Position numbers and translations under genes: made by a program | Notes under the pieces: model-generated | The model's database searches: none | Told to the model about the DNA's origin: nothing | The model's input: the letters and a program-made list of their open reading frames with translations, nothing else | Shown here: piece by piece, positions 1 to 64,000 of the stretch | Position numbering within the stretch: the first letter of the stretch is position 1 | Layout of the letters: each line of letters opens with the position of its first letter | IMG/VR virus record: IMGVR_UViG_3300020411_003736 | Span: 66,381 to 130,380 of that record | DNA from: a virus | Length of the DNA stretch: 64,000 bases | Strand: one strand, 5' to 3'

Positions 1-188
1 ATGTCATATGTGAAATTATATTTTTTAACATTATCAGCACACCACTCAACAGTGTTGTCCTCATCAGCATCTACAAAAACGAAAATGTCATGATCATCTC
101 TGTAAGCATTCTCTCTTATAGATGGAATACAAGTTTTTAGATACCTTAAATTATTTTTACTCGGTATACAAAATGTTATTTTTTTCAT
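1..188 (-). CDS. Glycosyltransferase family 2, N-terminal part (runs off window start)
   Basis: Manual translation from ATG at 188: MKKITFCIPSKNNLRYLKTCIPSIRENAYRDDHDIFVFVDADEDNT, a typical GT2 N-terminus; not in the ORF track. Confidence 0.7.
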   Translation of the reverse strand, partial: MKKITFCIPSKNNLRYLKTCIPSIRENAYRDDHDIFVFVDADEDNTVEWCADNVKKYNFTYD

Positions 189-855
189 ACATTACCTCTG
201 CTATTTCAAATTGCCATTGATAATCAATATCGAATGCTTCATAACCATTTATTGGATATAAAACTGGATCATTTTTCTTTCTCCAAGAACCACACCACTT
301 TCCTTTACCTATTGATTCCATCAAAGAACCATACAAACAATGAGCTGCCTGATAAGTTGATTCCACTGCTTTCGAATTCAACAAATCCTGCCCCTCTGGC
401 CAATCATTCAACATAATACCTTCTTTATTCCAAAAATATTCTTTCTTATCTATTACAGCAAACATACCATCATAATCTGATTGGATATATGATTCAATAA
501 ATCCTTCAATGGTTTCTTCTTTAAGAAGTGGGTTACATCCAGCTACCATAACCACATACTTAAATGGTAATTTATTATACCACTCAAACATCACATCTAT
601 GCCAGAATCTATATTTGCTGATTCATAACTTCTTTCAAATATATTTATTGGATATTTATTTCCAACATCAATAAGTTCTTTTTCATTAGCCGACAAATAT
701 ATTTGATTATTCGGTATAATGTCAATGTTAACTAATTTCTCTAACACTAAATCAACCAATGTAGTTCCAGCAAAATCTTTAATCATCTTTTTGGGAACTC
801 TTTCAGAATTTAATCTAGATTGAACTATGAATAATATATCTTTAATATCCTTCAA
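157..855 (-). CDS. neuA: CMP-nonulosonate (acylneuraminate) cytidylyltransferase
   Basis: QSRLNSERVPKKMIK N-terminal motif, C-terminal DIDY..F; next to neuB. Confidence 0.85.
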   Translation of the reverse strand: MKDIKDILFIVQSRLNSERVPKKMIKDFAGTTLVDLVLEKLVNIDIIPNNQIYLSANEKELIDVGNKYPINIFERSYESANIDSGIDVMFEWYNKLPFKYVVMVAGCNPLLKEETIEGFIESYIQSDYDGMFAVIDKKEYFWNKEGIMLNDWPEGQDLLNSKAVESTYQAAHCLYGSLMESIGKGKWCGSWRKKNDPVLYPINGYEAFDIDYQWQFEIAEVMYEKNNILYTE

Positions 856-1145
856 ATTTCTTCTATCCTCTTTGTCTTATCACATATTAATAAATCGTAT
901 ACCGGCTTCTCACCAGCTGATAATTCATGATGTTTACAACCCCACTCATCTAATTGTTTTTTGGTAACTTCATACCAATCTATTCCAGTTCCACTACCTC
1001 TCGCAGTCCAATACTTTATATGATGTCCATCATCATACAACTTATTAATTTTATTTATATTCTCATAAATTGGTTCAGCATTACCATAGTCTCCATTATA
1101 ATCACCTGAACATATTGTGTCGTCTATATCAACAAAGATAATCAT
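852..1145 (-). CDS. Small HAD-family phosphatase (capsule biosynthesis type)
   Basis: VDIDDTIC (DxD), WTARG, KP.YDL..DK motifs. Confidence 0.8.
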   Translation of the reverse strand: MIIFVDIDDTICSGDYNGDYGNAEPIYENINKINKLYDDGHHIKYWTARGSGTGIDWYEVTKKQLDEWGCKHHELSAGEKPVYDLLICDKTKRIEEI

Positions 1146-2200
1146 TTGAAATCATCAACCTTTATCAACTCATTTTTACCATAGTTCCTCTGAACTTTCT
1201 TTCCTATAATTCCACCTAACTCTTCCCACTTCATCCCATCTCCAGGACTTATCATATGTACATCACTTTCATCCAAAACATGCCCAATGTGTAAAAGTTT
1301 ATTAGTTGCCAAAGACCTTTCTAATTTATTTGATGCTAACTCCACAGACTCATGTTTAAAAACAATTTTATCACCCAAAGATTTTTCAAATGTTCTGATA
1401 TTGTGTACCAACTCTTTCATTTCATGTGGTTCAGTAGAACCTATTTGATCTGTACCTTTCATTTTCTTATCTAAGGTGACATGCTTTTCAATTATTTTAG
1501 CACCCATAGCCACAGCAGCTAAAGGTATATGCCACCCAATCGAATGGTCTGAATAACCTATGGTGCATCTATCTCCATACTTTTCATATAATCTCTCTAT
1601 CGACAATAAATTTAAATTAGAAAACTCTGCTGGATATTGTGATAAACAATGTAATATACTTATCTCTCTATTTTTATTATCCAATATATCCAAAGCAACA
1701 TCAATCTCATGCTCCCCAACCATACCCGTTGAAAAAATAATATCATTATCCGTCTTACTAATTTCATTCAACAAAGGTATATTGGTTACATCTCTTGAAG
1801 CTATCTTTATCTTATCAATAGTAGTCATATTTGCCAACTCCACTGTTTTTGGCGAACACAATGTATCAACAAAATCAACACCCTTCCCCCGTACATAATC
1901 TGACAGCTCACAATGTTGTTCATAAGTAAACTCCAAAAACTCTCTATGTTCACCATAAGTTTTTCCAAAAGAATTTGGACCCAAATAAGGACTATCCATC
2001 ATCTCTTCAGTCAATTCCTCACCCAAATCTCTCTTTGTCAACTTTATAGCATTTATAGTATTTAACCTATCACCAGTAGTCTCGTCGTATGAATAAACAA
2101 CAAGCTGATCAATTAACTTTTTACATATGTCAATATCCCCATTGTGATTTTGACCTATTTCGGCTATAATATAGGTTTCATTATCATTTTTCACAAACAT
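1142..2200 (-). CDS. neuB: N-acetylneuraminate/KDN(-9-phosphate) synthase
   Basis: IIAEIGQNHNGD, KIAS, LHCLSQYPA, GYSDHS, IEKHVTLD, C-terminal SAF domain. Confidence 0.92.
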   Translation of the reverse strand: MFVKNDNETYIIAEIGQNHNGDIDICKKLIDQLVVYSYDETTGDRLNTINAIKLTKRDLGEELTEEMMDSPYLGPNSFGKTYGEHREFLEFTYEQHCELSDYVRGKGVDFVDTLCSPKTVELANMTTIDKIKIASRDVTNIPLLNEISKTDNDIIFSTGMVGEHEIDVALDILDNKNREISILHCLSQYPAEFSNLNLLSIERLYEKYGDRCTIGYSDHSIGWHIPLAAVAMGAKIIEKHVTLDKKMKGTDQIGSTEPHEMKELVHNIRTFEKSLGDKIVFKHESVELASNKLERSLATNKLLHIGHVLDESDVHMISPGDGMKWEELGGIIGKKVQRNYGKNELIKVDDFK

Positions 2201-2209
2201 ATCATACTC

Positions 2210-3154
2210 CTACTTACTAAAATACTTATCCACTTCTTCATAATATTTTATTACATTATCTATAGATAAATCATTTTTAACTTTTCGCATTATATCTTTA
2301 GCTAAATTCCACTCCTCTTTACCAAAAGTTTTTTTAACCTTTTTTATCATCTCAACAACCTCATCATATTCAGATGTTTCCAACAAATAAGGATAATCAG
2401 GATATGGTTCTGATAATAAATCCCTTATGGTCCAATCATTAGTAGTAATCAATACGGAATCCATAGCTGCTGATGTTGACAACTTTGTAGCTGGTTTCAT
2501 ACAATATTCCCAAGATTTCTTTTTTCTAATACTCAATTGACAACCATTTAACGGACTATCTAAAAAGATTCTACAAACTCCTGGAGGACCACCCTTTCTC
2601 CAATCATCTAAAAAACCTTCTTTCTGTAATTCATTTAAATGTAAACAATTCTGATTTTTGTTACCCTCAGAAGCATCTGTACCTAAAAAGTAAAAGTATG
2701 GTTCGTTATAATACCCCTTCGGAAACCACTCAAATCTCATATCCCAATGGTGTGGTATCACAAAAATTGGTTTACTTTCATCATAATCAACATTATCTCT
2801 CCACCATCTCTTTTGCCTTTTGTTATTTACAATATACCCATCAAAAAAATCTTCTCTGATGTTCGGTAAAAAATTAGGAACTTCTTTATTTTCATTTGGA
2901 TTGAATTTATCCTTATCAGTCAAATCAACGACATCAAAAACTAACTTGTTACCATTATTTTTTAAGTGTGTTAATAAATCAAAATTATTCCACATCAACT
3001 TTATGACAATAATAATTTTATTTTTTACATTAATATTATCACCATAATTTAAAATCAATGGTTCATATTGCCCAGTAAGTTTGTGTGATATTTGACCACC
3101 TCTAAGTCCAGTAGAATCTGATATACCTCCTTGACTAAATAAAAGATTTGACAT
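2210..3154 (-). CDS. Hypothetical protein, possibly divergent glycosyltransferase
   Basis: 314 aa ORF in glycan cluster; LVFDVVD and KPATKL resemble GT-B-like phage proteins. Confidence 0.45.
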   Translation of the reverse strand: MSNLLFSQGGISDSTGLRGGQISHKLTGQYEPLILNYGDNINVKNKIIIVIKLMWNNFDLLTHLKNNGNKLVFDVVDLTDKDKFNPNENKEVPNFLPNIREDFFDGYIVNNKRQKRWWRDNVDYDESKPIFVIPHHWDMRFEWFPKGYYNEPYFYFLGTDASEGNKNQNCLHLNELQKEGFLDDWRKGGPPGVCRIFLDSPLNGCQLSIRKKKSWEYCMKPATKLSTSAAMDSVLITTNDWTIRDLLSEPYPDYPYLLETSEYDEVVEMIKKVKKTFGKEEWNLAKDIMRKVKNDLSIDNVIKYYEEVDKYFSK

Positions 3155-3839
3155 CTAAAACTCCTCTCAACTTATTAGTATCCATCGTAACATTAGCCGG
3201 CATACCAATCCCATCAACAGCTTCTACATCTAACTTAGTTCTCTTAGCTAAATCATACATTGTCTTAACATCTGTACCAACATTATAAACTCCATAAGAA
3301 TCGTTTTCTATCAACCTAACATAAAGTTTACTTATCACAGAAACATAGTCAAAATTACCCTTCTGATTTTTCCAAGCCTTAGGATATATAAATGGTTCTT
3401 CCTTATGTGTTCCTCTGAGCAATAAAAACTTTTTTAACTTCAATTGAATATAAGCATCAGATAATAATTTTGTGTAACCATACCAATTATTACAATGCAC
3501 AGGAACATCACTCTCTGAGGCATTATCAACACTGTGTGTGTATATGTAATCAGTTGATATATGGGTAAGTTTCATATGACAGGCCTTTGTAGAAATATAA
3601 TCAACCAAATCCACCACACCTTTATAATTAACATCCCAATGAACTTCTCTATCATCACTATAGGTATCGGTATTTGCTATACAATTTATAACCTCACTAT
3701 AAGATAATATGTATTCAGAATAAGAATTAAAATCAGTAAAATCGATACCATCTTTTTTTCTACTAATATAGTCCCAACCAGTTAACTCATGTAACTTCGA
3801 ACCCAATATACCATCACCCAATATCAACCTACTCTTCAC
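3135..3839 (-). CDS. RmlD-like dTDP-4-dehydrorhamnose reductase (SDR)
   Basis: LGDGILGS, HISTDYIY, YGYTK catalytic motif. Confidence 0.8.
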   Translation of the reverse strand: MKSRLILGDGILGSKLHELTGWDYISRKKDGIDFTDFNSYSEYILSYSEVINCIANTDTYSDDREVHWDVNYKGVVDLVDYISTKACHMKLTHISTDYIYTHSVDNASESDVPVHCNNWYGYTKLLSDAYIQLKLKKFLLLRGTHKEEPFIYPKAWKNQKGNFDYVSVISKLYVRLIENDSYGVYNVGTDVKTMYDLAKRTKLDVEAVDGIGMPANVTMDTNKLRGVLDVKSFI

Positions 3840-4041
3840 TAAAAACCTCTACACAAAGAACATTAGCATCATTCACCATTACAATTCGACCATCTTTCAA
3901 TTCCAACTTAGTCATTTGACCTTGTTTAATTTTTGAAGTAGAGACACCCTCAAATGTCCTCTTAACTCCACCCACAAAATGAATTATCTGAGTTACATAT
4001 TCGCCTTTTTCTTTCAATGATGATTGTAAATCCTTCATCAA
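3829..4041 (-). CDS. Hypothetical protein
   Basis: 70 aa ORF overlapping both neighbours by a few nt. Confidence 0.6.
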   Translation of the reverse strand: MMKDLQSSLKEKGEYVTQIIHFVGGVKRTFEGVSTSKIKQGQMTKLELKDGRIVMVNDANVLCVEVFSEE

Positions 4042-5318
4042 AATTCCCCTAAAACATTTTTTATAAAAAGAAAAACTTCTTTTGTATAGTGTGGAGCAGC
4101 GCCAATGAAAAATACCTTATTTAATACCTCATTACTTAATGGATAATCACCCCACTCATCTAAGTCGGAATAACCAGGATGTAATAATATATTACCAGCA
4201 AAATAATTTCTGGTTTGTATTTTATTCTTTTCTAAATGACTCACCAATCTATCTTTATACTCTTTATTTTCACAAATAATAGGAGTCCCAAACCACGATG
4301 TTTCAGCATTTGGCAATTCTTTTGGAACTTTTACATCCAATAAAGCCTCTAACATTTCACCTAAAACTTTTTTTGAATGTCTTCTTCTGATATGAATCTC
4401 ATCAACCTTTTTCATCTGAGCTAATCCAATAGCACCCTGAAAATCCAATGGTTTTAAATTATATCCTAAGTTAGTAAAGATATATTTGTGATCCATTATA
4501 CCATCATAATTCGGCAACCAATTATCAAATCTATTACCACAAGTTCCATTAGGTAACAGATTAGCAGGACCCACACAATAGCAATCCCTACCCCACCAAG
4601 CCATACTTCTTGCCGTAGATACAATTCTCTCATCATTACTACAAACCATTCCACCTTCACCTGTAGTTATATGATGTGATGGGAAAAATGAACAGCTCCA
4701 AGCTATACTATAATCCACCAATAATTTATCATCCCACTTAGTTCCAATGCTATCACAACTATCTAATATAATTTCTATATTGTATTTATCACACAAATCC
4801 ATAATCTTTTTCATATCGGGTGGATTACCAAGAACTGGTGATACGAATATAGCTTTTGTCTTATTAGTTATTTTTTGCTCTATCAAATTAACATCAAAAT
4901 TAAGTGTATCAAATTCTATATCAATAAAAACAGGTTTTAAATTATGTTGAACTATCGGTGCTATCGTTGTTGGAAATCCAACAGGTGATACAATAATTTC
5001 GTCACCATCTTCCCACTCTAATACTTTTTTAATCGCACCTATCATCACCAAATTAGCAGAACTACCGCTGTTGACCATCAATCCATATTTCGTATTAAAC
5101 TTTTGTGCAAACTTCTTTTCAAACCTATGTACATATTCACCAGAACTTAACCACTTACCAGTTAAAAATCCCTTTAATGCCATTTTTACTTCCTCATCAT
5201 CCCAATAAGGACCAGAATAAAATACTGGAGTTCTACCTGGTATAAAATCGCTAAAATCATTATGTATAAAATTTGGTTTGATTGTTAAATCATTTATTAT
5301 GTTTTCTATATTCTTCAT
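4038..5318 (-). CDS. rfbH: DegT/RfbH-family CDP-4-keto-6-deoxyglucose 3-dehydrase-like PLP enzyme
   Basis: NSGSSANL, GFPTT, SFFPSHHITTGEGG (His in place of the PLP Lys), WGRDCYC..CGNRF, DHKY. Confidence 0.88.
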   Translation of the reverse strand: MKNIENIINDLTIKPNFIHNDFSDFIPGRTPVFYSGPYWDDEEVKMALKGFLTGKWLSSGEYVHRFEKKFAQKFNTKYGLMVNSGSSANLVMIGAIKKVLEWEDGDEIIVSPVGFPTTIAPIVQHNLKPVFIDIEFDTLNFDVNLIEQKITNKTKAIFVSPVLGNPPDMKKIMDLCDKYNIEIILDSCDSIGTKWDDKLLVDYSIAWSCSFFPSHHITTGEGGMVCSNDERIVSTARSMAWWGRDCYCVGPANLLPNGTCGNRFDNWLPNYDGIMDHKYIFTNLGYNLKPLDFQGAIGLAQMKKVDEIHIRRRHSKKVLGEMLEALLDVKVPKELPNAETSWFGTPIICENKEYKDRLVSHLEKNKIQTRNYFAGNILLHPGYSDLDEWGDYPLSNEVLNKVFFIGAAPHYTKEVFLFIKNVLGEF

Positions 5319-6169
5319 TAATTTAAAATACTCTTTTGTTTATCGGATAACATTTCATACTCATCTGACCGATAATCAATTTCTGTAACTCCTTCCTTAT
5401 TAAAATTGACAAAATCAGGACTTTTTTCCCCAACTATCGTATAAGCGTTTTCCCCCAAATAACAACCAGATAACATACATCTCATTCCCTCATTAACCAT
5501 ACCACCTTTATGTAATCCATGTGTGTTAACAAAATAAATCGTACCAACCGGACCCTCAGCAGTAGCCACATCTTCTTGTGGTGGTTCAAAATAAATAGGC
5601 CACCCTCTACCATAGTTATTACCTATAATATTATCAGTAATTGACGCCCACTTTCCACCAAATTGACTCTTCTTAATATAATTCAAAGCACCATTCGAAG
5701 GACCAATATCATTCAAATAGATAAAGGCTTTAAATATACGAAAATCCTCTCCATCACGATGCCAGGCCTGTGAACCCAACTCCTCTTTAAATGGATTCTG
5801 AGAATGTATGTATGAAAATACATTTCTTAATTTTGGTTGTTCTCTATGAAAATACTCAGCCATATCTATCAATGTATCTGTTAAATATATATTTATTACA
5901 TCACCATCATTAAGATTCAAACCTCTACCCAAAAGTTCATTTTGTGTTATCTCAAACCATTTGTATTTATCTCTTATGGGCGTTCCATTAGCTAATAAAT
6001 TCATTCGTTCAATGATTTGTGGATTCTGTAAATATACATCATTATAAAAATCCACAACATTGTTAAATAAATCCTTTTCCTTTTTGGTAAAAATTTCGGA
6101 TATATGTGATTTAGCAATACCCTCAACCAAAACCTCATCAACTATTTTTTTATGTATATCTTTCAACAA
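5318..6169 (-). CDS. 2OG-Fe(II) dioxygenase (PhyH-like)
   Basis: WHRD, YLNDI...GAL, HGLHKG, distal Arg. Confidence 0.75.
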   Translation of the reverse strand: MLKDIHKKIVDEVLVEGIAKSHISEIFTKKEKDLFNNVVDFYNDVYLQNPQIIERMNLLANGTPIRDKYKWFEITQNELLGRGLNLNDGDVINIYLTDTLIDMAEYFHREQPKLRNVFSYIHSQNPFKEELGSQAWHRDGEDFRIFKAFIYLNDIGPSNGALNYIKKSQFGGKWASITDNIIGNNYGRGWPIYFEPPQEDVATAEGPVGTIYFVNTHGLHKGGMVNEGMRCMLSGCYLGENAYTIVGEKSPDFVNFNKEGVTEIDYRSDEYEMLSDKQKSILN

Positions 6170-6178
6170 AATATTCCC

Positions 6179-7507
6179 CTATGAATGAAAAAAATTCATT
6201 GAATAAGTTAACTTTCTCTGATACACCTCAGGATATCTACTGAATCTTATATGTGAACCTATCTCAGCATTATTCCAATGTGCATATTTTGGACCCTTCA
6301 ACAATCTGTAAAATAATTTAGGATTCAAAGAATAAGAAAAATGATTTCCACGATTATCTGTGTAATCAATCACATCATAACCACTTTCATCACCAAAAAT
6401 TTTCAACAATTTATTATTTGGTAAATCTATATATATGTCTATATCAGTAACAAAGGATAATTCTTTTCTCTTTTTATCATATCTTTTATACGCCTTTGGT
6501 ACTAATTCCATAACATCATATAAAGATACATCATGATCATCATCATAGTCAAGCTTTTCCTTTGACAAAATGTTTTTTATATAATCATATCTCTCTTCAA
6601 CATCATAATGTTGATATTCAGCTGAAACCTCTTCTGTTACTAAATCAAATGATTCCTTCGGATTCAACAAAAAACCACCACTACCATAATGATTGGTAAA
6701 ATATTCCAACGCATCAGGTAGTTCTGGTGTACATTTAAATTTTTCCAGCTCACCCATCGGACCACAAAGAGTATAAGTTCCGGCATATGGCATATAATGT
6801 TTGGGTTTTAATATATCCAAAAATCCCATTCCCCAATCTAAAAATTTTTGTCTTTTAATTTCCCCATACTTATTTATCTTATCATCATCGGAATAATCAA
6901 TCCAACATTGTGGATAAGAACCAGCTCCAGTGTATCCAACCAATAATAAATCTATATCACCAAATTTGCTTTTAACATCTGTAATTGTTTTTTCAGTTAA
7001 TGGAAATTGACAATCATTTATTTGAATTATTTTTTTATCACCAGTAGTTAAAACTGAAAATGTATCTATACCAACTGACTTATCTAATGGTGTCATCTTA
7101 CCACAACCAAAAAATTTAAAACACTCTTTCGGATCACAACCATCAGCAGCATAAACATAAAGTTCAAAACCATCTGATAATTTAAAACTATCTCCATGTT
7201 CCATCTCTATTACATTTTTACCCATTCTTTCCAAATTCATCTTTACAAATTTATTATCCCAATTATGTATCAAAATAGGAATATCATTTGATATCATTTT
7301 AAGAGTCTCTTCATGACAATGGTCTGGGTGTATATGTGAAATATGTATATAATCAACATCATCAAAACTTTTCATATCAATATCCAACTCTGGATAAGAT
7401 GTCCAAGATCCATAATAAGCCTTACCAACTAACCAGGGGTCAAACAATATTTTAGTACCATTGTGTTCAACCATTGTAGCTGTATTATTATAATAATTTA
7501 AGTTCAT
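6179..7507 (-). CDS. Metallo-beta-lactamase-fold protein, CMP-Neu5Ac hydroxylase-like (no Rieske domain)
   Basis: DPWLVG.AYYGSW, HISHIHPDH, INDC, GAGSYP, YMPYAG. Confidence 0.7.
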   Translation of the reverse strand: MNLNYYNNTATMVEHNGTKILFDPWLVGKAYYGSWTSYPELDIDMKSFDDVDYIHISHIHPDHCHEETLKMISNDIPILIHNWDNKFVKMNLERMGKNVIEMEHGDSFKLSDGFELYVYAADGCDPKECFKFFGCGKMTPLDKSVGIDTFSVLTTGDKKIIQINDCQFPLTEKTITDVKSKFGDIDLLLVGYTGAGSYPQCWIDYSDDDKINKYGEIKRQKFLDWGMGFLDILKPKHYMPYAGTYTLCGPMGELEKFKCTPELPDALEYFTNHYGSGGFLLNPKESFDLVTEEVSAEYQHYDVEERYDYIKNILSKEKLDYDDDHDVSLYDVMELVPKAYKRYDKKRKELSFVTDIDIYIDLPNNKLLKIFGDESGYDVIDYTDNRGNHFSYSLNPKLFYRLLKGPKYAHWNNAEIGSHIRFSRYPEVYQRKLTYSMNFFHS

Positions 7508-8726
7508 TTTCCTCTAAGTATGTAACTATGCGATTGGAAGCCATACCATCATTATAATCATCAAATAATTTTAATAATTCTGAGTAATCTTTTTTTGACT
7601 CATCAGTCAAAAATTTCAAATCATAATCATAATTGTATGTACCTTTATTAATTATATCCTTTACTCTCTCATTATCCTTTTTAAATAATTCTATTCTATC
7701 AAAATCAACTAAATTCTTAAATTCATCTATCGTTTCTAATTCATGAACTCTCATCCAAAATTTAGCAGAACCATCTCCCGCCCCAACAGAATCCTCTTCT
7801 AAATAAACATTTACATCATTTCCCCTATCCAAATAAGTACAATGATTATTTATGTTAACTACTTTTTTATTCATAAGTAACGGTGGATACATAACCGAAC
7901 CAATAACTCCTATATGTATATCACATATCGAATACATAGAAAACAAATCAAAATGGTCTCTAATAACATTAACATTCTTCACTCTAAAATCAGGCAGAAA
8001 ATCGTTCATCCACATAGAATTAAATGGTTCACCTGGAAATGGTTTATAATGTATTTGATAATCGTCAGTTATTTTATCAGATAAATTTTCTAGCAATTCA
8101 AATGCTATATTTCTATCCATATTTATCAATCCATAAAATAAAATTTGTTTCTTATTTTTATCTATACCATACTTCTCATAAACTTCATTATTTACACCAC
8201 CCAATATATTATTATCATAACAAGGGTTGCCAACAACTATAGATTTATCGAAACCATCAAAATCAACCAACTTTTTTCTATTCTCCAAACAAAAATCACT
8301 ATGGTCAAAAAATAAATCAATATCACTTTGTGGATATTTTGTTCTTGATATTGCTTCCAATCTAGATTCAATCACATTAGCTATTTGAGTATTAACTTCA
8401 ACTAAAATTATTTTTGTATTAAATTTCTCTTTAAACTCTCTCAATACGCTTTGTTCAGGATCCCACCTTTCTCTATGCACAATCAAATATTGTGGTTTAA
8501 ATGGTAGTGGTATATTAAGCGTATCTGATATCAACTCTCCTTTAAAATCATATTCTGTTCCACTAGAATCATACATATATTTTTCCATTTCACTTTTCGG
8601 ATAAGCTGTGAGATTATTTGGATTATATAAAAAAAATGATTCATGTCCTCTTTTTAATAATTCAACATGTATTGGACTTAAATATGCAATTCCTTTGGAA
8701 TCTGATGAAAATAATAGAATACGCAT
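7488..8726 (-). CDS. GT-B fold protein (UDP-GlcNAc 2-epimerase/glycerophosphotransferase/sialyltransferase-like)
   Basis: VVGNPCYD, YKPFPGE, C-terminal DGMASNRIV. Confidence 0.55.
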   Translation of the reverse strand: MRILLFSSDSKGIAYLSPIHVELLKRGHESFFLYNPNNLTAYPKSEMEKYMYDSSGTEYDFKGELISDTLNIPLPFKPQYLIVHRERWDPEQSVLREFKEKFNTKIILVEVNTQIANVIESRLEAISRTKYPQSDIDLFFDHSDFCLENRKKLVDFDGFDKSIVVGNPCYDNNILGGVNNEVYEKYGIDKNKKQILFYGLINMDRNIAFELLENLSDKITDDYQIHYKPFPGEPFNSMWMNDFLPDFRVKNVNVIRDHFDLFSMYSICDIHIGVIGSVMYPPLLMNKKVVNINNHCTYLDRGNDVNVYLEEDSVGAGDGSAKFWMRVHELETIDEFKNLVDFDRIELFKKDNERVKDIINKGTYNYDYDLKFLTDESKKDYSELLKLFDDYNDGMASNRIVTYLEENELKLL

Positions 8727-8727
8727 A

Positions 8728-9264
8728 TTAAACTTTTACAGCCAACACTCCCAAATTTTTTATGGGTGTTCCCCAATACTGTGGTTCTAACTCTGGATAA
8801 AATTCATCAGTTAAATCATACTGCCATTCTCCAGCGTCAAATGTATAAGCATCAAATCCCAAAGCTTTAAAGTCTTTAGCCAAATCAACATCTGTCCACA
8901 TATTCTGATGTGCCATAAGTGGATTCCAAGCTACATAATCAGCAGGTGGAAATAATGTTTTCTTCATAGACCTAAATGGTAACTTACCATCAATCCATAA
9001 TTTAATCACATATCCACCATCCGTATGTATAACTTTAATACTACCACCTTCTTTTAATTTCCTTTGCATATCCAATAAAAATTGTTTATACTTTGGTATA
9101 GGCACATGTTCCAATGTATGTTCAAGAAAAAATTCATCAACAACACCATCCTCTTCTATGAACCCATCTAAATCTAATATATCATGATTTACATCACAAT
9201 CATCCTCTAAATTCACATGTATATATTCTGTACCTCTTCCTCTACCACCTAAATTATATTTCAT
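8728..9264 (-). CDS. SAM-dependent methyltransferase-like protein
   Basis: YNLGG, EHTLEHV, LKEGG motifs. Confidence 0.65.
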
Positions 9265-10220
9265 GATAATAATCCTATATCATTTTCTACCATTCGACTT
9301 ACCATTTCTTCAAATGATGTTTTTGGTGTCCATCCTAATTCAACTCTGGCTTTCGTTGAATCACCACACAAAACATCCACCTCAGCAGGCCTCATATATC
9401 GTGGATCCTGTTTTACATAGTGACTCCAATCTCCAACACCAACACAATTAAAAGCTGCATCTAAGAAATCTCGTATTGAATGTTCTACTCCAGTCGCAAT
9501 CACATAATCATCTGGCTTATCTTGTTGTAACATCAACCACATACATTCTACATAATCTGGTGAATATCCCCAATCTCTTTTTGAATCTAAATTACCTAAT
9601 GTTATATGATCCTGTAATCCCAAATGGATACGAGCGACACCATCAGTTATTTTACGAGTTACAAATTCTTTACCACGTCTCTCTGATTCATGATTAAATA
9701 AAATACCACTTACATTAAACATATCATAAGACTCTCTGTAGTTCTTTGTCATCCAATGAGCATATAGTTTAGCAACTCCATAAGGTGAACGAGGATAGAA
9801 AGGTGTGTTCTCATTTGCTGGATTCTCTACCATCTTACCAAACATTTCAGATGTTGACGCTTGGTAATATTTCACATCTTTACCATACTCTCTGATTGCC
9901 TCTAGCATTCTTAATGCACCCATTCCACTAACATCGCTTGTTTGCTCTGGTGTGTTCCAACTCTCCCCAACAAATGATTGTGCTCCTAAGTTGTAAACCT
10001 CATGTGGATTTGACTCCCTCAATACTCTGACCAATGAATTCTGATCTGTTAAATCACCATTAACGAAAGTTATCTTACCTTCAAGATGACCTGTATTAGT
10101 TCTATTTTTTGTTGATGAACGCCTCTCCATACCATAGACTTCATATCCCTTTTCCAATAGTAAATCAGCAAGATAACTTCCATCCATACCATTTACACCC
10201 GTAATTAATGCTCTCTTCAT
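9261..10220 (-). CDS. gmd: GDP-mannose 4,6-dehydratase
   Basis: [49 protein letters not shown]. Confidence 0.95.
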
Positions 10221-11005
10221 TATAAAAATCTCCTTGCAATTCTATTAAATGTTGTATCATTACTCATTATCTCTTTAACTGATAAATCCTTTAAGTAAGG
10301 ATCCCAAGATATAGATTCCCACACATGGTGGCAATAAGCACCATCCAATTGTATATCTTGTTCAAACATCAACTTAATACCAACTTGACTAGCAGTAGGT
10401 TCGTTGGAATGATAGAGTGGATAATGAAAACTACTATATGGTTCTATATGTAAAAGTTCTGGATATTGCTTTGATAATATAAATGGCATTTGAACTGCAT
10501 GTTCAGCCCAATATTGGTCTCTACCTTTAGACCTATGTGATTGATAACTCATCAACCAATGTTTAAGAAACTCACTATCCTTTTCTGCCAAAATAACACC
10601 ATCACAAAGCCCCTCAACATTTCCATCAGGTGTACCTTGTATTCCCAAAACACATTTGTTTTCCAACAAATCAGTAAATGGTTTCACCGATATCGTATCA
10701 ACATCCATATAGATACCACCCTCTTCTAAAAGAACTTGTAACCTTATCACACCAGTTTGATGTGCTACATGTAAAAGTGGATTTCCAAAAATCTCTTTTG
10801 GTGGTTCTATCTTTACAAGCTCCAAATCATTTTCTATTTTTTCAAACCATTCACCACTCGGCTTATGTTTATAATAAAGATAAGCTTTCTCTGGCTTATT
10901 TAATTCTATAGCCGATTTGACTGAAAGGTAATGGCACAACTTCCACGGTTTACCACCAAAATCTTCAGACAAACCAAAAACAAAATGCATTTTATTTGGT
11001 ATCAT
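10220..11005 (-). CDS. Glycosyltransferase, DXD/GT32-like
   Basis: [25 protein letters not shown]. Confidence 0.85.
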
Positions 11006-11846
11006 AATTAACCTCTAATTTATCTGGCACACAAATCAAATTATGACCAGAAAGTAATTCATCATTTTCCATTAAGACCACTTCATCCCCCAAATTTTCT
11101 ATGTCTAATTTATTAGCAACTTCATCATAAGCTGTATAACCAATATTATTAATGACATTCATCATTTCTCGCATTTCTATAGAGTTCAGTCCAGTATAGA
11201 TTTCCGTTATTATTACAGGAGAATCTCTATATATTATATCAACAAGAGTCTTTAAAATGTCTTTATCATGTCCCTCTGTATCAATTTTTATTAAAGAAAC
11301 TTCATTGTCAATTAAACTATTTTTTTCTAAAAAACTATCTAAATTTACACCCCAAACATCTATAGGTATCTGATGACCAGTAACACCTACACCAAAATCA
11401 GTTCTCTCAGCATAACCACCATTACACAACCCATCATCTGAATAATGAAATCTCAATGGACCTTCATCATCAGATACAGCATAATTAAATGGAATTATGT
11501 TTGGATGTAATTCTGCATTTTTTTCTAAAACCTCATAAGTAGCAGGATTACATTCAAATGAAATAACTTTATCAGCAAATAAAGAATAAGCCACAGACAT
11601 ATTACCACTCTGTGCACCAATATCAATAACTGTAGAATTTGGTTTTATGATTTTAGAAATATTATTTAATATCTCATCCGTAAATAAAGAAATTAATTCC
11701 CATTCACCTTGCATTGGATGTAACCATCTATGATACTTAAAAGTTATTCCATTTCTTTCCAACTCAACAATTTCCGTATCATAATGATTATTGGTTTCCT
11801 TCAAAACATTTAAGAATTCATCCCTATAACCTTTCATGTCTTGCAT
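10992..11846 (-). CDS. FkbM-family methyltransferase
   Basis: IDIGAQSG, SFECNP, IKIDTEGHD. Confidence 0.88.
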   Translation of the reverse strand: MQDMKGYRDEFLNVLKETNNHYDTEIVELERNGITFKYHRWLHPMQGEWELISLFTDEILNNISKIIKPNSTVIDIGAQSGNMSVAYSLFADKVISFECNPATYEVLEKNAELHPNIIPFNYAVSDDEGPLRFHYSDDGLCNGGYAERTDFGVGVTGHQIPIDVWGVNLDSFLEKNSLIDNEVSLIKIDTEGHDKDILKTLVDIIYRDSPVIITEIYTGLNSIEMREMMNVINNIGYTAYDEVANKLDIENLGDEVVLMENDELLSGHNLICVPDKLEVNYDTK

Positions 11847-11847
11847 A

Positions 11848-12483
11848 TTAAATTAACCCACTTATCTCTTCATTATAAAATTTATTCTGTTCTACTTGTT
11901 TATCTATCGTCTTTGGGTGTAGTATACAAAATGGTTTATCTGTTGGTAAGGTTGAATAGGTTTTATATCCAGTTATCATCTCATGTACTTTCTTTTCCCA
12001 ACGGATGTTAGGTCTATTTTTAAACAACCTACCTTGCCAATCAGGAAAGTTTATCCAACCATTTTCATTCAATCTGTATCCATACATCCTACAATGTTGT
12101 TCTGTTATTCCATCCACAGTATTTATTCTTGGCACCCAAAATAAATCAATAGTTGGATTACCATCAATAATTTCATGAACATTCTGAATCATCCACCTAC
12201 TTATCATCTCATCAGCATCAAGATTAAAACTATACTCACCATTACACATACCTTTCAAATGATTCTTTTGTGAAGCAAAATCTTTCAATAGACTTCTTTG
12301 TTCAAATACTATATCATGTGCTGATACATAGAAATCTAATATCTGTTTTGTCTTTTCATTATCTGAAAAATCGTCTAATATGACTATTTCATCATTGGGA
12401 TTTTTCCACTTTACTAAGAACTTTAATAACTTCTCCAAAGTCTTATCTTCATTGTGTGTTAATATAGAATAACTTATTTTCAT
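11848..12483 (-). CDS. Glycosyltransferase family 2
   Basis: ISYSILTHNE, LDDFS, LDADE, VHE. Confidence 0.88.
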   Translation of the reverse strand: MKISYSILTHNEDKTLEKLLKFLVKWKNPNDEIVILDDFSDNEKTKQILDFYVSAHDIVFEQRSLLKDFASQKNHLKGMCNGEYSFNLDADEMISRWMIQNVHEIIDGNPTIDLFWVPRINTVDGITEQHCRMYGYRLNENGWINFPDWQGRLFKNRPNIRWEKKVHEMITGYKTYSTLPTDKPFCILHPKTIDKQVEQNKFYNEEISGLI

Positions 12484-12962
12484 TAATCAAAAGGACTTCC
12501 ACCTGGTTTGTGTATGTATTCTTCTTGTATCGAAATAACTTTCATAGACGATAACTTTGGTGTCTTATAACTACGATAGGATCTAACAAATACATTATCA
12601 GCTTTAATTATGTCATGATAAAATCTATCATTGTCCATATCTGTTGGTTCTTTTGGGTGTGAAATTTTTATCCTAAAATAATCTTCTTTCAATCTGACTA
12701 AATTTTCCATTCCAGTCTCACCCTTTCTAAAATCGATAAAATAAAATAATCTTTTAAGTTTTGATGGTGGTAAATAATTTAAATTCAAACCTTCTATAAT
12801 TCTTTTCTTTGGATCACGATGTAAAAAAAGAAGAATGGGTTTTGGATCAGTAACATTAGGTACAGAATAATTAAATGTCAGTATCATTCCAGGCAACAAC
12901 CTTCCCAATGTCATTGTCTGTTGTTTAATTATTATTTTACTATTGTTGTATCTCGTTGCCAC
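12483..12962 (-). CDS. T4 gp2-like DNA end protector
   Basis: F.Y...D..P..L and GLNLNYLPP, similar to the gp2 GLNLHYL motif. Confidence 0.55.
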   Translation of the reverse strand: MATRYNNSKIIIKQQTMTLGRLLPGMILTFNYSVPNVTDPKPILLFLHRDPKKRIIEGLNLNYLPPSKLKRLFYFIDFRKGETGMENLVRLKEDYFRIKISHPKEPTDMDNDRFYHDIIKADNVFVRSYRSYKTPKLSSMKVISIQEEYIHKPGGSPFD

Positions 12963-13341
12963 TATGACTTTCCATTGTTCTTACTATATTAAAAGCATCA
13001 CTAAAATGTGGCATCTCAACCTTTGTAGACTCCGTTCCCAACTTAGTTATAATATGCCATATCAATTTCCCATCCTTAACATCAGGCGTTATATAATAAT
13101 TTTCACTTGTAAAAACTCCCGGCAACCAATTCCTACCACCTATATTTTTACAAATAGATTTGAATTTATCATCTAAATCATCAGTTAATTTATCTTTATA
13201 ATCACTACTTGACGCATACCCACAATGGACACACTGCATACTTTGTCTTTCATCACCAAGTAAAATTAAAGTGTCTTCTTCATTCCCCTCTTCCACACAG
13301 CAAGGACACTTTACTTTCAATCTCATATCATCGAAACTCAT
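12940..13341 (-). CDS. Zinc-ribbon hypothetical protein
   Basis: CPCC and CVHCGY pairs. Confidence 0.6.
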   Translation of the reverse strand: MSFDDMRLKVKCPCCVEEGNEEDTLILLGDERQSMQCVHCGYASSSDYKDKLTDDLDDKFKSICKNIGGRNWLPGVFTSENYYITPDVKDGKLIWHIITKLGTESTKVEMPHFSDAFNIVRTMESHSGNEIQQ

Positions 13342-14738
13342 ATCTTCTTCAACTTTGGTAAATTAAGTTTTTTAGGTGTAGATGATTCATTAGAATCTCC
13401 CACCTTTTTCAATTTAGGTAATTTCAAAGAAACCTGCTTTGGTACATTTGCAATTATATCATCAATAATTTTACTAAAATCATTAGCCATCTTTTCTAAA
13501 GAAAAATCTTTTCTATTCTTTTTACCAAGCCTCTTAGCTTTTTTTAAAATACTACTATGATTTTTATGTAAAAGTCTTAATTTTCTTTTTACATCATCTT
13601 CATTAACATCATACCACTTAGATTGTTCAACTACTATTGGATGCCAAACATTCGATTTTGGAACTTCTTTTAATTTACCCTGTATTATCAATGCCTCAGA
13701 TGGATTTAAGAAATCCATGTGACCACTCCAATTTGGAGCAATTACAGGTAAGTCACAACAACTAGCCTCTAACATCGGCCTTCCAAATCCTTCACCATGT
13801 GTACAAGTTAAGAAAGCCTTTACCTTAGAATGATTATATAACATAGCCATTTGTTTAATTGTCAAATCCCCATGTATCAAATATACATTAGGAATTTGAA
13901 AATCTCCAAATTGTTCCATAATACCTTTTATTTTTTTTGTTGTCTCATGTTTATCCATAATTGAAAAACCAGAACCATTCGTTTTTAACAACAATGCGGG
14001 CATCTTATCTTTTGGAACATTTGTAAATGCTTCCAAAAATGTTTTTATCATCAAAGAGATATTCTTTCTATCCTCTCCATAACCACCCTTTCCCCACAAA
14101 CCAACATGTAAATAAACAAAATTTTCTTTTTTTAATAATTCATCCAAATCATACACAAATTTTGATTTCACATCCTTCAAATCAAATGGTTTATAAACAT
14201 CAATATCAACACCTTCCCCCAATACAGAAATTGGTTTAGTTAATTTATGCTCTCCCAATTTTACTTTTTGACCATTCCTATCATCTGTCTTATCATAAAC
14301 AGTTCCCGTAAAAGTTTTAGCAGTAAACTTTGATGGTACTATATTTAAATTCATTTTATTACACCCCTCAATGAATTCAGGAGAAACTATATCAGTCTCA
14401 ACACCAGCAGTTATACCTAAATTATATTTACCAACTTGAGCAAATTCATTAGGTATTCTTATATCAATATAAATATCTGGTTGAGAATCTAAATTGGTTT
14501 CTACTGATAAAACATCCAATAACTTTTTATGCCTTGGTACTTCTTTATCTAAATGATTTCTAGGTGTTTCCCCCCACTTTGTATCAATACACTTAATATC
14601 CAAATCCTCTCTATCCATAATCGAATAAAACAGAGAGCGAGCATGATCACCATAACCACTTCTTGTATTAAATGGTGCTGTCATAACAACTTTTGTTTTC
14701 ATATCTTCTCCATATAATATCTTTGCCTCGGTTCCCAA
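13338..14738 (-). CDS. Glycosyltransferase family 4
   Basis: RSGYGDHAR, HGEGFGRPMLEA, WSGHMDF; real start is probably the second Met (about 14705). Confidence 0.88.
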   Translation of the reverse strand: MGTEAKILYGEDMKTKVVMTAPFNTRSGYGDHARSLFYSIMDREDLDIKCIDTKWGETPRNHLDKEVPRHKKLLDVLSVETNLDSQPDIYIDIRIPNEFAQVGKYNLGITAGVETDIVSPEFIEGCNKMNLNIVPSKFTAKTFTGTVYDKTDDRNGQKVKLGEHKLTKPISVLGEGVDIDVYKPFDLKDVKSKFVYDLDELLKKENFVYLHVGLWGKGGYGEDRKNISLMIKTFLEAFTNVPKDKMPALLLKTNGSGFSIMDKHETTKKIKGIMEQFGDFQIPNVYLIHGDLTIKQMAMLYNHSKVKAFLTCTHGEGFGRPMLEASCCDLPVIAPNWSGHMDFLNPSEALIIQGKLKEVPKSNVWHPIVVEQSKWYDVNEDDVKRKLRLLHKNHSSILKKAKRLGKKNRKDFSLEKMANDFSKIIDDIIANVPKQVSLKLPKLKKVGDSNESSTPKKLNLPKLKKI

Positions 14739-16063
14739 TTATCAAAAGCGCCATCCATAGAATCTATAAAATTTTGTCCCATAGCTTTAGCTGTCATTTG
14801 ATTTTCTTCACAAAATTTCTTACCTAAACCACCAAGTCTTTTTCTCTCATCTCTACCCATATCATAAAACTCACGAAGAGCAATGGCAGCATCTTCAGGC
14901 TCACACCTATCATCCCAAATATATGGTGTCGGTGGTGAACCTTGTAATGAACGACTTGTCGGCCATACAGGTTTTACCCATTCTCCGTGTTCTTTATAAC
15001 GGCCTTTATGATTACTACCAAGTTCAACATAATCATCTGGTGTCAATAAGTTTCCATCATCATCTCTAAATCCACATTGGTCTTGTAATCCACCTGTAAC
15101 ATTAACAATAATTGGTGTTCCAACTGTAAGTGCTTCAGCACTACCCAATCCGAACCCTTCATTACTCGCTAAATTAATATAAACATCCGCTGAATTAAAA
15201 ACTAAATTCATATCCCCATCTTCAAAAGAATTATTATGTATATGGTGTGTGAAACAAACATCATATTCTGGCATTAAATGCTTCATCAGTCTTGGTAAAT
15301 CAGTTCCATTTTCATCGCTTGGTGTACAATGAAATATCAATACACATTCTTCCCTTTGTTCAGGAGTTAACTCATCCATAAAGTATTTATAAGCCATAGC
15401 CACATCACCAGGTTGCTTTCTTCTGATGTTTCTGTTACTATAAAGAATTCTAAATTTTTTATCTGTTAACCCAAATTTATCATTAAACTCCAACAGAGAA
15501 TTATCATCATCATCCACTTTTTTATATCTTCTATCTGAAATACCGTGTGGCACATAAGTAATTTGCCAATCTTCATAATGTGGTAATAGTCTTTTATTAA
15601 TACCATATGTTTGTTTTGATATACCCATTAATAAATCACTACTAAGATAGTAATTGGTATTGTATTGTGGATCTGGCAAATCATCCCAAATATTATAATA
15701 GAATATTGGAATATCCCTACGAATTTCTGCCTCTATATTATAAAGCCAAGTCCAAAACCTTGGATCTGTATAATGTAATATAGCATCTGGTTTTTCTCTT
15801 TCCAATATAACTCTAACTATATCAGGATTACCATAACCACTCGTAGGATATATTGTTAACTTAGCATCCTTAACACCTGAAATTTCAGCTATAGCTTTAT
15901 CCATATTAACAACATTTCCTTCTTCAGGATGTTTTATTGCACCAGCTAATTGTACCCAATCATATTGGTGAAGTGTCTCAACAACAATATCCTTAGATAC
16001 AGTAGCTATTCCACTATGCATTCTTAAATCATCAGACATCAATAATATCTTCTTCTTAGCCAT
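14699..16063 (-). CDS. Glycosyltransferase family 4
   Basis: SDDLRMHSGIA, VPHG, NRNIRRK, NEGFGL..AEAL..G.P. Confidence 0.88.
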   Translation of the reverse strand: MAKKKILLMSDDLRMHSGIATVSKDIVVETLHQYDWVQLAGAIKHPEEGNVVNMDKAIAEISGVKDAKLTIYPTSGYGNPDIVRVILEREKPDAILHYTDPRFWTWLYNIEAEIRRDIPIFYYNIWDDLPDPQYNTNYYLSSDLLMGISKQTYGINKRLLPHYEDWQITYVPHGISDRRYKKVDDDDNSLLEFNDKFGLTDKKFRILYSNRNIRRKQPGDVAMAYKYFMDELTPEQREECVLIFHCTPSDENGTDLPRLMKHLMPEYDVCFTHHIHNNSFEDGDMNLVFNSADVYINLASNEGFGLGSAEALTVGTPIIVNVTGGLQDQCGFRDDDGNLLTPDDYVELGSNHKGRYKEHGEWVKPVWPTSRSLQGSPPTPYIWDDRCEPEDAAIALREFYDMGRDERKRLGGLGKKFCEENQMTAKAMGQNFIDSMDGAFDNWEPRQRYYMEKI

Positions 16064-16080
16064 ATAACCTCACTTCAAAA

Positions 16081-16212
16081 TTAATCTTTTAATAATTTCT
16101 TTTTTACTTTTTTGTTGTCTTTGAGTAAATGTTCTTCAATCCTCAAAAGTATATCACGAATTTCTTTTAAAATTCTATCATTCCCCGCAGTTCCCATTCC
16201 ACTGGGTTTCAT
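16081..16212 (-). CDS. Small hypothetical protein (43 aa)
   Basis: Manual translation MKPSGMGTAGNDRILKEIRDILLRIEEHLLKDNKKVKKKLLKD; TAATG overlap with upstream gene; fills the gap. Confidence 0.55.
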   Translation of the reverse strand: MKPSGMGTAGNDRILKEIRDILLRIEEHLLKDNKKVKKKLLKD

Positions 16213-16412
16213 TAGAATTGACTCCCACTTACATACAAAGCATCATATGTTTCAAAATTTTCCTTTATAGCATTTTCTCTTAAATACATATGCATTGATC
16301 TGTTTACAAGTTTTTGTAAATTCATAGATGAATTGACAGTTTTTGTTTTGAAATCTCTATACAGACTTTCTATAACCTTTACGGATGTAAGTTTTACCTT
16401 AGTATCTTCCAT
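16212..16412 (-). CDS. Ribbon-helix-helix-like small DNA-binding protein
   Basis: LTSVKV beta ribbon followed by two helices; AGGAG RBS. Confidence 0.55.
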   Translation of the reverse strand: MEDTKVKLTSVKVIESLYRDFKTKTVNSSMNLQKLVNRSMHMYLRENAIKENFETYDALYVSGSQF

Positions 16413-16434
16413 TTATAACTCCTATTATACATAT

Positions 16435-16442
16435 ATAAATAT
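16435..16442 (-). promoter_or_regulatory. ATATTTAT late-promoter-like motif
   Basis: Same intergenic motif as upstream of structural genes; heads the glycan operon; lies in an AT-rich run. Confidence 0.45.
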
Positions 16443-16449
16443 ATATATA

Positions 16450-16866
16450 TTAATTAATAATAAGAGTTTTTTTTCCAAATTTTTTAGCATAATTTATAGT
16501 TGACATAGTACCTGGTGAATCAACTCCTCTTGGAATAAATGCCACTACATATTCCGAATGAATAGCAATCTGTTTATTACGAGCAAAAAAGTTTTTGACA
16601 CTATAAGGTTTACCATAATTTCTTTCGTGTAGTGGACAATATAAATTATGAGCTTGATGTGCTGGTGGATATTCTTCATATTGTAAACCCAGTTCAAGAG
16701 CATATTTCTTAGCGTAATAGTCAGCTCCTTGTTTACACCCACCACTAACTATTATAGTATCAGTACCTTTTTCATTCTTTAACTTAAAAATAAATTCTTT
16801 AATCTTCTTTCGGTTTTCGTACTTACGACTACCGACAATCCCCACTTTTAAAGTATCTTGCCCCAT
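16450..16866 (-). CDS. SLOG-superfamily protein (YspA/DUF2493-like)
   Basis: IVGSR, VSGGC.QGAD, RNKQI, SPGT. Confidence 0.8.
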   Translation of the reverse strand: MGQDTLKVGIVGSRKYENRKKIKEFIFKLKNEKGTDTIIVSGGCKQGADYYAKKYALELGLQYEEYPPAHQAHNLYCPLHERNYGKPYSVKNFFARNKQIAIHSEYVVAFIPRGVDSPGTMSTINYAKKFGKKTLIIN

Positions 16867-17717
16867 TCACAATGCTCCGTATCATAAAATTCACAAAACT
16901 TACAAGCGTTGCCAGGTTTTGCTGGATAATTTCTTTTAGTATTATAATCCCCATTAGACTCAAATACCAATTCACGAAACTCATTAAATGCCTTATTAAC
17001 TTTATTAAGAGTAACACTACCATGAGCTGGTTCAAATCTTTGCATCCTACTTACTGGCCAATCAGGATCTTTTGGTATTTTTCTTTTAAGTATGAGAAAT
17101 TCTACAGATATATCATCCAATGGTACATCAAACTTATCTGCATAGAATTGTTTATAAAGAATTAATTGTGATGTTTTATAAAAATCTTTTTTCTGATAAT
17201 GTGTCCAACCACGGGTAGCAGTTTTCAAATCAATTATTTTTATCCCACCATTAATCTTATTCTTTATCACCACATCAAGAAAACTTCTAAACTCCACACC
17301 ATCTTGTAACTTTGTAAATATAGGAAGTTCAATGCCAACCAACTCATAATTCTTTTTCATAAAATACTTAGCACGATGTTTTTTAAAATCTTTAAGTATC
17401 TCTACCCCATCTTCATAGAACTCCACCAACTCACTTTGAGTGCAGACATCAACATTATGTTCTTCTCTAATTTTAGTGAATTCCTTTATCATTTCATTTT
17501 TCAACATCAACTCCAAAGGTAGCCTTTCAGCATCCTTTATAGTATTGTCATAAAACTCACTAAGATAACTCTGAACCACAGTGTGGACAGCAGAACCAAA
17601 TATGGTGTAAATATTACCACTACCTATACTAAGTTGATCTATATATCTAAGCTTCCATTTTAGATTACATTGATTATATGCACTAAATTGAGAATGTGAT
17701 AAAGATTTTAAACTCAT
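16848..17717 (-). CDS. PD-(D/E)XK RecB/Cas4-like nuclease with probable Fe-S cluster
   Basis: SHSQ....QC, FGSAVH, E..D..IIDLKT, QL..Y, CKFC....HC. Confidence 0.85.
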   Translation of the reverse strand: MSLKSLSHSQFSAYNQCNLKWKLRYIDQLSIGSGNIYTIFGSAVHTVVQSYLSEFYDNTIKDAERLPLELMLKNEMIKEFTKIREEHNVDVCTQSELVEFYEDGVEILKDFKKHRAKYFMKKNYELVGIELPIFTKLQDGVEFRSFLDVVIKNKINGGIKIIDLKTATRGWTHYQKKDFYKTSQLILYKQFYADKFDVPLDDISVEFLILKRKIPKDPDWPVSRMQRFEPAHGSVTLNKVNKAFNEFRELVFESNGDYNTKRNYPAKPGNACKFCEFYDTEHCEWGKIL

Positions 17718-18313
17718 ATTATCTCATCTATTAATCCATACTCCAAACATGTTATAGCATCCCACATCAAATCATGTTTTAATATTTCATCTAATTTCTT
17801 CATAGGAAGTTTGGTGTACTTTTTATAAACATCTTTAATGGTTTTCATCATTAAATCTAAGTTCTTTTTCTCATCATCAAAATTAGCGTATGTCCCCCAA
17901 AATTGAGTTGAAACCTGATGAATCAACATATATGAATTTCTGCTCATATATCTTTTTTTACCAACAACCGACATGAATGTAGCAGCACTAGCAGAAAACC
18001 CATCAACATAAGTTTCTACTGGGACCTTACATCTCAATATTGTATCCATCGAAGAAATGCCAGCAACTACAGAACCACCGCCGGAATTTATATATAATTT
18101 AATAGGTGGTGGTTGTATATCAAGATTTAAAGATAGTGTTAAAGCTTTTGTCTCCAATTCACTTATCTTTTTATTTAACTCACTACAGGCATTTCGATTT
18201 ACACCAGAATAGAAATAAATCTTATTATCCTGTACTGATATATGTTTTTCTGTAGCCTCAGCACCACTTTTTCTAGGTTGTGTGGTTTTCTTTTCACCCC
18301 AATGTCTTTCCAC
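17714..18313 (-). CDS. clpP: ClpP-like protease subunit
   Basis: YINSGGGSV, SASAAT (Ser), MLIHQ (His), HD, YGLIDEII. Confidence 0.88.
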   Translation of the reverse strand: MERHWGEKKTTQPRKSGAEATEKHISVQDNKIYFYSGVNRNACSELNKKISELETKALTLSLNLDIQPPPIKLYINSGGGSVVAGISSMDTILRCKVPVETYVDGFSASAATFMSVVGKKRYMSRNSYMLIHQVSTQFWGTYANFDDEKKNLDLMMKTIKDVYKKYTKLPMKKLDEILKHDLMWDAITCLEYGLIDEII

Positions 18314-18852
18314 TACTTTTCTCCTTCTACATATTTTTCTGCTGATTGTATCATACCATTGACTGCATCATCAACCTCTTCTAAAAATCTATCTGTCTCT
18401 GCATCATAATCGAGACCTTCTTCTTCACATTCGTCTTCCCAAAGTCTTTCTGGCGAATCATCCTCATACCATTTAAAGCCTTTTTTACTACCATATCCAC
18501 CAACTAGGAAATCATCACTCTCTTCATCCGCTGTGAACTTTACCTTAACATCTTCATCCAATTCCGCCATCTTTTCTACAAACCTCTCCATAAACCCTTC
18601 TGGAAAACTCCAAGCCGAACAGAAAGTAATATGAGTTTCATTATTATAGTCATCCATATCCTCAACTAATATCCATTTAGGACCTATCTTATCCATTGGA
18701 TACTTTTCATATTTGCCAAAGATAGGTTCTACTGTACCACGAATATGTGGTTCATTCCAACCTGATAAGTCACCGTACCAGTCCCATAGTTTTTCATGAA
18801 CTTCTTTTTTCTCCGAAATAACTTCTGTTCTAGTCCATACATGATTAGCCAT
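18313..18852 (-). CDS. Hypothetical protein (YubB ferredoxin-like fold possible)
   Basis: MANHV start, G.KW, F.SAWS.P pattern. Confidence 0.45.
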   Translation of the reverse strand: MANHVWTRTEVISEKKEVHEKLWDWYGDLSGWNEPHIRGTVEPIFGKYEKYPMDKIGPKWILVEDMDDYNNETHITFCSAWSFPEGFMERFVEKMAELDEDVKVKFTADEESDDFLVGGYGSKKGFKWYEDDSPERLWEDECEEEGLDYDAETDRFLEEVDDAVNGMIQSAEKYVEGEK

Positions 18853-19268
18853 TATTTACCCCACTTATTGTTCTTAACTATTGTAGCCATAATACCATAG
18901 TTTGATACATCTAAATAAGCATCCTCTAATGGTTCATCTACAGCCGAATTTCTTTTACTCATCAACATATTTTTAAGTCTTTGTATTTTATCATTCATCC
19001 TAAACCAAAGACCTGTAAGTGATAAATGTACTTCTTCTGGTGTAATCAATTGAGTACCGACTGATATATTACCTGGACCATAATCATGTTGTTTTCTACA
19101 AAACAATTCATATTGTTCTCTTTGCAACCTTTTGAATTCTGTAGTCATTTCGGGCCATTCCTTTTCCATTTGTTCTACAACTGGATGGACCCCATTGACA
19201 CTTTTTCTCTCTACATCATCAGCAGGATCTTTGACTGTAGGTTCTAATTCTCTTTCTCTAATATTCAT
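18852..19268 (-). CDS. Nucleotide-modification-associated domain 1 (DUF1599/MazG-like)
   Basis: KQHDYG, RMNDKIQRL, EPLEDAYLDVSNYGIM. Confidence 0.8.
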   Translation of the reverse strand: MNIRERELEPTVKDPADDVERKSVNGVHPVVEQMEKEWPEMTTEFKRLQREQYELFCRKQHDYGPGNISVGTQLITPEEVHLSLTGLWFRMNDKIQRLKNMLMSKRNSAVDEPLEDAYLDVSNYGIMATIVKNNKWGK

Positions 19269-19291
19269 TATAACTCTCCAAATTACATTTT

Positions 19292-19321
19292 AATATACAA
19301 CATTTTTCATATATCATACAA
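19292..19321 (-). promoter_or_regulatory. Sigma70-like promoter TTGTAT-N18-TATATT
   Basis: Upstream of the Nmad1 gene; same pattern at four other sites. Confidence 0.45.
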
Positions 19322-19937
19322 GCTTTTTTATTTTTCTTTTTATTTTTTTATTTAAATAATAAACATATATATTTTTTGGTGCTCTATCTTTAAAAAATAT
19401 ATTTTCGTCACCACTATCATAGCGCCGTTTTATCTCCCTACTATATGGTCTGTACTTTTGATTCATAGACCTACTATGCATTTCTTTCCCATCTACCATC
19501 AAAACAGTACCTTTAGCAGTTTCACCCAAATACTCAAAGTTAGTGGCTTTATATATCACACCATCATGACCATAATGCGTATCAGCAAAAGAAACCACAA
19601 CTTCCATATCTGTATATTGTTTTAACCATTTAAATGTTTGTCCTATGAAATAACTTTCTGTATTCTTAGGCGTATCATCTATACAAACTAATCTTCTAAG
19701 TTCCAAACACTTAGTTGGATTGATTGGATTGTATTTAGCTGCAGTAGATGGCATTGATGGGTAAGCATACATCATAGCTCCAATCATTGTTGGCAATCCA
19801 AAATTACCTTCTCTGAATAAACCAAAGTGGTATAGAGATTGAACTCCATTTACATTATGTGAATAGTGATGTTTCTCTATAAACTTAGCTATCGATTTCC
19901 TCGGTACTTCTTCAACTGTATATTCTGTTACAGACAT
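19314..19937 (-). CDS. Mom-like DNA adenine modification protein (GNAT fold), copy 2
   Basis: HHYS, ELRRL, KNTESYFI, SFAD..GH.G.IYKATNF.Y.G. Confidence 0.8.
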   Translation of the reverse strand: MSVTEYTVEEVPRKSIAKFIEKHHYSHNVNGVQSLYHFGLFREGNFGLPTMIGAMMYAYPSMPSTAAKYNPINPTKCLELRRLVCIDDTPKNTESYFIGQTFKWLKQYTDMEVVVSFADTHYGHDGVIYKATNFEYLGETAKGTVLMVDGKEMHSRSMNQKYRPYSREIKRRYDSGDENIFFKDRAPKNIYVYYLNKKIKRKIKKLV

Positions 19938-20285
19938 TTATTTTATGAAAAGATGTGATAATTGAATTGCTATAATTACTACAGATAAAAATAAACTAAT
20001 CAATGTTCTGTTATCAGGTGTCTCTCCTAATATCATCCAAGTAAGTATACCAAAAACAAGAGTAGCCATACCAAATCCTATTGGTCTGACATACCAATAG
20101 TTTCCAAAGTATTCATAATACCACTTAGTCCCATAGTAAAAACAAAAACTTATTGGTACACCACCAAGAGCAATCCAATAAATACTCTTTGCCCATTCAT
20201 ATTTGAATTGCCCCTGCATATGAAACCAAGCTATGATGTGTCCAATAAAGGATACACCTAATGCTAATAACAATTTATTCAACAA
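19938..20285 (-). CDS. Small multi-pass membrane protein (DMT-like)
   Basis: About four hydrophobic segments in 115 aa. Confidence 0.6.
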   Translation of the reverse strand: MLNKLLLALGVSFIGHIIAWFHMQGQFKYEWAKSIYWIALGGVPISFCFYYGTKWYYEYFGNYWYVRPIGFGMATLVFGILTWMILGETPDNRTLISLFLSVVIIAIQLSHLFIK

Positions 20286-21165
20286 CTAACTCCTCTTTTA
20301 TATATTTTATTATATCACCTTCTGGATTCCAATCTAATATATCTTTAGCTTTTGTATCTGTACACAAAGTCTCTCTCATTTCTCCTGGAGTAGCATCAAT
20401 ATACTTAGCTGTCCACAATGCATCAAAAGCAACTGCTATATCATTGATTGAATAATTTTTACCTGTTCCCAATTCAAATATTTCACCTGAATATCTCATA
20501 TCAACAGCACCATGCATTGCTTCCATACACTTAACCATACCATCCACTATATCTCTCACATCCACAAAATCTCTTCTTTGTTCTCCATCACCCGTAATTG
20601 TCAATGGCTCTCCATCATTATATTGCCTTTCAAATATACCCAACACATTACAATACGCACCCTCAGTTGCTTGGTATGGACCATAAGCATTATAAAATCT
20701 ACAGATACAACTCGGTATATTAAATAACTCACTATACATTTTAACTATCTCTTCAGCCTGCCATTTTGTAAATGTATATGGATTGATATACTTATCCCCA
20801 TGTACAGAAGAAGTTCCAGCATACACCACAGGTATTTTGTTTCGTCTCGCATCTTCCATTATATTAACAGTGGAATATAGATTAGATTTAAATGTTTGTT
20901 CGGGATCGTCAAATGATGGTTGAATACGGGATAGTGCGGCTAAATGAAATATAACATCTGGCTTATCTTGAAAAAACGAATAATACTTTACTTCTGATAG
21001 ATCAACATCAAAGTATTGACAACCTTCCACTTCATTTTCCTTCTTACCAGTAGAATAGTTATCTAAACTAACAACTCTATGTCCATCTTTTAATAATCTC
21101 TTTATTAGATTAGTACCAATAAACCCTGCACCACCTGTAACTAAACACTTCATTTTTATCTCCAA
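20275..21165 (-). CDS. NAD-dependent sugar epimerase/dehydratase
   Basis: TGGAGFIG, YTFTK, RFYNAYGP, GDGEQRRDF. Confidence 0.9.
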   Translation of the reverse strand: MEIKMKCLVTGGAGFIGTNLIKRLLKDGHRVVSLDNYSTGKKENEVEGCQYFDVDLSEVKYYSFFQDKPDVIFHLAALSRIQPSFDDPEQTFKSNLYSTVNIMEDARRNKIPVVYAGTSSVHGDKYINPYTFTKWQAEEIVKMYSELFNIPSCICRFYNAYGPYQATEGAYCNVLGIFERQYNDGEPLTITGDGEQRRDFVDVRDIVDGMVKCMEAMHGAVDMRYSGEIFELGTGKNYSINDIAVAFDALWTAKYIDATPGEMRETLCTDTKAKDILDWNPEGDIIKYIKEELVVE

Positions 21166-21416
21166 GGTAACATAGTCATGCCAATCATATTAAGTAGATA
21201 CTCTATTACAACTACACCTATTAAACCACCACCCAATTGCCATGCCCACCATTTCCAACCTTCTAAACTATCAACCCATTGACGAGTTTTAGAGTTTCTT
21301 GCCTTATCATATAGACCACTACTCTCACCTACTCGTTCAGCCCAATAGTTTGGGTCTGTCCATTCTTTTAATTTTATTAACGGCCAACATATTGTCCGTA
21401 GTATTTTCATTATCAT
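21156..21416 (-). CDS. Hypothetical membrane protein
   Basis: Trp-rich, C-terminal hydrophobic helix. Confidence 0.6.
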   Translation of the reverse strand: MIMKILRTICWPLIKLKEWTDPNYWAERVGESSGLYDKARNSKTRQWVDSLEGWKWWAWQLGGGLIGVVVIEYLLNMIGMTMLPWR

Positions 21417-21832
21417 TTTAACCCCATGGATTTCATTTCTTTTTTAGACTTACCATATTCTCTTACTATGGATTTCAAATCATCTTTACTCAATAAATCA
21501 TAATAATCTAAAGCCTGATTGGTGCTTATCTCAAAATAATCTACCAAATAGCCAATCAAATCTTTATTCACTTTTCTTTTGTTGCCACTAATATATTTTA
21601 AATATTCTTTCCCCTTCGGTAAAAGGTTACAATAGAATCGGTACACAGCACTATGTGGCATTGTTCCAATTGTGAATTTCTGAAAGTGATTGACTATTGG
21701 TAAATAATCCTCTTTCATACTCAAATATCTATTAATCATAAAAGGACTAAAAGACTTTTTATCATCATCAGTAAAAGAATCCCAATCCCTCTTACCAACA
21801 AAAAGTTCATTAATCCATTTAAATAAGTTCAT
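21413..21832 (-). CDS. gp62: Clamp loader small subunit
   Basis: FSPFMINRYLS motif; synteny with gp44/gp45. Confidence 0.78.
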   Translation of the reverse strand: MNLFKWINELFVGKRDWDSFTDDDKKSFSPFMINRYLSMKEDYLPIVNHFQKFTIGTMPHSAVYRFYCNLLPKGKEYLKYISGNKRKVNKDLIGYLVDYFEISTNQALDYYDLLSKDDLKSIVREYGKSKKEMKSMGLK

Positions 21833-22058
21833 CTAAATCACCCAATGGTAGAATTTCACCACAATTCCCACAATTAAATACTTGTACGGGTGCGATAACT
21901 TCCTGACCAGTTGGTGACATAATTGCCGATATCTTTTTTACCACATAACCTTGTATAAAAATTTTATTATTACATTCATTACAAGTCATAGTTTCAGCAT
22001 CACTCAAATCAACTTGAACTTTTTGTTTAGGAAGTGGTTTCATTGGTTTTGTACTCAT
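21819..22058 (-). CDS. Zinc-ribbon protein
   Basis: CNEC...CGNCG. Confidence 0.65.
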   Translation of the reverse strand: MSTKPMKPLPKQKVQVDLSDAETMTCNECNNKIFIQGYVVKKISAIMSPTGQEVIAPVQVFNCGNCGEILPLGDLDELI

Positions 22059-22966
22059 TATATTTTCCTTATCATATTTGACACAGTAGCAATAAAATTA
22101 ATCTCTTTATCTGGTACTAAAACATCTTGATATAATCCATTTGAAATCTCTGCTATAGCTTCAGCAACCCTATCACCAGCAAAGTTATCCACTTCATCAT
22201 ACATCAATCTAAATAGTTCTGTAAAATCTGTAAAATTATTATTAGCTACCATCTTTCTTATTGTTCTTATATCATCACGATTCTTCAAAGACTCAATGAA
22301 TAACAACTTGAACTCATTGTTTAAAAGTCCTTCCTTATCAACTCTAAGCTCTCCATCAATACATTGTCTTTGCAAATCATTAATAACCTTTCGTAAATCT
22401 GGATAACCAGCAGTAACTATCAATGCTAAATCATCCAAATTAAAATTGACACCCTCTTCTTCTAAAATATTTTTAGAATGTAATGCAACTTCTTTCTTAC
22501 TCGGTGGTATTATCTTATATGTTTGACATCTACTTTGTAAAGGATCGATAATCTTTTCAACATAATTACAAGTCAATATAAACCGACAATGTGAAGAAAA
22601 TGTTTCCATCAGATTCCTCAACGCTGGTTGAGCAGAATTTGGATTTAGATAATCAGCCTCATCCAATATCACTATCTTCATTGGTTTAAAACCAACCGAA
22701 GAAGCGAATGTCTTTAACTTATCTCTAACCAAATCTATGTTTCGTTCATCCGAAGCATTAATATAGAGATAGTCACACTCTACATTATTGGTTATTATCT
22801 TCGCAAGAGTTGTCTTCCCACCACCAGCCTTTCCATAAAGGAGCAGATGTGGTACATTCTGCTCCTCTATAAATCTAGCAACTTTAGTTTTTAAACTCTC
22901 ATTACCTACATAAGTTGATAGGTCTTTTGGGCGATATTTTTCAACCCATAATCCATGTGAACTCAT
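22058..22966 (-). CDS. gp44: Clamp loader AAA+ subunit
   Basis: WVEKYRP, GKAGGGKTT, DEAD, SRC. Confidence 0.93.
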   Translation of the reverse strand: MSSHGLWVEKYRPKDLSTYVGNESLKTKVARFIEEQNVPHLLLYGKAGGGKTTLAKIITNNVECDYLYINASDERNIDLVRDKLKTFASSVGFKPMKIVILDEADYLNPNSAQPALRNLMETFSSHCRFILTCNYVEKIIDPLQSRCQTYKIIPPSKKEVALHSKNILEEEGVNFNLDDLALIVTAGYPDLRKVINDLQRQCIDGELRVDKEGLLNNEFKLLFIESLKNRDDIRTIRKMVANNNFTDFTELFRLMYDEVDNFAGDRVAEAIAEISNGLYQDVLVPDKEINFIATVSNMIRKI

Positions 22967-22967
22967 A

Positions 22968-23684
22968 CTATGTAGTTTGTTGTGATACTAAATAATACTT
23001 AGCAACAAAGTCATCAATTTTGAACTCAACAAAAGCAAGCCCTTTAGCAGATACATTCAATGTAGCTTTAGAACACTCTTTGTTAGCACTCAACACTTCC
23101 TTAAATAAATCAGCATTGAATATAACAGGATTCTCAAGATCAACAGCACCACTTTGTACAGCAATACTAATCCTATTAGAATTCATATCAGAATATCCAA
23201 TTGTTACTTCAACTCCACCCTTAACAGGTGTAATTGCAAAAGTCTCCACATCTGATAAAGCAGCTTTACCCTTAATAAAAGAATTGATGAATTGTGAATC
23301 CAATTTCAACAAAGTACCAAATTCAGGCATCTTTTTCATTTCTGGTACATCAGGTATAACACCAGTTGCAGCCAACACATAATCTACAGAAAGTGATGAA
23401 TCAGAAAAGTTAAAATTTACTGGTTCTCCATCTACTTCATTTATTTTAAAATTCACGCTATCAGAAAGTGTTGATAACATCTTTTGTAATAAAGAAGTGT
23501 CATATACGCCGACTTCAAATTCAGGTAATTTTTGTTTACCTAAAGTAAGTTCACCAAGCAAACTCTTATCACCTGATATAAATCTGGTTGAAAGTTTAGT
23601 TCCATCCGAATTCCATTTGACGGAATTTACATTCCCACCAAGATGGTATTTTTGGATGAAAGAATTCAATGATAGTTTATTCAT
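22968..23684 (-). CDS. gp45: Sliding clamp
   Basis: Size and beta-rich PCNA-like pattern; lies between polymerase and clamp loader. Confidence 0.72.
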   Translation of the reverse strand: MNKLSLNSFIQKYHLGGNVNSVKWNSDGTKLSTRFISGDKSLLGELTLGKQKLPEFEVGVYDTSLLQKMLSTLSDSVNFKINEVDGEPVNFNFSDSSLSVDYVLAATGVIPDVPEMKKMPEFGTLLKLDSQFINSFIKGKAALSDVETFAITPVKGGVEVTIGYSDMNSNRISIAVQSGAVDLENPVIFNADLFKEVLSANKECSKATLNVSAKGLAFVEFKIDDFVAKYYLVSQQTT

Positions 23685-23711
23685 ATAATCTCCTATGATT
23701 TATATTTTGTT

Positions 23712-23740
23712 AATTTACACATTTTTTTTCAATTTGTCAA
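23712..23740 (-). promoter_or_regulatory. Sigma70-like promoter TTGACA-N17-TAAATT with TG extension
   Basis: Perfect -35, 17 nt spacer, upstream of the clamp gene. Confidence 0.65.
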
Positions 23741-26275
23741 CTAAAAAAATCTTTCTACTGTATTTTCTTTATCTACAGGCATATCCCAACTCAGAGCATC
23801 ATAAAACATCTTTATCTTCTTTGTTAATGCCCTATCAAATAATTTATCCCTATCTATATATTTCTCTATAAAATCCATCACTTCTTCAGGATCGTCATAA
23901 CCTTTATATGCAATAGCATCCAATTGATATGGATTGTTCTTTAAATACACCCATTTAATTTTACTATGGTCTCTAATAGGTTCTAAATGATTAGCTTTAA
24001 AATATTTTAATAAATCATTATAAGAAACCGAAGCCTTTACATGTACTGGAGCTCCAGATTTCATTGTGGTAAACATATCCTTACCCTTACCTTTTTGTGA
24101 ATATTTCTTAATTCCCTTTACTCCACTTGGTAGAGATATATCAACAATATCATTGGAATCTAAACTCTTTTTAAACTTCAATATAAACTCATCTATCTTA
24201 TCTTTCTCAATGTTATGTAAAATAGCCTTTAATACATTGGTCATAAACTTTTGAAATGCTGGTGGGAATGAACTCCTTACAATATCCAAACCCTTAACAT
24301 CAAGTTTCTCTACTTCCAAACCACCATCATTAATAATCCATTGACCATATCTCTTTTTAGTAACCCAAAAGGCAGACTTAGCAATAACTTCTTGCTTAAT
24401 ATCAAATCTATGTTCACCCCTTACATTTAAAAACTTCTGAGCAAAATAATTATAAGACTTATTAATATAACTCTGTACCTCATCAGCAATTTCTAATATC
24501 TGTTTAGTCATAAACTTATCATCACTCAAATCTGCATTAGGAAATCTCTGTTTAACCAATGGTATGGCAGAATAGAAAACCGAATCAGTATCAGTATAGA
24601 TACAATAATCCTCTTTAGTTTTTAAACTCTGATTGTAATAATGATTGGCAATCTTCTCTGTGAATTGAATTAACTTCACACCTGTAGTAGTGGTAGCCTC
24701 AGCATTATCTATGTCATAAAACCTAAAGACTGTCAAACCCAATACCCCATAGAAACTATTTAAGAGAATCTTCTGAACATATTGTCTTCTATCGAAATAA
24801 CCATGTAACTCATCATTACCCTCTTTACCATACTTCTTTGCCAAACCTCTATACTCCACCCTTTCATTAAACCACTTCTCAAGTATTGCAGGTATGATAC
24901 CTTTTTTATCCAAATGATACAATATCCCATTTGAAGATATAGACACCTCATTCTTACTAAAGAAATCTTTTAACTCACCAGTAGAAAATCTACGAATTAT
25001 CTTTTCACCCTTTCTAACTGTATATGTCTTTTCCTCTTCTTTTAAAAATTCTTCAGCATCCCAACCTTCAATTTTACCTATCTTTGTTTCAGGTGATATA
25101 TTGAGTGTCATAATAGTGGATGGATACATAGAAGTTAAATCTAAATCAAATACCCACTCATACCTACCTGGATTTGGATCTTTCACATAAGCACCACTAA
25201 ATCTACCAGCAGAATCATCATATTTAGCATTATGTCTTTTACTTGGAGCAACTAAACCAAGACTTCTCAAATAAGTCAACATAGCACCTTCAATGTATCG
25301 AGAACTAAAGTAAACCTCTTCATAAGGTATCCTACCCATATGTGATACAGCCTTAGCCAAATCAATTAACTTTAACTTCTTTTCCAATGCTACAATAATC
25401 TTAACATCAACTAAATTATATTCAACAAACTTTTCAATATCATTTTCTAATAATTGGTCTAATGTACCTTCATACTCAACCTTACCCATACCAACTTCTA
25501 TCTGACCTATATAATCCAATCGATAACTAGACCTATTGACATAAGTGAATTTCTTATACAACTCCAAATAATCTAACGAACTAACACCAGCTATTCTATA
25601 TCTCTTTTTGTTCTGATTATACACAACTTTACCTATTGGTGAAAGAGCATTAGCTACTTCCAAACCCATAACTTGAGCTAATCTATTATACAAATAAGGT
25701 ATATCGAAATTATCACTATTCCAACCCGTAACTATAGTTGGTTTAAAATCCATCCAATACTTCATCAACGCCCGTAACAATTCATATTCCGAATCAAAAA
25801 TAAATACATTTTTTCGTGAAGTGGATATTTTTTTATCATTACTCCTGAAGTTTTGGTTGTTACCTAATACATAAACTTTATATTCTTCATCTATATTGTT
25901 ATAAAGTGCGACAGAAGTGATTTTATTCTTAGCTTCTTCTGGCATTGGGAAACCATCTGTAACTTCAACCTCAATATCAAAATACAACTCACGGTGATTT
26001 TTGGATGGTTCATCAGAATCAGGATATCTATCAATTAAAATACGAGTATCTAATGGTATATCAGATTCAAATACTCTACCACTCGTAAAATCCTCTTCGG
26101 TCCAATAATTAACCTTTTTTAACTTATCTCCATAGATGGAACGATATTGCCCACCACCATCTTTAACATAAGCATAATTTTTATATATAAAATTCTGATA
26201 ACCAGCTACATCATCCCAAAGATGAACTTCTACTTGATTATTCGCTCGTTTCTCAGACCAAATATTCTGATACAT
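23741..26275 (-). CDS. gp43: Family B DNA polymerase
   Basis: FDIE, GWNS..FD exonuclease motifs; DLTSMYPS, KILLNSFYG, YTDTDS, KKRY. Confidence 0.96.
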   Translation of the reverse strand: MYQNIWSEKRANNQVEVHLWDDVAGYQNFIYKNYAYVKDGGGQYRSIYGDKLKKVNYWTEEDFTSGRVFESDIPLDTRILIDRYPDSDEPSKNHRELYFDIEVEVTDGFPMPEEAKNKITSVALYNNIDEEYKVYVLGNNQNFRSNDKKISTSRKNVFIFDSEYELLRALMKYWMDFKPTIVTGWNSDNFDIPYLYNRLAQVMGLEVANALSPIGKVVYNQNKKRYRIAGVSSLDYLELYKKFTYVNRSSYRLDYIGQIEVGMGKVEYEGTLDQLLENDIEKFVEYNLVDVKIIVALEKKLKLIDLAKAVSHMGRIPYEEVYFSSRYIEGAMLTYLRSLGLVAPSKRHNAKYDDSAGRFSGAYVKDPNPGRYEWVFDLDLTSMYPSTIMTLNISPETKIGKIEGWDAEEFLKEEEKTYTVRKGEKIIRRFSTGELKDFFSKNEVSISSNGILYHLDKKGIIPAILEKWFNERVEYRGLAKKYGKEGNDELHGYFDRRQYVQKILLNSFYGVLGLTVFRFYDIDNAEATTTTGVKLIQFTEKIANHYYNQSLKTKEDYCIYTDTDSVFYSAIPLVKQRFPNADLSDDKFMTKQILEIADEVQSYINKSYNYFAQKFLNVRGEHRFDIKQEVIAKSAFWVTKKRYGQWIINDGGLEVEKLDVKGLDIVRSSFPPAFQKFMTNVLKAILHNIEKDKIDEFILKFKKSLDSNDIVDISLPSGVKGIKKYSQKGKGKDMFTTMKSGAPVHVKASVSYNDLLKYFKANHLEPIRDHSKIKWVYLKNNPYQLDAIAYKGYDDPEEVMDFIEKYIDRDKLFDRALTKKIKMFYDALSWDMPVDKENTVERFF

Positions 26276-26307
26276 TTAGATTATAAAATCCCCATTTTCG
26301 ATATGTA

Positions 26308-26337
26308 AATTTAACCATAAAACCATATAGATGTCAA
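26308..26337 (-). promoter_or_regulatory. Sigma70-like promoter TTGACA-N18-TAAATT
   Basis: Upstream of PolB, just after a terminator. Confidence 0.55.
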
Positions 26338-26344
26338 GCTTTTT

Positions 26345-26379
26345 TTAAAATAAAATGGGGGCTATATTTCAAGCCCCCA
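26345..26379 (-). terminator. Rho-independent terminator after the TonB-dependent receptor
   Basis: TGGGGGCT/AGCCCCCA stem (26356-63/26372-79) followed by a U-rich tail on the minus strand. Confidence 0.8.
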
Positions 26380-26389
26380 AATTACCATT

Positions 26390-29122
26390 TTAGAAATTGA
26401 CCGATAGGCCAAGATTGAAGTGTCTTGGTGTTCCCAAGAATACTTCGGCATTATGAGCTGCGTGAACTTTGTCACCATACCCATTGTACTTACTGTTATC
26501 AACAGCATCTTGTACATAAACATCATCAAGCGCATTAAATAAATGTGCAGATAATGTCATATCATAACCAGCGATTTGTGGTAGTTTGTATGATAGATGT
26601 AAATCAAGTTTGGAATAACCTGGGGCTTTCCATACTTGAGCTCTATCTTCTTCACCATCAACTTCACGAGCATCAGGACTCCAATCAGCGTAATTGTCAT
26701 CATACATTTTGTATAGTCCTTGGATACTTAGTCCTTCAATTGGTTTCAATGTCAAACCACCAACATAAGCAGTTTGTGGCATATCTCCAACTTTCAACTC
26801 ATTAAGAGCATAAGTATATTGAGTAGTCATTTGTCCTACGACCTGACCTTCTTCATTATACTCCATTTCTTGATAATCACCTATTGCGTCACCATCAAAG
26901 AACCAATCACCTTTGCTGAAAACAAAGTCAACATCCACCATTTCATGTAATGCAACTTTTGCTTCAACTTCAACACCAGTATGACTTTGGTTCACACCCT
27001 TTAGATAAATAATATCAGTATCACCTGAATCACCTTGACCTGTTTCTACAGATTTTGTAAGGTTTCTATCTTTCCATTGAGTGTTATAGAAACTACCTTT
27101 AAGATTAACCAAATCACTTGCGTATTTTCCACCAACTTCAAAGCTTTGAAACTTCTCATTGTCTGGATTAGAAGCGACTGTACCATCATAGGCAATTACA
27201 TTATCCAAAATCGGTGGTTTTTCAACATATCCAACATTAGCAAATGCTGACATTCTATCATCAAGATTGAATACACCACCACCTTTCACTTGAAAAGTAG
27301 TAATGTTATCAGCAACAACTTTAGAAGCATCAACTGCAAAATGGTCTAAGTAAGAGTATCCAATAGTAGATATTCCACCCATACCATAAAGGTTGAACTT
27401 CTGTATGTCGTATTTACCTTGTAGGAAAGCACCAAACCAATCAACCGTAGTTTCGTTGTGATAAGCGATAATATCACCTAACCCAACTTTCTTACCATCA
27501 GGTGCGTTATCATCAGCAAAGTCTACATAGTAGTCTCCACCAAGTAAATCACGAACCTCACGAGCGTGTTCGATACCAGCAGTTCTCCAATCAATACCGA
27601 CTTGTACCTCTAAATCATCATTTACATCATAATTTAGTTTGGAAATCAATCCATAGGTATTTTGTCTGTTAATTGAATTACGAAGTATACCAGTTGACCT
27701 ATTCTCACTATCTGACCAAGCTGAATCGATGTTTGCTGAGTTTTCAGCAATCTCACCGTTCCAATCCCATGTCCAAGGTGAACTTGAGTACCAAGCATTC
27801 CCTTCGATAGCAGGAAATCGTTTAACACTCCCATAAGTACCTGTACCACCTCCTGAACCACCACTCCAATACAAGATTGAACTTAGTCTAACTTGGTCAT
27901 TTACATCATAGAAATGATTAAGATTGACTAATGGTTTATGAAAGAAATTTTCTCTTTCGTTCAGTAGTGTTGAACTGTACCTATCAGTTGTTCTCGCACC
28001 ATACATATACCAATATTGTTGGCCTGTGTATGATGGATCAACGGGTGCCCAGTTCTGATTGAAAAACCTACCAGCTTCATGCTCAAACTTCTCACCTTCA
28101 GCGAAAGCCTGAGTATCATATCCATCAACATCACCAGCCAACTCTTGTGAATAAGTTGCTATGTTCTGTTTATATAGGTTTTGTCCATGTCTTTGTGGAG
28201 CACCAATTGCATATAACTCAAATCGTTGGTCATCAGATACAGCATAAGATGTACCAAGATAATAAGCCCAAGCATCTGTCCAAGTACCATCAATAAAACC
28301 ATCACCAGTTTTACGAACAACAGTACCACTAACAGCAAGCTTATCACCAATTAAACCTGAGTTATAATTCAAAGTAGATTTAAGGAATCCACCCTCACCT
28401 ACTTCTTGTTTGAACTTACCACCCTTTTCGTGAGCAGCAGGATCGGTGATTATATTCATTGTTCCACCAATGGATGGTGTAGCAAGATTTACAGCTGATA
28501 GACCTCTTTGCATCTGAATGGAAGAAGTAGCATCACCTACACCATCCCAATTAGACCAATAGACCCATCCGTTCTCCATATCATTTTGGGGAACACCATT
28601 TATCATTACTGCAACATTCCGTTGATTAAAACCTCTCACATTTATACGAGCGTCACCAGCCCCACCACCTTGTTGAGTAGCATATACACTTGGCGTAGTA
28701 TTAAGAATCATTGGAATATCTTGAGAACCGAGCCTCACTTCCATTTCAACTTTATCTACAGTAGTATAAGCAACAGGTGTCTTTTCGTCAGCCCGTGAAG
28801 CCAAGACTTCAAGCTCTGACATTGTAACAGCGTCAACTTCTAATAAGAAATTAACTGTTCCAACTATGTCATTCACCGTAACAGTATTTGTTACTGATGA
28901 ATACCCAATAAATGAAGCAGTTACATCATAGTCACCTTGAGCACCAACATCAATAGTGTATTTACCAGACTCGTCTGTTACACCACCTTTATCAGTTCCC
29001 TCAACAACCACATTAGCTCCAACCAAAGGGTTTGATTCCGCATCTGCAACTACACCTACAATGGCTTGACCAAACAAACCTGTCGTGAGTAGTACAGCTA
29101 CGATTAGATTACGATTATTCAT
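26390..29122 (-). CDS. TonB-dependent outer membrane receptor with N-terminal carboxypeptidase-regulatory-like domain
   Basis: Signal peptide, PLVGANVVVEGT..G..TD..G.Y, plug motifs (NVRGF, VMINGVP, QRG..IGGTMNIIT), NALD..Y, C-terminal Phe. Confidence 0.93.
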   Translation of the reverse strand: MNNRNLIVAVLLTTGLFGQAIVGVVADAESNPLVGANVVVEGTDKGGVTDESGKYTIDVGAQGDYDVTASFIGYSSVTNTVTVNDIVGTVNFLLEVDAVTMSELEVLASRADEKTPVAYTTVDKVEMEVRLGSQDIPMILNTTPSVYATQQGGGAGDARINVRGFNQRNVAVMINGVPQNDMENGWVYWSNWDGVGDATSSIQMQRGLSAVNLATPSIGGTMNIITDPAAHEKGGKFKQEVGEGGFLKSTLNYNSGLIGDKLAVSGTVVRKTGDGFIDGTWTDAWAYYLGTSYAVSDDQRFELYAIGAPQRHGQNLYKQNIATYSQELAGDVDGYDTQAFAEGEKFEHEAGRFFNQNWAPVDPSYTGQQYWYMYGARTTDRYSSTLLNERENFFHKPLVNLNHFYDVNDQVRLSSILYWSGGSGGGTGTYGSVKRFPAIEGNAWYSSSPWTWDWNGEIAENSANIDSAWSDSENRSTGILRNSINRQNTYGLISKLNYDVNDDLEVQVGIDWRTAGIEHAREVRDLLGGDYYVDFADDNAPDGKKVGLGDIIAYHNETTVDWFGAFLQGKYDIQKFNLYGMGGISTIGYSYLDHFAVDASKVVADNITTFQVKGGGVFNLDDRMSAFANVGYVEKPPILDNVIAYDGTVASNPDNEKFQSFEVGGKYASDLVNLKGSFYNTQWKDRNLTKSVETGQGDSGDTDIIYLKGVNQSHTGVEVEAKVALHEMVDVDFVFSKGDWFFDGDAIGDYQEMEYNEEGQVVGQMTTQYTYALNELKVGDMPQTAYVGGLTLKPIEGLSIQGLYKMYDDNYADWSPDAREVDGEEDRAQVWKAPGYSKLDLHLSYKLPQIAGYDMTLSAHLFNALDDVYVQDAVDNSKYNGYGDKVHAAHNAEVFLGTPRHFNLGLSVNF

Positions 29123-29129
29123 AAATCGT

Positions 29130-29186
29130 CTCCTGTATTTCGTTAACGAAAAGGCACATTTTTCTACAGGTGTGCCATCTGCCTGT
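29130..29186 (-). promoter_or_regulatory. Candidate H-type pseudoknot 5' leader of the receptor gene
   Basis: ACAGG/CCUGU and GGCACA/UGUGCC stems; CCUGUA is also complementary to UACAGG at the RBS. Confidence 0.5.
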
Positions 29187-29208
29187 CCGCTTTTTATGTA
29201 TGTGAATT

Positions 29209-31218
29209 TTAATTGGATTCCCCAACAGGAGGTATTTCATCTACCATAGGAACAATCTCGCAAACATCATTATTGCAAAATTTATCTACATCTGCCTCTT
29301 CACCCTCAACACCAACAAAACTTAAATATTTAAGTTTTGAAACTTGGTCGTTATATTCATCTTCACTTATTGCTTCGTAGGGCATTTGTTTATAAGCTCC
29401 TAATGGATGTCTTGGTAATAACGATATACCTTTTAATCTATATTGAAAATATTTCAGAACATGTGGTAGTTCTTCTGCTTCCGTTTCAGGATCGAATGTA
29501 GCAGTACAACTTACTTGATTATCTGCCCAATGTCGTTGAAGAAAAGCGGCTAAACTGAATTGTTCCCAAATCGAAAGTTCAGCCGCAGTTCTTATACCCT
29601 CTCCAACATCAACTGGCACTTCTACCACCATTGTTGTATCCTCTGAACCAAATGCTGGTTCCACCTTATAATTTGCCTTCTTTAATGGTTCTATTAATTC
29701 TGAATGTTTTGATAATCTCATTCTTCTTATATAAAATCTTGACTCTGGATAATGCATTCCAGGTGTTGCACCTACTAAAAGTGAAACCGTACCACTTGGT
29801 TTTACTGAAGTAGTTTTTATTGACTTTGGTATAGCAAAGAAATCTGAATAAACCTCGTCCAATCTTTGAATCTCATTATATCCATTCTCTAACCAAGTTC
29901 TTAATTCTTCCATTCCATGTTTTGTAATAAACTGAGCAACACCACTAACAGAACAACCTATTCTTCTGTTTCTCAACATAACTCTGTTGGTTTCACTCCA
30001 ATGTGTTTTACCTAATGTTACAGTCTTAGCATACAAATAAGCATACTTTAGAGTTTTTTTATAGTCCTCTAATGAAGTATGATTATATGGAAATGTTTCC
30101 ACTAAACAACACAACTCATAACTTTCTAATGTTTGTTCCAAACAAGGATTACCACCCGCTGCTCTATGGTCTTTATCATCACCACCATTTTGCATACGAG
30201 AATATTTTTTCATATTCTCTAACCATGCAAATCCTGGTTCACCATTATCTGTAATTCTCTTACATATGTCAGTATAATCCATCCCAAGTTCTGCATATAC
30301 TGAATTATTAGAAGTCCAACCAAATTGTTCTCTATGTGGATTGGCTTGATAATTTTTTAAATCTAAATATTCATCTGAATCTGGATCTCCAAATACAATT
30401 TCAGCAGTTCTACGAACATTTCCTGCTACAACACACTTACCTATAAGGTTCATTATATCTACAATAGTAGTTACTGTAATTGGTTCACCACTATTTTTAT
30501 CTAACACCTTTCTCACATCTTCATGTACTTCTTCCAATGGTTCGTATCCACTTGATACTCCACCAAAACCTTTTATTGGTTCTCCCGCACCTCTTATCTT
30601 TGTATAATCAAATTCCATTGGCGCTTGACCATGAAAATAACTCTCTAATAAAAGTTTCAGAGACTCTACCCAACCCTCACGAGTATCAGGTATTTCATAG
30701 ACTTGTTCATCCCTATCCTTTTCCACCCCTTTGACTATTATCTCTCCTGCACCTTTGGTATCAAAACCAACTCCAACACCCAACATACTTGCATCCATAA
30801 GGAAACAGAAAGGTTTAGCATAGTCTTCCTTTAGTGTAGATGTAGATACAAATGCACAATTATTTAATGCAGCATATAAATTTCTTTCTTCAGTTATAGC
30901 AGTTCCCATAGCCCATAACCCACGACCAGGTGGTAAGAATTTCATATAAAACATTCTATCATACATTTCTTGTGCTGATGCTTGTGCTCTCCAAGGATTC
31001 CACCCTAATTGATGAGATTCAATCCAATTCTTTTGCATATTGTAAGTACCTTCTACAACCCGTTGTACTGTCTCCCACCATCTTTCATTTTTACCATTTT
31101 CTTTAATTCGAGAATAAGTTCTCATATAAACCAATTCACCCAAACCGTTAAATCCGAATGGTGGTTTTTTTCTTTTATATTTAGAAACAAAATTCTCCGA
31201 TAATGTAAATTTACTCAT
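29209..31218 (-). CDS. nrdJ: Class II (adenosylcobalamin-dependent) ribonucleotide reductase
   Basis: FLPPGRGLW, LNNCAF, GNVRRTAE, NPCLEQ, KPSGTVSLL, C-terminal C..D.C. Confidence 0.92.
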   Translation of the reverse strand: MSKFTLSENFVSKYKRKKPPFGFNGLGELVYMRTYSRIKENGKNERWWETVQRVVEGTYNMQKNWIESHQLGWNPWRAQASAQEMYDRMFYMKFLPPGRGLWAMGTAITEERNLYAALNNCAFVSTSTLKEDYAKPFCFLMDASMLGVGVGFDTKGAGEIIVKGVEKDRDEQVYEIPDTREGWVESLKLLLESYFHGQAPMEFDYTKIRGAGEPIKGFGGVSSGYEPLEEVHEDVRKVLDKNSGEPITVTTIVDIMNLIGKCVVAGNVRRTAEIVFGDPDSDEYLDLKNYQANPHREQFGWTSNNSVYAELGMDYTDICKRITDNGEPGFAWLENMKKYSRMQNGGDDKDHRAAGGNPCLEQTLESYELCCLVETFPYNHTSLEDYKKTLKYAYLYAKTVTLGKTHWSETNRVMLRNRRIGCSVSGVAQFITKHGMEELRTWLENGYNEIQRLDEVYSDFFAIPKSIKTTSVKPSGTVSLLVGATPGMHYPESRFYIRRMRLSKHSELIEPLKKANYKVEPAFGSEDTTMVVEVPVDVGEGIRTAAELSIWEQFSLAAFLQRHWADNQVSCTATFDPETEAEELPHVLKYFQYRLKGISLLPRHPLGAYKQMPYEAISEDEYNDQVSKLKYLSFVGVEGEEADVDKFCNNDVCEIVPMVDEIPPVGESN

Positions 31219-31270
31219 ATTGTACCTTAAAAACTATTAATATTAAAAATTGTATGTGGCCTTTCCTCAT

Positions 31271-31278
31271 ATAAATAT
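31271..31278 (-). promoter_or_regulatory. ATATTTAT late-promoter-like motif
   Basis: Intergenic, upstream of nrdJ. Confidence 0.45.
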
Positions 31279-32046
31279 TCATCTATCTATCGTATTTCGA
31301 CTAAATAATGATTTTATTCTTTTTATTTCCACATCTTCTATGTCCGCTTCTTTTGGATAAGGTAAGATAGGATGTTTTAAGTTTTTTAGTATTTTCCTCT
31401 TTTGTTTTTTACTACCTAACAAATAAACATACCTATGTTTTCTCAATTCCTTTTTTATCCAAAAATCTTTCTCAACTAAGGTACTAATCTTCTCTATATC
31501 GTTTGTACCATAATAAGGGAATATAGTTCGTGGATGTTGCCACTTACCATCCTCTTCCCATTTAAATAACCAACTATCCGATGGTCTTATTTTGTTACCC
31601 TGATACAACCAATTTGTTGCCTGATATATAGTCCCGACATGACCTTGTTGTGGATCTGAATATGATATCAAAGCTTTGATATCTTTTCTATTCTTCTTTA
31701 ACCAATCAAAACTCTTTGAAATAAACCAAGATTCAATATTTTTACCATAACCATCATGAACAAATAACCTTACCAACTCAAAAACAGATTCCCTCGGTAT
31801 AATATCCGATATAGAAGCACCAGTAAGCCTACCTATTGGATCACCATAACATATTGTACCAATTAACTCTTCTTCCGGCTCATCAAAAAATGGGTGTTCT
31901 TCACCCGTCAATCGATATAAACCCAAAGCCACACTACATTTAGTCCATTGTGCAGAATAGTGATATTTTATAATCATATTCTTTGCTAACGATTTTGGTA
32001 TCTTCCTAATAGACAATTTAGTTTTATCAAAATACTCAATCATCAC
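31279..32046 (-). CDS. Mom-like DNA adenine modification protein (GNAT fold), copy 1
   Basis: YHYS, ELVRL, KNIESWFI, SYSD..QGH.G.IYQATNW.Y.G, KHRY, PYPK. Confidence 0.82.
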   Translation of the reverse strand: MMIEYFDKTKLSIRKIPKSLAKNMIIKYHYSAQWTKCSVALGLYRLTGEEHPFFDEPEEELIGTICYGDPIGRLTGASISDIIPRESVFELVRLFVHDGYGKNIESWFISKSFDWLKKNRKDIKALISYSDPQQGHVGTIYQATNWLYQGNKIRPSDSWLFKWEEDGKWQHPRTIFPYYGTNDIEKISTLVEKDFWIKKELRKHRYVYLLGSKKQKRKILKNLKHPILPYPKEADIEDVEIKRIKSLFSRNTIDR

Positions 32047-33400
32047 TCATCAAATCATCATAACGAGCAGATAACATCTGTTTTGCTTGATTATCTCTAT
32101 TGTTGATTTTGTGTTGAACATCCTTACCCTGTACAGAGTTACTTTCGAAAATTTCTATCTTACCAATATTTGTATTGATACGAGCTGGATAAGTTAAACC
32201 ATCAGGACCAAATCTGTTTTTGATTACATGAAACCTACCTGTATTACCTATTTTATCTTCAATCTTACGACTTAGTGACATTACAAAATCCGCTGTCATC
32301 ACTTTAGCATAACTTTCAGCAACTTTACTAGCCTCAATCACATCTTCATCCAACGCACTTCTATTTGCCTGTGATGCTGTCCATACTGGAACTTGTAACT
32401 CACCCGCAAGTCCTCGTAAATCTTCATATATGTTACCTAATGCATGTCTCATCTCTTGTGACTTATGAACATCTCTCATAATATCAGCATAATCCACCAA
32501 TACCATATCTACCTTTTCTCCGAATGTCGTAACCTTTTTTAAATGCGCTGATAAGGTATTAACTGTACAAGATTTGGTCGGATAATATTTAATCGTTAGA
32601 TTACCCTTTAGTTTGAATAGTTTTTCCATCACTTCTTCTTTATGATACTTTAGGTTTTGACTCTCCACTCCACTAAAAATACTATCATATCTTAACCCAA
32701 CATAAGCCTCATTCAACTCTAATGTATAATGTACCACATTTAATCCTTGTGATAAAGCATAAGCACCCATAGCACTCAATACCCAAGACTTACCAATACC
32801 AGCAGGTGCCACAACAACACCCAACTCACCGGCACCCAATCCACCTTGCATCAATTCATTCATTATATCCCAAGGAGTTGGTGATGTAACACGAGCAGAT
32901 TCTTCATATCTAGCATCAATATCCACTAAATAATCGTGACCTAAATTTCTCTCAACACCAGCTTGCATAGCAGTATCAATCAAACTTTTAATTTCATCAC
33001 TATCACCATCGATTTCCAATATCTGTGCTGATTTAATTATAGCATCTTTTAATACCTGTGACTTATGGAAATCCAAAGCCTTATCTTTCACATAATCTAA
33101 ATCCGCGGCTTCAGTATTTTTATATACATCCTTTAAGACTTCCTTTATATTAACTTGTAAATTTTCAGATTCTATTTCACTTATTTTTATCTTAAAAACT
33201 TCCATCGTTATGGTGTCTTTATAATCCGTATAATACTGATGTATTTCCTTCAACACCCATTGGAAAGCCTCATTCCCTAAATATTTTGCATCTAATATGT
33301 CGTGAATTTGTTCTAAGAATAATTTATCAGTCATCAAACAAACTAAAAACTTAGTCTGAAAACTATATCCAAATGTTGAAATATTTTTTGCTTTACTCAT
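32036..33400 (-). CDS. gp41: DnaB-like replicative helicase
   Basis: GELGVVVAPAGIGKS, YTLEL, VDYAD, WTASQANR, KNRFG. Confidence 0.93.
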   Translation of the reverse strand: MSKAKNISTFGYSFQTKFLVCLMTDKLFLEQIHDILDAKYLGNEAFQWVLKEIHQYYTDYKDTITMEVFKIKISEIESENLQVNIKEVLKDVYKNTEAADLDYVKDKALDFHKSQVLKDAIIKSAQILEIDGDSDEIKSLIDTAMQAGVERNLGHDYLVDIDARYEESARVTSPTPWDIMNELMQGGLGAGELGVVVAPAGIGKSWVLSAMGAYALSQGLNVVHYTLELNEAYVGLRYDSIFSGVESQNLKYHKEEVMEKLFKLKGNLTIKYYPTKSCTVNTLSAHLKKVTTFGEKVDMVLVDYADIMRDVHKSQEMRHALGNIYEDLRGLAGELQVPVWTASQANRSALDEDVIEASKVAESYAKVMTADFVMSLSRKIEDKIGNTGRFHVIKNRFGPDGLTYPARINTNIGKIEIFESNSVQGKDVQHKINNRDNQAKQMLSARYDDLMSDD

Positions 33401-34443
33401 TTATTATTCCAATAATGTTGTAACAACATAAACTCAGTTATCCAATTATCAAAATTAGGTATATGACTCCACAACTTATCTTCAACCATCAATCGTTGTA
33501 ATTTATATTTAGTAAGATTTGGTTCATATTCCCTAACAGCATCTGTTATCTTCAACTTCACATGATTTGGTATATCAGGATCTTGTAACTGCATCAATAT
33601 ATAATTTCTCTTCACAACCAATTCATTTTCTTTAATTATATTGGAAATTCTAGTAGATTTGGAATTTGCACTATCTATCAACATCTTAACATCAAACTTC
33701 TCATTTTCACTCAATATTGGAAATTCCTTTATTATTGATTTTACACCAACACCACGTACACCAGATATTCTATCTGATTTATCCCCTTCCACAGTTCTAC
33801 AAGTTAACATATTTTGTGGATAAACTCCAAACTCTTTTCTAACCAATTCCTCATTATATGTTATTTTCTTTGTAGGTGAATATAATTGAACTCTATCGGA
33901 AACCAATTGCAAAAAGTCTTTATCAGTTGACATAATAGTACACTTTGAATCTTTCAATGTGGTGTTAGTTAAATATGCAATAACATCATCAGCCTCTACA
34001 CCATCTGCAGATATTACTGTTATTGGTAGGTGTTCTAAATACTCCAATAACCTAACTATTTGAATTCGTAAAGATTGAGCCTCATCCGTTGGTGTCATTG
34101 TCCAATCAACTCTACGATTTAGTCTAGAACTAACACCTCTACCCTGCTTATACTCTGGATATATTTTTCGGCGTTTTTTAGCCCCACCTTTACCATCAAA
34201 TACAATTATGCAACGAGTTGGTTTAAATTGATTTATACCAAAACGAATAGACTTTAGAAAACCAACTATACCACCAACATGACTACCATCCTCATTCATA
34301 GATGGATTTACAGCGAAAGCTCTGATAAAAGTATTCAGACCATCTGATATGAATATGTGTTCATCTGGCTTTCTGCTTGTTGGTTTTGTTTCTACATCTG
34401 ATTCGTATTGTTTATATAACTTAGAAAGCGACTTCTTACTCAT
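33397..34443 (-). CDS. rnh: 5'-3' exonuclease / T4 RNase H
   Basis: DGLN, VFDG, YPEYK, EADDVI, STDKDFLQL, GDKSD.I.GV.G.G. Confidence 0.9.
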   Translation of the reverse strand: MSKKSLSKLYKQYESDVETKPTSRKPDEHIFISDGLNTFIRAFAVNPSMNEDGSHVGGIVGFLKSIRFGINQFKPTRCIIVFDGKGGAKKRRKIYPEYKQGRGVSSRLNRRVDWTMTPTDEAQSLRIQIVRLLEYLEHLPITVISADGVEADDVIAYLTNTTLKDSKCTIMSTDKDFLQLVSDRVQLYSPTKKITYNEELVRKEFGVYPQNMLTCRTVEGDKSDRISGVRGVGVKSIIKEFPILSENEKFDVKMLIDSANSKSTRISNIIKENELVVKRNYILMQLQDPDIPNHVKLKITDAVREYEPNLTKYKLQRLMVEDKLWSHIPNFDNWITEFMLLQHYWNNK

Positions 34444-35545
34444 CTACAAATTCATCTGAAGTAGAAACATCATCTATGCCAAGTTTAGCCGAATCATATT
34501 TCAATATTAATTTATCACAAATTAAATCATACACATATTTTTGTGTATCTTCATCAGCCATCAAAGCACCCCAATCTTTGGATTGAAACTTATGTTCCTT
34601 TCCATCTTGGTCTTCAAATGTGTACCAAGCACCAGCTTGTTTGATAAGTTTGTGGTCTTTCAATACAGTCAACCAACTACCAAAATCATCAATACCTTTA
34701 TCGAAGTATAATTGGAAATCAGCACTTCTCAATGGTGGACCTAACCTATTCTTTATAATCTGAGCCCTTATCTTAATACCAACAGTATCTTTTTTAGTAT
34801 CTTTAATTTGTCCAACATTCTTCAACCTAACACGAGTAGAAGCGTGGAATGGTAATGCCTTTCCACCACTTGTTGTCCAAGGGTCTCCAAACATTACACC
34901 AAGTTTTTGTCGAAGTTGATTTGTAAAAATCAAACATACTTTTTGTCGAGCAATCATCTGAGTTGTTTTTCTCATAGCCTTTGATAAGACAATTGCCTTT
35001 GAGGTAGCCCAACCATCTTTGTCGAAGTCAGCATCCATCTCCACCTTAGTGGAAGCAGCAGCCAAACTATCGACTAATATTGTAACTAACCTATCTTTGC
35101 TTGATTCTCTAATCTTTGTAACGATTGCTTCAATGGTATCAAATATTTCTTCAACAGTCTCTAAGTGTACATACAACATATTTTGTGTATCAACACCTAT
35201 TGCTTGTAAAAATTCAGCTGAAACAGCAGACTCAGTATCTATATAGACAGCAAGTCCACCTTTCTTTTGAGTAGAAGCAAGAGCGTGAGCACCAATCAAA
35301 GATTTACCACTACCTTCTAACCCATTAAGTTCTGTAATCCTACCAGCAGCCAAACCACCATTGGGGCGATTTGATATTGCTAAATCCATCAATGTAGAAC
35401 CTGTGGAAATCCAATCTGTCACATCAGTTGGTGTTTCACTAACACCATCTAAAAAATAAGCAACCTGATGTGTCTTTGATTGTTTATTTAACTCATTTGC
35501 TATAACTCCAGCCAAATCGTCACGATTTTCGTTTTTATTTGCCAT
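34436..35545 (-). CDS. uvsX: RecA/UvsX recombinase
   Basis: STG..DL, GLEGSGKS, DTE, VDS, NQLR, GGKALPFHAS.R. Confidence 0.93.
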   Translation of the reverse strand: MANKNENRDDLAGVIANELNKQSKTHQVAYFLDGVSETPTDVTDWISTGSTLMDLAISNRPNGGLAAGRITELNGLEGSGKSLIGAHALASTQKKGGLAVYIDTESAVSAEFLQAIGVDTQNMLYVHLETVEEIFDTIEAIVTKIRESSKDRLVTILVDSLAAASTKVEMDADFDKDGWATSKAIVLSKAMRKTTQMIARQKVCLIFTNQLRQKLGVMFGDPWTTSGGKALPFHASTRVRLKNVGQIKDTKKDTVGIKIRAQIIKNRLGPPLRSADFQLYFDKGIDDFGSWLTVLKDHKLIKQAGAWYTFEDQDGKEHKFQSKDWGALMADEDTQKYVYDLICDKLILKYDSAKLGIDDVSTSDEFVDE

Positions 35546-35562
35546 AACTTTCCTTATAAGTT

Positions 35563-35602
35563 TGAGGTGGCGGATAAAAGGAGGAAAAAGTCCACCACCT
35601 CA
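35563..35602 (-). other. 12-bp RNA hairpin with CCUCCUUU loop between gp32 and uvsX
   Basis: UGAGGUGGUGGA/UCCGCCACCUCA (one G-U pair, minus strand only). Confidence 0.6.
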
Positions 35603-35622
35603 TTAATCCGATTTATCGGATA

Positions 35623-36384
35623 TTAACTATTGAACAATTTATCGAAATCATCTTCCACTTTTGTGTTAGATGATTCTGTAGTTGAAACCATTTCCTTCGC
35701 AGGTACAGTCTCTTCTTTCTTTTCTTCAACAGCTGATGGATTTAGGAAATTCTGAAGATGATCCTTCAACTCATCATATGTTGGTTCAGTGAAAAGTTCT
35801 GCGTAGTTCGCTTGTTCTTCCAATAACTTTTTCTGCATTTTGGCATCATCAACCAATTCAGTCTGATTTGGTTTTACACGAATGGTAGTTTTACCATATT
35901 GATTACCAGCTTCTGCAGGGGTTTGTCGTTCTACAACGATATCACGACCTGTCATAGGATCTGAAATATCACCATAATCTGGATCGGCTATGATACCAAG
36001 AAGTTCTTGATATACGGTTTTACCGAATCCCCAAAACTTAACACCCTCAGATTCCTCTCCACGAACAATTACAGGTGCAAAAGTTCTCATCTTTGGTTCG
36101 ATTCTCTTACCTTGAATCCATTCATCTTTGTCACCTGATGATTTTAGTTTATCAGCAAATTGCTGAACAGGATCTGGTCTACCAAAAGATTGTGGTGATA
36201 ATACAGTTTTGTTTGGTACTAAACTGTAGTGAAAAAACAATTCAATAAATGGATTGTCTTTATTATGTGCATAAGGAACTATTCTAATTTGAGTTTTTCC
36301 TGGTTGCGGTTTCCAAATAAGCGAAGCAGTGCTGCTTGTATTTTGTAACTGGTTTAATCTGGACTTGATTGCATTTATATCCAT
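35623..36384 (-). CDS. gp32: Single-stranded DNA-binding protein
   Basis: WKP...IRIVP, FWGFGK.VY, DISDP..GRD, acidic tail DDFDKLF. Confidence 0.85.
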   Translation of the reverse strand: MDINAIKSRLNQLQNTSSTASLIWKPQPGKTQIRIVPYAHNKDNPFIELFFHYSLVPNKTVLSPQSFGRPDPVQQFADKLKSSGDKDEWIQGKRIEPKMRTFAPVIVRGEESEGVKFWGFGKTVYQELLGIIADPDYGDISDPMTGRDIVVERQTPAEAGNQYGKTTIRVKPNQTELVDDAKMQKKLLEEQANYAELFTEPTYDELKDHLQNFLNPSAVEEKKEETVPAKEMVSTTESSNTKVEDDFDKLFNS

Positions 36385-36456
36385 TATTATTCTCCTAGTT
36401 ATGTTTAAGGTTTATTATCTATTAATAAGTATCAATAGATTTATTTTATTGTTTAT

Positions 36457-36485
36457 AATATACAAACTTTTCTAATGAAAAACAA
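36457..36485 (-). promoter_or_regulatory. Sigma70-like promoter TTGTTT-N17-TATATT, plus ATACTTAT late-like motif at 36425-36432
   Basis: Intergenic, upstream of gp32. Confidence 0.45.
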
Positions 36486-36490
36486 GAGTT

Positions 36491-36886
36491 TTATATGTTT
36501 ATTATTTTTAATATTCTCGTTGGTATAACTGATAACCCTTCTTTGTTAGTTATCAATATTTTATTACTATAGACATCCCATGGTATTTCCAGTTTAGGAT
36601 CCAATATCCCATTATTTATATTTTTAATTATCTCATTCAATGCATTAATAGTATAAAGAGTATTGGTTAATTTTTTTCTATGTAATGATATGGTTTTACT
36701 AACCAATGCAAAATCTAATTGTTCATTACACTCTACATTATAAGTACATACCAATTCATGATTTTTTTCTTCATTTTGAAGAACATAAATTTTCTCATAA
36801 ACTATGGTAAAATGTTTAGTTATATCAGCTATAGTCTGCTCTAAATTTCTTTTATTCGTAAAAGAACACAATAATTGAGTTTTCAT
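36491..36886 (-). CDS. Hypothetical protein
   Basis: 131 aa ORF, HRKK.TNTLYTINALN. Confidence 0.65.
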   Translation of the reverse strand: MKTQLLCSFTNKRNLEQTIADITKHFTIVYEKIYVLQNEEKNHELVCTYNVECNEQLDFALVSKTISLHRKKLTNTLYTINALNEIIKNINNGILDPKLEIPWDVYSNKILITNKEGLSVIPTRILKIINI

Positions 36887-36896
36887 ATAAATCTCT

Positions 36897-38996
36897 TTAT
36901 TTTTGAGCTTTTTTAATCCAATATTCTGCTGGATTATTATGTTTCATTCTACTTGAATATACATTACTCGGTGTTATTTTGCCTTTATTATTAACCATAT
37001 AACCCTGGTCAGGATCCCAACCATGCCAAACCACACTATCTGTTCCATTTGAATGAACTCTTTTTACATAAGTTTTCTTATCTCTCTTGTAAGTTACATA
37101 ATCAGAATTAGAATATGATTGTGTTTTCATTCCTCGTTCAGGATGATTGTAAACCATTGTAGCCACCCATTGATTAAAGTGATAGAATTCCATTCGTTTT
37201 TGTGCATTTTCCAAACCTTCACTACTTTTCATTTTTTCTTGATTCAATCTTTTTAACTGATTCTTAGCTGCATTTTTAGCTTTACCCATAACCTCTTCCA
37301 ACACATCACTATCTCTAAATTGTGGATAGTATTCATAAAGAGTATTTAAGTTATCCTCATACATCTGTTTTAATTCATCATCACTTATTGGTTTTTGAGC
37401 TTCATCAGAATCAGGAAATAATCTATCATAATAGTCTGTTAAACCTTTCAATACATTTAAAGTACCTTTTCTCTTCTCGCCATTTACAGTAATCTCAACA
37501 TCGTTGTCCTTATAGCTAGAGTTTTCATTTTTATTTGGCATCTGTGAAGCACCACCACCAGCAAACTTAACAGATGTCCCCTTTATGTATAAGACTCCAT
37601 CATCGGCATGCCTACCATCTACAGATGTTACAGTTGATTTAATTTGATCACCACCCATTACAGATAACACATCGGATGTTTTAAAGTTTCCAGATGATGG
37701 TATGTAAGTTTCAATTCCCTTATTTAAAAGACTCATAGCTTCAAATGTCTCCGCCATATATGCAGTCATATTTACAAATTCATTCACACCATTAGGATTA
37801 TTAATCTTTGTTGCTGCCATAATATCCAAACAAACTTGGTCGAATTCTTCTTGTAACTTTTGTCTAGCACCAGTAGTTGCCGCATTGTTCTTTTCTTCTT
37901 CCAATTGTTGAAGTTTTTTCAAACCACTTTTTACATTACTAGCGATTTCAATATTAAATTCATCGGTTAATTGGCTTTCAATTTTATCAAACATATCTAT
38001 CATATTATTTGAAGCATTAACAATACATTCTGTTCTACCCTCATCAGTATGAGCTGAATTTATATCACAAAATTCAACCTCACCATCTGGTAAAGTTTCT
38101 AATTTTTTCTGTGCTAATGGATCGTTAGGATCAGCCTTAATCGTAAACTTTCTTTCACCTATGGTAACTTCTTTGGAAACAATCTTACCATCTTTCATAT
38201 TCGTTTTTACTGTTCCGACTTTTCTTTTGGTATGAACTTCATTTGGAGCGACAGCAGTTCTACTTATTCCACCTGGTTTAGGTGGTACTTTAACTCCAGC
38301 CTTTTCAAACACATCAACAATATTTTTTTGCCCAACACTACCCTCATTTTTAGTTCCTGTGGCATACCTATATTTACTACCAACATAAAGTTTTGCTTTA
38401 TTTGCTTTTCCAGGTTGTAGATAAATTGGTTTTGTTAGTTCATACTTATCAACCAAAGTCTGTGCTAATATCCTTGCCTCTTCCTTTTTCCCATCTTTTA
38501 ACAATTCTTCAACTTTGTTAGCTGTCTTTTCAATTAGTGGATAAACAATCTCTTTATTTTGTGCTAAAACTGTACCAATCTTTTCACCCGGCATCACAAG
38601 ATCCAAGTCAGGCATCTCTATTCCACTAACAACAGTTCCTTTTTGAGACTGAGTCTTATTATCACTATCACCGGCATCATCAGGTTTATCATCCTTTTCC
38701 TTTGCTTTCTTTATTTTTTCAATATCATCCTTAGAAGCGTTTTTCTTAATTACTGTATGTTTATCTTTATTAACATTTTTAACTGTGTATATATTACCTG
38801 TTTTTTTATTCTTTACGACATGATCTTCATCCAAAGCCAATATAACAGATTCTATTATTTTAGAATCAATACCTCGTTGTAAACATAAATCTCTCAATAT
38901 AGATACATGACCAGCATCCTTTGGATCGGGTGTACCATTATGTACTCTAACTCTCCACTCTAAAAATAAAGATTCAACTAATGGATGTATTTTCAC
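36897..38996 (-). CDS. Large hypothetical protein, possible virion internal protein with C-terminal PD-(D/E)XK-like domain
   Basis: 699 aa; charged linker; P..NF..SD...SVK..GG motif. Confidence 0.5.
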   Translation of the reverse strand: MKIHPLVESLFLEWRVRVHNGTPDPKDAGHVSILRDLCLQRGIDSKIIESVILALDEDHVVKNKKTGNIYTVKNVNKDKHTVIKKNASKDDIEKIKKAKEKDDKPDDAGDSDNKTQSQKGTVVSGIEMPDLDLVMPGEKIGTVLAQNKEIVYPLIEKTANKVEELLKDGKKEEARILAQTLVDKYELTKPIYLQPGKANKAKLYVGSKYRYATGTKNEGSVGQKNIVDVFEKAGVKVPPKPGGISRTAVAPNEVHTKRKVGTVKTNMKDGKIVSKEVTIGERKFTIKADPNDPLAQKKLETLPDGEVEFCDINSAHTDEGRTECIVNASNNMIDMFDKIESQLTDEFNIEIASNVKSGLKKLQQLEEEKNNAATTGARQKLQEEFDQVCLDIMAATKINNPNGVNEFVNMTAYMAETFEAMSLLNKGIETYIPSSGNFKTSDVLSVMGGDQIKSTVTSVDGRHADDGVLYIKGTSVKFAGGGASQMPNKNENSSYKDNDVEITVNGEKRKGTLNVLKGLTDYYDRLFPDSDEAQKPISDDELKQMYEDNLNTLYEYYPQFRDSDVLEEVMGKAKNAAKNQLKRLNQEKMKSSEGLENAQKRMEFYHFNQWVATMVYNHPERGMKTQSYSNSDYVTYKRDKKTYVKRVHSNGTDSVVWHGWDPDQGYMVNNKGKITPSNVYSSRMKHNNPAEYWIKKAQK

Positions 38997-40158
38997 TCAT
39001 TTCCCCGTAATTTTTTCCTATTTTCATCTTTATCATAAAACCATCATTCTCAAGAATATTTTTAATATCTTTCAAAAGTCCTTTTCCATCTTTTTTTGAA
39101 TAATCAAATAAAAAACTATCATAATTATAAAGTACAATGTCTGTACCCTTATTTAATAAATAGTTGTGTATTTCCTTTAACAATATAACATTTCTTTCCG
39201 TCTCATATGACTGAATGTAGTAATTAAATAACTTCTGTGGGTTTAAATCACCCAAATTAGCCTTTTTTATCGGCCTCTTATAAATATGTGATTTTATAAA
39301 TTTCTTACTTATATATTCATCATAAAAAATCTTAACCAGTCTATCAACACCTCTAAAAAACTTACTCTTTTTCAATACATTTGGTCTTATACCACCATAT
39401 AGATTTTGAAATGTTATATTTTTAGCCTCATCCCTCGATACATCAAAATCATTAGCTAATTTATCATACACATATACATCCCCAAATTCATAATCTATCA
39501 ATTTCGAAATTAACCTTGGATGATATGATTCAAAATCAAATTCAATGAACGCATCATTTTCTGGAACAAAACACTCTCTTTGTTTTGGCGTCAAAGCAGC
39601 ATAATTAATATTATTTATAGCATTTGATGGCCGTGATGTTGTAGTAAAAAAATTATAATTCTGATACACTCTATCTTTATATATTATATTCCCTCTAAAA
39701 TCAAAAGTATCTCTAAACTTTTTCTCATTAACCTTAATACCATTCTTTTCTATATTATAAAATGCTCTAGTAAAATCCTTATGAAATTTCCCAAAATCAT
39801 TTAAATTAATATTAGATTCTATCTTATCAATAGCTATTGATTTAGCCTTCTCAACCATTTTTTGTAGTGGATAGTAATAACCGAACCCCCCAAATTCAGA
39901 ATAGAAATTATCGAATTCAAATTTGTACTTTGGTTCATTATATAACCAATAATTAACAACATTTATATCAGCAAAATCTATTTCATGTCTTAAAAATGTC
40001 CTATAATCAAAACCAACATACATATTACTTTTATCTATATTATCAATATCCTTCTCCCTATGTTTTGCAAAAATAATATCTTCTTCATACATAAAGACAA
40101 GTTTATTAAGTGGGTGGCATTTAGATAGATTTGGATGTTTAGTTGCAGTTATCCCCAT
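38974..40158 (-). CDS. Minimal family A DNA polymerase-like protein
   Basis: TSRPS, FDFESYHPRL (motif A), RDEAK.ITF..LYG (motif B), NYYIQS, YNYDS (motif C); no clear exonuclease motifs. Confidence 0.8.
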   Translation of the reverse strand: MGITATKHPNLSKCHPLNKLVFMYEEDIIFAKHREKDIDNIDKSNMYVGFDYRTFLRHEIDFADINVVNYWLYNEPKYKFEFDNFYSEFGGFGYYYPLQKMVEKAKSIAIDKIESNINLNDFGKFHKDFTRAFYNIEKNGIKVNEKKFRDTFDFRGNIIYKDRVYQNYNFFTTTSRPSNAINNINYAALTPKQRECFVPENDAFIEFDFESYHPRLISKLIDYEFGDVYVYDKLANDFDVSRDEAKNITFQNLYGGIRPNVLKKSKFFRGVDRLVKIFYDEYISKKFIKSHIYKRPIKKANLGDLNPQKLFNYYIQSYETERNVILLKEIHNYLLNKGTDIVLYNYDSFLFDYSKKDGKGLLKDIKNILENDGFMIKMKIGKNYGEMSENTSIS

Positions 40159-40163
40159 ACCTT

Positions 40164-40192
40164 AATATAACCCCTTTTTATTTAAAATTCAA
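40164..40192 (-). promoter_or_regulatory. Sigma70-like promoter TTGAAT-N17-TATATT
   Basis: At the structural/replication module boundary; -10 ends 5 nt before the ATG. Confidence 0.5.
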
Positions 40193-40195
40193 GAT

Positions 40196-43100
40196 TTATT
40201 TTTGGGTACTAGAAGTATTTCTTTCATTAGGATTTGATGGAACAAAAGGACCCTTTATTGCTCTTGATTTCTCTTCTTTTAAAAATTGTTCTACTGGATC
40301 TTTCAACCCTCTCATATAATAAATGAAATCTTTTTCTATTGATTCCAAAAATCCTTTATAATCTCCATCCCAACCTGAATCAATAATAGTTTTGGGGACA
40401 TATATAGCATTTATCGATACTTGATAACGATCTGTAGGTTTAAATGCATAATATTGATGTTTAGCACCATTAAATGGATAGGATATGAGGAAAATTGGGT
40501 TAAATAACTCCACATTATTTTTTCCCCAACCAGACTTTGTGTCTGTTGTTGTTTTACTTAGCGGACCATTTCTATAATCCGTATTCATCTTTTTCAAATC
40601 AATAATTTGAGAAAATATTTCATATAATCCGAGACCTTTCCTAGTAGAAGCTCCAAACTTATTCGTTACATGCTCTTCAACAAAATCCCATGCATCATAT
40701 AAAATAAGATTGGAAACATTAGATTTTATTTCTCCCCTTTTTTTGGTGTGAACCAATGGAAAATCATTCTTTGATCTTTCAAAAAGTTTTGTTTCATTCG
40801 GATAGTTTTTTTCGGAAAGTATATTATTCTGGCAAGCATAAATAAAAGCTACTTCTTCCAATCCATCTTTAGGTACTGTAAACTTAGTAAATAAATTTTT
40901 ATCCTTTATATCATTTCTATTTTTATTTGTCCCATCAAATGTATTTAACAAAATATCAAAGCCAGCATGTGAATCTTTTTTTATAGTATTAACTATTCCA
41001 TTTGTAAAATTTTTTCCTAAATCACCTTGTAATTCACGAGAATAATCAAGTCCCAATTTTACAATAATATCTTCTTGGTTAAGCTGAATTTTTTCTATTT
41101 TACTAGGTTTAGGTCTCATCATTGAATTATATGTCACTTCCCAACCATTTGTGTCAACTTTATGATCTATACCCACTATTTGAAAATAGACTCTTTCCTT
41201 ATAGCGTTCAGGTAAATAATTAACATTAAAAATATCACCAATCTGTAGCAAATTATTACCATAAACAGTAACTGATAACTCTATAGGTAAAATTGGTGAT
41301 ATTGAAGTCTCTTTTTGCTTAAACATATTATTTCTTTTAGCTAAACCTTTATAATATTCTTTACCTGTACTAGCTGTAATTATCACCTTTCCCTTTTCAT
41401 CTTCATTAGGATCCAAATCCATAGGAGCTGGTGGTATCGTATCTCTACTATCTTTCGCAATACCAGCCTTTATCCTTTCAACATTTTCATTATATACACT
41501 TAAAGCTCTTCCGAATCCATCAGTACTTGTTGTATCATTCTTTAAGCCTGGCTTTAACTTACCAAAATCAATACTCACTGTAGTATATTCATCAAACTCA
41601 TTACTACCACCAATATCTGGTAAACTTTTCAAAAGAACATCTTTTCCCTCAAACTTTGGTCCTAAAACTTTTAATAAATTTAATGTCTTTAATATCCCCT
41701 CATCAAATTGATGATTATCAAAGCCAGAATTACTTATTGCCAACATACTTGCCATCCCAGCCTTTGGTGTCTGATATTTCAAATCAAAGTTTTTTACAAA
41801 ACCATTTCCACTAGTGAGGTCAAATATAAATTTTACATCTTCGGGTAAAGGTTCATTTACATCATAAAATCCTATCTGAGAACCAGCATCAATCAATTGT
41901 TTTTCACCATTAATTCTCGTACCTAAATCTTTTTTAGGACTAGCCATCTTTATCTTCCAAATATTCTGTGATTCTGAATTTATGGTTTCCCAAATATGTT
42001 CTAAAGCATCATTTACATTATGTTTTCTATTAAAAGCTGAAACAATTAAGGATGTTTTAATAAACAATTCTCTAATTGGTATAACCCCATTAGCAACATC
42101 ATCTTCAAAAGTTGGATTCGGATCACCATTGTAAGATTTTTCCCAACCATCAATGGTTGGTAATAAAAACGATTGTAACTTCTCACCCTTCGCCAAAGGT
42201 TGTGTTTGTACTTTATATAAATCAGAACTATATCTTATTCTACTTTTTGATGAATCAAAACCATAAGTTAATTTCTCATCAGGTGTCTTAGATACTGTTT
42301 CACCATCTTTCATTGTAACCACACTCTTTACAAAGTTGTTTAAAAACAAATCCTCAAATAAACCATAACAGATATATAAAGACTCTTCCTCTTCACCAAC
42401 CTCATTTTCCTCATTAGCCTTTACTGCATATCTTGAATAATATCCTTTACCACTACCACGATAGTCTAAAATATCTTGATAATAAACTCCCCTCTTTATA
42501 TCCTCTTCCCCCAAAACACCCAAAGCTGTTGGGTTTGTATATGAATCAAAAAAAGCCATTGAAGCTTCACTATAATCATTTACATCAAATGGATTTTCTT
42601 TAAGACCTTCATATTTTCGTAAAATTTCATCATTACCAGTCAAATATGATATAATAACATCTTCCAACATATTAGAAAATAAAAATTTCAAAGAATTATC
42701 TTCCGTTACCTCAGCATCCAACAATGAATAATTTCGTGAAACCATCTCCACTGAACATTTATAACTTCCCAATTCTGTAACACTAGCGTCATATTTTCTA
42801 ACAACACCTATTACAACCTCTAATTCACCCAAATTATCATGAACATTTTTCTTTATATCAGTATCAAACTTCTCCATAGACAATGTACCATCACTAATCA
42901 TTTTTTGTGGATCATACAATTTGTATCTTTCAGTACTCCATCCGAAGTCTACACAAACCATTGCGCCTGGCCTCAGAAAAAATGGTAGGAATATTTCCTC
43001 AAAATCCCTTTTGTTATGAACCTCAAACTCCACATTAGTAGATCTAAGAGCACCCAACGCACCCTCAGATTTAGAAGATATGGAAGTGATGCCGGCAGTT

Positions 43101-43411
43101 GGTTTTAAAAACTGATTGCTTATATTTTGTTTTTGATATTCACTAGATTCTAAAATATTATGCTGTTCGTAATTAAAACCTCTATTTTCATTTACAGAAT
43201 GAAATACTGTTTTATGATCACTCGAACCACTTATTGTAATTCGTGTAGCAGTCCACATTCTGGCAAATGGTGTCCTACCACCCAAATAATCATCATAATT
43301 TGGATTCACACTATCCAAAGGTGCTACAGAACCTGATAGTTGTATTGAACTTAATTTTTTTAGGACATTTTCAGGAGGGTTTCCTCCAAATATTCTTTTT
43401 TCTGTGGACAT
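40196..43411 (-). CDS. Baseplate hub-like protein
   Basis: 1071 aa after the LysM gene; AGITSI, LRPG..V.V.FGWS, P.ELSVT.YG..IGD.F.V.YLP..Y. Confidence 0.65.
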   Translation of the reverse strand: MSTEKRIFGGNPPENVLKKLSSIQLSGSVAPLDSVNPNYDDYLGGRTPFARMWTATRITISGSSDHKTVFHSVNENRGFNYEQHNILESSEYQKQNISNQFLKPTAGITSISSKSEGALGALRSTNVEFEVHNKRDFEEIFLPFFLRPGAMVCVDFGWSTERYKLYDPQKMISDGTLSMEKFDTDIKKNVHDNLGELEVVIGVVRKYDASVTELGSYKCSVEMVSRNYSLLDAEVTEDNSLKFLFSNMLEDVIISYLTGNDEILRKYEGLKENPFDVNDYSEASMAFFDSYTNPTALGVLGEEDIKRGVYYQDILDYRGSGKGYYSRYAVKANEENEVGEEEESLYICYGLFEDLFLNNFVKSVVTMKDGETVSKTPDEKLTYGFDSSKSRIRYSSDLYKVQTQPLAKGEKLQSFLLPTIDGWEKSYNGDPNPTFEDDVANGVIPIRELFIKTSLIVSAFNRKHNVNDALEHIWETINSESQNIWKIKMASPKKDLGTRINGEKQLIDAGSQIGFYDVNEPLPEDVKFIFDLTSGNGFVKNFDLKYQTPKAGMASMLAISNSGFDNHQFDEGILKTLNLLKVLGPKFEGKDVLLKSLPDIGGSNEFDEYTTVSIDFGKLKPGLKNDTTSTDGFGRALSVYNENVERIKAGIAKDSRDTIPPAPMDLDPNEDEKGKVIITASTGKEYYKGLAKRNNMFKQKETSISPILPIELSVTVYGNNLLQIGDIFNVNYLPERYKERVYFQIVGIDHKVDTNGWEVTYNSMMRPKPSKIEKIQLNQEDIIVKLGLDYSRELQGDLGKNFTNGIVNTIKKDSHAGFDILLNTFDGTNKNRNDIKDKNLFTKFTVPKDGLEEVAFIYACQNNILSEKNYPNETKLFERSKNDFPLVHTKKRGEIKSNVSNLILYDAWDFVEEHVTNKFGASTRKGLGLYEIFSQIIDLKKMNTDYRNGPLSKTTTDTKSGWGKNNVELFNPIFLISYPFNGAKHQYYAFKPTDRYQVSINAIYVPKTIIDSGWDGDYKGFLESIEKDFIYYMRGLKDPVEQFLKEEKSRAIKGPFVPSNPNERNTSSTQK

Positions 43412-43692
43412 TACTTTAGTTTAGCTTCGTCTAATGATATCGGTACTCTGATTTGAGTTCCAGCTTCAATATTATTTGTCTTTAGTTTATTTACTGAAGC
43501 TATGAACCACCAAAACGAACTATCTCCATAATATTGTTGAGCTAACAAATCACATCTATCACCAGCCGTAGCTATTAATAACAAATCTGAATTCTTTTCC
43601 TCTACTTTTCTAAATTGTGCGGTAGATAACGAAGAACCTGTTCTTTTTTCATCATCAATATCAATTCTACTTATTTGTTCATACCTACTCAT
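43411..43692 (-). CDS. LysM-type baseplate wedge protein (gp53/P2 X-like)
   Basis: GDRCDLLAQQYYGD..WWFIA..N, G.QIRVP. Confidence 0.85.
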   Translation of the reverse strand: MSRYEQISRIDIDDEKRTGSSLSTAQFRKVEEKNSDLLLIATAGDRCDLLAQQYYGDSSFWWFIASVNKLKTNNIEAGTQIRVPISLDEAKLK

Positions 43693-43706
43693 TGATTATA
43701 ACTCCT

Positions 43707-45686
43707 TTATCCTTGGTATCCATAAAATCCACCTTTTTGATTTAATTGTGGTGGCTTTTTGTTCAATATCTGATAACTTATAGCCACATCAATCAATTTA
43801 GGTAAATTTGTATCAGCATCCCAATCTCCACTATCACCAACAGTATAGGATAATGATTTAAGAAATCCAAATTGCCCCTTCTTCCGTGTTCCAATATGTG
43901 CCATATAAAGCTCTGTAAATGGGGCTTTCATTCTTGTTAGCGAATTAGAATTTACATCATCTTCATATTTAGGATATGCTAAACTTGTCAATCTATCTAT
44001 CTTTTCATACATAGATGTCAATTCATCTTTATTATTGGGATATAATCTCAAATTAAAACTTAAATCCCTATCCCCTCTTTCATACAAATAAACAGGTTCA
44101 CTTCTACCGATATAGTTTGTTGATGTAAATGATGGGTTTGCATTTTCCGTTATACCAGTCACAAATCCTCTGAAATATATAAATTGATTATCTCTCAAAT
44201 CCTTTATCCTAACATAGAAATCATTTGGTTTTAATTTAGTATCAAATTCTAACTTTTTCTCAACTACTTTTGATTTAGCAATAATATCATCTGTTTCATA
44301 TCTATTTTTAGGAATTTTGTATACTAAATTATTAAATGGTAATTTTTGTTTGGCCTTTGCAGTTTTTTTATTTAGTAATGGGTTTTCTGCTTTTGCATCG
44401 TTTTTAGATTGAACAGTACCCACTTCTACACTTACTGGATTTCTCTTTTCATCAAGACCGGTCATAGTAAAAGTTCTAAATCTTAATTTCTGCATTGGTA
44501 ATTGATTTATAACATCATTTGTAACACCCAATTGAAAAATCTTACTTAGTTCTTCTTGCCCAGATCTTACCAAAGTACCATAATTTAATACCAAAGTACC
44601 CACTCTTGGATTAGTCAATTTCTGATATGATGAATTTACAAAATTTAAAAATCCAGTGTTACCATATGTTGGTGTTGGTAAAGCTTTACCAAAAGAAATA
44701 GTATTACCCAATAATCTAGCATTGGATGTGTTTACTATACCCGAAACAGCCCCTTTAAAAGCTTGTTTAGCAGCCTCTTTTAATTGATTAAGTGTTTGGT
44801 TTAAACTAAAATCCGCTAAGGTAAAAGCTCTTGGATACTCTGGCCAAAGTCTCGTAGGTGATATGGTGAACACCGATGAGAAAGCAGCGGCAGTAACATT
44901 CTGTCTAGTTCTGAATTCACTTCCTGCCTGACTATCATAAAACTTATTCAACCTCGATATATCATCTTTCGAAGCATTGAATGGTATTAAATCTCTATTA
45001 TTACCTTCCTGTACCCCACCACTTTTTGTTATACCAATATTATTGACGATATATGGTTCTTTACCACGTAAAGTTTCAACAGAACTCATTATATCCATAT
45101 TACTCCAAGCCTGCCCTTTGGTGGATTCTAAAGTGTTTATGACTATCTTATTACCATTCTCATCTGTCCTACCAGTATCGATTAACTTCCTATCAAGCTT
45201 CGCTGTATGGTTCACATTATATAGTGTATCAAAAACGAAATCCCCCACACCCAATCTATTATCCTTCCCAATCTCAATGTTCAATTCTTTCTTTCTAACC
45301 TTAGGATCGATAACATTACCTGAATATCCACCATATAAGTCCAACTCTGCGTCACCACCCTTCCTATCCAAAGTGGTTGTACCATTGGATACAGTCTTTG
45401 CAATCGGGCTATCAATCTGCCCTTTTGTAATCTTATCAATATAAATTAAGTCATTGTGGCGATTCTGTGTACCAAAGCTATGTTCATCATCATCTATTAA
45501 TGATTGACCAGATTTTAATTGAAGTGATTTATTAGCAAAAACAGAATCCTTTATCGGTGTTTCCGAATAAGCACCAAATTCATTATTATCCAACTTATCA
45601 TTAACAATAGAATTTGCCTTATCAACCTTTTCCAAAGAATTTTGAGATATGTCACTAAATACGCTTGATAAATTTTCTAAACCCAT
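43707..45686 (-). CDS. Baseplate/tail-tube initiator-like protein
   Basis: C-terminal FRGF....E...Y.GR.EP.Y.Y..R.LSF domain; follows the tape measure gene. Confidence 0.6.
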   Translation of the reverse strand: MGLENLSSVFSDISQNSLEKVDKANSIVNDKLDNNEFGAYSETPIKDSVFANKSLQLKSGQSLIDDDEHSFGTQNRHNDLIYIDKITKGQIDSPIAKTVSNGTTTLDRKGGDAELDLYGGYSGNVIDPKVRKKELNIEIGKDNRLGVGDFVFDTLYNVNHTAKLDRKLIDTGRTDENGNKIVINTLESTKGQAWSNMDIMSSVETLRGKEPYIVNNIGITKSGGVQEGNNRDLIPFNASKDDISRLNKFYDSQAGSEFRTRQNVTAAAFSSVFTISPTRLWPEYPRAFTLADFSLNQTLNQLKEAAKQAFKGAVSGIVNTSNARLLGNTISFGKALPTPTYGNTGFLNFVNSSYQKLTNPRVGTLVLNYGTLVRSGQEELSKIFQLGVTNDVINQLPMQKLRFRTFTMTGLDEKRNPVSVEVGTVQSKNDAKAENPLLNKKTAKAKQKLPFNNLVYKIPKNRYETDDIIAKSKVVEKKLEFDTKLKPNDFYVRIKDLRDNQFIYFRGFVTGITENANPSFTSTNYIGRSEPVYLYERGDRDLSFNLRLYPNNKDELTSMYEKIDRLTSLAYPKYEDDVNSNSLTRMKAPFTELYMAHIGTRKKGQFGFLKSLSYTVGDSGDWDADTNLPKLIDVAISYQILNKKPPQLNQKGGFYGYQG

Positions 45687-45695
45687 TATATTCCT

Positions 45696-47978
45696 TTATT
45701 TCGTCAAAGACTTACCACCCATTGGCTGTGTTGCAGAATCCACAGCTATGGATAGTGTATTATTTTCCACACCCGTCTTCAAACTTATATTATCTGCTAT
45801 TGCTTTACCTATTTCAGCAGCTGATAGTGATTGATTGGTAGATGGGATTGGTGTGGTATGTCCAGGTATAATATCACCACCAAAAGTAGAATCATTTACT
45901 TTCTGAACAGGTATTGGATTGGTTGTTGCCAATACGGAATCTTTTGGATTAAGTTCAAAAGTTCCAGCAGGTCCCACCATATGTGATATTCCACCAGGAC
46001 CAGCATACATATCACCAACATTCTGTACCTTTGAAACACCACTTGCGTAGGCAGCAGTTAATGCACCTACAGCAATGATTCCCAATGGTATCCCCACCAA
46101 ACCTAAAGATGCAAATGCTGAAAATGTTGCTGCAATAGCTTTAGCCATCAATGCAAATGCTGTGATTTTAGCAGTGCCGGCTAAGACAGACATAAGAGCC
46201 TCACTTTCTCTCAACCCCGCTGCAATTCTTCCAAATATCGTCCCAAACATTTCAAAAGTAGGACCTAAAACTACAGTCAATTCAGCACCAAGAGCTTTTA
46301 TATTATTCAAAAATTGTGTAATCATACTTAAAGTGTCTTTACCCACTAAATTTTCAAAATTAGGTCCAGCTGCTAACATACTAGCTAAAGATGTTGCCTT
46401 TTCTTGCTCACCGACAAACTTAGATAACTCAGCAGTTGAAACACCTATGGATTTAGCCAAAGCCTCTCTTTGTATCACATTCAATCTATTGAATTCCTCT
46501 TCCGAACCCAATTGTGAAACAACATTAGCCATTGCACCAGATAAATCATTATTAAGTGCTAACTCCCTCGCCTTTTGAAAATTTAATTGTCTACCTAACA
46601 ACACAGAAGCTTCAACTTCAGCAGCCATCGAACTTTCAAAGTCCAATAATGATTTTGCAACTTTAGCACTTGTATCCAAAGAGACACCTAATGCTCTAGC
46701 TTGCACAGCAGCTTCAGCTATATTTTCTGCAGAACCAGTTGTGAAATCAGCTATACTTTCAGCTGAACCAGCAATATCCTTCATAACAGCTTGTGGTGCT
46801 ACACCAGCTTGTCTGGCTAATTGGAAAGTTCCTTCAGCAAGTGATTCGGCTTGTGTTCGAGATAAATTAGAAGTTTGCATCAACACACCAAAAAGATTAC
46901 CACCCTCTGCTGAAGTCAAACCCATAGCTATTGAAGAATCTAATATAGCCCCAGATAATTCAGCTGCATTATCAACATTAACTCCAAAATTGGAAGATAA
47001 AGTAGTAGTGAGTGCATTCAAATCCTCTATACTACCACCGATAACACCAGCTTCTACAGATGATTCTATCAATGTATCTCTGAAACCACTACCCATTACA
47101 GCCAAACTACCAAATTCTTTTCCTATAGAATCAACCATTCCTGCAAACTTATTAGCCATAGCAATCATTGATGCTAAGAAAGCAGTTGCAACCAAATAAC
47201 CACCAGTTGGAATATCCTCAGAAAATGCCTCACTGAATTCCATAGCCTTACTAGCTAATCCACCTGTTAGTTGGTCGAGAAAACTCATTTCACTTCTTTT
47301 CTGTTTTTGAGCCCTGAGTTGTTTTAGTTCCTCTTCTGTTACTTTTTGAAGCCTTTTCTCTATCTTTTCTGTGGTATCTAAATCTTCTATACGGATTCTA
47401 ACCTTCTCAGCTAAAGATTTCTTACCAGCATCTTCAGCAAGCGTCAATAACCTACCCCATTTAGCTTTTTCTTCCTGTATCCTAACTAATCTATCTTCAG
47501 ATAAAGTCTGTTGGTCGAGCATTCCACTTATATCATTGGTGCCTGTCATTATGGATTCAACAACACCTACCTGCTCTTGCATAATAGAGTTAACCACACG
47601 GTTTGAAGAGGCATGTCCTTTTATATCGTTTAAAATCTTAGATGAAGATTTATTTACAGCTGCTTTTAATTTTGCTACAGTACCACTTTGAGTTGCCATC
47701 TTTTTCTCTTCAACCACAGTCTTAGTGATAAGGCTGTTGAGAGTCTTCATGATGTCTGCATTTGCTTCTGTGGTTCGCTTTATCTCCCTATCAATACGAG
47801 CCTGCTCTCGCTTCTTCTCATTCTGTCTATCTAATACATCTTCTAGCTCTTTCTCTAACTTTAAAACTATTTCAGCATCTTTCTTACGAAGATTAGCACC
47901 CCTACTCATATCATTCATAAGAGCTCTTTGAGCCTCAAGTTCTTGTCTAATCTGTTTTTCTGTTCTTAAATCAGCCAT
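45696..47978 (-). CDS. Tape measure protein
   Basis: Ala/Gly-rich helical protein with N-terminal coiled coil and hydrophobic segments; follows tube and chaperone. Confidence 0.85.
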   Translation of the reverse strand: MADLRTEKQIRQELEAQRALMNDMSRGANLRKKDAEIVLKLEKELEDVLDRQNEKKREQARIDREIKRTTEANADIMKTLNSLITKTVVEEKKMATQSGTVAKLKAAVNKSSSKILNDIKGHASSNRVVNSIMQEQVGVVESIMTGTNDISGMLDQQTLSEDRLVRIQEEKAKWGRLLTLAEDAGKKSLAEKVRIRIEDLDTTEKIEKRLQKVTEEELKQLRAQKQKRSEMSFLDQLTGGLASKAMEFSEAFSEDIPTGGYLVATAFLASMIAMANKFAGMVDSIGKEFGSLAVMGSGFRDTLIESSVEAGVIGGSIEDLNALTTTLSSNFGVNVDNAAELSGAILDSSIAMGLTSAEGGNLFGVLMQTSNLSRTQAESLAEGTFQLARQAGVAPQAVMKDIAGSAESIADFTTGSAENIAEAAVQARALGVSLDTSAKVAKSLLDFESSMAAEVEASVLLGRQLNFQKARELALNNDLSGAMANVVSQLGSEEEFNRLNVIQREALAKSIGVSTAELSKFVGEQEKATSLASMLAAGPNFENLVGKDTLSMITQFLNNIKALGAELTVVLGPTFEMFGTIFGRIAAGLRESEALMSVLAGTAKITAFALMAKAIAATFSAFASLGLVGIPLGIIAVGALTAAYASGVSKVQNVGDMYAGPGGISHMVGPAGTFELNPKDSVLATTNPIPVQKVNDSTFGGDIIPGHTTPIPSTNQSLSAAEIGKAIADNISLKTGVENNTLSIAVDSATQPMGGKSLTK

Positions 47979-47998
47979 AAGTTAATCCCATTGTACTA

Positions 47999-48006
47999 AT
48001 AAATAT
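47999..48006 (-). promoter_or_regulatory. ATATTTAT late-promoter-like motif
   Basis: About 20 nt upstream of the tape measure ATG. Confidence 0.55.
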
Positions 48007-48015
48007 TAAATAGGA

Positions 48016-48249
48016 TTATTTCTTTGGATTGAATTTTCTTGGAATAGTAGGTGTTTTATTCTGTGATTGTGATTTTTTTATTTCATCATTCTGTTTTTTT
48101 ACAAAACTAGAATGTTCTCTGAAATAAAAGTTCCTTAAATGTACTGGCATATTGTACACATCATTATATGTAAAGCCAGGATTGGAATGTATAAAGTAAA
48201 AAAGGTTTTTATGTATATCTAACTTATTAGATGGTTGTAGGCCAAAAAA
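48016..48249 (-). CDS. Frameshift extension of tail assembly chaperone (GT/gp51-like)
   Basis: Open +1 frame from the T7 run: FFGLQPSNKLDIHKNLFYFIHSNPGFTYNDVYNMPVHLRNFYFREH...KK*. Confidence 0.65.
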   Translation of the reverse strand, partial: FFGLQPSNKLDIHKNLFYFIHSNPGFTYNDVYNMPVHLRNFYFREHSSFVKKQNDEIKKSQSQNKTPTIPRKFNPKK

Positions 48250-48982
48250 ACTCTACTGTCAGCGGAATTGACACGCTAACAGACTCACCTCCCATCTCTA
48301 CTTCCGATGTCAAATCAATATCGGGAGTTATATCACGAACAAGATTTCTCAAAGCCATAGAATCTCTGGCTAACATGTTCTGTGAAAACTCATTAATGGT
48401 TTCTTTCTTTGAATCACCATCCACTTCTGTAATCATATACCTAAGTCTGGTTGTTATCTCTGATTGATATCCAACCTTTGCAGCTTCTTGTATATCCTTT
48501 GTGATCATCTGTTCTTCTACACCTGTGAGTAATTTAAACTTTAACTTTTGTTTTCCAATTGGTGTGGTGTAGTCAAATGAATTTTCAGAATAATCAATAT
48601 CTTTAGGTAATTCTTTAAATGGACATTTTGTTAAATCAAAAGTATGTTCTACTTTTTGAGTTAAATCATTTGGATTACTTACTTCCGCTGTATATTCAGG
48701 TCCATAAGCCAAAATTCTAGCTGCAACCAATACAGCATTTTTATCCCCTAAGAGTAAATCTTCTTGCTTAACCCCTTTAGTTACAATCAAACTTTGTAAT
48801 AATCTATCTATAACAACTCCTTTCTTAATAAGATTTTCGGACATTAATATGTCCTCTTCACGAGTTGTCATATACTTTATTTCAATTTTACCTTCCGATA
48901 AAGGCGAGTCTTTTGGATACACCTTACCTTGAGATGGTAAATCTATTAATTCCGTAGGAAATTTACTTTCTGCCATAACCAT
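48227..48982 (-). CDS. Baseplate hub assembly / tail assembly chaperone (T4 gp26-like)
   Basis: LPSQG..Y, MT.REED, GD..A.L.AAR...YG, C-terminal FFWP; between tube and tape measure. Confidence 0.78.
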   Translation of the reverse strand: MVMAESKFPTELIDLPSQGKVYPKDSPLSEGKIEIKYMTTREEDILMSENLIKKGVVIDRLLQSLIVTKGVKQEDLLLGDKNAVLVAARILAYGPEYTAEVSNPNDLTQKVEHTFDLTKCPFKELPKDIDYSENSFDYTTPIGKQKLKFKLLTGVEEQMITKDIQEAAKVGYQSEITTRLRYMITEVDGDSKKETINEFSQNMLARDSMALRNLVRDITPDIDLTSEVEMGGESVSVSIPLTVEFFWPTTI

Positions 48983-49003
48983 TTACCTTTGTGTTTTTGT
49001 AAA

Positions 49004-49168
49004 CTATTTCTTTTTTGATACCATTGAGACTACTGCCTGCCAAATTGGTGTAATTATAGTATCAAAGATAATATCATCCTGTTTTGAAGGTGATAATTTT
49101 ACTATCTTTTCTAATGTATAAAAACCAAGCAGGCACCATTCCCAATTTTCTGATAGCCATTCAATCAT
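49004..49168 (-). CDS. Small membrane protein, holin-like (54 aa)
   Basis: Manual translation MIEWLSENWEWCLLGFYTLEKIVKLSPSKQDDIIFDTIITPIWQAVVSMVSKKK; starts right after the gp19 stop. Confidence 0.6.
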   Translation of the reverse strand: MIEWLSENWEWCLLGFYTLEKIVKLSPSKQDDIIFDTIITPIWQAVVSMVSKKK

Positions 49169-49660
49169 TTAGAATTCCAGTATCGCGTAATCATAACGCA
49201 GTGTTAATGTAATCTCTACAGGATCTGATGAACTAAAATCTAAATCACCAAAAGATGCATCCTGAATATATGTACCATAAAGTGTCCATTTTTCAACGAT
49301 GTCACCGACAGGACCCAAAACTTGAAAGTTTATGTTCTTTTTATAGAAGTCTTGATACCCATCACGACCAGTAGCTGATTCATGATGTAATCTAATCCAT
49401 TCGATAACAGCAGAAGAAGCTGAAGGAACGATTGGATCATATAGAGTAATCTGTAGAGTTTGCCAACGACCTTTACCTTTGACATATTTGGTAATATTCA
49501 TATGCTCCAATTGAACTTCATCAAAAGTAATTTGTGGTCTTTGAGCTGTTTTAATCATAAAAGCAGGTATTCCACCGATTTCCATGATAAACCGATTTTT
49601 TAGCTTCGGTTCATATGGTGTGTAAAATATCTTACTCGCTTCTAATAATTCATTAGCCAT
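49169..49660 (-). CDS. gp19: Tail tube protein
   Basis: EPKLKNRF, YDPI.PS, EW, GD.VEKW.L.G, LRYDYA; follows the sheath gene. Confidence 0.9.
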   Translation of the reverse strand: MANELLEASKIFYTPYEPKLKNRFIMEIGGIPAFMIKTAQRPQITFDEVQLEHMNITKYVKGKGRWQTLQITLYDPIVPSASSAVIEWIRLHHESATGRDGYQDFYKKNINFQVLGPVGDIVEKWTLYGTYIQDASFGDLDFSSSDPVEITLTLRYDYAILEF

Positions 49661-49679
49661 TTATTTTCTCCATATAATA

Positions 49680-49687
49680 ATAAATAT
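49680..49687 (-). promoter_or_regulatory. ATATTTAT late-promoter-like motif
   Basis: Upstream of gp19, followed by a GGAG RBS. Confidence 0.6.
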
Positions 49688-49702
49688 CAGATTCCAAAAT
49701 TT

Positions 49703-51583
49703 CTATTCAGGAAATTCTGCACCAGTAGGTTGAACAACGAAATCTAATACAATAAATTCAGCAGTTTTAGTTGGTTGTAAAAATATCTGTCCAACTAACA
49801 TATTCCTATCAATAGTTTCAGGAGTATTATTAGTATCATCCATTACTACTCTGAAAGCATTCAGTCCACTATTTGCCTGAACAGTTTCTAAGAAAGGATT
49901 GACAGTATTTACGAATTGATTTCTCAAATCTGTAGTATTCTGTTCAAAAACCAATGTTTTTGAAGACCTGCTTACAAATTTCTTAACATCAATCAATAAT
50001 CTACGAACATTAATCCGATCCAAAGCACTTGCTTTCTTCTGTGTTGTCTTTTGTCCAAAAGCAGTAACACCTTGACCTGGAAAGGTAGCAATCGGATTCA
50101 CATTTGAATCGTATAAATCATCCCTTTGGGATTGTGATAATTTTTTGTATGCCTGAACAGCACTATCAATTCCACCCCTATTCAATCCAGCAGGTGCGAA
50201 CCAAGGTTGCCCAATCGTATCATTGAAATGATAGACACCAGCCATCACAACCGATGGTGGAACATATCTATAAGTTCCAAGCGAAGCATCTTGTATCTGT
50301 ACCCAAGGATAATAAGTAGCAGCGTAACTTGAATTACGAGCTTCTGTATTTGTTTTAGCATCAGCTACAGATGTTGTCTTACTTACATTATCATATACGA
50401 AGAAAGCATCTCCCCTATCTTCACACATCTGAATTGCTTTCTGTATCAAACCATTGTGTCCAACACCTATTTGATCGATAATACCAGGCATAAACAATAA
50501 GTTGAAATCATACTCATCTTTATTACTCAACATACTAATAGCTGTAGCATATCCACCACCAACAGCAGAAACTTGAACCGAATAATTAGAATTACCATCA
50601 CTATCAGCACCCAATTTGACACCTTGTGAATTAGTAGCAGTTATTGCGTCATACATTTTAAATGGATGTGAAACTTCATTACCAAAGTGACCACCATTAA
50701 ATGAACCACCCTCACTTCCACTACCAACTTTTGGTAGTGAACCTGAGAATGATGCTCCAGCATCACTTAAATTAACATTACCATCATCATCTAAATAATT
50801 AGGTGTTCTATGTGCTTCAGCAACATCACCAACGACTCTGACATATTTTGATTTATTTGGATAATCACCTGAATCTGCTAAATAAGCAACGCTAGCCTCT
50901 ACAGCAACAGTTTGTGTTCTATTTCCGATTCTCTTAGTCACATAATCAGGAGAGTTAGGATCTAAAGTTAAATTAGCATGAGTCTCAATAATCACCTTAC
51001 TTTTCTCTACATCATTACCCTGCCTAATCAATAATGTGAAAGTACCTTTCTTATCATTTATGCTTGATACCTCATATCTAAAATTATCAGCTCTACCACC
51101 TCTACTTCCACTATTAAAGTGGTCATTTTTATCAGCTCCATTACCTGGAATATGCCTTACTGGTTGAATTAACTGCGTCTCAGCAACAATTGAACCAGAA
51201 CTATTAAATTGTGTTCCATCACCCAAAGCTTCTAATGAAAAGGGGGAAGTTGATAAGTGATCACCACCTCTACCATCAAGAGAAGCACTAGCTTTACTTA
51301 AATTTGGTTCTCCTACTCTGACTATTGTACAAGGCCCACCTTGTTTTAAATATTCTTTAGCAGTATGTGATGTTAAATATTGGTAACTATTAGACCCACT
51401 ACTTATCACCTCACCGAATATCTGAACATATTCAGAATATGAACTTACTACGGTTGGTGTTAAAACCGGCCCCTTTACAGTTGGGCCTACTATTGCAGAT
51501 CCAATCGGACCAAGCGCGGCGGGTAGAAAACTCTGGTCTATCTCATTAGTATATACACCAGGACTTACAATTTTTTCAGCCAT
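49703..51583 (-). CDS. gp18: Tail sheath protein
   Basis: SPGVY..EID, YYPW, PWFAPAG.NRG, RINVRRL, FEQN, PTKTAEFI. Confidence 0.95.
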   Translation of the reverse strand: MAEKIVSPGVYTNEIDQSFLPAALGPIGSAIVGPTVKGPVLTPTVVSSYSEYVQIFGEVISSGSNSYQYLTSHTAKEYLKQGGPCTIVRVGEPNLSKASASLDGRGGDHLSTSPFSLEALGDGTQFNSSGSIVAETQLIQPVRHIPGNGADKNDHFNSGSRGGRADNFRYEVSSINDKKGTFTLLIRQGNDVEKSKVIIETHANLTLDPNSPDYVTKRIGNRTQTVAVEASVAYLADSGDYPNKSKYVRVVGDVAEAHRTPNYLDDDGNVNLSDAGASFSGSLPKVGSGSEGGSFNGGHFGNEVSHPFKMYDAITATNSQGVKLGADSDGNSNYSVQVSAVGGGYATAISMLSNKDEYDFNLLFMPGIIDQIGVGHNGLIQKAIQMCEDRGDAFFVYDNVSKTTSVADAKTNTEARNSSYAATYYPWVQIQDASLGTYRYVPPSVVMAGVYHFNDTIGQPWFAPAGLNRGGIDSAVQAYKKLSQSQRDDLYDSNVNPIATFPGQGVTAFGQKTTQKKASALDRINVRRLLIDVKKFVSRSSKTLVFEQNTTDLRNQFVNTVNPFLETVQANSGLNAFRVVMDDTNNTPETIDRNMLVGQIFLQPTKTAEFIVLDFVVQPTGAEFPE

Positions 51584-51637
51584 TTGTTATCTCCAAATAT
51601 ATCAATTTTAGGTGATTTTACATATTTTAATTCATAT

Positions 51638-51645
51638 ATAAATAT
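51638..51645 (-). promoter_or_regulatory. ATATTTAT late-promoter-like motif
   Basis: Upstream of gp18. Confidence 0.6.
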
Positions 51646-51678
51646 TAATCAAAAATTGAAAGACAATGACTGTTACTT

Positions 51679-51966
51679 TTATTTAGATTTTTTTTCTTCT
51701 ACTTCTGGTATAGGAATAAAAGTACCAGTAGCAGGATCTAATTGACCAGGACCATACTTAGCAGTAATTTCATCCAAAAGTTCTATCTCATTTTGTTGAG
51801 CTGTTTTTAATTGTTCCATCAAATCTAGCTCTTGTTTTTCAATATTCAATTGTGTTATTTTCATTTGTCCAAGAAGATTCGTAATTCTAGCATACTCTTG
51901 TTGTAAAGATTGTACTTTTTCTAAGTCTCCACTTTCAAATTTAATTTCTTTTTTAGCTTTTGCCAT
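51679..51966 (-). CDS. Small coiled-coil hypothetical protein
   Basis: Heptad pattern, KYG.G.LD..TG.F; GAGG RBS. Confidence 0.65.
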   Translation of the reverse strand: MAKAKKEIKFESGDLEKVQSLQQEYARITNLLGQMKITQLNIEKQELDLMEQLKTAQQNEIELLDEITAKYGPGQLDPATGTFIPIPEVEEKKSK

Positions 51967-52003
51967 CTATAACCTCATTGTTAATTTATATATACATATA
52001 TAA

Positions 52004-52846
52004 TTATAAAATTTTTTCGGAAAACGATACCTTTTTTGGTTTATATGCTCTATTCATTTCGGATGTTTTACCAAATACATTATCAGTAAATTCAGGTATC
52101 ATATACCCCTTAACAGTCATTGTAAATTCATTCCTTATTAGTCTCTCACCTGCATCTTCCATCTCAACCTCATTTGATATTCCACCACCCAAAGAAGTTA
52201 AGAATCTATAACTCGTTTGGTCTCCCCAATAAGTTTCTAAATGTTCTATCATAATAGTATTTAAATCATTCATCTGTTCCATATATGATGTCATCATAAC
52301 AATTGTATATTCACAAGTTACAAAATCTGGCATACCTGTTTTTACAAATTCCTCAACTGGTTTTTGTCCAGTCAATACTGAAAATCTATCATAACGATTA
52401 TTTTTACTCCAACCACTACTAGACCTAACCACATTAATAAATTTCCCTTTAACATCCATATCAAATGAAAGTGGCATATTATCATCAAATGCCAATGAAG
52501 TCCGTTTTATAACAATAGCAGGTAAGAGTATAGCACCATTTCTATCTCTAAGTGTTTGTCTATTTCTTATAGATTTCCATCTCTCCTCATTACCATAAAC
52601 TACTGGAACCTTAACTCTTTCATTAGCCTCTATAACAGTAGGTTTCATTATATTATTCATATGACTGATAATAGCAGTATCAATATCTTTTAATCCAATT
52701 TGATAACCCTTACCAGCATCCTTACCACCAGGCTTTTTTATAACAACTTTAGCATTACCTTTTTCTGAACGAATACTAGTTTGTTCGGCACGATTTATAT
52801 TAGATTTATATCCAGCATTTGGATTTGTTATCGGTTTAATTGCCAC
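52004..52846 (-). CDS. Tail completion/sheath stabilizer (gp15-like)
   Basis: VPVVYG..ERW, LP.I; lies between neck and sheath genes. Confidence 0.7.
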   Translation of the reverse strand: MAIKPITNPNAGYKSNINRAEQTSIRSEKGNAKVVIKKPGGKDAGKGYQIGLKDIDTAIISHMNNIMKPTVIEANERVKVPVVYGNEERWKSIRNRQTLRDRNGAILLPAIVIKRTSLAFDDNMPLSFDMDVKGKFINVVRSSSGWSKNNRYDRFSVLTGQKPVEEFVKTGMPDFVTCEYTIVMMTSYMEQMNDLNTIMIEHLETYWGDQTSYRFLTSLGGGISNEVEMEDAGERLIRNEFTMTVKGYMIPEFTDNVFGKTSEMNRAYKPKKVSFSEKIL

Positions 52847-53285
52847 TTCTTAATTTCCTTAACTTATCTAATTTATTTTCTGACTTATTTTCATATTCTT
52901 CAGATTCTAATTTATTAGAATTTACATCACCAATTTTTAATTGTTTTTTAACATCAACATCAACAGCTTTTAATTCACCATTACTATTTTCAGAACTATT
53001 AGATTCCCCATAAATATTTTTTGTTTTCAATAAACCAAGTATTTCATCCATCTTTTTATCAATTTTATTAGCACTATCATCGGTTTCTTCAGGTGGTGTT
53101 CCAACTTTTTGATTTAGTTGGTATGGTTGTAACGCCCCCTGACCAAGAATAATCTCCCCAGTCTCTTCATTCACCCAAAGTTCTTTTTCTAATTTTTCTA
53201 CTGCCATTTGTAAAAGGGGATTTGTTTGTTTATCTCTAACGATAGGTCTTGGTTCTTGTTTGCCATTTGATGTTTTTTGATACAT
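52836..53285 (-). CDS. Hypothetical protein with C-terminal VDVxVKK...DKLxxLRSG motif
   Basis: 149 aa, tightly packed in the neck operon. Confidence 0.65.
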   Translation of the reverse strand: MYQKTSNGKQEPRPIVRDKQTNPLLQMAVEKLEKELWVNEETGEIILGQGALQPYQLNQKVGTPPEETDDSANKIDKKMDEILGLLKTKNIYGESNSSENSNGELKAVDVDVKKQLKIGDVNSNKLESEEYENKSENKLDKLRKLRSGN

Positions 53286-53286
53286 A

Positions 53287-53763
53287 TCATTTTGTTCGTT
53301 GTTCTATTTGTAAATTTGATTCTCTACTACGATGTGCGGTAGCTTTAATCGCATGATTAAAACTCGGATGCCCACCAATCAGTTGTGGTTCGGTTACTCC
53401 GTTGATTTCCCAATAGTGATTATTCCAATCACATATATCACTAGCTTCAGGATAAAAATTCAAACTACCACTTGCCAAATTATTTCTTTGAAACATTAAT
53501 TCTATTGATGAATTTACATCAGTGCCAATTTCTTGAAATTGTGAAGTTTCTGGTGCATTATATCTAATCAAACAATTAACTCTAAAACCCACATTATAAT
53601 ATTTTGTTGAACTTTCTCCATATATATTTGAATTTGTATGATCAACATTGAGTTTATATATATCAACTGTTTGACCAACCATTTCATCGATTAACTCTTC
53701 ATTCATCGAATCAATTAAACTTATTTCCTTAGTTGATATAAATAATGGTCTAGTAGCAGACAT
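53287..53763 (-). CDS. Neck/head closure protein (gp14-like)
   Basis: E.I...GQ.V..Y, N.YGE, P...D; follows the gp13-like gene. Confidence 0.7.
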   Translation of the reverse strand: MSATRPLFISTKEISLIDSMNEELIDEMVGQTVDIYKLNVDHTNSNIYGESSTKYYNVGFRVNCLIRYNAPETSQFQEIGTDVNSSIELMFQRNNLASGSLNFYPEASDICDWNNHYWEINGVTEPQLIGGHPSFNHAIKATAHRSRESNLQIEQRTK

Positions 53764-53767
53764 CTAA

Positions 53768-54943
53768 CTATCCTATATAAATTGGTAATGGTGCTTTAGC
53801 CAATACCTCTTGCTGTGCATTTGCTTCTTCAGCTTCATTTCTTAATTTTTCTGTCAAACTAACTGACTCTAAAAATTCTTTCAATTCTTCTAATAACTGT
53901 GTTTTTTCCTCTCTACCTTCAGTTTTCAGAGCTTCACCATCTAATGTTACTTCCCCATCAGGTATAGGCATAGAACTATATTTACTTCGTATGATACCTA
54001 ATAATTCCTTTGCCAAAGCTGCAGTAAACTTCCTAATCCATTGTCTACCAGAAGCATTTATTGAACTATAAGTTATAAATTTATAAGGTACATTTGATGG
54101 ATCTGATACACCACCTTGCATTGAACCACTTAAATTATTTGTATCTCTAATATCATCCTTTACATGATAATCAAAATATATTTTATTTCCATCATCATCA
54201 GTTTGTGGTACTGGAAAAATTCTTAAATTATTATTGTTTATCTCAAAAGAGTAAGCGCTCTTTCTTACTATATCTGATGTTTCTATTTGATTAGCTCTAA
54301 CTAAATCTTGAGATATTGGTCTCAATATAAAAGATATAGCAGGTGAGACATTACCAAATCCAAAACTATCCAATAAAGTCCTTTGGTCGAATGAACCAGC
54401 ATATGGATCATAAAATCTCGTTATAGCTGCTGGTCTGTCATTATATACTCTCTGTACTTCAATTCTTTTACTACTTTCGCTCACATCAGCCCAAACATCT
54501 TGTAAATCATAAACTTGCTTTGAACTCGTCAAAGTTATATATCCCTTTTTCAATTCCACATTACCACCGACATTTGCAAGTGTACCATACTTTTCAGATA
54601 ATTGTACAGATGGACCAACTGATGGTGTTATTGGATTAGCAGAACCAGTCCCTATAGAACCTGATATTCTATTCTTTTCACCATATTGTTCCCACATCCA
54701 ATTCTTGATATTGTAATTATTGATATGTTGTGAGTATTCATTTATTGCTTCTTCAAAACAAGCATAAAAAGAACCACTTGGCATTTCAAGTTGTAATACA
54801 GGATATCCTAATCTTTTAGCACACCACTTAGTTACTGCAACAATATCAGTTTGAAATGTGGTGTCAGCATCATAAGTCCCATATGGTGTTTCACCAGATG
54901 AGAAGGATGATGGATCGTTATAAGCATAATCTAATTTTGGCAT
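53768..54943 (-). CDS. Neck protein (gp13-like)
   Basis: RLGYP...E, WIRKF..ALAKE.LG.IRSKY...P.P...VTL.G, C-terminal P.YIG. Confidence 0.85.
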   Translation of the reverse strand: MPKLDYAYNDPSSFSSGETPYGTYDADTTFQTDIVAVTKWCAKRLGYPVLQLEMPSGSFYACFEEAINEYSQHINNYNIKNWMWEQYGEKNRISGSIGTGSANPITPSVGPSVQLSEKYGTLANVGGNVELKKGYITLTSSKQVYDLQDVWADVSESSKRIEVQRVYNDRPAAITRFYDPYAGSFDQRTLLDSFGFGNVSPAISFILRPISQDLVRANQIETSDIVRKSAYSFEINNNNLRIFPVPQTDDDGNKIYFDYHVKDDIRDTNNLSGSMQGGVSDPSNVPYKFITYSSINASGRQWIRKFTAALAKELLGIIRSKYSSMPIPDGEVTLDGEALKTEGREEKTQLLEELKEFLESVSLTEKLRNEAEEANAQQEVLAKAPLPIYIG

Positions 54944-54961
54944 ATATGTTTTCTCCTAACT

Positions 54962-54969
54962 ATAAATAT
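54962..54969 (-). promoter_or_regulatory. ATATTTAT late-promoter-like motif
   Basis: Between the capsid terminator and the gp13 AGGAG RBS. Confidence 0.6.
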
Positions 54970-54984
54970 AGAATTCAAGAAAAC

Positions 54985-55014
54985 AAAAAGGGGAAACCGA
55001 AGCTTCCCCTTTTT
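54985..55014 (-). terminator. Rho-independent terminator after major capsid gene, C(UUCG)G tetraloop
   Basis: AAAAAGGGGAAGC-UUCG-GUUUCCCCUUUUU on the minus strand. Confidence 0.9.
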
Positions 55015-55040
55015 AGGATCATTAAGAATTCAATGATTTA

Positions 55041-56684
55041 TTAAATGGTATCCAAAGCGGAACACTTAATTAAACCATAAAACTCAGGTCGAATCATCTT
55101 CTTAGCGTAACGAGTCATCACACCTTTTCTTGGTGTAAAATCAGAAGGATCATACACTAGAGGTGTTGTGATTAACGGTACATAAGGTGAATAGACAGCA
55201 CCAGTTTCTAAGAAGTTACTTCCACGGAATCCAACCAATATTTGGTTTTCACTCATGTAAGGGTTCTTATAAACTGTGTATCTACCAGCAGCTTGACCGA
55301 CTTTTGAGACACCCATAGCGAATTGAGCTTGTGCAGCATCACCATCGCCAGGCTGACTTACATAGCCAGGTAATGATTCAAGAATTGTAGCAATCTTAGG
55401 ACCAACTACAACAAAATTAGCACCACCACGTAGTGTTAATCTGTGAATCTCATTAGAGACTTTCTGAATCTTAGCTACTAATGTTTGATACCACTCAAAT
55501 TTCGTACCATAGAATGTATCAGTTACGAAATCAGATGTAGCAGAATCATACACTTTACCCACAGCAGCTGACCAGTAATCAACTGTTACAGCATCAGCAA
55601 TCAACATATCAAGGATTTCCAAATCAATTTCCATTGAGATGTAATCACTCAACATAGAAGTCAATTCAGCTTCTGCATCAATTGAATGATAAGCGTTAAG
55701 ATCTTGAGCAAGCTCAGGTGACCAAACAGCTTTCAATTTACGGGTTTTAGCAACAATAGGTAGAGACCTAAGTTCTAAGTTCACTTCTGGTATGTTCAAA
55801 GTATCTTGAGTAGCATTACCAACTCTATCTTCAAAATCACCACGTGTAGCAGCTTCTGGTTGTTTTGGATATGTTATATTCCAAGAACCATCAGCATCAC
55901 CAGCATCTGAAGCAGATACAATCATCTGTATCTTTGAACCATTTTCAATTATTTGATTGAATTGTGGTACATTAACAGCTCCATTTGATCCACCATCAAT
56001 AACCCAAGCTCTTACAGAAGCTTTATCAGGTCTTGTAAGGCCAGAAATACTAGCTGTTACACGCCAAAGTGCGGTTGTGCCAAGACTACTAGCAGACATC
56101 TCAGAATCGAAATCGATATCTTTAAAAGATGCTGTAGCAAGAGTGCCAGTACCATTATCATCATGACCAAAGGTTACTGCTTTGAAAGATGAACTACCAT
56201 CGGAATAGCCATATTGACCTACACCATAAAATCCACCTTCACCATAAGGTGCGGAAGATCCAGAAGGTGAGTTAGGACCAGTTTTACCATGAAGAGGATC
56301 ATTTAGGGCCTTACCATTAAGGGCAGTACCATATTTGAAATCAAGGTAGAAAACAAGACCAGAAGGTAAGTTCATCGGTTGAACAGAAACTAATTCCTGT
56401 GCAACAATGTTACCGAAAACACGTCTTACCAAAGGAAGAGCAACACCAGACCATTCTTCATCACCTACACCAGCACCAGCTGATGGAGATGTTTTTGAGT
56501 TCTCAGAAATCAATTGACGAGCCTGGTTTTCTAGCAATACAGCCATACCAGAGCGTTGCCACTCATTTTCCATTCCCTCTAAAAGTCCAGATTTCTCCCA
56601 TTTGGTAACGAGTTTTGCTGACTCTTCTTTCTGCTTCCTCATAGGGGAAGGATCGAGAAGAGATTCGTTTACATAATTACTCAT
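55041..56684 (-). CDS. gp23: Major capsid protein
   Basis: LPLVRRVF, VQPM..P.GL.F, AKTRKLKA.W..ELAQDL, Y.PYVPL, P.KG.MTRY. Confidence 0.96.
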   Translation of the reverse strand: MSNYVNESLLDPSPMRKQKEESAKLVTKWEKSGLLEGMENEWQRSGMAVLLENQARQLISENSKTSPSAGAGVGDEEWSGVALPLVRRVFGNIVAQELVSVQPMNLPSGLVFYLDFKYGTALNGKALNDPLHGKTGPNSPSGSSAPYGEGGFYGVGQYGYSDGSSSFKAVTFGHDDNGTGTLATASFKDIDFDSEMSASSLGTTALWRVTASISGLTRPDKASVRAWVIDGGSNGAVNVPQFNQIIENGSKIQMIVSASDAGDADGSWNITYPKQPEAATRGDFEDRVGNATQDTLNIPEVNLELRSLPIVAKTRKLKAVWSPELAQDLNAYHSIDAEAELTSMLSDYISMEIDLEILDMLIADAVTVDYWSAAVGKVYDSATSDFVTDTFYGTKFEWYQTLVAKIQKVSNEIHRLTLRGGANFVVVGPKIATILESLPGYVSQPGDGDAAQAQFAMGVSKVGQAAGRYTVYKNPYMSENQILVGFRGSNFLETGAVYSPYVPLITTPLVYDPSDFTPRKGVMTRYAKKMIRPEFYGLIKCSALDTI

Positions 56685-56707
56685 TTGTCGTTCTCCAAAT
56701 TAAAAGA

Positions 56708-57808
56708 TTAATTTTTTAGGATTCCAGCTAATTTCTTAAAGCGTGATGCAACTTCACTTTCTTCTGTGATAATTTTCTTAGAAGTAGGTTTAGTTGAACC
56801 AGTTTTACGACTAGCTGCTTCTTGAACACTGCGCGACTTCACTTCATTATTTTCTTTCTGCATAGATTCTGCAAGTGTCGAATAAACTAACTTAATTTCA
56901 CGAGTTGTTTGAGCTCTATCAAAGGTCTCAACAATTTTAAGTTTTTGTTCATTAGTCAATGCATACTCTTTGAAAAGTTTATTTGTGTAAAGTAGTTTAG
57001 CATTCAAAATGTTAACTTCATGAAGCTTTTCACGTAAAAATGTGACAGCTTCCTTGTATTCATTAAGCTCAGATTGCAAATATTCAACCTGTTCGTGAAC
57101 TTGACCTTTACCAGGATCTTCTTCATCAGAAGCAGAAGCTTGTTTAACTTGGTTGTCACCTTTTCCGATATTGGAAGAACTAGATTGTTCATCAATTTCT
57201 TCTTCTTCATCTTCTTCTTCGGTTACAACTTCTTCTTCTACTTTTTCGTTGTAAGCTTGTACTTGGTTTCCAGATTTTTTTCGCTTTTCAGCTCTAGTAC
57301 CGGAATACTCTTCAAGCTCTTCATCTTCATCTCCTTCACTAACAGTCTCTTCATCAGATTCTTCAGTTTCAGAAATTTCCTGCTCAAGTTCTTTAATCAC
57401 AGCTTCAAGATCAAGATTTTCTTCGCCATCAAATTCTTCTTCATCATCCATAGGCATTTCTTCATCTTCTTCAGCTACGACTGGGGCATATTTAACGCCA
57501 TCAATTTCAATGATTTCAGATTCATCTACTTCTTCATCATCCATAGGTGCTTCATCATCCATTTCCATATCATCCATAGGTGCTTCTTCTTCTCCGTAAC
57601 GAGCCATATCTTCAGCATCCATCTCTTCATCATCTACAGCCACTTCCATTTCATCTTCATCTTCCATATCATCTTCAGCTAATTTAGCGGACAACATAGA
57701 TTTAAGTTGTGGAGCGAATGCTTCTTGAAGAGCGATTTTAGCGTTTTCTAATGCGGTTTCACGAACTGCTTTAGCATCTGCAATAGCTTCTTTAAGCAAA
57801 TCAGACAT
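56708..57808 (-). CDS. Prohead core scaffold protein
   Basis: Very acidic, Glu-rich coiled coil directly upstream of gp23; C-terminal RFKKLAGI. Confidence 0.8.
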   Translation of the reverse strand: MSDLLKEAIADAKAVRETALENAKIALQEAFAPQLKSMLSAKLAEDDMEDEDEMEVAVDDEEMDAEDMARYGEEEAPMDDMEMDDEAPMDDEEVDESEIIEIDGVKYAPVVAEEDEEMPMDDEEEFDGEENLDLEAVIKELEQEISETEESDEETVSEGDEDEELEEYSGTRAEKRKKSGNQVQAYNEKVEEEVVTEEEDEEEEIDEQSSSSNIGKGDNQVKQASASDEEDPGKGQVHEQVEYLQSELNEYKEAVTFLREKLHEVNILNAKLLYTNKLFKEYALTNEQKLKIVETFDRAQTTREIKLVYSTLAESMQKENNEVKSRSVQEAASRKTGSTKPTSKKIITEESEVASRFKKLAGILKN

Positions 57809-57914
57809 ATTATTGTCTCCATATATGTTTTATATTGGAATAAAGTTATTTTGGAACTTTAATAGAGGTTTCTATTTTTAGACACCATATCAACCATGGT
57901 GTATTGAGGTATAT

Positions 57915-57922
57915 ATAAATAT
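57915..57922 (-). promoter_or_regulatory. ATATTTAT late-promoter-like motif
   Basis: Upstream of the scaffold/capsid leader. Confidence 0.55.
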
Positions 57923-57926
57923 AAAA

Positions 57927-58166
57927 TTAATTAGAAAAAGAAGCTTTTAAATGTTTTTTTCTTAGAATCAAACTCTTAGCTTTTTTTCTTTTAGTAACAG
58001 ATGGTTTCTCATAAAAGCTTCTATCTTTTATCTCTTTCATCAAACCTGACAACTTTACATTCTTTTTGAATCTTCTTAACATAGAATCCACTGTTTCGTT
58101 TTTCTTTGCTTCTATATGAAGTCTTATATGTTTTATTTTTTTTAACTCTTTATCTTTTTTATTCAT
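57927..58166 (-). CDS. rpsU: Ribosomal protein bS21 (phage-encoded)
   Basis: MLRRFKK.V..SG...EIK.R.FYEKPS..RK signature. Confidence 0.88.
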   Translation of the reverse strand: MNKKDKELKKIKHIRLHIEAKKNETVDSMLRRFKKNVKLSGLMKEIKDRSFYEKPSVTKRKKAKSLILRKKHLKASFSN

Positions 58167-58435
58167 TAGAAAAAATCTTTATATTTTACATTTTCCATTG
58201 TCACCAACTTATTCGATATTTGTTGTTTGATATATCTATCAGCCAAATGTTTCTCTCTACCATATTTAGCTTTATCCCACTTCTTCTGTAATGATGGTGG
58301 TAAATCAGTCTCATTCAACCCATTATTTATAAATGAAGCAATTCTTCTAGAATCAACATTTGGTATCTTACGATATCTAAATTCCTCTAAAGTCTTTAAC
58401 CACTTAGTAACCTCTTTAATTGTCACTTTCTTCAT
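58166..58435 (-). CDS. Hypothetical protein
   Basis: 89 aa, coupled between the actin-like gene and bS21. Confidence 0.65.
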   Translation of the reverse strand: MKKVTIKEVTKWLKTLEEFRYRKIPNVDSRRIASFINNGLNETDLPPSLQKKWDKAKYGREKHLADRYIKQQISNKLVTMENVKYKDFF

Positions 58436-59465
58436 TTTCTTCCTCTACCAACATAGCTTCCGATAAACATCCTCTCGAAACAGCTGTATGGGCATCTTCA
58501 ATTAATATAATTTCTTTAATTGGAATCGGAAATGTATCTTGGTCGAATTGTTCATTGAACACATCCACAAATCCTTTAACCAATGATGTTCCCCCACCTA
58601 TAACTATTGGTACAGGTTCAGGAAAATTAGGTACATTTTCAACACCTTCAAACTGAACTTTTAGGTTCGTTAATAAATAGTTGATAAGAGCACCATAATA
58701 AGAACGAAGCGCAATTAAAATGTTAGCTTCTTCCGAACCCTCATCATAGATATTATCAATATGTGATTTAGATATATCTAAAGTATTTGAATTTTCTTTT
58801 ATGCTTGTTACTTTTGCAACAGGTGAGCCTGTATCCATAGCCACATTTGAATCAACCCAATCACCACCTCTGGCAACACTAAAAGATAAAGCAGTCATTC
58901 CTTGATACATAACAGCAACATTACACATACCAGCACCCATTGATATCGATACTCCAGTTAAAGCACTATCCACCAATCCCTCATATCCTAATGCCACAGC
59001 CTCTTCAATCACTTTAACCTCATAACCATACTGTTCAATAATAGTTTTCAATACATCTTCATGATAACTCACTTCTCTATTTTCATCAATTGGTTTTGCA
59101 GGTATGCAATATACGCAAACTTCTTTATTAGTTTTACCTTTCTGTTTTTTTGCTTTACCTAAAATCTCACCAACGATAGCATTCAATACTGGAAGAGCAT
59201 CATTTTCAGATGGATTTAATAATCCACTTTTCATTGGTCTTCTTAATGTTGATGTGCTAAATATTTGAGCATAATTAAATGCATGTTGACCAACTATATG
59301 TACCTTACCACTCTTCTCCACATAAGGTATCTTTTGTCTTGCCAACATTCTCTTAACCTGTGAAGTCTCTCCTTCAACAGTTAAAAAAGCATTTCTCTGT
59401 TTTTTGATTTTCTTTTCTCTAGCTGCGATATAAAATGATGTCCCGCAATCTAATCCTACACTCAT
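58416..59465 (-). CDS. Actin-fold ATPase (volactin/MamK/FtsA-like)
   Basis: GLDCGTS (phosphate 1), EEAVA (connect 1), SMGAGM (phosphate 2), ARGGD, IGGGTS (adenosine), AVSRG (connect 2). Confidence 0.88.
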   Translation of the reverse strand: MSVGLDCGTSFYIAAREKKIKKQRNAFLTVEGETSQVKRMLARQKIPYVEKSGKVHIVGQHAFNYAQIFSTSTLRRPMKSGLLNPSENDALPVLNAIVGEILGKAKKQKGKTNKEVCVYCIPAKPIDENREVSYHEDVLKTIIEQYGYEVKVIEEAVALGYEGLVDSALTGVSISMGAGMCNVAVMYQGMTALSFSVARGGDWVDSNVAMDTGSPVAKVTSIKENSNTLDISKSHIDNIYDEGSEEANILIALRSYYGALINYLLTNLKVQFEGVENVPNFPEPVPIVIGGGTSLVKGFVDVFNEQFDQDTFPIPIKEIILIEDAHTAVSRGCLSEAMLVEEENEESDN

Positions 59466-59785
59466 AACCCACTCCTAAGTTCTTTTAATTTATCTTTTTG
59501 TAACTTTACAGATCCATCTATTGTTTCATCTGTATCTAATTTAAAATCTGTTGGTTTTTCAGCAACGATATGTTTCTTTACATTCACGTCTACAACCCCA
59601 ATATCTTTCTTTCTATTTGGCAATTCAACTTCAACTGCAGTTGGTGTTGAAATGGTTTTATAAATTTCTTTAGGTCTTTTCCCATAATGATTCTTTAGTA
59701 ATAAATGTATTATAAATCCTATTTGCCATAAAACTAACGAAATTAATAAATAGTTAAGTAACCATTCTATTAGCAATTCTCTCAT
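59462..59785 (-). CDS. N-terminally membrane-anchored protein with C-terminal VDVxVKK...DKLxxLRSG motif
   Basis: Hydrophobic residues about 4-30; ATGA overlap with the actin gene. Confidence 0.7.
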   Translation of the reverse strand: MRELLIEWLLNYLLISLVLWQIGFIIHLLLKNHYGKRPKEIYKTISTPTAVEVELPNRKKDIGVVDVNVKKHIVAEKPTDFKLDTDETIDGSVKLQKDKLKELRSGL

Positions 59786-61385
59786 ATGTTTCTTGTAACT
59801 TATGTTTCTTTGGTTTCTTTTCCTCTTTTATAGCTCTATATTTTTTGCCATTAATTGTTTTAATTTTTTCTGTACCAGTTCTCATAGGTCCTAATTTATT
59901 GGGATTATCTCCCCAATATGGATTGTCGGCCAACCTAGGTTCTCTCTTTGTAGGTTCTTCAACCCAATTTGTTTTATCAGCACCTCTACCACCATTTGGT
60001 ATAATTATTGCATGACCACTTTCTCCCCACTCTTCTGCGGATGGAACATCTGGATCACCAGGAAATGAAGTAAGAACAGAATGTGACTTCCCATCTTTTA
60101 AATCTTGTTGAACATCAGAATCATTTTTTACCTCATCATCCATAAAATCTGGATTAGATGGTCTAACTACTACATTTAATTGGTCGGTTGCAAATTCTTC
60201 CATATCATTATCCACTATATAAGCATCAACTTCTACCATTTCTCCACGAACTTGCTTCTTAACTTTAATTTTTCTCGCGTTTGGATGGTTCTTTTCAATA
60301 TCAGAAGCCTTTTGTACTAAATTAAATCCAGCGTTTGGAACTGTTGTGGTATGTACTCCACCACCCTTTTCATAAAATTCTTCAGGTATATCACTTATAG
60401 CATTCTCAATATCATCCATTTTAACTTTATCGCTGAAAACAGAACCTTCACCTGGTTTATTATGTCTTTTTATATGTTCTTTAGTGGGATTTGCAAGTAA
60501 TACATTATGACCACCATTACCACCTATTCGATTTGTTGTTTGACGAGGTCCTTTTTCATCGGGTGATTTCGTAGTAATTGTACTACTATTTTTAAACTTT
60601 GCACTTTGCAATCGAGCATAATTAACTGCGTCTGGGCCGAAATCAGATGGTCTAGGTCCTGGACCTCCCATCATATATGGATCATTACCAAACCTTTGGT
60701 GATGTTCTTCTGAAGCTTTTTCATATTTTTTATATGCCTCTTTAGCCTTTTTTAATTCATCTCCTTTCGGAGCTGTTGACCAATCCTTACCATCCCAATA
60801 TCCTTTTTCCTTTTCTTCTTGCTCTTTATCAGCTAGTCTCTTCGCAGCTGCAGCATATCTTTTTTCGGCAGCCTTTTTATCTGCATCTTGTTTTTCTTTT
60901 TCAGCTGCAGCTTTAGCAGCTTTCTCTTCTGCATCCTTTTCCATTCTTTTTTTGAATTTACCACCAGGATCATGACCTGTATGATGGAAATGTCCAAAAG
61001 TGCCAGGTGCATGCCATTTTCCGGAAACAGGATCCTGAACAGCCTGGTTTGCTAGAGATGGTATAGGAGCATCTGATGCGGCCTTACTAGCATCATCATC
61101 ACCACCAAAACCACCACTTGGATCTATTTTGGTTTGTTTTGCGTCAGGCTTTTCTTCAGCATCACCATCAGCTGATGGTTTTTTATCATCTAAACCTGCT
61201 GCTGCAACGGCAGCTTTCTTATAATCACTATCAGGATTACTTGCATAATCCTTAGCAGTATCCATGGATATAGTATGAGTTTTTTCTTCTTCATCATCCT
61301 TCCCCTTATATTTGAAGGTGACGCTATCTTTACCCTTTGGATTATCCGCAGCTTCAGTATATAAAAGTGATTTTAAAAGAATCAT
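59754..61385 (-). CDS. Putative head internal protein with EndoU/RNase-toxin-like domain (543 aa from re-called start)
   Basis: GGAG RBS before ATG at 61385 (MILLKSLLYTEA); HIKRH...GSVF...VLTSFPG. Confidence 0.55.
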   Translation of the reverse strand: MILLKSLLYTEAADNPKGKDSVTFKYKGKDDEEEKTHTISMDTAKDYASNPDSDYKKAAVAAAGLDDKKPSADGDAEEKPDAKQTKIDPSGGFGGDDDASKAASDAPIPSLANQAVQDPVSGKWHAPGTFGHFHHTGHDPGGKFKKRMEKDAEEKAAKAAAEKEKQDADKKAAEKRYAAAAKRLADKEQEEKEKGYWDGKDWSTAPKGDELKKAKEAYKKYEKASEEHHQRFGNDPYMMGGPGPRPSDFGPDAVNYARLQSAKFKNSSTITTKSPDEKGPRQTTNRIGGNGGHNVLLANPTKEHIKRHNKPGEGSVFSDKVKMDDIENAISDIPEEFYEKGGGVHTTTVPNAGFNLVQKASDIEKNHPNARKIKVKKQVRGEMVEVDAYIVDNDMEEFATDQLNVVVRPSNPDFMDDEVKNDSDVQQDLKDGKSHSVLTSFPGDPDVPSAEEWGESGHAIIIPNGGRGADKTNWVEEPTKREPRLADNPYWGDNPNKLGPMRTGTEKIKTINGKKYRAIKEEKKPKKHKLQETYERIANRMVT

Positions 61386-61392
61386 TTTAAAT

Positions 61393-62001
61393 TTACTCCA
61401 TGAAAGATTCGTAAATGGGTCTAGGATCAGCAACTGGCGCATCAGATTTTTTCTTATATGTCTTACCAGCAAATCTCCATCCTACTATTTTTTTACCACC
61501 ATCTTCACTTTTTACAGCCTTAGAAACGGCAGCTCTGCGTCTGTTTAAATATGCATCACTATCATCAACATCACCATCATTATCGACATCATCATCTTCT
61601 TGACCAACAGGATCCAAAGCTTCATCAATATCATAATATCTATTCAATATATTCCCCATATCCTCATAAAGAGCAGAAAGTCTTTGATTTGTATTATGAG
61701 CTTCTACAGCAGTCTTTTTAAATTGACCTGTTAAACCTTTAAGTTCTTTCATATTTCTCTTAACAGAAACAGAATCAAACCAATCATCAGTTTCACTTAA
61801 AATGTGATTTTGTGCAGATTCAGCCATTTGGACAAGTTGTTTAGCAGCTTCCAGAATACCACCACTACTATAAATCTGTTTTCCAACTGTTTGGTAATTT
61901 CTAACAGCTTCAATTACCTCATGTTTGTTTACTTGTGGTTTTTCTTCAACAGCACTTACTGCGATATCTTCAACCATTCCCATTAATTTAATATTTTTCA
62001 T
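61393..62001 (-). CDS. Hypothetical head-region protein
   Basis: Helical; EALDPVG.ED.DVDNDGDVD..D.YL EF-hand-like acidic motif. Confidence 0.65.
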   Translation of the reverse strand: MKNIKLMGMVEDIAVSAVEEKPQVNKHEVIEAVRNYQTVGKQIYSSGGILEAAKQLVQMAESAQNHILSETDDWFDSVSVKRNMKELKGLTGQFKKTAVEAHNTNQRLSALYEDMGNILNRYYDIDEALDPVGQEDDDVDNDGDVDDSDAYLNRRRAAVSKAVKSEDGGKKIVGWRFAGKTYKKKSDAPVADPRPIYESFME

Positions 62002-62780
62002 TATTTATCTCCAAAAAATCTATCGTAATTTTCTTTTAAAAAATGTTTATTAGATTTTTTTGATTCTTTTATTGGTTTGTATTTTTTTCCATTAATTACT
62101 TTAATGTTTTCTGTACCAGTTCTATATTGAGAACCTCTATGCCCGAGAGCACCCATCATCCCACCAGGACCTGGGTGACGACTAGAACTTGATTTAGATG
62201 GTTTATCCAACATATCACTAGCCGTTTTCTTGAAATTTGCTACCTTTTCATCAAAATCATCCCAATTATCGTTATCTCTGGCATCCATATAAGAATCTTC
62301 AATATCAGAATGCATACTCGCTAATTCATCAGTATTTTTTTTACCTAATTTATCTTGATGATTTTCTAACCAATCACCCATTTCATCTGGATCACTAAAC
62401 TGCTCTAACTCATCTTTAGCTTGTTCCTTTTCGGCTGCTTTTTTATCAACTGAAACGGCTCCAGCATCTTTATCATCGCCACCAAAACCACCAGTAGCAC
62501 TTATAGAAGTTTGGTTTGGTTCAGGTTTATCTGGTGCTTCTCCACCTGTGCCACCTGGTTCATTGTCCGCTGCATGACCATATTGGATATAAGCTTTAGC
62601 TTTCTCTTCTGAGTCAAAGTATTCGATTTCACCTTTATGCTTTCCAGCCCAATATCCACCAGATGTTTCATATGGAGTTTTCTCTCCAGGTCTGTCTGAT
62701 ATTTTATCTCGCTTTGCAGTAATTTTAGCATCACTAATAAAAGATTCAGTCATATAGTGTTTGTATGTCGATTTTTTCAT
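62001..62780 (-). CDS. Putative head internal protein, partial paralog of 59754-61385
   Basis: Shares GGFGGDD linker and RTGTE.IK.INGKKY..IKE tail. Confidence 0.6.
   Translation of the reverse strand: MKKSTYKHYMTESFISDAKITAKRDKISDRPGEKTPYETSGGYWAGKHKGEIEYFDSEEKAKAYIQYGHAADNEPGGTGGEAPDKPEPNQTSISATGGFGGDDKDAGAVSVDKKAAEKEQAKDELEQFSDPDEMGDWLENHQDKLGKKNTDELASMHSDIEDSYMDARDNDNWDDFDEKVANFKKTASDMLDKPSKSSSSRHPGPGGMMGALGHRGSQYRTGTENIKVINGKKYKPIKESKKSNKHFLKENYDRFFGDK
62080..62123. repeat. 44-bp direct repeat (second copy 59839-59882)
   Basis: 40/44 identical by manual comparison; encodes RTGTE.IK.INGKKY. Confidence 0.85.
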
Positions 62781-62794
62781 AATTCTTCCTAAAT

Positions 62795-62802
62795 ATAAAT
62801 AT
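62795..62802 (-). promoter_or_regulatory. ATATTTAT late-promoter-like motif
   Basis: 14 nt upstream of the ATG at 62780. Confidence 0.5.
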
Positions 62803-63167
62803 TACCTTCTAAGCTTTCCTTTCTTAGAATACCTTCTAAACCCATCACGAACTTTATTCCATAGCATTTTCATAAATGGTCTTTCACCCTCATGTGTTCT
62901 ATTTTGATATCCAAATTCTATTGCCCTTTGGATATCCAATGCATCATATCTACCACCTTTTACACCATCCATCATAATTTTAATAATTTGATGTGAAGCT
63001 TTACCTAAAATATTTGACATCTTTTTGATATCTTTATCTAAAATAATTCTTGCCTCATCTGAACTAAAAGTTGAAGGTGCTTCATTCACCCCCTTAAATG
63101 CTCTAGCAGGATTATGTTTAGAGATATGACCCATTTGGTCTTTAAGTAAATCTACTAAATTAATCAT
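62802..63167 (-). CDS. Hypothetical head-region protein
   Basis: MINLVDLLK leader, VNEA. Confidence 0.65.
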   Translation of the reverse strand: MINLVDLLKDQMGHISKHNPARAFKGVNEAPSTFSSDEARIILDKDIKKMSNILGKASHQIIKIMMDGVKGGRYDALDIQRAIEFGYQNRTHEGERPFMKMLWNKVRDGFRRYSKKGKLRR

Positions 63168-63439
63168 TTTCCGCTATGTTTTATTTCGGTTTCTAAGAAT
63201 CCCTTTAATACACCTCTTTTATATAAAGCATTATAGGCTGATTCTGGATCACCTTTCTTCATATATTTTGAGACTTCAGCAATATATCTTTTGATACTCC
63301 CTTGCATTTGTTTTCTAGTCATTACACCAAAACCAGGAATCTGAACCTTAGCATCTAAAGGTGTTTCCTTACCCCTTTTCGGTGGTGTGATTTTAGCTTC
63401 TCTCACATACTTTACTAATGACTTTAAACTAATCATCAA
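63164..63439 (-). CDS. Hypothetical head-region protein
   Basis: MISLKSLV..VREA leader. Confidence 0.65.
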   Translation of the reverse strand: MMISLKSLVKYVREAKITPPKRGKETPLDAKVQIPGFGVMTRKQMQGSIKRYIAEVSKYMKKGDPESAYNALYKRGVLKGFLETEIKHSGK

Positions 63440-64000
63440 CTTCTATCTTTTTTACGATACTTATCTCGTATCTTTGTCCAAGTTTTCCAAATGTTGTTCA
63501 TATCTTTAACAGCAGCGTTTAATTTAATAGAAATTTTAGTCATATACTTATTGTATTCTTTTATTGCATCGTTATAATTATTTCTATCATTCCAATCATA
63601 CATATCGGACTCTCTTGGACCATAGTCAATTGGATGTGGATGTCCTTTAGATAATTCTTTAAACTGTAATTTCCAATCTCTTTCTGTAGCATCAGGATCA
63701 GAATGTACCATAAATCCTCTTTTTAATTCTTCATTTATGGATTCTTTTTCTTCTTTAATGGATTCATTTAAATTCTTTTTCATATACTTTAGTTGCAATT
63801 CCATATAATTCGCAACCTCAAGAAAATCCTCTTCATTTTGTTGTCTGTGATATTTCTGTAGATTTTTTACTTCTCTGCCAAGAATTGTAATAAACTTTTT
63901 AGACATATTCCAACCCTTTGGTGATACATCTTCATGTATTGGCTTAGCTTTCTTTTCTTTGAAGGCCTTCATCATCTCTTTTTTATTTTTAAAATAAACT
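63436..64000 (-). CDS. Hypothetical head-region protein, probably 5'-truncated by window
   Basis: Frame is open to the window edge upstream of 63975; many (I/L)xE motifs (IHE, LNE, IKE, INE). Confidence 0.6.
   Translation of the reverse strand, partial: VYFKNKKEMMKAFKEKKAKPIHEDVSPKGWNMSKKFITILGREVKNLQKYHRQQNEEDFLEVANYMELQLKYMKKNLNESIKEEKESINEELKRGFMVHSDPDATERDWKLQFKELSKGHPHPIDYGPRESDMYDWNDRNNYNDAIKEYNKYMTKISIKLNAAVKDMNNIWKTWTKIRDKYRKKDRS

Follow-up and report, generated by a model that had tools for sequence, protein, structure and literature searches.

A Marinimicrobia-related TonB-dependent transporter gene is carried as an optional cassette by marine T4-like phages

We find that a large clade of marine T4-like phages carries an intact gene for a TonB-dependent transporter (TBDT) as an optional cassette between nrdJ and the DNA polymerase gene. 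At a probability of roughly 0.65, the gene was derived from the host and is kept to serve as a nutrient importer during infection. The window analysed here is a stretch of 64,000 nucleotides (positions 66,381 to 130,380 of the IMG/VR virus record IMGVR_UViG_3300020411_003736). The initial annotation had proposed an auxiliary uptake gene, and an importer run by the Sec, BAM and TonB machinery of the host is still the best reading: the gene is intact and under purifying selection, and its transport parts are conserved. Table 1 lists the cassette and its neighbours.

Table 1. Features of the transporter cassette and its borders, in window positions.
Feature	Position	Strand	Description and basis
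NrdJ, class II (B12-dependent) ribonucleotide reductase (RNR)	29209..31218	−	Upstream neighbour, 5' slot border, clade core gene; Pfam, synteny
TTCACATAC motif	29198..29206	−	5' cassette edge; recurs just 5' of the pseudoknot in many related leaders
34-nt H-type pseudoknot leader	29153..29186	−	S1 ACAGG/CCTGT; S2 GGCACA/TGTGCC; A-rich third loop; covariation
Small second hairpin	29138..29151	−	TTTCG-TTAA-CGAAA, between pseudoknot and RBS; read by eye
RBS	29130..29134	−	AGGAG, 7 nt 5' of ATG; AGGAG/GGAG block aligned across 41 leaders
TBDT ORF	26390..29122	−	ATG start, 910 aa + stop; ORF call, Pfam, alignment, AlphaFold2, Foldseek
Signal peptide	29122-29063	−	~aa 1-20; read by eye
CarboxypepD_reg extension	29059-28808	−	aa 22-105
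Candidate TonB-box/linker		−	aa 97-112
Plug	28786-28460	−	aa 113-221
Barrel	28423-26393	−	aa ~234-910
Intrinsic terminator	26346..26379	−	Cassette end; TGGGGGCT-TGAAATAT-AGCCCCCA then TTTTATTTTA
PolB promoter-like block	26280..26337	−	3' slot border; TTGACA-18-TAAATT + TTTACA-18-TATAAT
Family B DNA polymerase (PolB)	23741..26275	−	Downstream neighbour; Pfam DNA_pol_B + exonuclease domains

The ORF encodes an intact transporter with a TBDT fold. Pfam, alignment, and AlphaFold2 with Foldseek confirm the N-terminal extension, plug, barrel and terminal Phe that had been annotated from the sequence. Read by eye from the translation, the N-terminus bears a signal-like MNNRNLIVAVLLTTGLFGQA; it is basic, then hydrophobic, and ends in GQA, as a Sec signal peptide does. 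Pfam detects CarbopepD_reg_2 (residues 22-105; 61.8 bits against a cut-off of 32.2) and Plug (PF07715; residues 113-221; 48.6 bits against 23.9). PF00593, Pfam's model for the barrel, gave no match at E≤1e-3, and the NCBIfam full-length models all missed the protein, with weak N-terminal matches only. A sequence search of the PDB likewise matched just the extension and plug, best in the N-terminal parts of the SusC/RagA-type proteins 9gbc_A and 9hfj_A. The AlphaFold2 model has a mean pLDDT of 73.4, with barrel blocks at ~80, and folds as a barrel of about 22 strands (an inexact count by eye) around a plug. Because the plug is poorly modelled (pLDDT <50 at residues 97-225), no ligand pocket can be read from it. 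Fiu (6bpm, E 1.1e-23) was the best Foldseek match in the PDB, followed by FhuA, PqqU, YncD, FoxA and FecA; E values for Fiu, FhuA, PqqU and FecA range from 1e-23 to 1e-20, and with a TM of ~0.46 these are generic matches to siderophore, metal and PQQ transporters. ESM Atlas features match PF00593 clusters at 0.99, which are again generic TBDT clusters. Across 63 aligned sequences the C-terminal F910, an aromatic end for BAM, is invariant, as are E105, A108, S109 and R110 of a candidate TonB box picked by eye (ELEVLASR, ~residues 103-110).

The source phage is a marine T4-like myovirus: genes for gp23, gp19, tail sheath, gp32, UvsX/RecA and the clamp loader also lie within the window, and the same phage carries a large surface-sugar gene cluster. 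The upstream NrdJ shows the Pfam domains RNR_Alpha (146 bits), RNR-II_ins_dom and Ribonuc_red_lgC, and the best cultured relative of PolB is that of Microcystis phage Mel-JY01 (44.6%). Searches of the 130-kb record (71% complete) turned up neither TonB nor ExbB, so transporter function would depend wholly on host parts; in the record's other 66 kb, Pfam found no TonB, Exb, S1/P1 nuclease, NPP phosphodiesterase or deoxynucleoside kinase.

In principle such a gene could come from a chimeric assembly or from host DNA contaminating the viral contig, and the GC content of the gene (0.35-0.40) is slightly above the contig's typical 0.30-0.33, but other parts, such as the capsid gene region, show similar values. 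Of the related viral loci, 76 include an upstream flank, and in all of these nrdJ precedes the TBDT gene, at a distance of ≤101 bp in 71 of them. A DNA contig from a different study spans the nrdJ/TBDT junction with zero differences (X3 record 23, 28664-29520), a second contig is 100% identical (L077/L170), and the window stretch is present in sequencing runs of 14 studies. Together with a leader that is confined to phages (0/78 cellular loci), the conserved gene order and the bridging contig refute this explanation, whose probability we put close to nil. The earlier argument against contamination from the flanking core phage genes is thus borne out by independent loci.

TBDT relatives are encoded on 347 viral stretches, of which we kept 80; these are 71-87% identical, except for one fragment that is 100% identical. 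The TBDT is missing from eleven close relatives that do have nrdJ and PolB, among them the three whose PolB is 85% identical to the window's. The gene is therefore dispensable to the phage and forms a presence/absence polymorphism among relatives. These empty sites also define the borders of the cassette: in three of them (L183, L184, L190) the PolB promoter-like block directly follows the nrdJ stop, and another (L186) retains a ATTTCACA remnant. The description of the gene as inserted between RNR and DNA polymerase turns out to be right in a precise sense. On the same contigs, the TBDT is 80-82% identical to that of the window while PolB is only 52-55% identical. The nrdJ-polB slot also takes unrelated cargo, namely a glutamine-synthetase-like gene, dUTPase, SLT and DNA methylase. 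A dUTPase is inserted beside the TBDT gene in L004, and in the phage lineage of L030/L083 the genes after the TBDT encode nucleoside 2-deoxyribosyltransferase, YfbR-like 5'-deoxynucleotidase, ThyX and dUTPase.

The cassette is self-contained and optional, and consists of a pseudoknot leader, RBS, ORF and terminator. The RBS and terminator noted in the initial annotation hold up, the latter as a hairpin of 8 pairs (6 G-C) with a T-run at 26379-26356, directly 3' of the TBDT stop. In the leader, 97.3% of cells are paired across 41 distinct sequences, with compensatory changes at 5 of 11 pairs (15 cells); 1 of 500 shuffles reaches that level and slid registers yield 0-2. The motif occurs at 76 of 82 viral TBDT loci and in no TBDT-less relative. 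Its nested-only fold is unremarkable (z −1.87), as expected of a pseudoknot. No Rfam covariance model matched the leader at its gathering threshold (chance-level hits only at E≤10), and by eye we saw no similarity to the leader of gene 32 in the same phage. On these comparative grounds the pseudoknot is a candidate new RNA control element. The second hairpin, judged by eye, is present in part of the relatives only: some loci carry TTCATTAATGAA, with paired changes, and others lack it. We also considered TTCACATAC as a general phage promoter word and rejected this, because the window holds a single exact copy and 24 one-mismatch matches where 27.7 are expected.

Among cellular sequences, the closest relatives are TBDTs encoded on Marinimicrobia/SAR406 chromosomes, at 54-73% identity (best-segment values). 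Among 78 cellular loci, 56 are labelled Marinimicrobia, Neomarinimicrobiota or Fidelibacterota, 17 are unnamed and 5 have other labels. The chromosomal neighbourhood is conserved, with DnaG in 36/68 and SRAP in 23/68 loci, and 70 of 121 genomes sampled across the phylum contain a match. Phylogeny against host receptors, suggested at the outset as a check, places 44 cellular rows in one clade (SH-aLRT 100) with 19 phage rows on the other side. The outgroup consists of 30%-identical gut contigs (L162, L163); its branch is 2.66 long and joins inside the grade of phage sequences, which makes for an unreliable root; we therefore take the direction of transfer, from a Marinimicrobia/SAR406 host gene to the phage, from host synteny rather than from the tree. 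Judging by this gene kinship, the host of the phage is probably SAR406/Marinimicrobia, which bears out and sharpens the earlier hint of an FCB-group host. Against this assignment, phage contigs of the clade (L082, L083) also sit in MAGs that carry the labels Flavobacteriales and Methanobacteriota.

The phage copies are under purifying selection, with a median dN/dS of 0.16 over 171 phage pairs, and in plug and surface loops they still resemble the host proteins. Phage and cellular plugs are 0.89 identical. Loops are 0.79 identical among phages and 0.61 between phage and cell, compared to 0.76 and 0.65 for strands, and both groups conserve 106 of 304 loop columns. Fixed phage-versus-cell differences number 2 overall, 1 of them in surface loops. 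Being host-derived, intact, variably present and under purifying selection in a bona fide phage genome, the gene has the genomic properties of a phage auxiliary metabolic gene. Contigs of two RNA-seq libraries from one study overlie the ORF, some of them identical to the window over 91-279 nt, which could be due to DNA carry-over, and strand and level are not readable from contigs. RNA runs X17 and X18 give scant or no contig cover on nrdJ and polB, both of which DNA runs cover; missing contig cover of this kind carries no evidence on relative expression.

We propose that cassette mRNA would be made once a SAR406/Marinimicrobia cell is infected, and that the 5' pseudoknot may set its translation or stability. 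The precursor would be exported through host Sec; host BAM, which could recognise the terminal Phe, would fold it into the outer membrane, and host TonB-ExbBD would then energise it through the conserved region of the candidate TonB box and plug. If the phage protein imports the same substrate as its chromosomal orthologue, phage production would be better supplied with a nutrient that limits it. Infected cells would thus probably take up more of one nutrient, and one other than vitamin B12.

Cobalamin was the substrate first put forward, with a BtuB-like importer supplying the adjacent B12-dependent NrdJ. The close gene order fits this idea, as do the automatic names ('outer membrane cobalamin receptor') in some source annotations of relatives. 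However, in 5/5 orthologue-holding Marinimicrobia genomes the single RF00174 riboswitch precedes a different CarbopepD_reg-Plug TBDT, which is 23% identical to the phage protein over the N-terminal part, and the window as a whole, like the orthologue in 9 cellular loci, shows no riboswitch or other Rfam match. BtuB is also absent among the top 50 fold matches listed by Foldseek. The proposed check on nrdJ co-occurrence cuts both ways: every TBDT locus with an upstream flank has nrdJ, but the 11 TBDT-less relatives retain nrdJ too, and the slot accepts unrelated cargo. With neither riboswitch control nor orthology to the riboswitch-controlled TBDT, the gene does not belong with BtuB; we reject the cobalamin link, consider B12 an unlikely substrate and regard a B12 importer serving NrdJ as very improbable. 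The other early suggestion was a receptor swap or superinfection exclusion, in which the host orthologue is a phage receptor and the phage copy replaces, masks or decoys it, with transport unneeded. TBDTs are common phage receptors, the FhuA-pb5 and FhuA-Llp complexes are among the fold matches, the gene is optional, and the phage has its surface-sugar cluster. Yet the loops are as conserved as the strands, and a single fixed loop difference between phage and host is the opposite of what an escape variant would show; the plug and candidate TonB-box region, needless for a decoy, are strongly constrained, as is the gene at large (dN/dS above). The conservation of these transport parts disfavours the idea, and we consider it unlikely.

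Somewhat more plausible but still doubtful is an importer with a specific cargo, one that supplies dNTP salvage with nucleosides, nucleotides or short nucleic-acid fragments. A deoxynucleoside kinase (dNK) lies within ≤6 kb in 9/68 host loci, in varying arrangements (L095, L111 and L115 have it directly downstream, and in L113, L117, L126, L128 and L133 it is upstream of SRAP); an S1/P1 nuclease is found in 8/68 and an NPP phosphodiesterase in 6/68, beside a T9SS-tailed protein. The nucleotide-metabolism genes after the TBDT in the L030/L083 lineage, and the dUTPase in L004, point the same way. But just 17/68 host loci have any of the three genes, largely as shared synteny of related genomes, and dNK is present in 121/121 genomes of the phylum, so that its co-occurrence with the TBDT is uninformative; the phage neighbours are confounded because the slot sits inside a nucleotide/replication module. 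We know of no TonB-dependent nucleoside or nucleotide transporter, and treat salvage as a weak lead to the substrate. It is tempting to speculate, though improbable, that the cassette is a regulated salvage device in which the TBDT imports nucleic-acid breakdown products (deoxynucleosides, nucleotides or short oligonucleotides) from seawater while the leader, as a new sensor or operator, ties importer synthesis to the state of the dNTP or replication machinery, the imports feeding the replication of a >130 kb phage genome in a ~2 Mb host. If true, this would be the first TonB-dependent nucleoside/nucleotide importer, along with a new phage RNA control element.

Under the preferred reading, an auxiliary importer of the host's own substrate, phages can carry a complete TonB-dependent gate, beyond soluble or inner-membrane uptake parts, which implies viral rewiring of how infected cells take up nutrients from seawater. 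SAR406/Marinimicrobia are abundant and uncultured, and their phages are almost undescribed; the gene offers a host handle for a phage clade seen on hundreds of viral contigs. Its host-like loops and presence/absence polymorphism amount to a natural experiment on the substrate of a conserved SAR406 transporter.

In the literature we searched, no TBDT is described for T4-like or SAR406 phages; PMC5628999 mentions neither TonB nor Marinimicrobia, and 10.1101/310524 and 10.64898/2026.08.25.747067 have no bearing on the subject. According to the part of PMC9723777 that we consulted, marine and other megaphages (Mar_Mega_1, LR745206) carry SusC-like TonB-dependent receptor genes that are likewise read as auxiliary uptake genes. 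Similarity to ours is limited to the plug region (for LR745206, 28% identity over 24% of the query), those phages are of another type with another predicted host, and that part of PMC9723777 describes no conserved cassette or leader. Like SusC/RagA of Bacteroidota, the phage TBDT has a CarboxypepD_reg extension before the plug, but its TIGR04056 score is 56.9 bits against a cut-off of 368, at the N-terminus only, and Pfam found no SusD family match among the phage cassette neighbours or 59 host neighbour proteins; lacking a full-length TIGR04056 match and an adjacent SusD-like gene, it falls outside that family. With BtuB it shares the TonB-dependent plug-barrel fold, and it adjoins a B12-dependent enzyme gene, but it is without a cobalamin riboswitch, much longer and N-terminally extended. 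Closest are the SAR406 chromosomal orthologues, uncharacterised CarboxypepD_reg-Plug-barrel TBDTs of ~905-990 aa near dnaG. They are full-length collinear with the phage copies at the identities given above and match them in domain order, candidate TonB-box region and terminal Phe; the phage copies differ in forming a separate branch (SH-aLRT 100), in their pseudoknot leader, in their site within a replication module and in being optional. The leader resembles the T4 gene 32 mRNA pseudoknot operator and small H-type pseudoknot riboswitches, for example preQ1-I, in its compact H-type fold of ~34 nt, its A-rich loop and its place 5' of an A/U-rich stretch and the RBS; unlike them, it gave no Rfam match at E≤10, and the phage's own gene 32 leader is dissimilar. 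Similar to cyanophage pstS, a phage-borne periplasmic binding protein gene, and the passive porin Lc of phage PA-2, the cassette encodes a host-derived envelope or transport part for expression by the phage and varies among relatives; here, however, that part is an energised TonB-dependent gate, and its gene is preceded by a dedicated RNA leader.

The ORF between nrdJ, which encodes a class II B12-dependent ribonucleotide reductase, and the gene for the family B DNA polymerase (PolB) encodes a TonB-dependent transporter (TBDT). Every detail noted for it in the initial annotation (ORF, domains, terminal Phe, RBS and terminator) holds. AGGAG lies 7 nt 5' of the ATG, a strong hairpin and T-run stand directly 3' of the stop, and the C-terminal Phe is unchanged across 63 sequences. 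PF00593, the Pfam barrel model, misses the protein; the barrel is seen in an AlphaFold2 model (mean pLDDT 73.4, about 80 in the barrel and <50 in the plug), with which Foldseek finds Fiu, FhuA, PqqU, YncD, FoxA and FecA (E 1e-23 to 1e-20). We conclude that the cassette (leader, RBS, ORF and terminator) is real, intact and maintained by selection in phage, and that its product is a TonB-dependent importer of the type found in SAR406 (Marinimicrobia).

Features of the TBDT cassette and of related loci. Positions are those of the window unless a compared locus (L-number) is named; L248-L250 belong to the window's own record. Identities are phage-phage / cell-cell / phage-cell.
Feature	Position	Strand	Description	Identity
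Leader pseudoknot	29186-29153	-	stem 1 ACAGG/CCTGT; stem 2 GGCACA/TGTGCC	
TBDT ORF	26390-29122	-	910 aa	
Signal-like N-terminus	first part of ORF	-	judged by eye	
N-terminal extension	residues 22-105	-	CarboxypepD_reg-like, Pfam	0.56 / 0.57 / 0.42
Plug	residues 113-221	-	Pfam	0.91 / 0.90 / 0.89
Barrel	after plug	-	AlphaFold2 model	
Barrel strands				0.76 / 0.70 / 0.65
Extracellular loops				0.79 / 0.62 / 0.61
Periplasmic turns				0.59 / 0.44 / 0.38
Glutamine-synthetase-like gene	L002:4939-5925, L051:1369-2370, L035:7337-8314, L041:7061-8056, L048:7957-8946		either side of TBDT	
Polymerase replacement	L030:8930-14519 (and L083)		lineage with DnaE-type Pol III alpha for PolB, right after TBDT and nucleotide genes	
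Host cluster upstream of orthologue	L085:46-4242 (and L086, L099, L101, L131)		T9SS-tailed 315-aa protein, GBBH-like_N protein, uncharacterised 320-aa protein, NPP phosphodiesterase, S1/P1 nuclease	
Sugar and nonulosonic-acid biosynthesis	157-16063	-	NeuB, cytidylyltransferase, DegT aminotransferase, GDP-mannose 4,6-dehydratase, epimerases, FkbM methyltransferase, 4 glycosyltransferases	
Mom-family paralogues	31279-32046, 19314-19937; L249:12380-13159		three in one phage genome	
DUF1599 protein	18852-19268		'nucleotide modification associated'	
Defence-like genes	L250:15499-18376 (about 53.5-56.4 kb of record)		GmrSD_N + HNH protein, DruA-like protein	
POPDC-like membrane protein	L248:728-1369		phage-encoded, cyclic-nucleotide-binding domain	
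Actin homologue	58416-59465		Volactin family, 243 bits	

A scan of viral contigs found relatives of the TBDT on 347 stretches, and we kept 80 (71–87% identity, except the fragment L077 at 100%), comparing every ORF of the viral loci against the window proteins. The gene order is RecA, 5'-3' exonuclease, DnaB, NrdJ and TBDT, followed in most cases by PolB, a 238-aa ORF and the clamp loader. NrdJ lies upstream of the TBDT in all 76 loci that have upstream flank (six others begin within or right at the TBDT gene), and no more than 101 bp separates the two genes in 71 of those 76. PolB lies 3' of the TBDT in 58 loci, 29 of which have it immediately next to the gene (≤174 bp); it is absent from the downstream flank, at least 4.8 kb in each case, of L030, L083 and L070. 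The window stretch is present in runs from 14 studies, and a DNA contig covering 28664-29520, from another study, bridges the nrdJ/TBDT junction with zero differences. The constant NrdJ order and this contig bear out the earlier view that the TBDT is a phage gene, not host contamination or a chimera. Public MAGs contain binning errors: L082, from a MAG labelled Flavobacteriales, and L083, from one labelled Methanobacteriota, are misbinned phage contigs of the window's clade with the same gene order.

The cassette is optional. Among 78 loci anchored on PolB (L170-L247), 27 have the TBDT upstream, 11 have nrdJ (77–89% identical) and then PolB without it, four belong to a distant group (45% in PolB) with an unrelated ribonucleotide reductase, and 36 are uninformative. 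Among the 11 are the window's three nearest relatives as judged by PolB (85%; L171, L172 and L186), and L186 retains ATTTCACA, a remnant of the cassette's 5' edge. In L183, L184 and L190 a promoter-like block that follows the TBDT terminator in the window abuts the nrdJ stop, which places the cassette borders just past that stop (about 29208) and at the terminator (about 26346). This slot holds other cargo too: five of the scanned loci have a glutamine-synthetase-like ORF (about 330 aa), and dUTPase, SLT transglycosylase, DNA methylase and uncharacterised ORFs of 483–504 aa also occur.

The pseudoknot leader travels with the cassette: its pattern has a single match in the window, is present at 76 of 82 viral TBDT loci, is absent from all 78 cellular loci and, among the PolB-anchored loci, is confined to TBDT-bearing ones. 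Across 41 of 46 distinct leaders (five near-duplicate or N-bearing rows were excluded), 97.3% of cells are paired, and compensatory changes (15 cells) are seen at 5 of 11 pairs. One of 500 shuffles attains this level, and no slid register does. Rfam holds no family matching the leader, even with hits to E≤10 included. Candidate roles for it are operator, sensor and stabiliser.

Relatives among genomes, taken one per species, occur on 114 stretches, of which 80 were kept; setting aside the phage contigs L082 and L083 left the 78 cellular loci, whose best-segment identity to the window TBDT is 54–72%. Their labels are Marinimicrobia, Neomarinimicrobiota or Fidelibacterota in 56 cases, unnamed in 17 and other in five, one of which, the 'Winogradskyella' contig L104, is near-identical in the tree to the Marinimicrobia contig L105. 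The cellular neighbourhood is conserved and housekeeping in character: DnaG in 36/68 loci, an uncharacterised 327-aa gene in 29/68, SRAP directly upstream in 23/68, CvpA in 20/68 and YqeY in 18/68. Of 121 genomes sampled evenly across the phylum, 70 have a TBDT match (E≤1e-50; 37–73% identity). A quick maximum-likelihood tree was built from 19/82 viral and 44/78 cellular loci, hand-picked as full length, plus two outgroup rows. It groups the cellular sequences in a single clade (SH-aLRT 100) with every phage sequence across from it, although the length of the outgroup branch (2.66) makes the root unreliable. Because the gene is inherited vertically and syntenically within the host phylum, we infer that phages captured it once, long ago. 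By gene kinship SAR406 would then be the likely host, which gives substance to an earlier hint at an FCB-group host.

The viral record spans 130,380 bp (estimated completeness 71%), with the window as its last 64 kb and every long ORF of the window on the minus strand. Judged by its predicted proteins, the phage is a T4-like myovirus: Pfam matches in the window include gp23 capsid, gp19 tube, tail sheath, gp15-like, gp32, RecA/UvsX, DnaB, clamp loader and family B polymerase, and gp25 is encoded in the record's other half. The closest cultured polymerase is that of Microcystis phage Mel-JY01 (44.6% identity). The large sugar block suggests glycan modification of the surface or virion, and the Mom-family and DUF1599 proteins make DNA hypermodification possible. 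The record further encodes the defence-like, POPDC-like and Volactin-family proteins listed in the table.

What the TBDT does for the phage was previously framed as uptake, perhaps of cobalamin, or as receptor swapping and superinfection exclusion. The median pairwise dN/dS (NG86) among 171 phage pairs is 0.16, with 0.10–0.18 in the closest pairs, and contigs whose PolB is just 52–55% identical to the window's have a TBDT 80–82% identical. The conserved portions are the outward-facing and translocating ones; in the loops, 106 of 304 columns show conservation within both phage and cell groups, and just two columns overall, an extension column and a loop column, are fixed differences between them. 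Because these are the parts conserved, we read the phage TBDT as keeping the ligand and transport function of the host protein. The same conservation of loops and plug disfavours exclusion or receptor swapping, and the TBDT is probably not a receptor variant or decoy.

We reject the TBDT as a B12 receptor. An Rfam search detects no riboswitch in the window, in the own-record locus spanning the TBDT (L001) or in nine cellular loci around the orthologue. Five Marinimicrobia genomes with the orthologue (G001-G005; loci L164-L168) have exactly one cobalamin riboswitch apiece, each followed by a long CarbopepD_reg/Plug-type TBDT ORF (Pfam detects the two domains together in three of these partial ORFs and a single one in the remaining two). 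The only such ORF compared, in L166, is just 23% identical to the window TBDT, in its N-terminal part. Since the riboswitch precedes a different TBDT, the host's B12-controlled receptor is another paralogue, likely the BtuB equivalent of the phylum. NrdJ lies upstream of the TBDT in every flanked viral locus, yet the 11 TBDT-less relatives keep it; because nrdJ persists without the cassette and the slot holds unrelated cargo, the adjacency is positional.

Auxiliary uptake is the most likely role of the TBDT, as the initial annotation had also proposed: it is intact, under selection and conserved in its ligand and transport parts. Searches of NCBIfam, PDB sequences, Foldseek and ESM Atlas named no substrate. 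Nucleic-acid salvage is a weak lead. At host loci a deoxynucleoside kinase adjoins or lies near the orthologue (9/68, in varying arrangements), and S1/P1 nuclease (8/68) and NPP phosphodiesterase (6/68) lie upstream, next to a T9SS-tailed protein. Downstream of the TBDT, L030 and L083 phages encode nucleoside 2-deoxyribosyltransferase, YfbR-like 5'-deoxynucleotidase, ThyX, dUTPase and the DnaE-type polymerase. The lead is weak because the slot already lies inside a nucleotide module, host synteny reflects common descent, the kinase is universal in the phylum (121/121 genomes), TonB and ExbB were not found in the record, and Pfam found no S1/P1 nuclease, NPP or deoxynucleoside kinase in its other half. 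The conserved host cluster is possibly a unit scavenging extracellular nucleic acid.

RNA-seq contigs from two libraries of one study fall on the TBDT ORF (about 26720-28930), some with 0 differences over 91–279 nt. They are compatible with transcription, although they carry neither strand nor level and could be DNA carry-over. One study reports abundant TonB-receptor transcripts from Marinisoma (PMC13096325). Full-text literature searches turned up no account of T4-like or SAR406 phages with a TBDT. The nearest published case is marine megaphage Mar_Mega_1, which carries a putative SusC-type receptor (PMC9723777); its relatives resemble the window TBDT in the plug only.

Follow-up and report, generated by a model that had tools for sequence, protein, structure and literature searches.

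A covarying H-type pseudoknot in the leader of a TonB-dependent receptor gene of marine T4-like phages

A pseudoknot ahead of a phage receptor gene

An H-type pseudoknot occupies the leader of a TonB-dependent receptor (TBDR) gene in a marine T4-like phage of an abundant and uncultured type. The structure is real and confirmed: all the parts assigned to it in the preliminary description of this DNA (S1 5 bp, L1 5 nt, S2 6 bp, L2 0 nt, L3 7 nt) are found on the minus strand, and both stems covary among relatives. The window, that is, the whole stretch analysed, comprises 64,000 nt of a 130-kb viral record. Within it, the TBDR gene (26390..29122, minus strand) encodes a protein of 910 aa with CarboxypepD_reg, Plug and barrel regions recognized by Pfam and NCBIfam, and a PDB match to a TonB-linked receptor provides a structural relative. 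The gene upstream (29209..31218, minus strand) encodes an adenosylcobalamin-dependent (class II) ribonucleotide reductase (RNR; TIGR02505, 348.8 bits, and Pfam). A terminator-like hairpin followed by a T-run, found by terminator scan (26356..26379, minus strand), closes the TBDR cassette, and PolB promoter-like sites come after it, while the promoter scan found no sigma-70-like promoter in the RNR-TBDR spacer. With a terminator and without a promoter of its own, the cassette therefore depends on read-through from the RNR gene. The TBDR gene would be the one regulated by the leader pseudoknot, which is the sole recognizable control element of the cassette.

The pseudoknot core, supported by sequence, covariation and the covariance model R1 (65.2 bits), measures 34 nt (29153..29186, minus strand). 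Its S1 pairs ACAGG (29186..29182) with CCUGU (29170..29166) over 5 bp, and its S2 pairs GGCACA (29176..29171) with UGUGCC (29158..29153) over 6 bp; sequence and covariation define the two strands of S1 and the 5′ strand of S2, and alignments A1 and A2 the 3′ strand of S2 together with the loops. The 5-nt L1, CAGAU, covers 29181..29177 and the A-rich 7-nt L3, AGAAAAA, covers 29165..29159, while L2 has 0 nt and S2 runs directly into S1. The last A of L3 and the 3′ strand of S2 form an invariant AUG within the knot. In the window the pseudoknot spans −64 to −31 and ends 30 nt before the TBDR start. When the 86-nt spacer is shuffled 5000 times with its dinucleotides preserved, only four shuffles contain a Watson-Crick H-type pseudoknot of at least equal quality (5 + 6 bp, L1 1-8, L2 0-2, L3 3-10). 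A program that is unable to form pseudoknots, and predicts none, finds the nested fold of the leader unremarkable (z = −1.66). The helix GGCA:UGCC of the nested MFE fold was considered as an alternative and rejected: in 20 of 83 rows the U that would pair with an invariant A is replaced by C without compensation.

Covariation and selection

Compensatory changes, which the preliminary description had proposed to look for in the leaders of homologous receptors, occur in both stems. In alignment A1, which was collected by protein homology and holds 57 distinct rows, 5 of the 11 pairs show compensatory changes and 98.6% of the cells are paired. Such values are reached by none of 500 shuffles, and slid controls are 17-57% paired. 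The wider alignment A2 (83 distinct rows) raises the number of compensatory pairs to 6 of 11. The S1 pairs that change do so among AU/CG/GC, CG/UA and AU/UA, while the two G-C pairs adjacent to the junction never vary; the changing S2 pairs are of the types GC/AU, AU/GC/GU and AU/GC, and three others are invariant. As the S2 pairs on the side of the junction, C-G and A-U, are among the invariant ones, covariation neither proves nor excludes their pairing. S1 has 4 bp in some relatives and 5 bp otherwise.

Conservation is concentrated where the helices meet. In the 40-nt A2, 16 columns are invariant; they cluster around the junction, where L1 begins and toward the 3′ end of L3, and the distal pairs covary. 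Four of the base pairs that meet at the junction are the same in all 83 distinct rows. In both alignments the C and A of L1 never change, conservation of its G is 90% or more and the final two positions vary freely; L3 always closes with four A, and its length ranges from 4 to 9 nt among relatives. Percentages of pairing and invariance drawn from A2 and from the sets of 90-95 leaders are inflated because these sets include matches to a pattern that fixes GGCA, C-CACC and AAAAUG-G, and these matches were filtered further for at least 4 pairs in S1 and at least 5 or 6 in S2. The unbiased sets are A1, 60 further protein-anchored loci and the RNR-anchored loci. One locus with only 5 nt of upstream sequence (L056) and one leader containing N were left out. 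Mean pairwise identity reaches 0.887 in the motif, compared with 0.588 at 103 four-fold sites, 0.586 in the 30 nt upstream and 0.568 in the spacer. By these comparisons, the pseudoknot is under strong selection.

About half of the relatives carry a further conserved element, the TTCACATAC box, located 1-21 nt upstream of S1 and represented in the window by one exact copy (29198..29206, minus strand). Of 128 distinct upstream regions, a few being chance matches to the pattern, 62 contain the word CACATA. Two roles of the box were tried and rejected: pairing with the 3′ strand of S2, since the box remains unchanged when S2 changes, and that of a repeated promoter-like word, since the window holds a single exact copy and 24 one-mismatch matches against 27.7 expected.

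The initiation region downstream of the pseudoknot

An A-rich and G-poor spacer, recognized by leader comparison (29135..29152, minus strand), separates the pseudoknot from the Shine-Dalgarno (SD) core, AGGAG (29130..29134, minus strand), which stands 7 nt ahead of the AUG. The start region UACAGGAG-N7-AUG read in the preliminary description is indeed found there on the minus strand, at 29137..29120, with UACAGGAG at 29137..29130 and the AUG at 29122..29120. The spacing is nearly constant among relatives: the distance from the 3′ end of the knot to the AUG is 24-33 nt in 91 of 95 distinct leaders (full range 24-39, mode 28), and the SD lies 11-27 nt past the knot. The spacers of 94 distinct leaders are composed of 54% A, 4.9% G and 78% A+U, with a mean MFE of −0.73 kcal/mol, and 90% of them are less structured than their shuffles. 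Of 90 distinct spacers, 53 contain UUAA where 19.7 ± 3.9 would be expected, an enrichment that, like all the counts given here, refers to related sequences and not to independent events.

Pairing with the SD had been central to the switch proposed in the preliminary description, in which CCUGUA would pair alternatively with UACAGG. This proposal does not hold across the family. A full 6-nt complement at most 20 nt from the AUG exists in only one of 95 distinct leaders, that of the window; 3 others reach 5 nt, 11 reach 4 nt and 80 have fewer than 4 nt. The small hairpin UUCG-UUAA-CGAA inside the spacer (29139..29150, minus strand), also described at the outset, is present in the window and in some relatives only: for example, a covarying version occurs in loci L003 and L004, and none in L002, L009 and L011-L013. 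An upstream reading frame starting from the invariant AUG in S2 was likewise tried and rejected; in 69 of 95 leaders it runs without a stop as far as the main AUG, as do the two control frames in 66 and 29 of 95. In the other 26 of 95, the frame of this AUG stops well before the main start, after 2-8 codons among the leaders listed.

Distribution and the receptor cassette

The motif accompanies the receptor gene wherever the leader is available. It is present in 79 of 79 protein-homology loci with upstream sequence, in 60 of 60 further protein-anchored loci and, among 80 RNR-anchored loci, in 33 of 33 with a TBDR and 0 of 36 without one. The TBDR start lies 56-77 nt past the motif in 76 of 80 pattern matches with enough downstream sequence; the other four show ~115 nt because the protein alignment starts a few residues into the TBDR. 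The distance from the RNR end is usually 16-82 nt but extends from 16 to 1065 nt, while that to the TBDR start is fixed, and the motif remains beside the TBDR where the RNR gene is ~1 kb off or absent (L088, L150, L154, L109 and L138). By this co-occurrence, the pseudoknot belongs to the TBDR cassette.

Cellular genomes present a different picture. No motif is found upstream of 80 cellular-type TBDR homologue loci. In genome_contigs (one genome each for 185,579 species), a pattern that fixes the invariant letters, and would thus miss a diverged cellular version, gives 37 matches, 33 of which lack the pairings. The four true matches are all phage-type RNR-receptor contigs in MAGs of clashing taxonomy (Flavobacteriales, Methanobacteriota, Pelagibacter and one further MAG). 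The covariance model R1 recovers one real match in the 130-kb record, followed by a next best of 9.6 bits; as the record is only 71% complete, further copies are possible in the missing part. A repeated operator of a regulon was rejected, with a single copy both in the window and in the record. The search for the RegA family gave no match, and its controls were silent too.

Among isolated phages there are no nucleotide matches and no close homologue of the TBDR, the best reaching 30.6%. The family is very common in marine data: 331 relatives lie on viral contigs, 6786 protein relatives were found among 8000 candidates scored, and resembling reads or contigs occur in marine RNA libraries. Leader bins have some depth in four metatranscriptome runs from three studies, as contigs only and with possible DNA carry-over; contigs from RNA libraries carry no information on 5′ ends, strand or processing sites.

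Possible functions of the leader pseudoknot

The best explanation, held tentatively, is that of a cis-acting leader pseudoknot of the TBDR cassette, acting on translation initiation and/or message stability without pairing with the SD. The knot would fold stably, with coaxial helices braced by A-minor contacts, and would provide the initiation region with a fixed 5′ anchor, like the operator of T4 gene 32. A putative single-strand-binding regulator would nucleate at the knot, spread over the unstructured tract and cover the SD; the obvious candidate is the phage's own gp32 homologue (35623..36384). Once the RNR-receptor transcript has been processed, the knot may also shield the message on its 5′ side. 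A ligand pocket would fit the invariant nucleotides of the loops and junction just as well, an observation that counts against the operator model.

Two other readings at the RNA level deserve attention. A new minimal riboswitch, in which a 34-nt aptamer with a preQ1-I-like pocket at the S1/S2 junction would bind a ligand that stabilizes the knot and alters translation of the importer, is rather unlikely. The clustering of the invariant A2 columns described above, with covarying distal pairs, speaks for it, as do the importer nature of the TBDR, a typical riboswitch target, and the size and topology of the knot, which are as in the smallest class of riboswitch known; lacking an Rfam match, it would represent a new class. 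However, no expression platform is conserved, the SD lying 11-27 nt past the knot and the alternative pairing not being conserved, nor is there a conserved terminator, as a T-run opens only 5 of 90 distinct spacers. With an L2 of 0 nt, the unpaired nucleotide of the preQ1-I pocket has no equivalent, and the record is without queuosine or 7-deazaguanine genes. The motif is also not found in cellular genomes outside the four phage-type contigs and is absent upstream of the 80 cellular-type homologues; this phage distribution makes descent from a host riboswitch somewhat less likely. A riboswitch class confined to phages, whose invariant junction would respond to a small metabolite, of nucleotide type or otherwise, and allow marine phages to tune the level of a stolen importer, is unlikely. 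It is also not very likely that the knot is a constitutive structural element that, with neither ligand nor trans factor, would block 5′-end-dependent decay after RNR-receptor cleavage and keep the A-rich standby tract and the SD open, as can be likened to the 5′ stabilizer of ompA. The strong SD fits an optimized initiation region, as do the G-poor tract free of structure and the constant spacing, the lack of an own promoter and the presence of a terminator suit such a cassette, and the CA of L1 with the A-rich L3 recalls triplex-braced knots of the luteoviral type. Pure stability would nevertheless allow the junction to covary, yet four of its pairs are fixed in 83 distinct rows, and no processing site or 5′ end is mappable from the RNA contigs.

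The remaining readings detach the motif from the receptor message and are much weaker. An element of the RNR 3′ end (an intrinsic terminator, a barrier to 3′ exonucleases or a recoding signal) is highly improbable: it would account for the UUUU after S2 in the window and for the RNR end usually lying close upstream, but is largely refuted by the 0 of 36 RNR loci that have the motif when the TBDR is missing, and it accords poorly with a distance that varies on the RNR side and is fixed on the TBDR side. The T-run is not conserved (TTTTCA opens 5 of 90 distinct spacers), and the terminator scan finds no intrinsic terminator at the knot on the minus strand. Frameshifting or read-through is implausible because the RNR stop lies upstream at a variable distance. 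An element acting at the DNA level, either a protein-binding inverted repeat or an antisense terminator of the plus strand, is highly improbable as well; in its favour is a terminator-like plus-strand site at 29166..29186 followed by a T-run in the scan. Many relatives lack this T-run, which reads AAAAAGCGG on the mRNA strand, and a DNA operator would not be expected to consist of two interleaved inverted repeats, each with covariation. On the plus strand the G-U cells (three in A1 and four in A2) would become A-C, and every ORF of at least 150 aa near the pseudoknot lies on the minus strand.

Phages equipped with an outer-membrane importer reprogram uptake by the infected cell. If the preferred explanation of an operator-like leader knot is true, it would be the second known pseudoknot operator of the gene 32 type, here on a non-autogenous target; the alternatives, if true, would provide a new minimal riboswitch or a portable mRNA stabilizer. 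The 34-nt RNA is compact, well defined and experimentally tractable, its stems lending themselves to a clear design of compensatory mutations, and any outcome would be of use to the study of phage gene regulation and, as a part, to synthetic biology.

Comparison with known systems

No catalogued RNA family matches the pseudoknot. The view that it is none of the cobalamin, SAM-II or preQ1 types, expressed at the outset, is borne out by covariance-model search against Rfam 15: with cmscan at E ≤ 10 on 28000-30500 and 29110-29215, no family is at or near its gathering score, and only chance matches of 7-19 bits are seen (mir-1, snoR60 and Atu_C9). The families covered include Cobalamin, AdoCbl-variant, SAM-II, SAM-V, PreQ1, preQ1-II/III, ykkC-III, pnuC and Pistol. 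A search of the published literature found no description of a TBDR-leader pseudoknot. The pelagimyophage paper (PMC7029224) does not mention TonB in its main text, and Fremin et al. 2023 (PMC10690425) mention neither TonB nor 'ribonucleotide reductase' in theirs; the supplementary set of >10,000 candidate RNAs of the latter may list the motif.

Two families of compact pseudoknots offer partial likenesses. The preQ1-I riboswitch (RF00522) has a 5-bp first stem, an A-rich 3′ loop running along it and a second short helix formed with the 3′ tail. The TBDR-leader knot likewise has ~34 nt, a 5-bp S1 and an A-rich 3′ loop ending in AAAA(A). It differs by its L2 of 0 nt, so that the ligand-pairing C of L2 in preQ1-I has no counterpart, by its 6-bp S2 and 5-nt L1 starting with CAG, by an SD located outside the knot, and by the gene downstream, a TBDR instead of a gene of queuosine synthesis or transport. 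The RF00522 model gives no match even at E ≤ 10 on 106 nt, and neither TGT nor QueC is found in the 130-kb record (71% complete; controls positive). Luteovirus frameshift pseudoknots are compact, triplex-braced structures with an S2 of 3 bp that need specific junction pairs. Here also S1 has 5 bp, L1 has C-A after G-G, a 7-nt A-rich loop passes over the S1 minor groove and the junction pairs are invariant. In contrast, the TBDR-leader knot has no slippery site in a translated frame, its S2 has 6 bp rather than 3 bp, and it lies in a spacer that is not translated, with the upstream stop at no fixed distance.

The closest parallel to the proposed cis-acting knot is in T4 itself. According to the passages of Uzan and Miller (2010; PMC3014915) on the gene 32 operator, a pseudoknot located ~67 nt upstream of the AUG leads into a tract, unstructured and rich in A+U, with repeats of UUAA(A) overlapping the ribosome-binding site. 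The knot described here precedes the gene of an outer-membrane receptor and not gene 32. Autoregulation of the T4 type is excluded because the TBDR is not an RNA- or DNA-binding protein, and a shared gp32 operator is not demonstrated, since the phage's gp32 leader, when read, and the R1 search over the 130-kb record reveal no copy of the motif before that gene. Both elements lie outside Rfam, which has no gene 32 model according to Fremin et al. 2023 (PMC10690425). The architecture of the TBDR leader nevertheless resembles the operator as set out by Uzan and Miller: in a T4-like phage, an H-type knot of two coaxial helices stands tens of nucleotides before the AUG, and an unstructured A/U-rich tract with UUAA extends from the knot into the ribosome-binding site.

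Gene setting and anatomy of the leader

The source virus is a T4-like phage of low GC content (33%), represented by a record of 130,380 nt with a completeness estimate of 71%. Its genes include PolB, a clamp loader, a DnaB-type helicase, a RecA/UvsX-like protein, gp32, a gp19-like tail tube and two Mom-family genes. Of the ORFs with 150 aa or more, nearly all share one strand, the few plus-strand ones being nested in larger minus-strand ORFs, and GGAG-type Shine-Dalgarno (SD) sequences precede most genes. The PolB of the nearest isolated phage is just 44.6% identical, and no close copy of the receptor was found among the isolated phages of the collection.

On the minus strand, the gene of an adenosylcobalamin-dependent class II ribonucleotide reductase (RNR; 29209..31218; TIGR02505, 348.8 bits) is followed by an 86-nt spacer (29123..29208) and by the gene (26390..29122) of a TonB-dependent receptor of 910 aa that has CarboxypepD_reg and Plug domains. 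The preliminary description placed an H-type pseudoknot in this spacer, and every leader piece that it listed can be read on the minus strand. Stem S1 joins ACAGG (29186..29182) to CCUGU (29170..29166) and stem S2 joins GGCACA (29176..29171) to UGUGCC (29158..29153); loop L1 (CAGAU) separates the 5′ strands of the two stems, L2 is absent and L3 is AGAAAAA. Further 3′ on the same strand come a UUCG-UUAA-CGAA hairpin (29150..29139), then UACAGGAG, 7 nt and the AUG at 29122. The hairpin exists in the window and in some relatives only. Of 5000 spacer shuffles that preserve dinucleotides, only 4 contain a pseudoknot of such quality. Nested folding of the leader is unremarkable (z = −1.66), the program, which is unable to form pseudoknots, predicting none.

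An AUG at the L3/S2 boundary (29157..29159, minus strand) is invariant. In 19 of 115 distinct leaders it shares the receptor's reading frame and would add 11–13 residues before the signal peptide. An upstream ORF starting from it was rejected, as it had no advantage over a control frame in a reading-frame test. Many metagenome gene calls of the receptor have 944 aa, 34 residues above the 910 aa of the window; gene callers have picked an upstream start reading through the leader, and automatic annotation thus buries the knot in the coding sequence. An (A/T)TTCACATAC box (29198..29206, minus strand), located 1–21 nt 5′ of S1, is conserved in about half of the leaders, including some in which the upstream gene is not RNR (L088, L150, L138). 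It occurs once in the window and shows no covariation with S2; it may serve as a site of processing or recognition.

Conservation and covariation

In viral contigs, a protein-anchored search retrieved 331 stretches coding for receptor relatives, the best 80 of which (74–87% identity) were used. The motif precedes the receptor in all 79 of these loci that have upstream sequence, L056, with 5 nt only, being left out. In the alignment built from these protein-homology loci (A1, 57 distinct rows), the pairs of the structure first described were counted: 98.6% of cells are standard pairs and changes on both sides occur in 5 of 11 pairs. None of 500 shuffles reaches the percentage paired, the number of compensatory pairs, the number of compensatory cells or the covariation score of A1; the count of further pair types is reached by 356 of 500. 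Pairing falls to 17–57% when partners are slid by 1–3 columns.

A pattern scan of viral contigs, with at least 120 stretches, added new versions of S1 (GCUGG/CCAGC, GCAGG/CCUGC, CCAGG/CCUGG, CCUGG/CCAGG) and of S2 (AACACA/UGUGUU). The wider alignment (A2) comprises 83 distinct rows, with compensatory changes in 6 of 11 pairs; A1 is the fair test, because the additional rows of A2 were found by pattern and then filtered for pairing. Read on the plus strand, the G-U cells (three in A1, four in A2) would become A-C mismatches, which identifies the RNA as the mRNA strand. Invariant positions comprise the two junction-adjoining G-C pairs of S1, the two junction-adjoining pairs of S2 and its third pair counting from the distal end, the CA at the start of L1 and the final four A of L3; a GCGG 5′ of S1 is common, not universal. 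Across 72 distinct loci, mean pairwise identity is 0.887 in the motif versus 0.588 at 103 four-fold degenerate positions of the receptor gene, and outside the motif it is 0.586 in the 30 nt upstream and 0.568 in the spacer. By this measure, the motif is kept far better than neutral sites of the same genomes. The knot is well supported as a structure.

A cassette of leader, receptor and terminator-like hairpin

Among the 120 pattern matches listed, 89 are well paired, and in 80 of these a receptor start lies just 3′. The distance from the GG of S1 to that start is 56–77 nt in 76 of the 80 and about 115 nt in the other four, because there the protein alignment begins a few residues inside the receptor. 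The remaining nine well-paired matches listed have less than 150 nt downstream, none standing ahead of another gene, and three further listed matches with one S2 mismatch are receptor leaders too. The end of RNR is usually 16–82 nt 5′ of the motif, which remains with the receptor when RNR is 0.5–1 kb away (L154, L088, L150) or missing from the flank (L109, L138).

The clearest test of which gene the motif accompanies comes from 80 RNR-anchored loci. It is present in all 33 with a receptor downstream and in none of the 36 receptor-less loci with at least 400 nt downstream, where PolB comes next, directly or past an unrelated gene about 1 kb in length. Four other loci have the motif and a downstream flank too short to show a receptor, and seven short ones have neither. 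A distant homologue used as query brought in 60 further loci, and all 60 have one copy just 5′ of the receptor. The knot therefore belongs to a cassette of leader, receptor and terminator-like hairpin, located between the RNR stop on one side and PolB promoter-like sites on the other. The hairpin (26379..26356, minus strand; 8 pairs, 6 of them G-C, and a T-run) is strong and directly 3′ of the receptor gene, and two sigma-70-like promoter matches lie between it and PolB (within 26280..26379, minus strand); this makes the receptor gene the last one in its transcription unit. No sigma-70-like promoter was found in the 86-nt spacer. The knot is tied to an auxiliary importer gene of a widespread marine phage group.

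Presence of the cassette is polymorphic among close relatives with RNR 83–88% identical (L381–L459; for example L388, L392 and L404 versus L382, L422 and L436). Where PolB directly follows RNR, the intervening spacer is promoter-like (TTGACT...TATATT); the product of the alternative ORF of about 1 kb begins MSHKLEYLWLDG. In locus L098, RNR matches in two parts (residues 1–360 and 359–657) with about 1 kb of extra DNA between them, pointing to an intron, an intein or the insertion of a homing endonuclease.

Distribution beyond the cassette

Neither the window nor the 130,380-nt record has a second copy of the knot, which its covariance model (R1) scores at 65.2 bits, against 9.6 bits for the next match. 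Scanning genome_contigs, in which each of 185,579 bacterial and archaeal species has one genome, gave 37 pattern matches, only four of them true, with RNR upstream, a receptor downstream, or both. These four (L212, L216, L229, L236) are filed in metagenome-assembled genomes labelled 'uncultured bacterium', Methanobacteriota archaeon, Flavobacteriales and Candidatus Pelagibacter, and are probably misbinned phage contigs, a caution against taking host or taxonomy from such bins.

The closest non-phage homologues of the receptor are 42–50% identical, some being labelled Gemmatimonadota, Marinimicrobia or Calditrichota by their sources. At 80 metagenome loci of this kind (GC 32–72% in 40 of them), neither the motif nor phage replication genes alongside were found. 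The knot thus belongs to the phage cassette and, as far as this sampling shows, was not inherited with the gene from bacteria. Downstream of a 47%-identical cellular homologue on a low-GC marine metagenome contig (L334, 4007..10595) lie a further CarboxypepD_reg TonB receptor and a type I phosphodiesterase/nucleotide pyrophosphatase, and in L320 the neighbour is a GH95 glycosidase; such context does not single out a substrate for the receptor family.

Possible modes of action and the T4 gene 32 operator

The absence of a match to cobalamin, SAM-II or preQ1 classes, as first proposed, was borne out: an Rfam 15 search (E ≤ 10) on 2.5 kb and on 106 nt returned no family, cobalamin, SAM-II/V, the three preQ1 classes, guanidine-III, the pnuC motif and pistol being among those covered. 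The element forms a new RNA family within a known general kind, that of H-type pseudoknot leaders. A U-run 3′ of S2 is rare among relatives, and the knot is therefore not a terminator. The preliminary description also had CCUGUA pairing with the SD region in an ON/OFF switch. Relatives do not sustain this: the full complement near the SD occurs in 1 of 95 distinct leaders, the window's own, while 3 leaders have 5 nt of it, 11 have 4 nt and 80 have less.

What is conserved 3′ of the knot is an architecture, not a pairing partner. The AUG lies 24–33 nt from the 3′ end of the knot in 91 of 95 leaders (mode 28). The tract between knot and SD core (11–27 nt) is 54% A and 4.9% G, versus 21% G on the same strand of the window; it folds weakly (mean −0.73 kcal/mol), with less structure than shuffles in 90% of 94 leaders, is enriched in UUAA (53 of 90, versus 19.7 ± 3.9 expected) and is followed by a strong AGGAG.

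The best reading is an anchor like that of the gp32 operator. The stably folded knot would mark the 5′ edge of the initiation region, and control would act on the open tract through a single-strand-binding regulator, for example the phage's gp32 homologue, or through ribosome access. The knot would also shield the processed message. Only the anatomy is established; the trans-acting factor is inferred. One live rival is a small-molecule riboswitch, the putative pocket of which would lie at the invariant junction. Neither TGT nor QueC was found in the 71%-complete record, so a 7-deazapurine link is without support. Another live rival is a purely constitutive stabiliser or enhancer.

Against the gp32-operator-like anchor stand two points: the phage's own gene 32 leader has no such knot, by an R1 search of the record and a reading of that leader, and the receptor, unlike the target of the T4 operator, is not a nucleic-acid-binding protein. 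Uzan and Miller (2010; PMC3014915) describe the translational operator of T4 gene 32 as a pseudoknot about 67 nt 5′ of the AUG and an unstructured, A+U-rich tract that has UUAA(A) repeats and overlaps with the ribosome-binding site, gp32 nucleating at the knot and then spreading cooperatively along the tract. Work cited in that review reportedly concerns the processing of gene 32 transcripts by RNase E to a stable species. In favour of the gp32-operator-like anchor, the receptor leader has the same layout, with an upstream knot, an unstructured UUAA-rich tract and a ribosome-binding site.

Follow-up and report, generated by a model that had tools for sequence, protein, structure and literature searches.

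To our knowledge, the cytoskeletons that phages encode comprise the PhuZ and TubZ tubulins of jumbo phages and DNA-moving actins of the ParM/AlpC type. Capsids are trafficked along PhuZ filaments, and the PhuZ spindle of nucleus-forming jumbo phages, as a phage cytoskeleton organising virion production, is a possible functional analogue of the system described here, but it has a tubulin rather than an actin fold, and in the present genome, which is not of jumbo size, no phage-nucleus genes were identified. Among cellular actins, MamK of magnetotactic bacteria forms a filament along which an organelle-like cargo is positioned. The filaments of volactin (VolA, HVO_2015) in Haloferax volcanii are dynamic, span the cytoplasm and reach the membrane with their tips, and the accessible text of PMC10869688 gives the factors that bind them as unknown. 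A MamK-like protein, saltatorellin, forms filaments in E. coli, according to the accessible part of the preprint (bioRxiv 10.1101/817700). The ParM/ParR and AlpC/AlpA systems, the latter of the Corynebacterium prophage CGP3, pair an actin of a mobile element with an adjacent adaptor gene, whose product binds DNA repeats and serves replication or segregation, as set out in the accessible parts of PMC4446434 and PMC5539076.

The actin-like protein analysed here is encoded on a 130-kb viral contig (IMG/VR record IMGVR_UViG_3300020411_003736), of which a stretch of 64,000 nucleotides, hereafter the window, was analysed. It belongs to the same Pfam family as volactin (PF25216), over its full length, but volactin is cellular and archaeal whereas this protein is viral, probably with a Bacteroidota host, and its gene lies among head genes and beside one for a transmembrane (TM) protein. 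The part that volactin plays in disc shape (the rod-to-disc transition) cannot apply to it; family membership here means homology, and a shape role like that of volactin is implausible in a phage of bacteria. From AlpC and ParM it differs in actin subfamily, in its setting, a head module of the lytic T4-like kind, and in having a membrane protein as neighbour and no repeat array. In the literature searched, the supplement on volactin homologues of PMC10869688 aside, we found no report of a phage volactin.

Results

An intact actin of the volactin family

58416..59465, minus strand: actin-like ATPase of the volactin family, 349 aa, acidic at its C-terminal end (PF25216 over its full length; AlphaFold (AF2) fold)

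The ORF is intact and starts with ATG. All five actin/Hsp70 motifs noticed in the initial annotation can be read in its 349-aa translation, at residues 4-10, 154-158, 175-180, 290-294 and 328-332, so that the phosphate-1, connect-1, phosphate-2, adenosine and connect-2 motifs are all intact, and their core (D6, G8, E155, G177, G179, G291, G292 and G332) does not vary across 47 aligned, diverse members of the family. Pfam Volactin PF25216 matches the protein with 243.5 bits (cut-off 35; E 5e-72) from residue 1 to 337 and over profile positions 1-321 of 321, and the model passes its cut-off in only one of 14 control genomes, that of Haloferax volcanii. In BLASTP, residues 1-345 align at 34% identity (E 2e-65) with the PF25216 protein P0303 of Halogeometricum borinquense, and the segments that the initial annotation had named as volactin-like are all present in this alignment, identical or nearly so. 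Other actin models score far lower: MreB_Mbl PF06723 gives 30 bits against a cut-off of 27, over residues 51-208 only; the NCBIfam MreB models TIGR00904 and NF010539 stay below threshold (16.8-28.1 bits, cut-offs 293-515), as do the MamK model NF040964 (29.6 bits, cut-off 400, a partial match to residues 51-208) and the FtsA models TIGR01174 (20.3 bits, cut-off 175.85) and PF14450 (17.9 bits, cut-off 31.8). The ORF is thus a bona fide volactin-family actin-fold ATPase with an intact nucleotide-binding site, and its initial placement with volactin rather than with MreB, ParM or FtsA was borne out. None of the PHROG families matches it, nor do any match the three small proteins g107, g89 and g149 considered below.

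The AF2 model of the protein (pLDDT 94.4, pTM 0.92) was most similar, in structure comparison, to the MamK filament (Z 28.0, rmsd 3.0 over 299 residues), with BeeR (Z 26.9), Mbl (26.9), MreB (26.3) and F-actin (26.2) next. A family profile run against the PDB likewise gave MamK at E 2.3e-17 and EutJ at only E 0.003; the single protein sequence matched nothing there significantly (best EutJ, E 0.069), so MamK is reached only by way of the family profile. The predicted fold thus lies nearest to filament-forming actins (MamK, BeeR, MreB and F-actin) and not to ASKHA enzymes, and the polymerising actins on top of both comparisons agree with the initial view of the protein as a cytoskeletal actin. 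MamK is at once its closest solved structure and its best PDB profile match, but shares only 15-17% identity with it (15-18% for the MreB and MamK structures together), its own family model remains far below cut-off, and the phage has no magnetosome genes.

The gene lies in the head-morphogenesis module

The neighbouring features, all on the minus strand, are:

61393..62001, minus strand: g202, conserved upstream neighbour (in 65/80 loci; only function-unknown PHROG families)
59754..61472, minus strand: g572, low-complexity protein directly upstream of g107 (from its translation; tblastn match in only 2/80 loci)
59462..59785, minus strand: g107, with an N-terminal TM helix and a basic 46-residue C-terminal module, which may anchor the actin to the membrane or be its adaptor
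58166..58435, minus strand: g89, small basic ORF (tblastn match in 73/80 loci; its position relative to the actin varies)
57927..58166, minus strand: phage ribosomal protein bS21 (PF01165, 53 bits; phrog_21469; in 61/80 loci)
56708..57808, minus strand: acidic scaffold-like protein, 366 aa, in the gp22 position (from position and composition; in 71/80 loci)
55041..56684, minus strand: major capsid protein of the T4 Gp23 family (PF07068, 256 bits; phrog_138)

Downstream of the actin gene on the minus strand there follow an 89-aa ORF (g89), bS21, the 366-aa scaffold-like ORF and the Gp23 capsid gene, and exactly two ORFs, g89 and bS21, separate actin from scaffold, as the initial annotation had it. 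The scaffold-like name rests on position, since neither Pfam nor PHROG gave a family match; g89 has no match in Pfam, PHROG or NCBIfam, and g572 none in Pfam or PHROG. The C-terminus of g572 is paralogous to that of g259 (62001-62780), and proteins at the g572 position in relatives carry DUF3008.

Gene order was followed in 80 of the 118 confirmed IMG/VR relatives, with neighbours scored by tblastn. The order g107 TM protein, actin, g89/bS21, scaffold and gp23 capsid recurs in 80/80 of these actin-seeded loci. In longer relatives the scaffold and capsid genes again lie downstream of the actin gene, a T4-type prohead protease is found 3-6 kb upstream of it in all five that were examined, and a portal gene lies upstream in three of the five, the contigs of the other two possibly ending before it. 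Hence the actin gene has the prohead protease on one side and the scaffold and capsid genes on the other, inside the head-morphogenesis module, and the linkage to head genes that had been noticed in this one stretch holds throughout the survey and, as described below, recurs in other phage lineages. In T4-type phages, this interval from prohead protease to scaffold gene is where prohead core proteins are encoded.

Two neighbours with a common C-terminal module

The stop of g107 overlaps the actin start by 4 nt. Homologues of g107 were found in 68/80 loci; in most, the distance from their end to the actin start is 0-3 nt, while about a dozen divergent loci have gaps of 0.3-3.4 kb. A TM helix is predicted in 29/29 aligned members. 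Its basic module has a counterpart in a second protein of the window:

52836..53285, minus strand: g149, soluble product of a gene flanked by g158 (neck region) and the gene for a gp15-like tail sheath stabiliser, a candidate second adaptor on the virion side

No TM helix was predicted in any of 15 g149 members. The modules of g107 and g149 are homologous by hhalign (98%, E 1.5e-13), and an HMM of the module, run across the whole 130-kb record, matches exactly these two proteins. The common 46-residue module, as recognised from these sequence comparisons, is a new finding of this analysis. Between g158 and gp15, a module-bearing ORF occurs in 25/25 loci of the actin clade and in 0/8 loci of its sister clade; actin, g107 and g149 co-occur in the window clade and are all missing from the sister clade, a co-occurrence that counts as one evolutionary event because it follows a single clade boundary. 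Moreover, the tails are complementary in charge, with median net charges of -7 for the actin (last 15 residues, 29 clade members), +6 for g107 and +4 for g149. INPHARED held no match to g149 or to a divergent g149 homologue, and ESM Atlas searches with g149 and g107 gave best scores of 0.83-0.84 and no usable lead.

Transcription signals and RNA

62794..62802, minus strand: closest upstream occurrence of an intergenic word that reads ATATTTATA on the coding strand and may be a phage promoter
54984..55015, minus strand: strong terminator-like hairpin just past the capsid gene (14-pair stem, then a T run)

The T4 late-promoter word TATAAATA has 14 matches against 13.8 expected and, not being enriched, cannot be used to call the actin gene late. 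A second copy of the intergenic word lies at 57914-57922, between bS21 and the scaffold gene; as the total count of this word (ATATTTATW, related to the T4 late-promoter word) is not above shuffles (13 copies against 9.9), only its intergenic placement is suggestive. The RNA found on the actin gene comes from two metatranscriptome runs, both of the same study, each with a single 151-nt contig (58590-58742), whereas the scaffold and capsid genes are well covered by RNA-library contigs, though such contigs cannot rank genes and the runs may include DNA carry-over.

Conservation in a marine phage clade and its probable host

The actin gene evolves at a dN/dS of 0.08-0.11, against 0.15-0.25 for the capsid gene, and its product is better conserved than the capsid protein in 43/43 loci. 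In a survey seeded with the capsid protein, the actin was present in 8/8 loci with a capsid identity of at least 58% and at least 5 kb of upstream sequence, and in 1/9 loci below 58%. At E values up to 1e-3 its relatives fall into 854 protein clusters; they occur on at least 118 IMG/VR contigs, and the window stretch, whole or in part, is present in 20 sequencing runs of 12 studies. That the actin is phage-encoded, as initially proposed, follows from the viral contig on which it lies and from its 118 confirmed IMG/VR relatives. Strong purifying selection keeps it fixed in a clade of abundant, uncultured marine myoviruses that are distantly T4-like.

The phage itself is a distant T4-like myovirus with a genome of about 130-180 kb; it looks lytic, and no plasmid-maintenance genes were seen. 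Its nearest cultured relatives, Flavobacterium phage immuto and Microcystis phage Mel-JY01, lack the actin: at the comparable position the two have ORFs of 388 and 360 aa without a Pfam match, and that of Mel-JY01 has no similarity to the actin. The INPHARED matches of the actin are confined to two huge phages, both uncultured, with 30-34% identity.

Sequence matches of other phage genes point to Bacteroidota as the most likely host phylum. The phage TonB-dependent receptor matches 98/101 Bacteroidota genomes, with full-length identities of 47-51% in four, and 3/101 Pelagibacterales genomes, weakly; bS21 has a best match of 43.8 bits in Bacteroidota and of 30.5 bits in Pelagibacterales. The PF25216 family is present in one of 201 Bacteroidota genomes, in that one on a phage contig. 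A Pelagibacter host, suggested by a MAG with a 73%-identical actin, was rejected: the 8.6-kb contig with the MAG copy shows the gene order of the phage and so was most likely mis-binned from a phage.

The family in other phages and in cells

On trees, the phage clade is a branch of its own that is not nested in any cellular group (support 100 in IQ-TREE, 99 in FastTree), and the phage actin does not group with the haloarchaeal sequence. The backbone of the family tree is poorly supported, so no donor lineage can be named. The two huge-phage sequences group neither with each other nor with the window clade, though the starred branches alone are still compatible with one origin for these two. 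The family thus appears, from these sequence relationships, to occur in several separate phage lineages. One of these, named L259, has a head maturation protease beside the actin (E 1.8e-38), and a sister jumbo-phage clade has a portal-like gene there, a weak match (E 2.7e-8 and 2.8e-6); no head genes were seen near the actin in three lineages (L260, L162 and L163). In the jumbo-phage clade a small TM ORF abuts the actin. A short basic word of the type seen in g107 and g149 forms the C-terminal end of the actin-abutting ORF in 3/10 distinct variants outside the window clade, against 21/12,664 background ORFs, and some members of the sister clade lack it; by hhalign, the actin-abutting upstream ORFs of other lineages are not significantly related to g107 or g149 (probabilities 0.4-2.4%).

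Despite its haloarchaeal label, the volactin family is common in Planctomycetota: PF25216 members were found in 65/151 sampled genomes, and one is named volactin by NCBI. These members share 37-41% identity with the phage actin and branch separately from it. A small TM ORF abuts the Planctomycetota genes upstream in 0/71 and downstream in 2/71 cases, and as they lack the abutting upstream ORF the anchor idea does not extend to cells.

Discussion

The phage actin is viral in location and retained across a phage lineage, properties by which a phage cytoskeleton may be recognised, and because this conserved volactin-family gene lies amid capsid-building genes and adjoins one for a possible membrane anchor, the clade probably makes its own cytoskeleton during infection. 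By analogy with volactin and MamK, it is fairly likely that the protein forms dynamic, ATP-driven filaments in the infected cell. The best reading, which we hold to be nearly evenly poised, is that of a phage filament held by the adaptors g107 and g149 and organising virion assembly. A more specific, three-part cytoskeleton, in which g107 and g149 both grip the filament through their common module and organise head and neck assembly or traffic particles, seems somewhat unlikely.

C-terminal peptides of ParR, arcadin-2 and FtsZ dock on actin-like partners, and the basic module of g107 and g149 may dock in like manner on the strongly acidic actin. Tentatively, g149, which is encoded among neck and tail-completion genes, would link the filaments to an intermediate of virion assembly, and the TM helix of g107 would tether them to the inner membrane; the contact of volactin tips with the membrane, as described in the accessible text of PMC10869688, fits such a tip-anchoring membrane partner. 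The system might then mark or organise the membrane sites of T4-type head assembly, or move heads and tails between assembly steps, as an actin-based counterpart to the PhuZ tubulin on which jumbo phages traffic their capsids.

The filament might serve instead to take over the host, the phage actin copolymerising or competing with host MreB, FtsA or their partners and being placed at the membrane by g107, with division arrest or altered cell shape or size enlarging the factory for virions. The MreB/MamK fold of the protein would suit this, as would its score just above the MreB_Mbl cut-off over residues 51-208, and with the family in only one of 201 Bacteroidota genomes (a phage contig) the filament would be foreign to the host cell; in Haloferax, volactin does affect cell shape (accessible text of PMC10869688). 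An identity of 15-18% to the MreB and MamK structures is low for copolymerisation, however, placement in the head module together with a module-bearing protein of the neck block is unexpected for a shape or division factor, and no known division-inhibitor family was found nearby, all of which makes this unlikely in our view. We consider it quite unlikely that the filament serves to position DNA, by moving or separating replicating phage genomes or by delivering DNA to proheads for packaging, in the manner of ParM/ParR/parC or AlpC/AlpA. The known phage or prophage actin AlpC acts in this way (accessible parts of PMC4446434 and PMC5539076), the dynamics of volactin are described as ParM-like (accessible text of PMC10869688), and g89 or the basic module of g107 and g149, all rich in lysine and arginine, could be proposed as the adaptor; but Pfam, PHROG and NCBIfam found no DNA-binding domain in g89, g107 or g149, positions 57700-63000 hold no iterated centromere-like repeat array but only short families of 2-3 copies, and the phage looks lytic and T4-like, with no plasmid-maintenance genes seen, although an adaptor of an unrecognised kind is conceivable.

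Position between prohead protease and scaffold gene, where the prohead core genes of T4-type phages lie, would equally suit a protein that acts in head assembly without forming filaments, either as an ATP-driven, chaperone-like factor for scaffold, capsid or portal or as a packaged prohead-core protein. Closteroviruses use Hsp70 homologues in virion assembly, and viral Hsp70 homologues are among the BFVD structural matches of the phage actin, but with low TM-scores (0.31-0.37, normalised by target length); moreover, its 349 aa make up a bare actin fold with no substrate-binding domain, and its nearest solved relatives are all polymers, enzyme and chaperone members of the superfamily scoring far lower, and so we regard this role as very unlikely. 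To a passenger gene that was acquired from a cellular source and does nothing in infection we give almost no credence: the family is common in cells, as in the Planctomycetota, but the phage clade forms its own well-supported branch outside the cellular groups, every sufficiently long contig of the clade keeps the actin, and a dN/dS of about 0.1 and conservation above that of the capsid protein in 43/43 loci contradict such an origin of its persistence.

A different actin subfamily has thus become fixed in abundant marine phages, where it is kept more strictly than the capsid protein. If it polymerises, ordinary-sized lytic phages also organise the cell interior. With g107 and g149, two small candidate filament-binding proteins are at hand for a family without known partners, even in Haloferax; if the three-part reading given above is true, they would give volactin-family filaments their first candidate partners, and a phage would for the first time be seen to run a virion assembly line based on actin.

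Identity and fold of the phage actin

The ORF listing of the window contains, at 58416-59465 on the minus strand, an intact ORF of 349 aa in whose translation the five actin/Hsp70 motifs can be read, as the initial annotation had described, and the key residues of these motifs do not vary across an alignment of 47 diverse relatives. Its product matches Pfam Volactin (PF25216) at E 5e-72 (243.5 bits against a cut-off of 35) over 321/321 profile positions, and BLASTP aligns its residues 1-345 with P0303, the PF25216 protein of Halogeometricum borinquense (34% identity, E 2e-65). Segments that the annotation had named as typical of volactin rather than of MreB, ParM or FtsA are conserved in the latter alignment. 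Among 14 control genomes, only that of Haloferax volcanii had a match above the PF25216 cut-off. Pfam MreB_Mbl gave just 30 bits (residues 51-208), Pfam FtsA scored under its cut-off, and the NCBIfam models for MamK, MreB, MreBH and FtsA reached 17-30 bits compared to cut-offs of 176-515. A PHROG search returned no matching family.

An AlphaFold2 model from the 47-sequence alignment (mean pLDDT 94.4, pTM 0.92) found its best Foldseek matches in the PDB among Mbl/MreB, MamK, BeeR and actin (E 1e-15 to 1e-12). Re-checking with VIA-align gave Z 28.0 for the MamK filament (rmsd 3.0, 299 residues), 26.9 for both BeeR and Mbl, 26.3 for MreB and 26.2 for F-actin. Against PDB sequences, the family profile matched MamK (2.3e-17), BeeR (6.8e-11), MreB (~1e-8) and FtsA (2e-6), and the non-polymerising EutJ (0.003) and PilM (0.01). 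Polymerising actins, not non-polymerising ASKHA enzymes, thus score best, and both the structure and profile rankings indicate that its closest relatives among characterised proteins all form polymers. The best viral match to the model in BFVD was gp506 of Bacillus phage G, at 16% identity. The product is a volactin-family actin-fold ATPase with its ATP site intact.

The actin gene lies within the head module

Every gene of the actin region is on the minus strand, and the ORF order with the Pfam and PHROG calls agrees with the earlier placement of the actin among head genes, two ORFs upstream of the scaffold. In the direction of transcription, the region reads:

59462-59785 (-): g107 (107 aa), with an N-terminal transmembrane (TM) helix and a strongly basic conserved end; 4-nt overlap with the start of the actin
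58416-59465 (-): the actin
next (-): g89, an 89-aa ORF
57927-58166 (-): ribosomal protein bS21 (PF01165)
between bS21 and the capsid gene (-): scaffold-like ORF, acidic, 366 aa
3' of the scaffold-like ORF (-): major capsid protein, Gp23 family
3' of the capsid gene (-): head-tail adaptor-like protein
next (-): two small ORFs
52836-53285 (-): g149 (149 aa), with a C-terminal stretch of the same kind as that of g107; between the neck-region ORF g158 and the gp15-like gene
52836-53285 (-): g149 (149 aa), with a C-terminal stretch of the same kind as that of g107; between the neck-region ORF g158 and the gp15-like gene

These neighbours recur. Among 80 loci kept, tblastn matched g89 in 73, the scaffold in 71, g107 and the capsid in 68 each, the ORF g202 in 65 and S21 in 61, the absences being mostly contigs with early ends. 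Genes farther upstream, short of which the window contig ends, were examined in five longer relatives: all five carry a T4-type prohead protease (Peptidase_S77) 3-6 kb upstream of the actin and three a Gp20 portal, the remaining two loci possibly stopping short of it. This puts the protease on one side of the actin and the scaffold and capsid genes on the other.

Upstream, g572 (59754-61472, -) and g259 (62001-62780, -) are low-complexity ORFs whose paralogous C-termini have a glycine/aspartate-rich motif in common; proteins at this position in relatives contain DUF3008, and the two possibly belong to the prohead core or are internal proteins. A ClpP-family protease gene (17714-18313, -) lies amid replication and modification genes, distant from the head module. 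The bS21 gene of the window, between actin and scaffold, shares the strand of the head genes; in a published set of freshwater Bacteroidetes phages, it adjoins the head genes but on the other strand, and is expressed late (PMC9723584). S21 is also encoded by Microcystis phage Mel-JY01 and by a 204-kb sister phage contig.

The T4 late-promoter word was not enriched in the window. Another word, ATATTTATA, occurs on the coding (minus) strand in short intergenic gaps at 62794, 57914, 54961, 51637, 31270 and 16434, upstream of the g259, scaffold, adaptor, sheath and other genes; its total count is not above that in shuffles, and it is a possible phage promoter element. A strong terminator-like hairpin lies 3' of the capsid gene. 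Metatranscriptome contigs (two runs of one study) cover the scaffold and capsid genes, and the actin by one 151-nt contig per run (58590-58742, 0-1 mismatch); such contigs do not rank genes and could include DNA carry-over.

g107 and g149 share a basic module

A TM helix was predicted in 29/29 aligned g107 homologues. Profile-profile comparison matched the g107 and g149 families over 46 columns (probability 98%, E 1.5e-13). Across the 130-kb record, an HMM of this basic C-terminal module matched g107, g149 and no other ORF. Of 87 records scanned with it, 78 gave one or two matching ORFs; the huge phages, the sister lineage and the regions from immuto and Mel-JY01 gave none. Among capsid-seeded loci with both flanking homologues, a module-bearing ORF separates g158 from gp15 in 25/25 of the actin clade and in 0/8 of the sister clade, where g158 and gp15 abut. 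For the last 15 residues of the actin, net charge runs from -8 to -2 (median -7), and the tails of g107 and g149 are at +6 and +4. Module homology, HMM specificity, co-occurrence and tail charges together indicate that actin, g107 and g149 form a clade-specific trio, their co-occurrence counting as one evolutionary event since a single clade boundary underlies it.

Distribution, phylogeny and constraint

A library of 50%-identity representatives contained 1,029 matches to the family at E 1e-3 or better, of which 284 reach 1e-30. A pattern-seeded scan of GTDB species genomes gave at least 587 relatives; among the 80 strongest, nearly all are from Planctomycetota (37-41% identity). The PF25216 cut-off was passed in 65 of 151 sampled Planctomycetota genomes and in 1 of 201 from Bacteroidota, this sole match being on a 204-kb contig also listed as viral in IMG/VR. 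Planctomycetota sometimes have two or three copies, frequently with long N-terminal extensions or tandem actin domains (~700 aa). In trees of 185 (FastTree) and 64 sequences (IQ-TREE, mixture model), the window clade is a single branch (support 99 and 100, respectively) with the 204-kb phage lineage and one unplaced protein as sister (97 and 94). Planctomycetota form a separate branch and the haloarchaeal sequence lies elsewhere. The two huge-phage sequences are apart from each other in both trees, although for these two the starred branches alone are compatible with a single origin. The backbone of both trees is unresolved, and hence no donor can be named.

In a large protein collection, 854 clusters matched the actin at E 1e-3 or better (79-95% identity for the best 120 of these), IMG/VR includes at least 118 relatives, and the stretch occurs, whole or in part, in 20 listed sequencing runs, which belong to 12 studies. 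Among capsid-seeded loci with at least 5 kb of upstream DNA, the actin was present in 8/8 with capsid identity of 58% or more compared to 1/9 below, which delimits a clade with the gene fixed. Conservation of the actin exceeds that of the capsid in 43/43 loci with both complete (median 78% versus 74%), and pairwise dN/dS is 0.08-0.11 for actin and 0.15-0.25 for the capsid gene, ratios that are rough because dS is near saturation. The actin is thus fixed and strongly constrained in this phage clade, inside the head module.

Outside the clade, linkage of homologues to head genes recurred at some loci. At locus L259 a head maturation protease (E 1.8e-38) is two genes upstream of the actin, and at L257 and L258 a 'protease' PHROG follows it. 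At 12 loci of the sister jumbo-phage clade, whose actins have 60-100% identity to that of L083, the order is amidase, p357, small TM ORF, actin, p159, portal-like, with a weak portal call (phrog_16240, E 2.7e-8 and 2.8e-6). No head genes were found near the actin in L260 or the two huge phages. In L083, portal-like and glycosyltransferase-like genes are split by intein/LAGLIDADG elements (7684-10680 and 11068-12804). A small TM ORF abuts Planctomycetota family genes upstream in 0/71 and downstream in 2/71. A C-terminal word defined on the window clade occurs in the last 12 residues of 21 of 12,664 background ORFs, and ends the ORF abutting actin in 3 of 10 distinct non-clade variants: two from the sister clade and one from a lineage with a 36%-identical actin and an upstream ORF that likewise has an N-terminal TM helix. 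A fourth variant has a near-miss. Profile comparison of these other abutting ORFs with g107 or g149 was not significant, and the word is a suggestive recurrence rather than demonstrated homology.

The phage and its probable host

The record (130,380 bp, IMG/VR viral, estimated 71% complete), of which the window is the final 64 kb, encodes proteins of T4 type for replication, tail and head. The capsid protein has its nearest matches (~50%) in Mel-JY01, Flavobacterium phage immuto and an uncultured huge phage, with 38% to Rhodothermus phage RM378. Sequence hints point to a Bacteroidota host, the best being an unusual outer-membrane auxiliary gene:

26390-29122 (-): SusC-like TonB-dependent receptor, 910 aa, with CarboxypepD_reg and Plug at the N-terminus

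Of 101 sampled Bacteroidota genomes, 98 had some match to this receptor and four a full-length one (47-51%); matches in Pelagibacterales were weak and partial (3/101 genomes). The phage bS21 scored 43.8 bits at best in Bacteroidota versus 30.5 in Pelagibacterales. The bS21 gene next to head genes in the freshwater Bacteroidetes phages is another hint of this kind. A Pelagibacter host was considered and rejected: the 73%-identical actin in a Pelagibacter MAG is on an 8.6-kb contig with phage gene order, most likely a mis-binned phage contig. Contigs of the window clade turn up in deposited MAGs under the names Candidatus Pelagibacter and Candidatus Woesearchaeota, probably through faulty binning, which could lead to a wrong choice of host.

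The block at 157-16063 (-) encodes NeuB, a cytidylyltransferase, a DegT aminotransferase, GDP-mannose dehydratase, epimerases, several glycosyltransferases and an FkbM methyltransferase, and looks like a phage-borne nonulosonic-acid or surface-glycan pathway. The phage genome has three Mom-family paralogues (PF25680, 149-153 bits each; 19314-19937, 31279-32046 and L173:12380-13162, all -), which with an adjoining DUF1599 nucleotide-modification domain suggest elaborate DNA modification. The first half of the record encodes a protein with a GmrSD-like N-terminal domain, a DruA-like (Druantia) protein and a POPDC/cyclic-nucleotide-binding protein (L174:15499-16854 and 17183-18379; L172:728-1372), besides PhoH, peptide deformylase, Hsp20 and a pyrimidine-dimer glycosylase.

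Possible role of the actin

By analogy with its relatives, the actin probably polymerises. More tentatively, at somewhat under even chances, g107 would be a membrane anchor that tethers it and g149 a link that couples it to a part of the virion, both gripping it through the same basic module. The purpose might, a shade more doubtfully still, be spatial organisation of virion assembly. Takeover of host shape or division is an unlikely use of such a filament, and DNA positioning, for which a repeat array was sought and not found, is more improbable. Slightly less credence still goes to a non-filamentous assembly factor or packaged protein, and next to none to a passenger gene in a clade where the actin is fixed and constrained. 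Spatial organisation of assembly remains our preferred, if tentative, reading.

Relatives in kind are already known, namely AlpC of prophage CGP3 and the viractins of giant viruses. Literature searches, in which the volactin papers listed were judged by title and start of abstract, found no phage volactin, no actin in a phage head module and no paper naming PF25216. 'Phage' and 'virus' are absent from the main text of the founding volactin paper (PMC10869688), and the available part of the freshwater Bacteroidetes phage paper mentions neither actin nor MreB (PMC9723584). What is new here is the neighbours g107 and g149 alongside a phage volactin.
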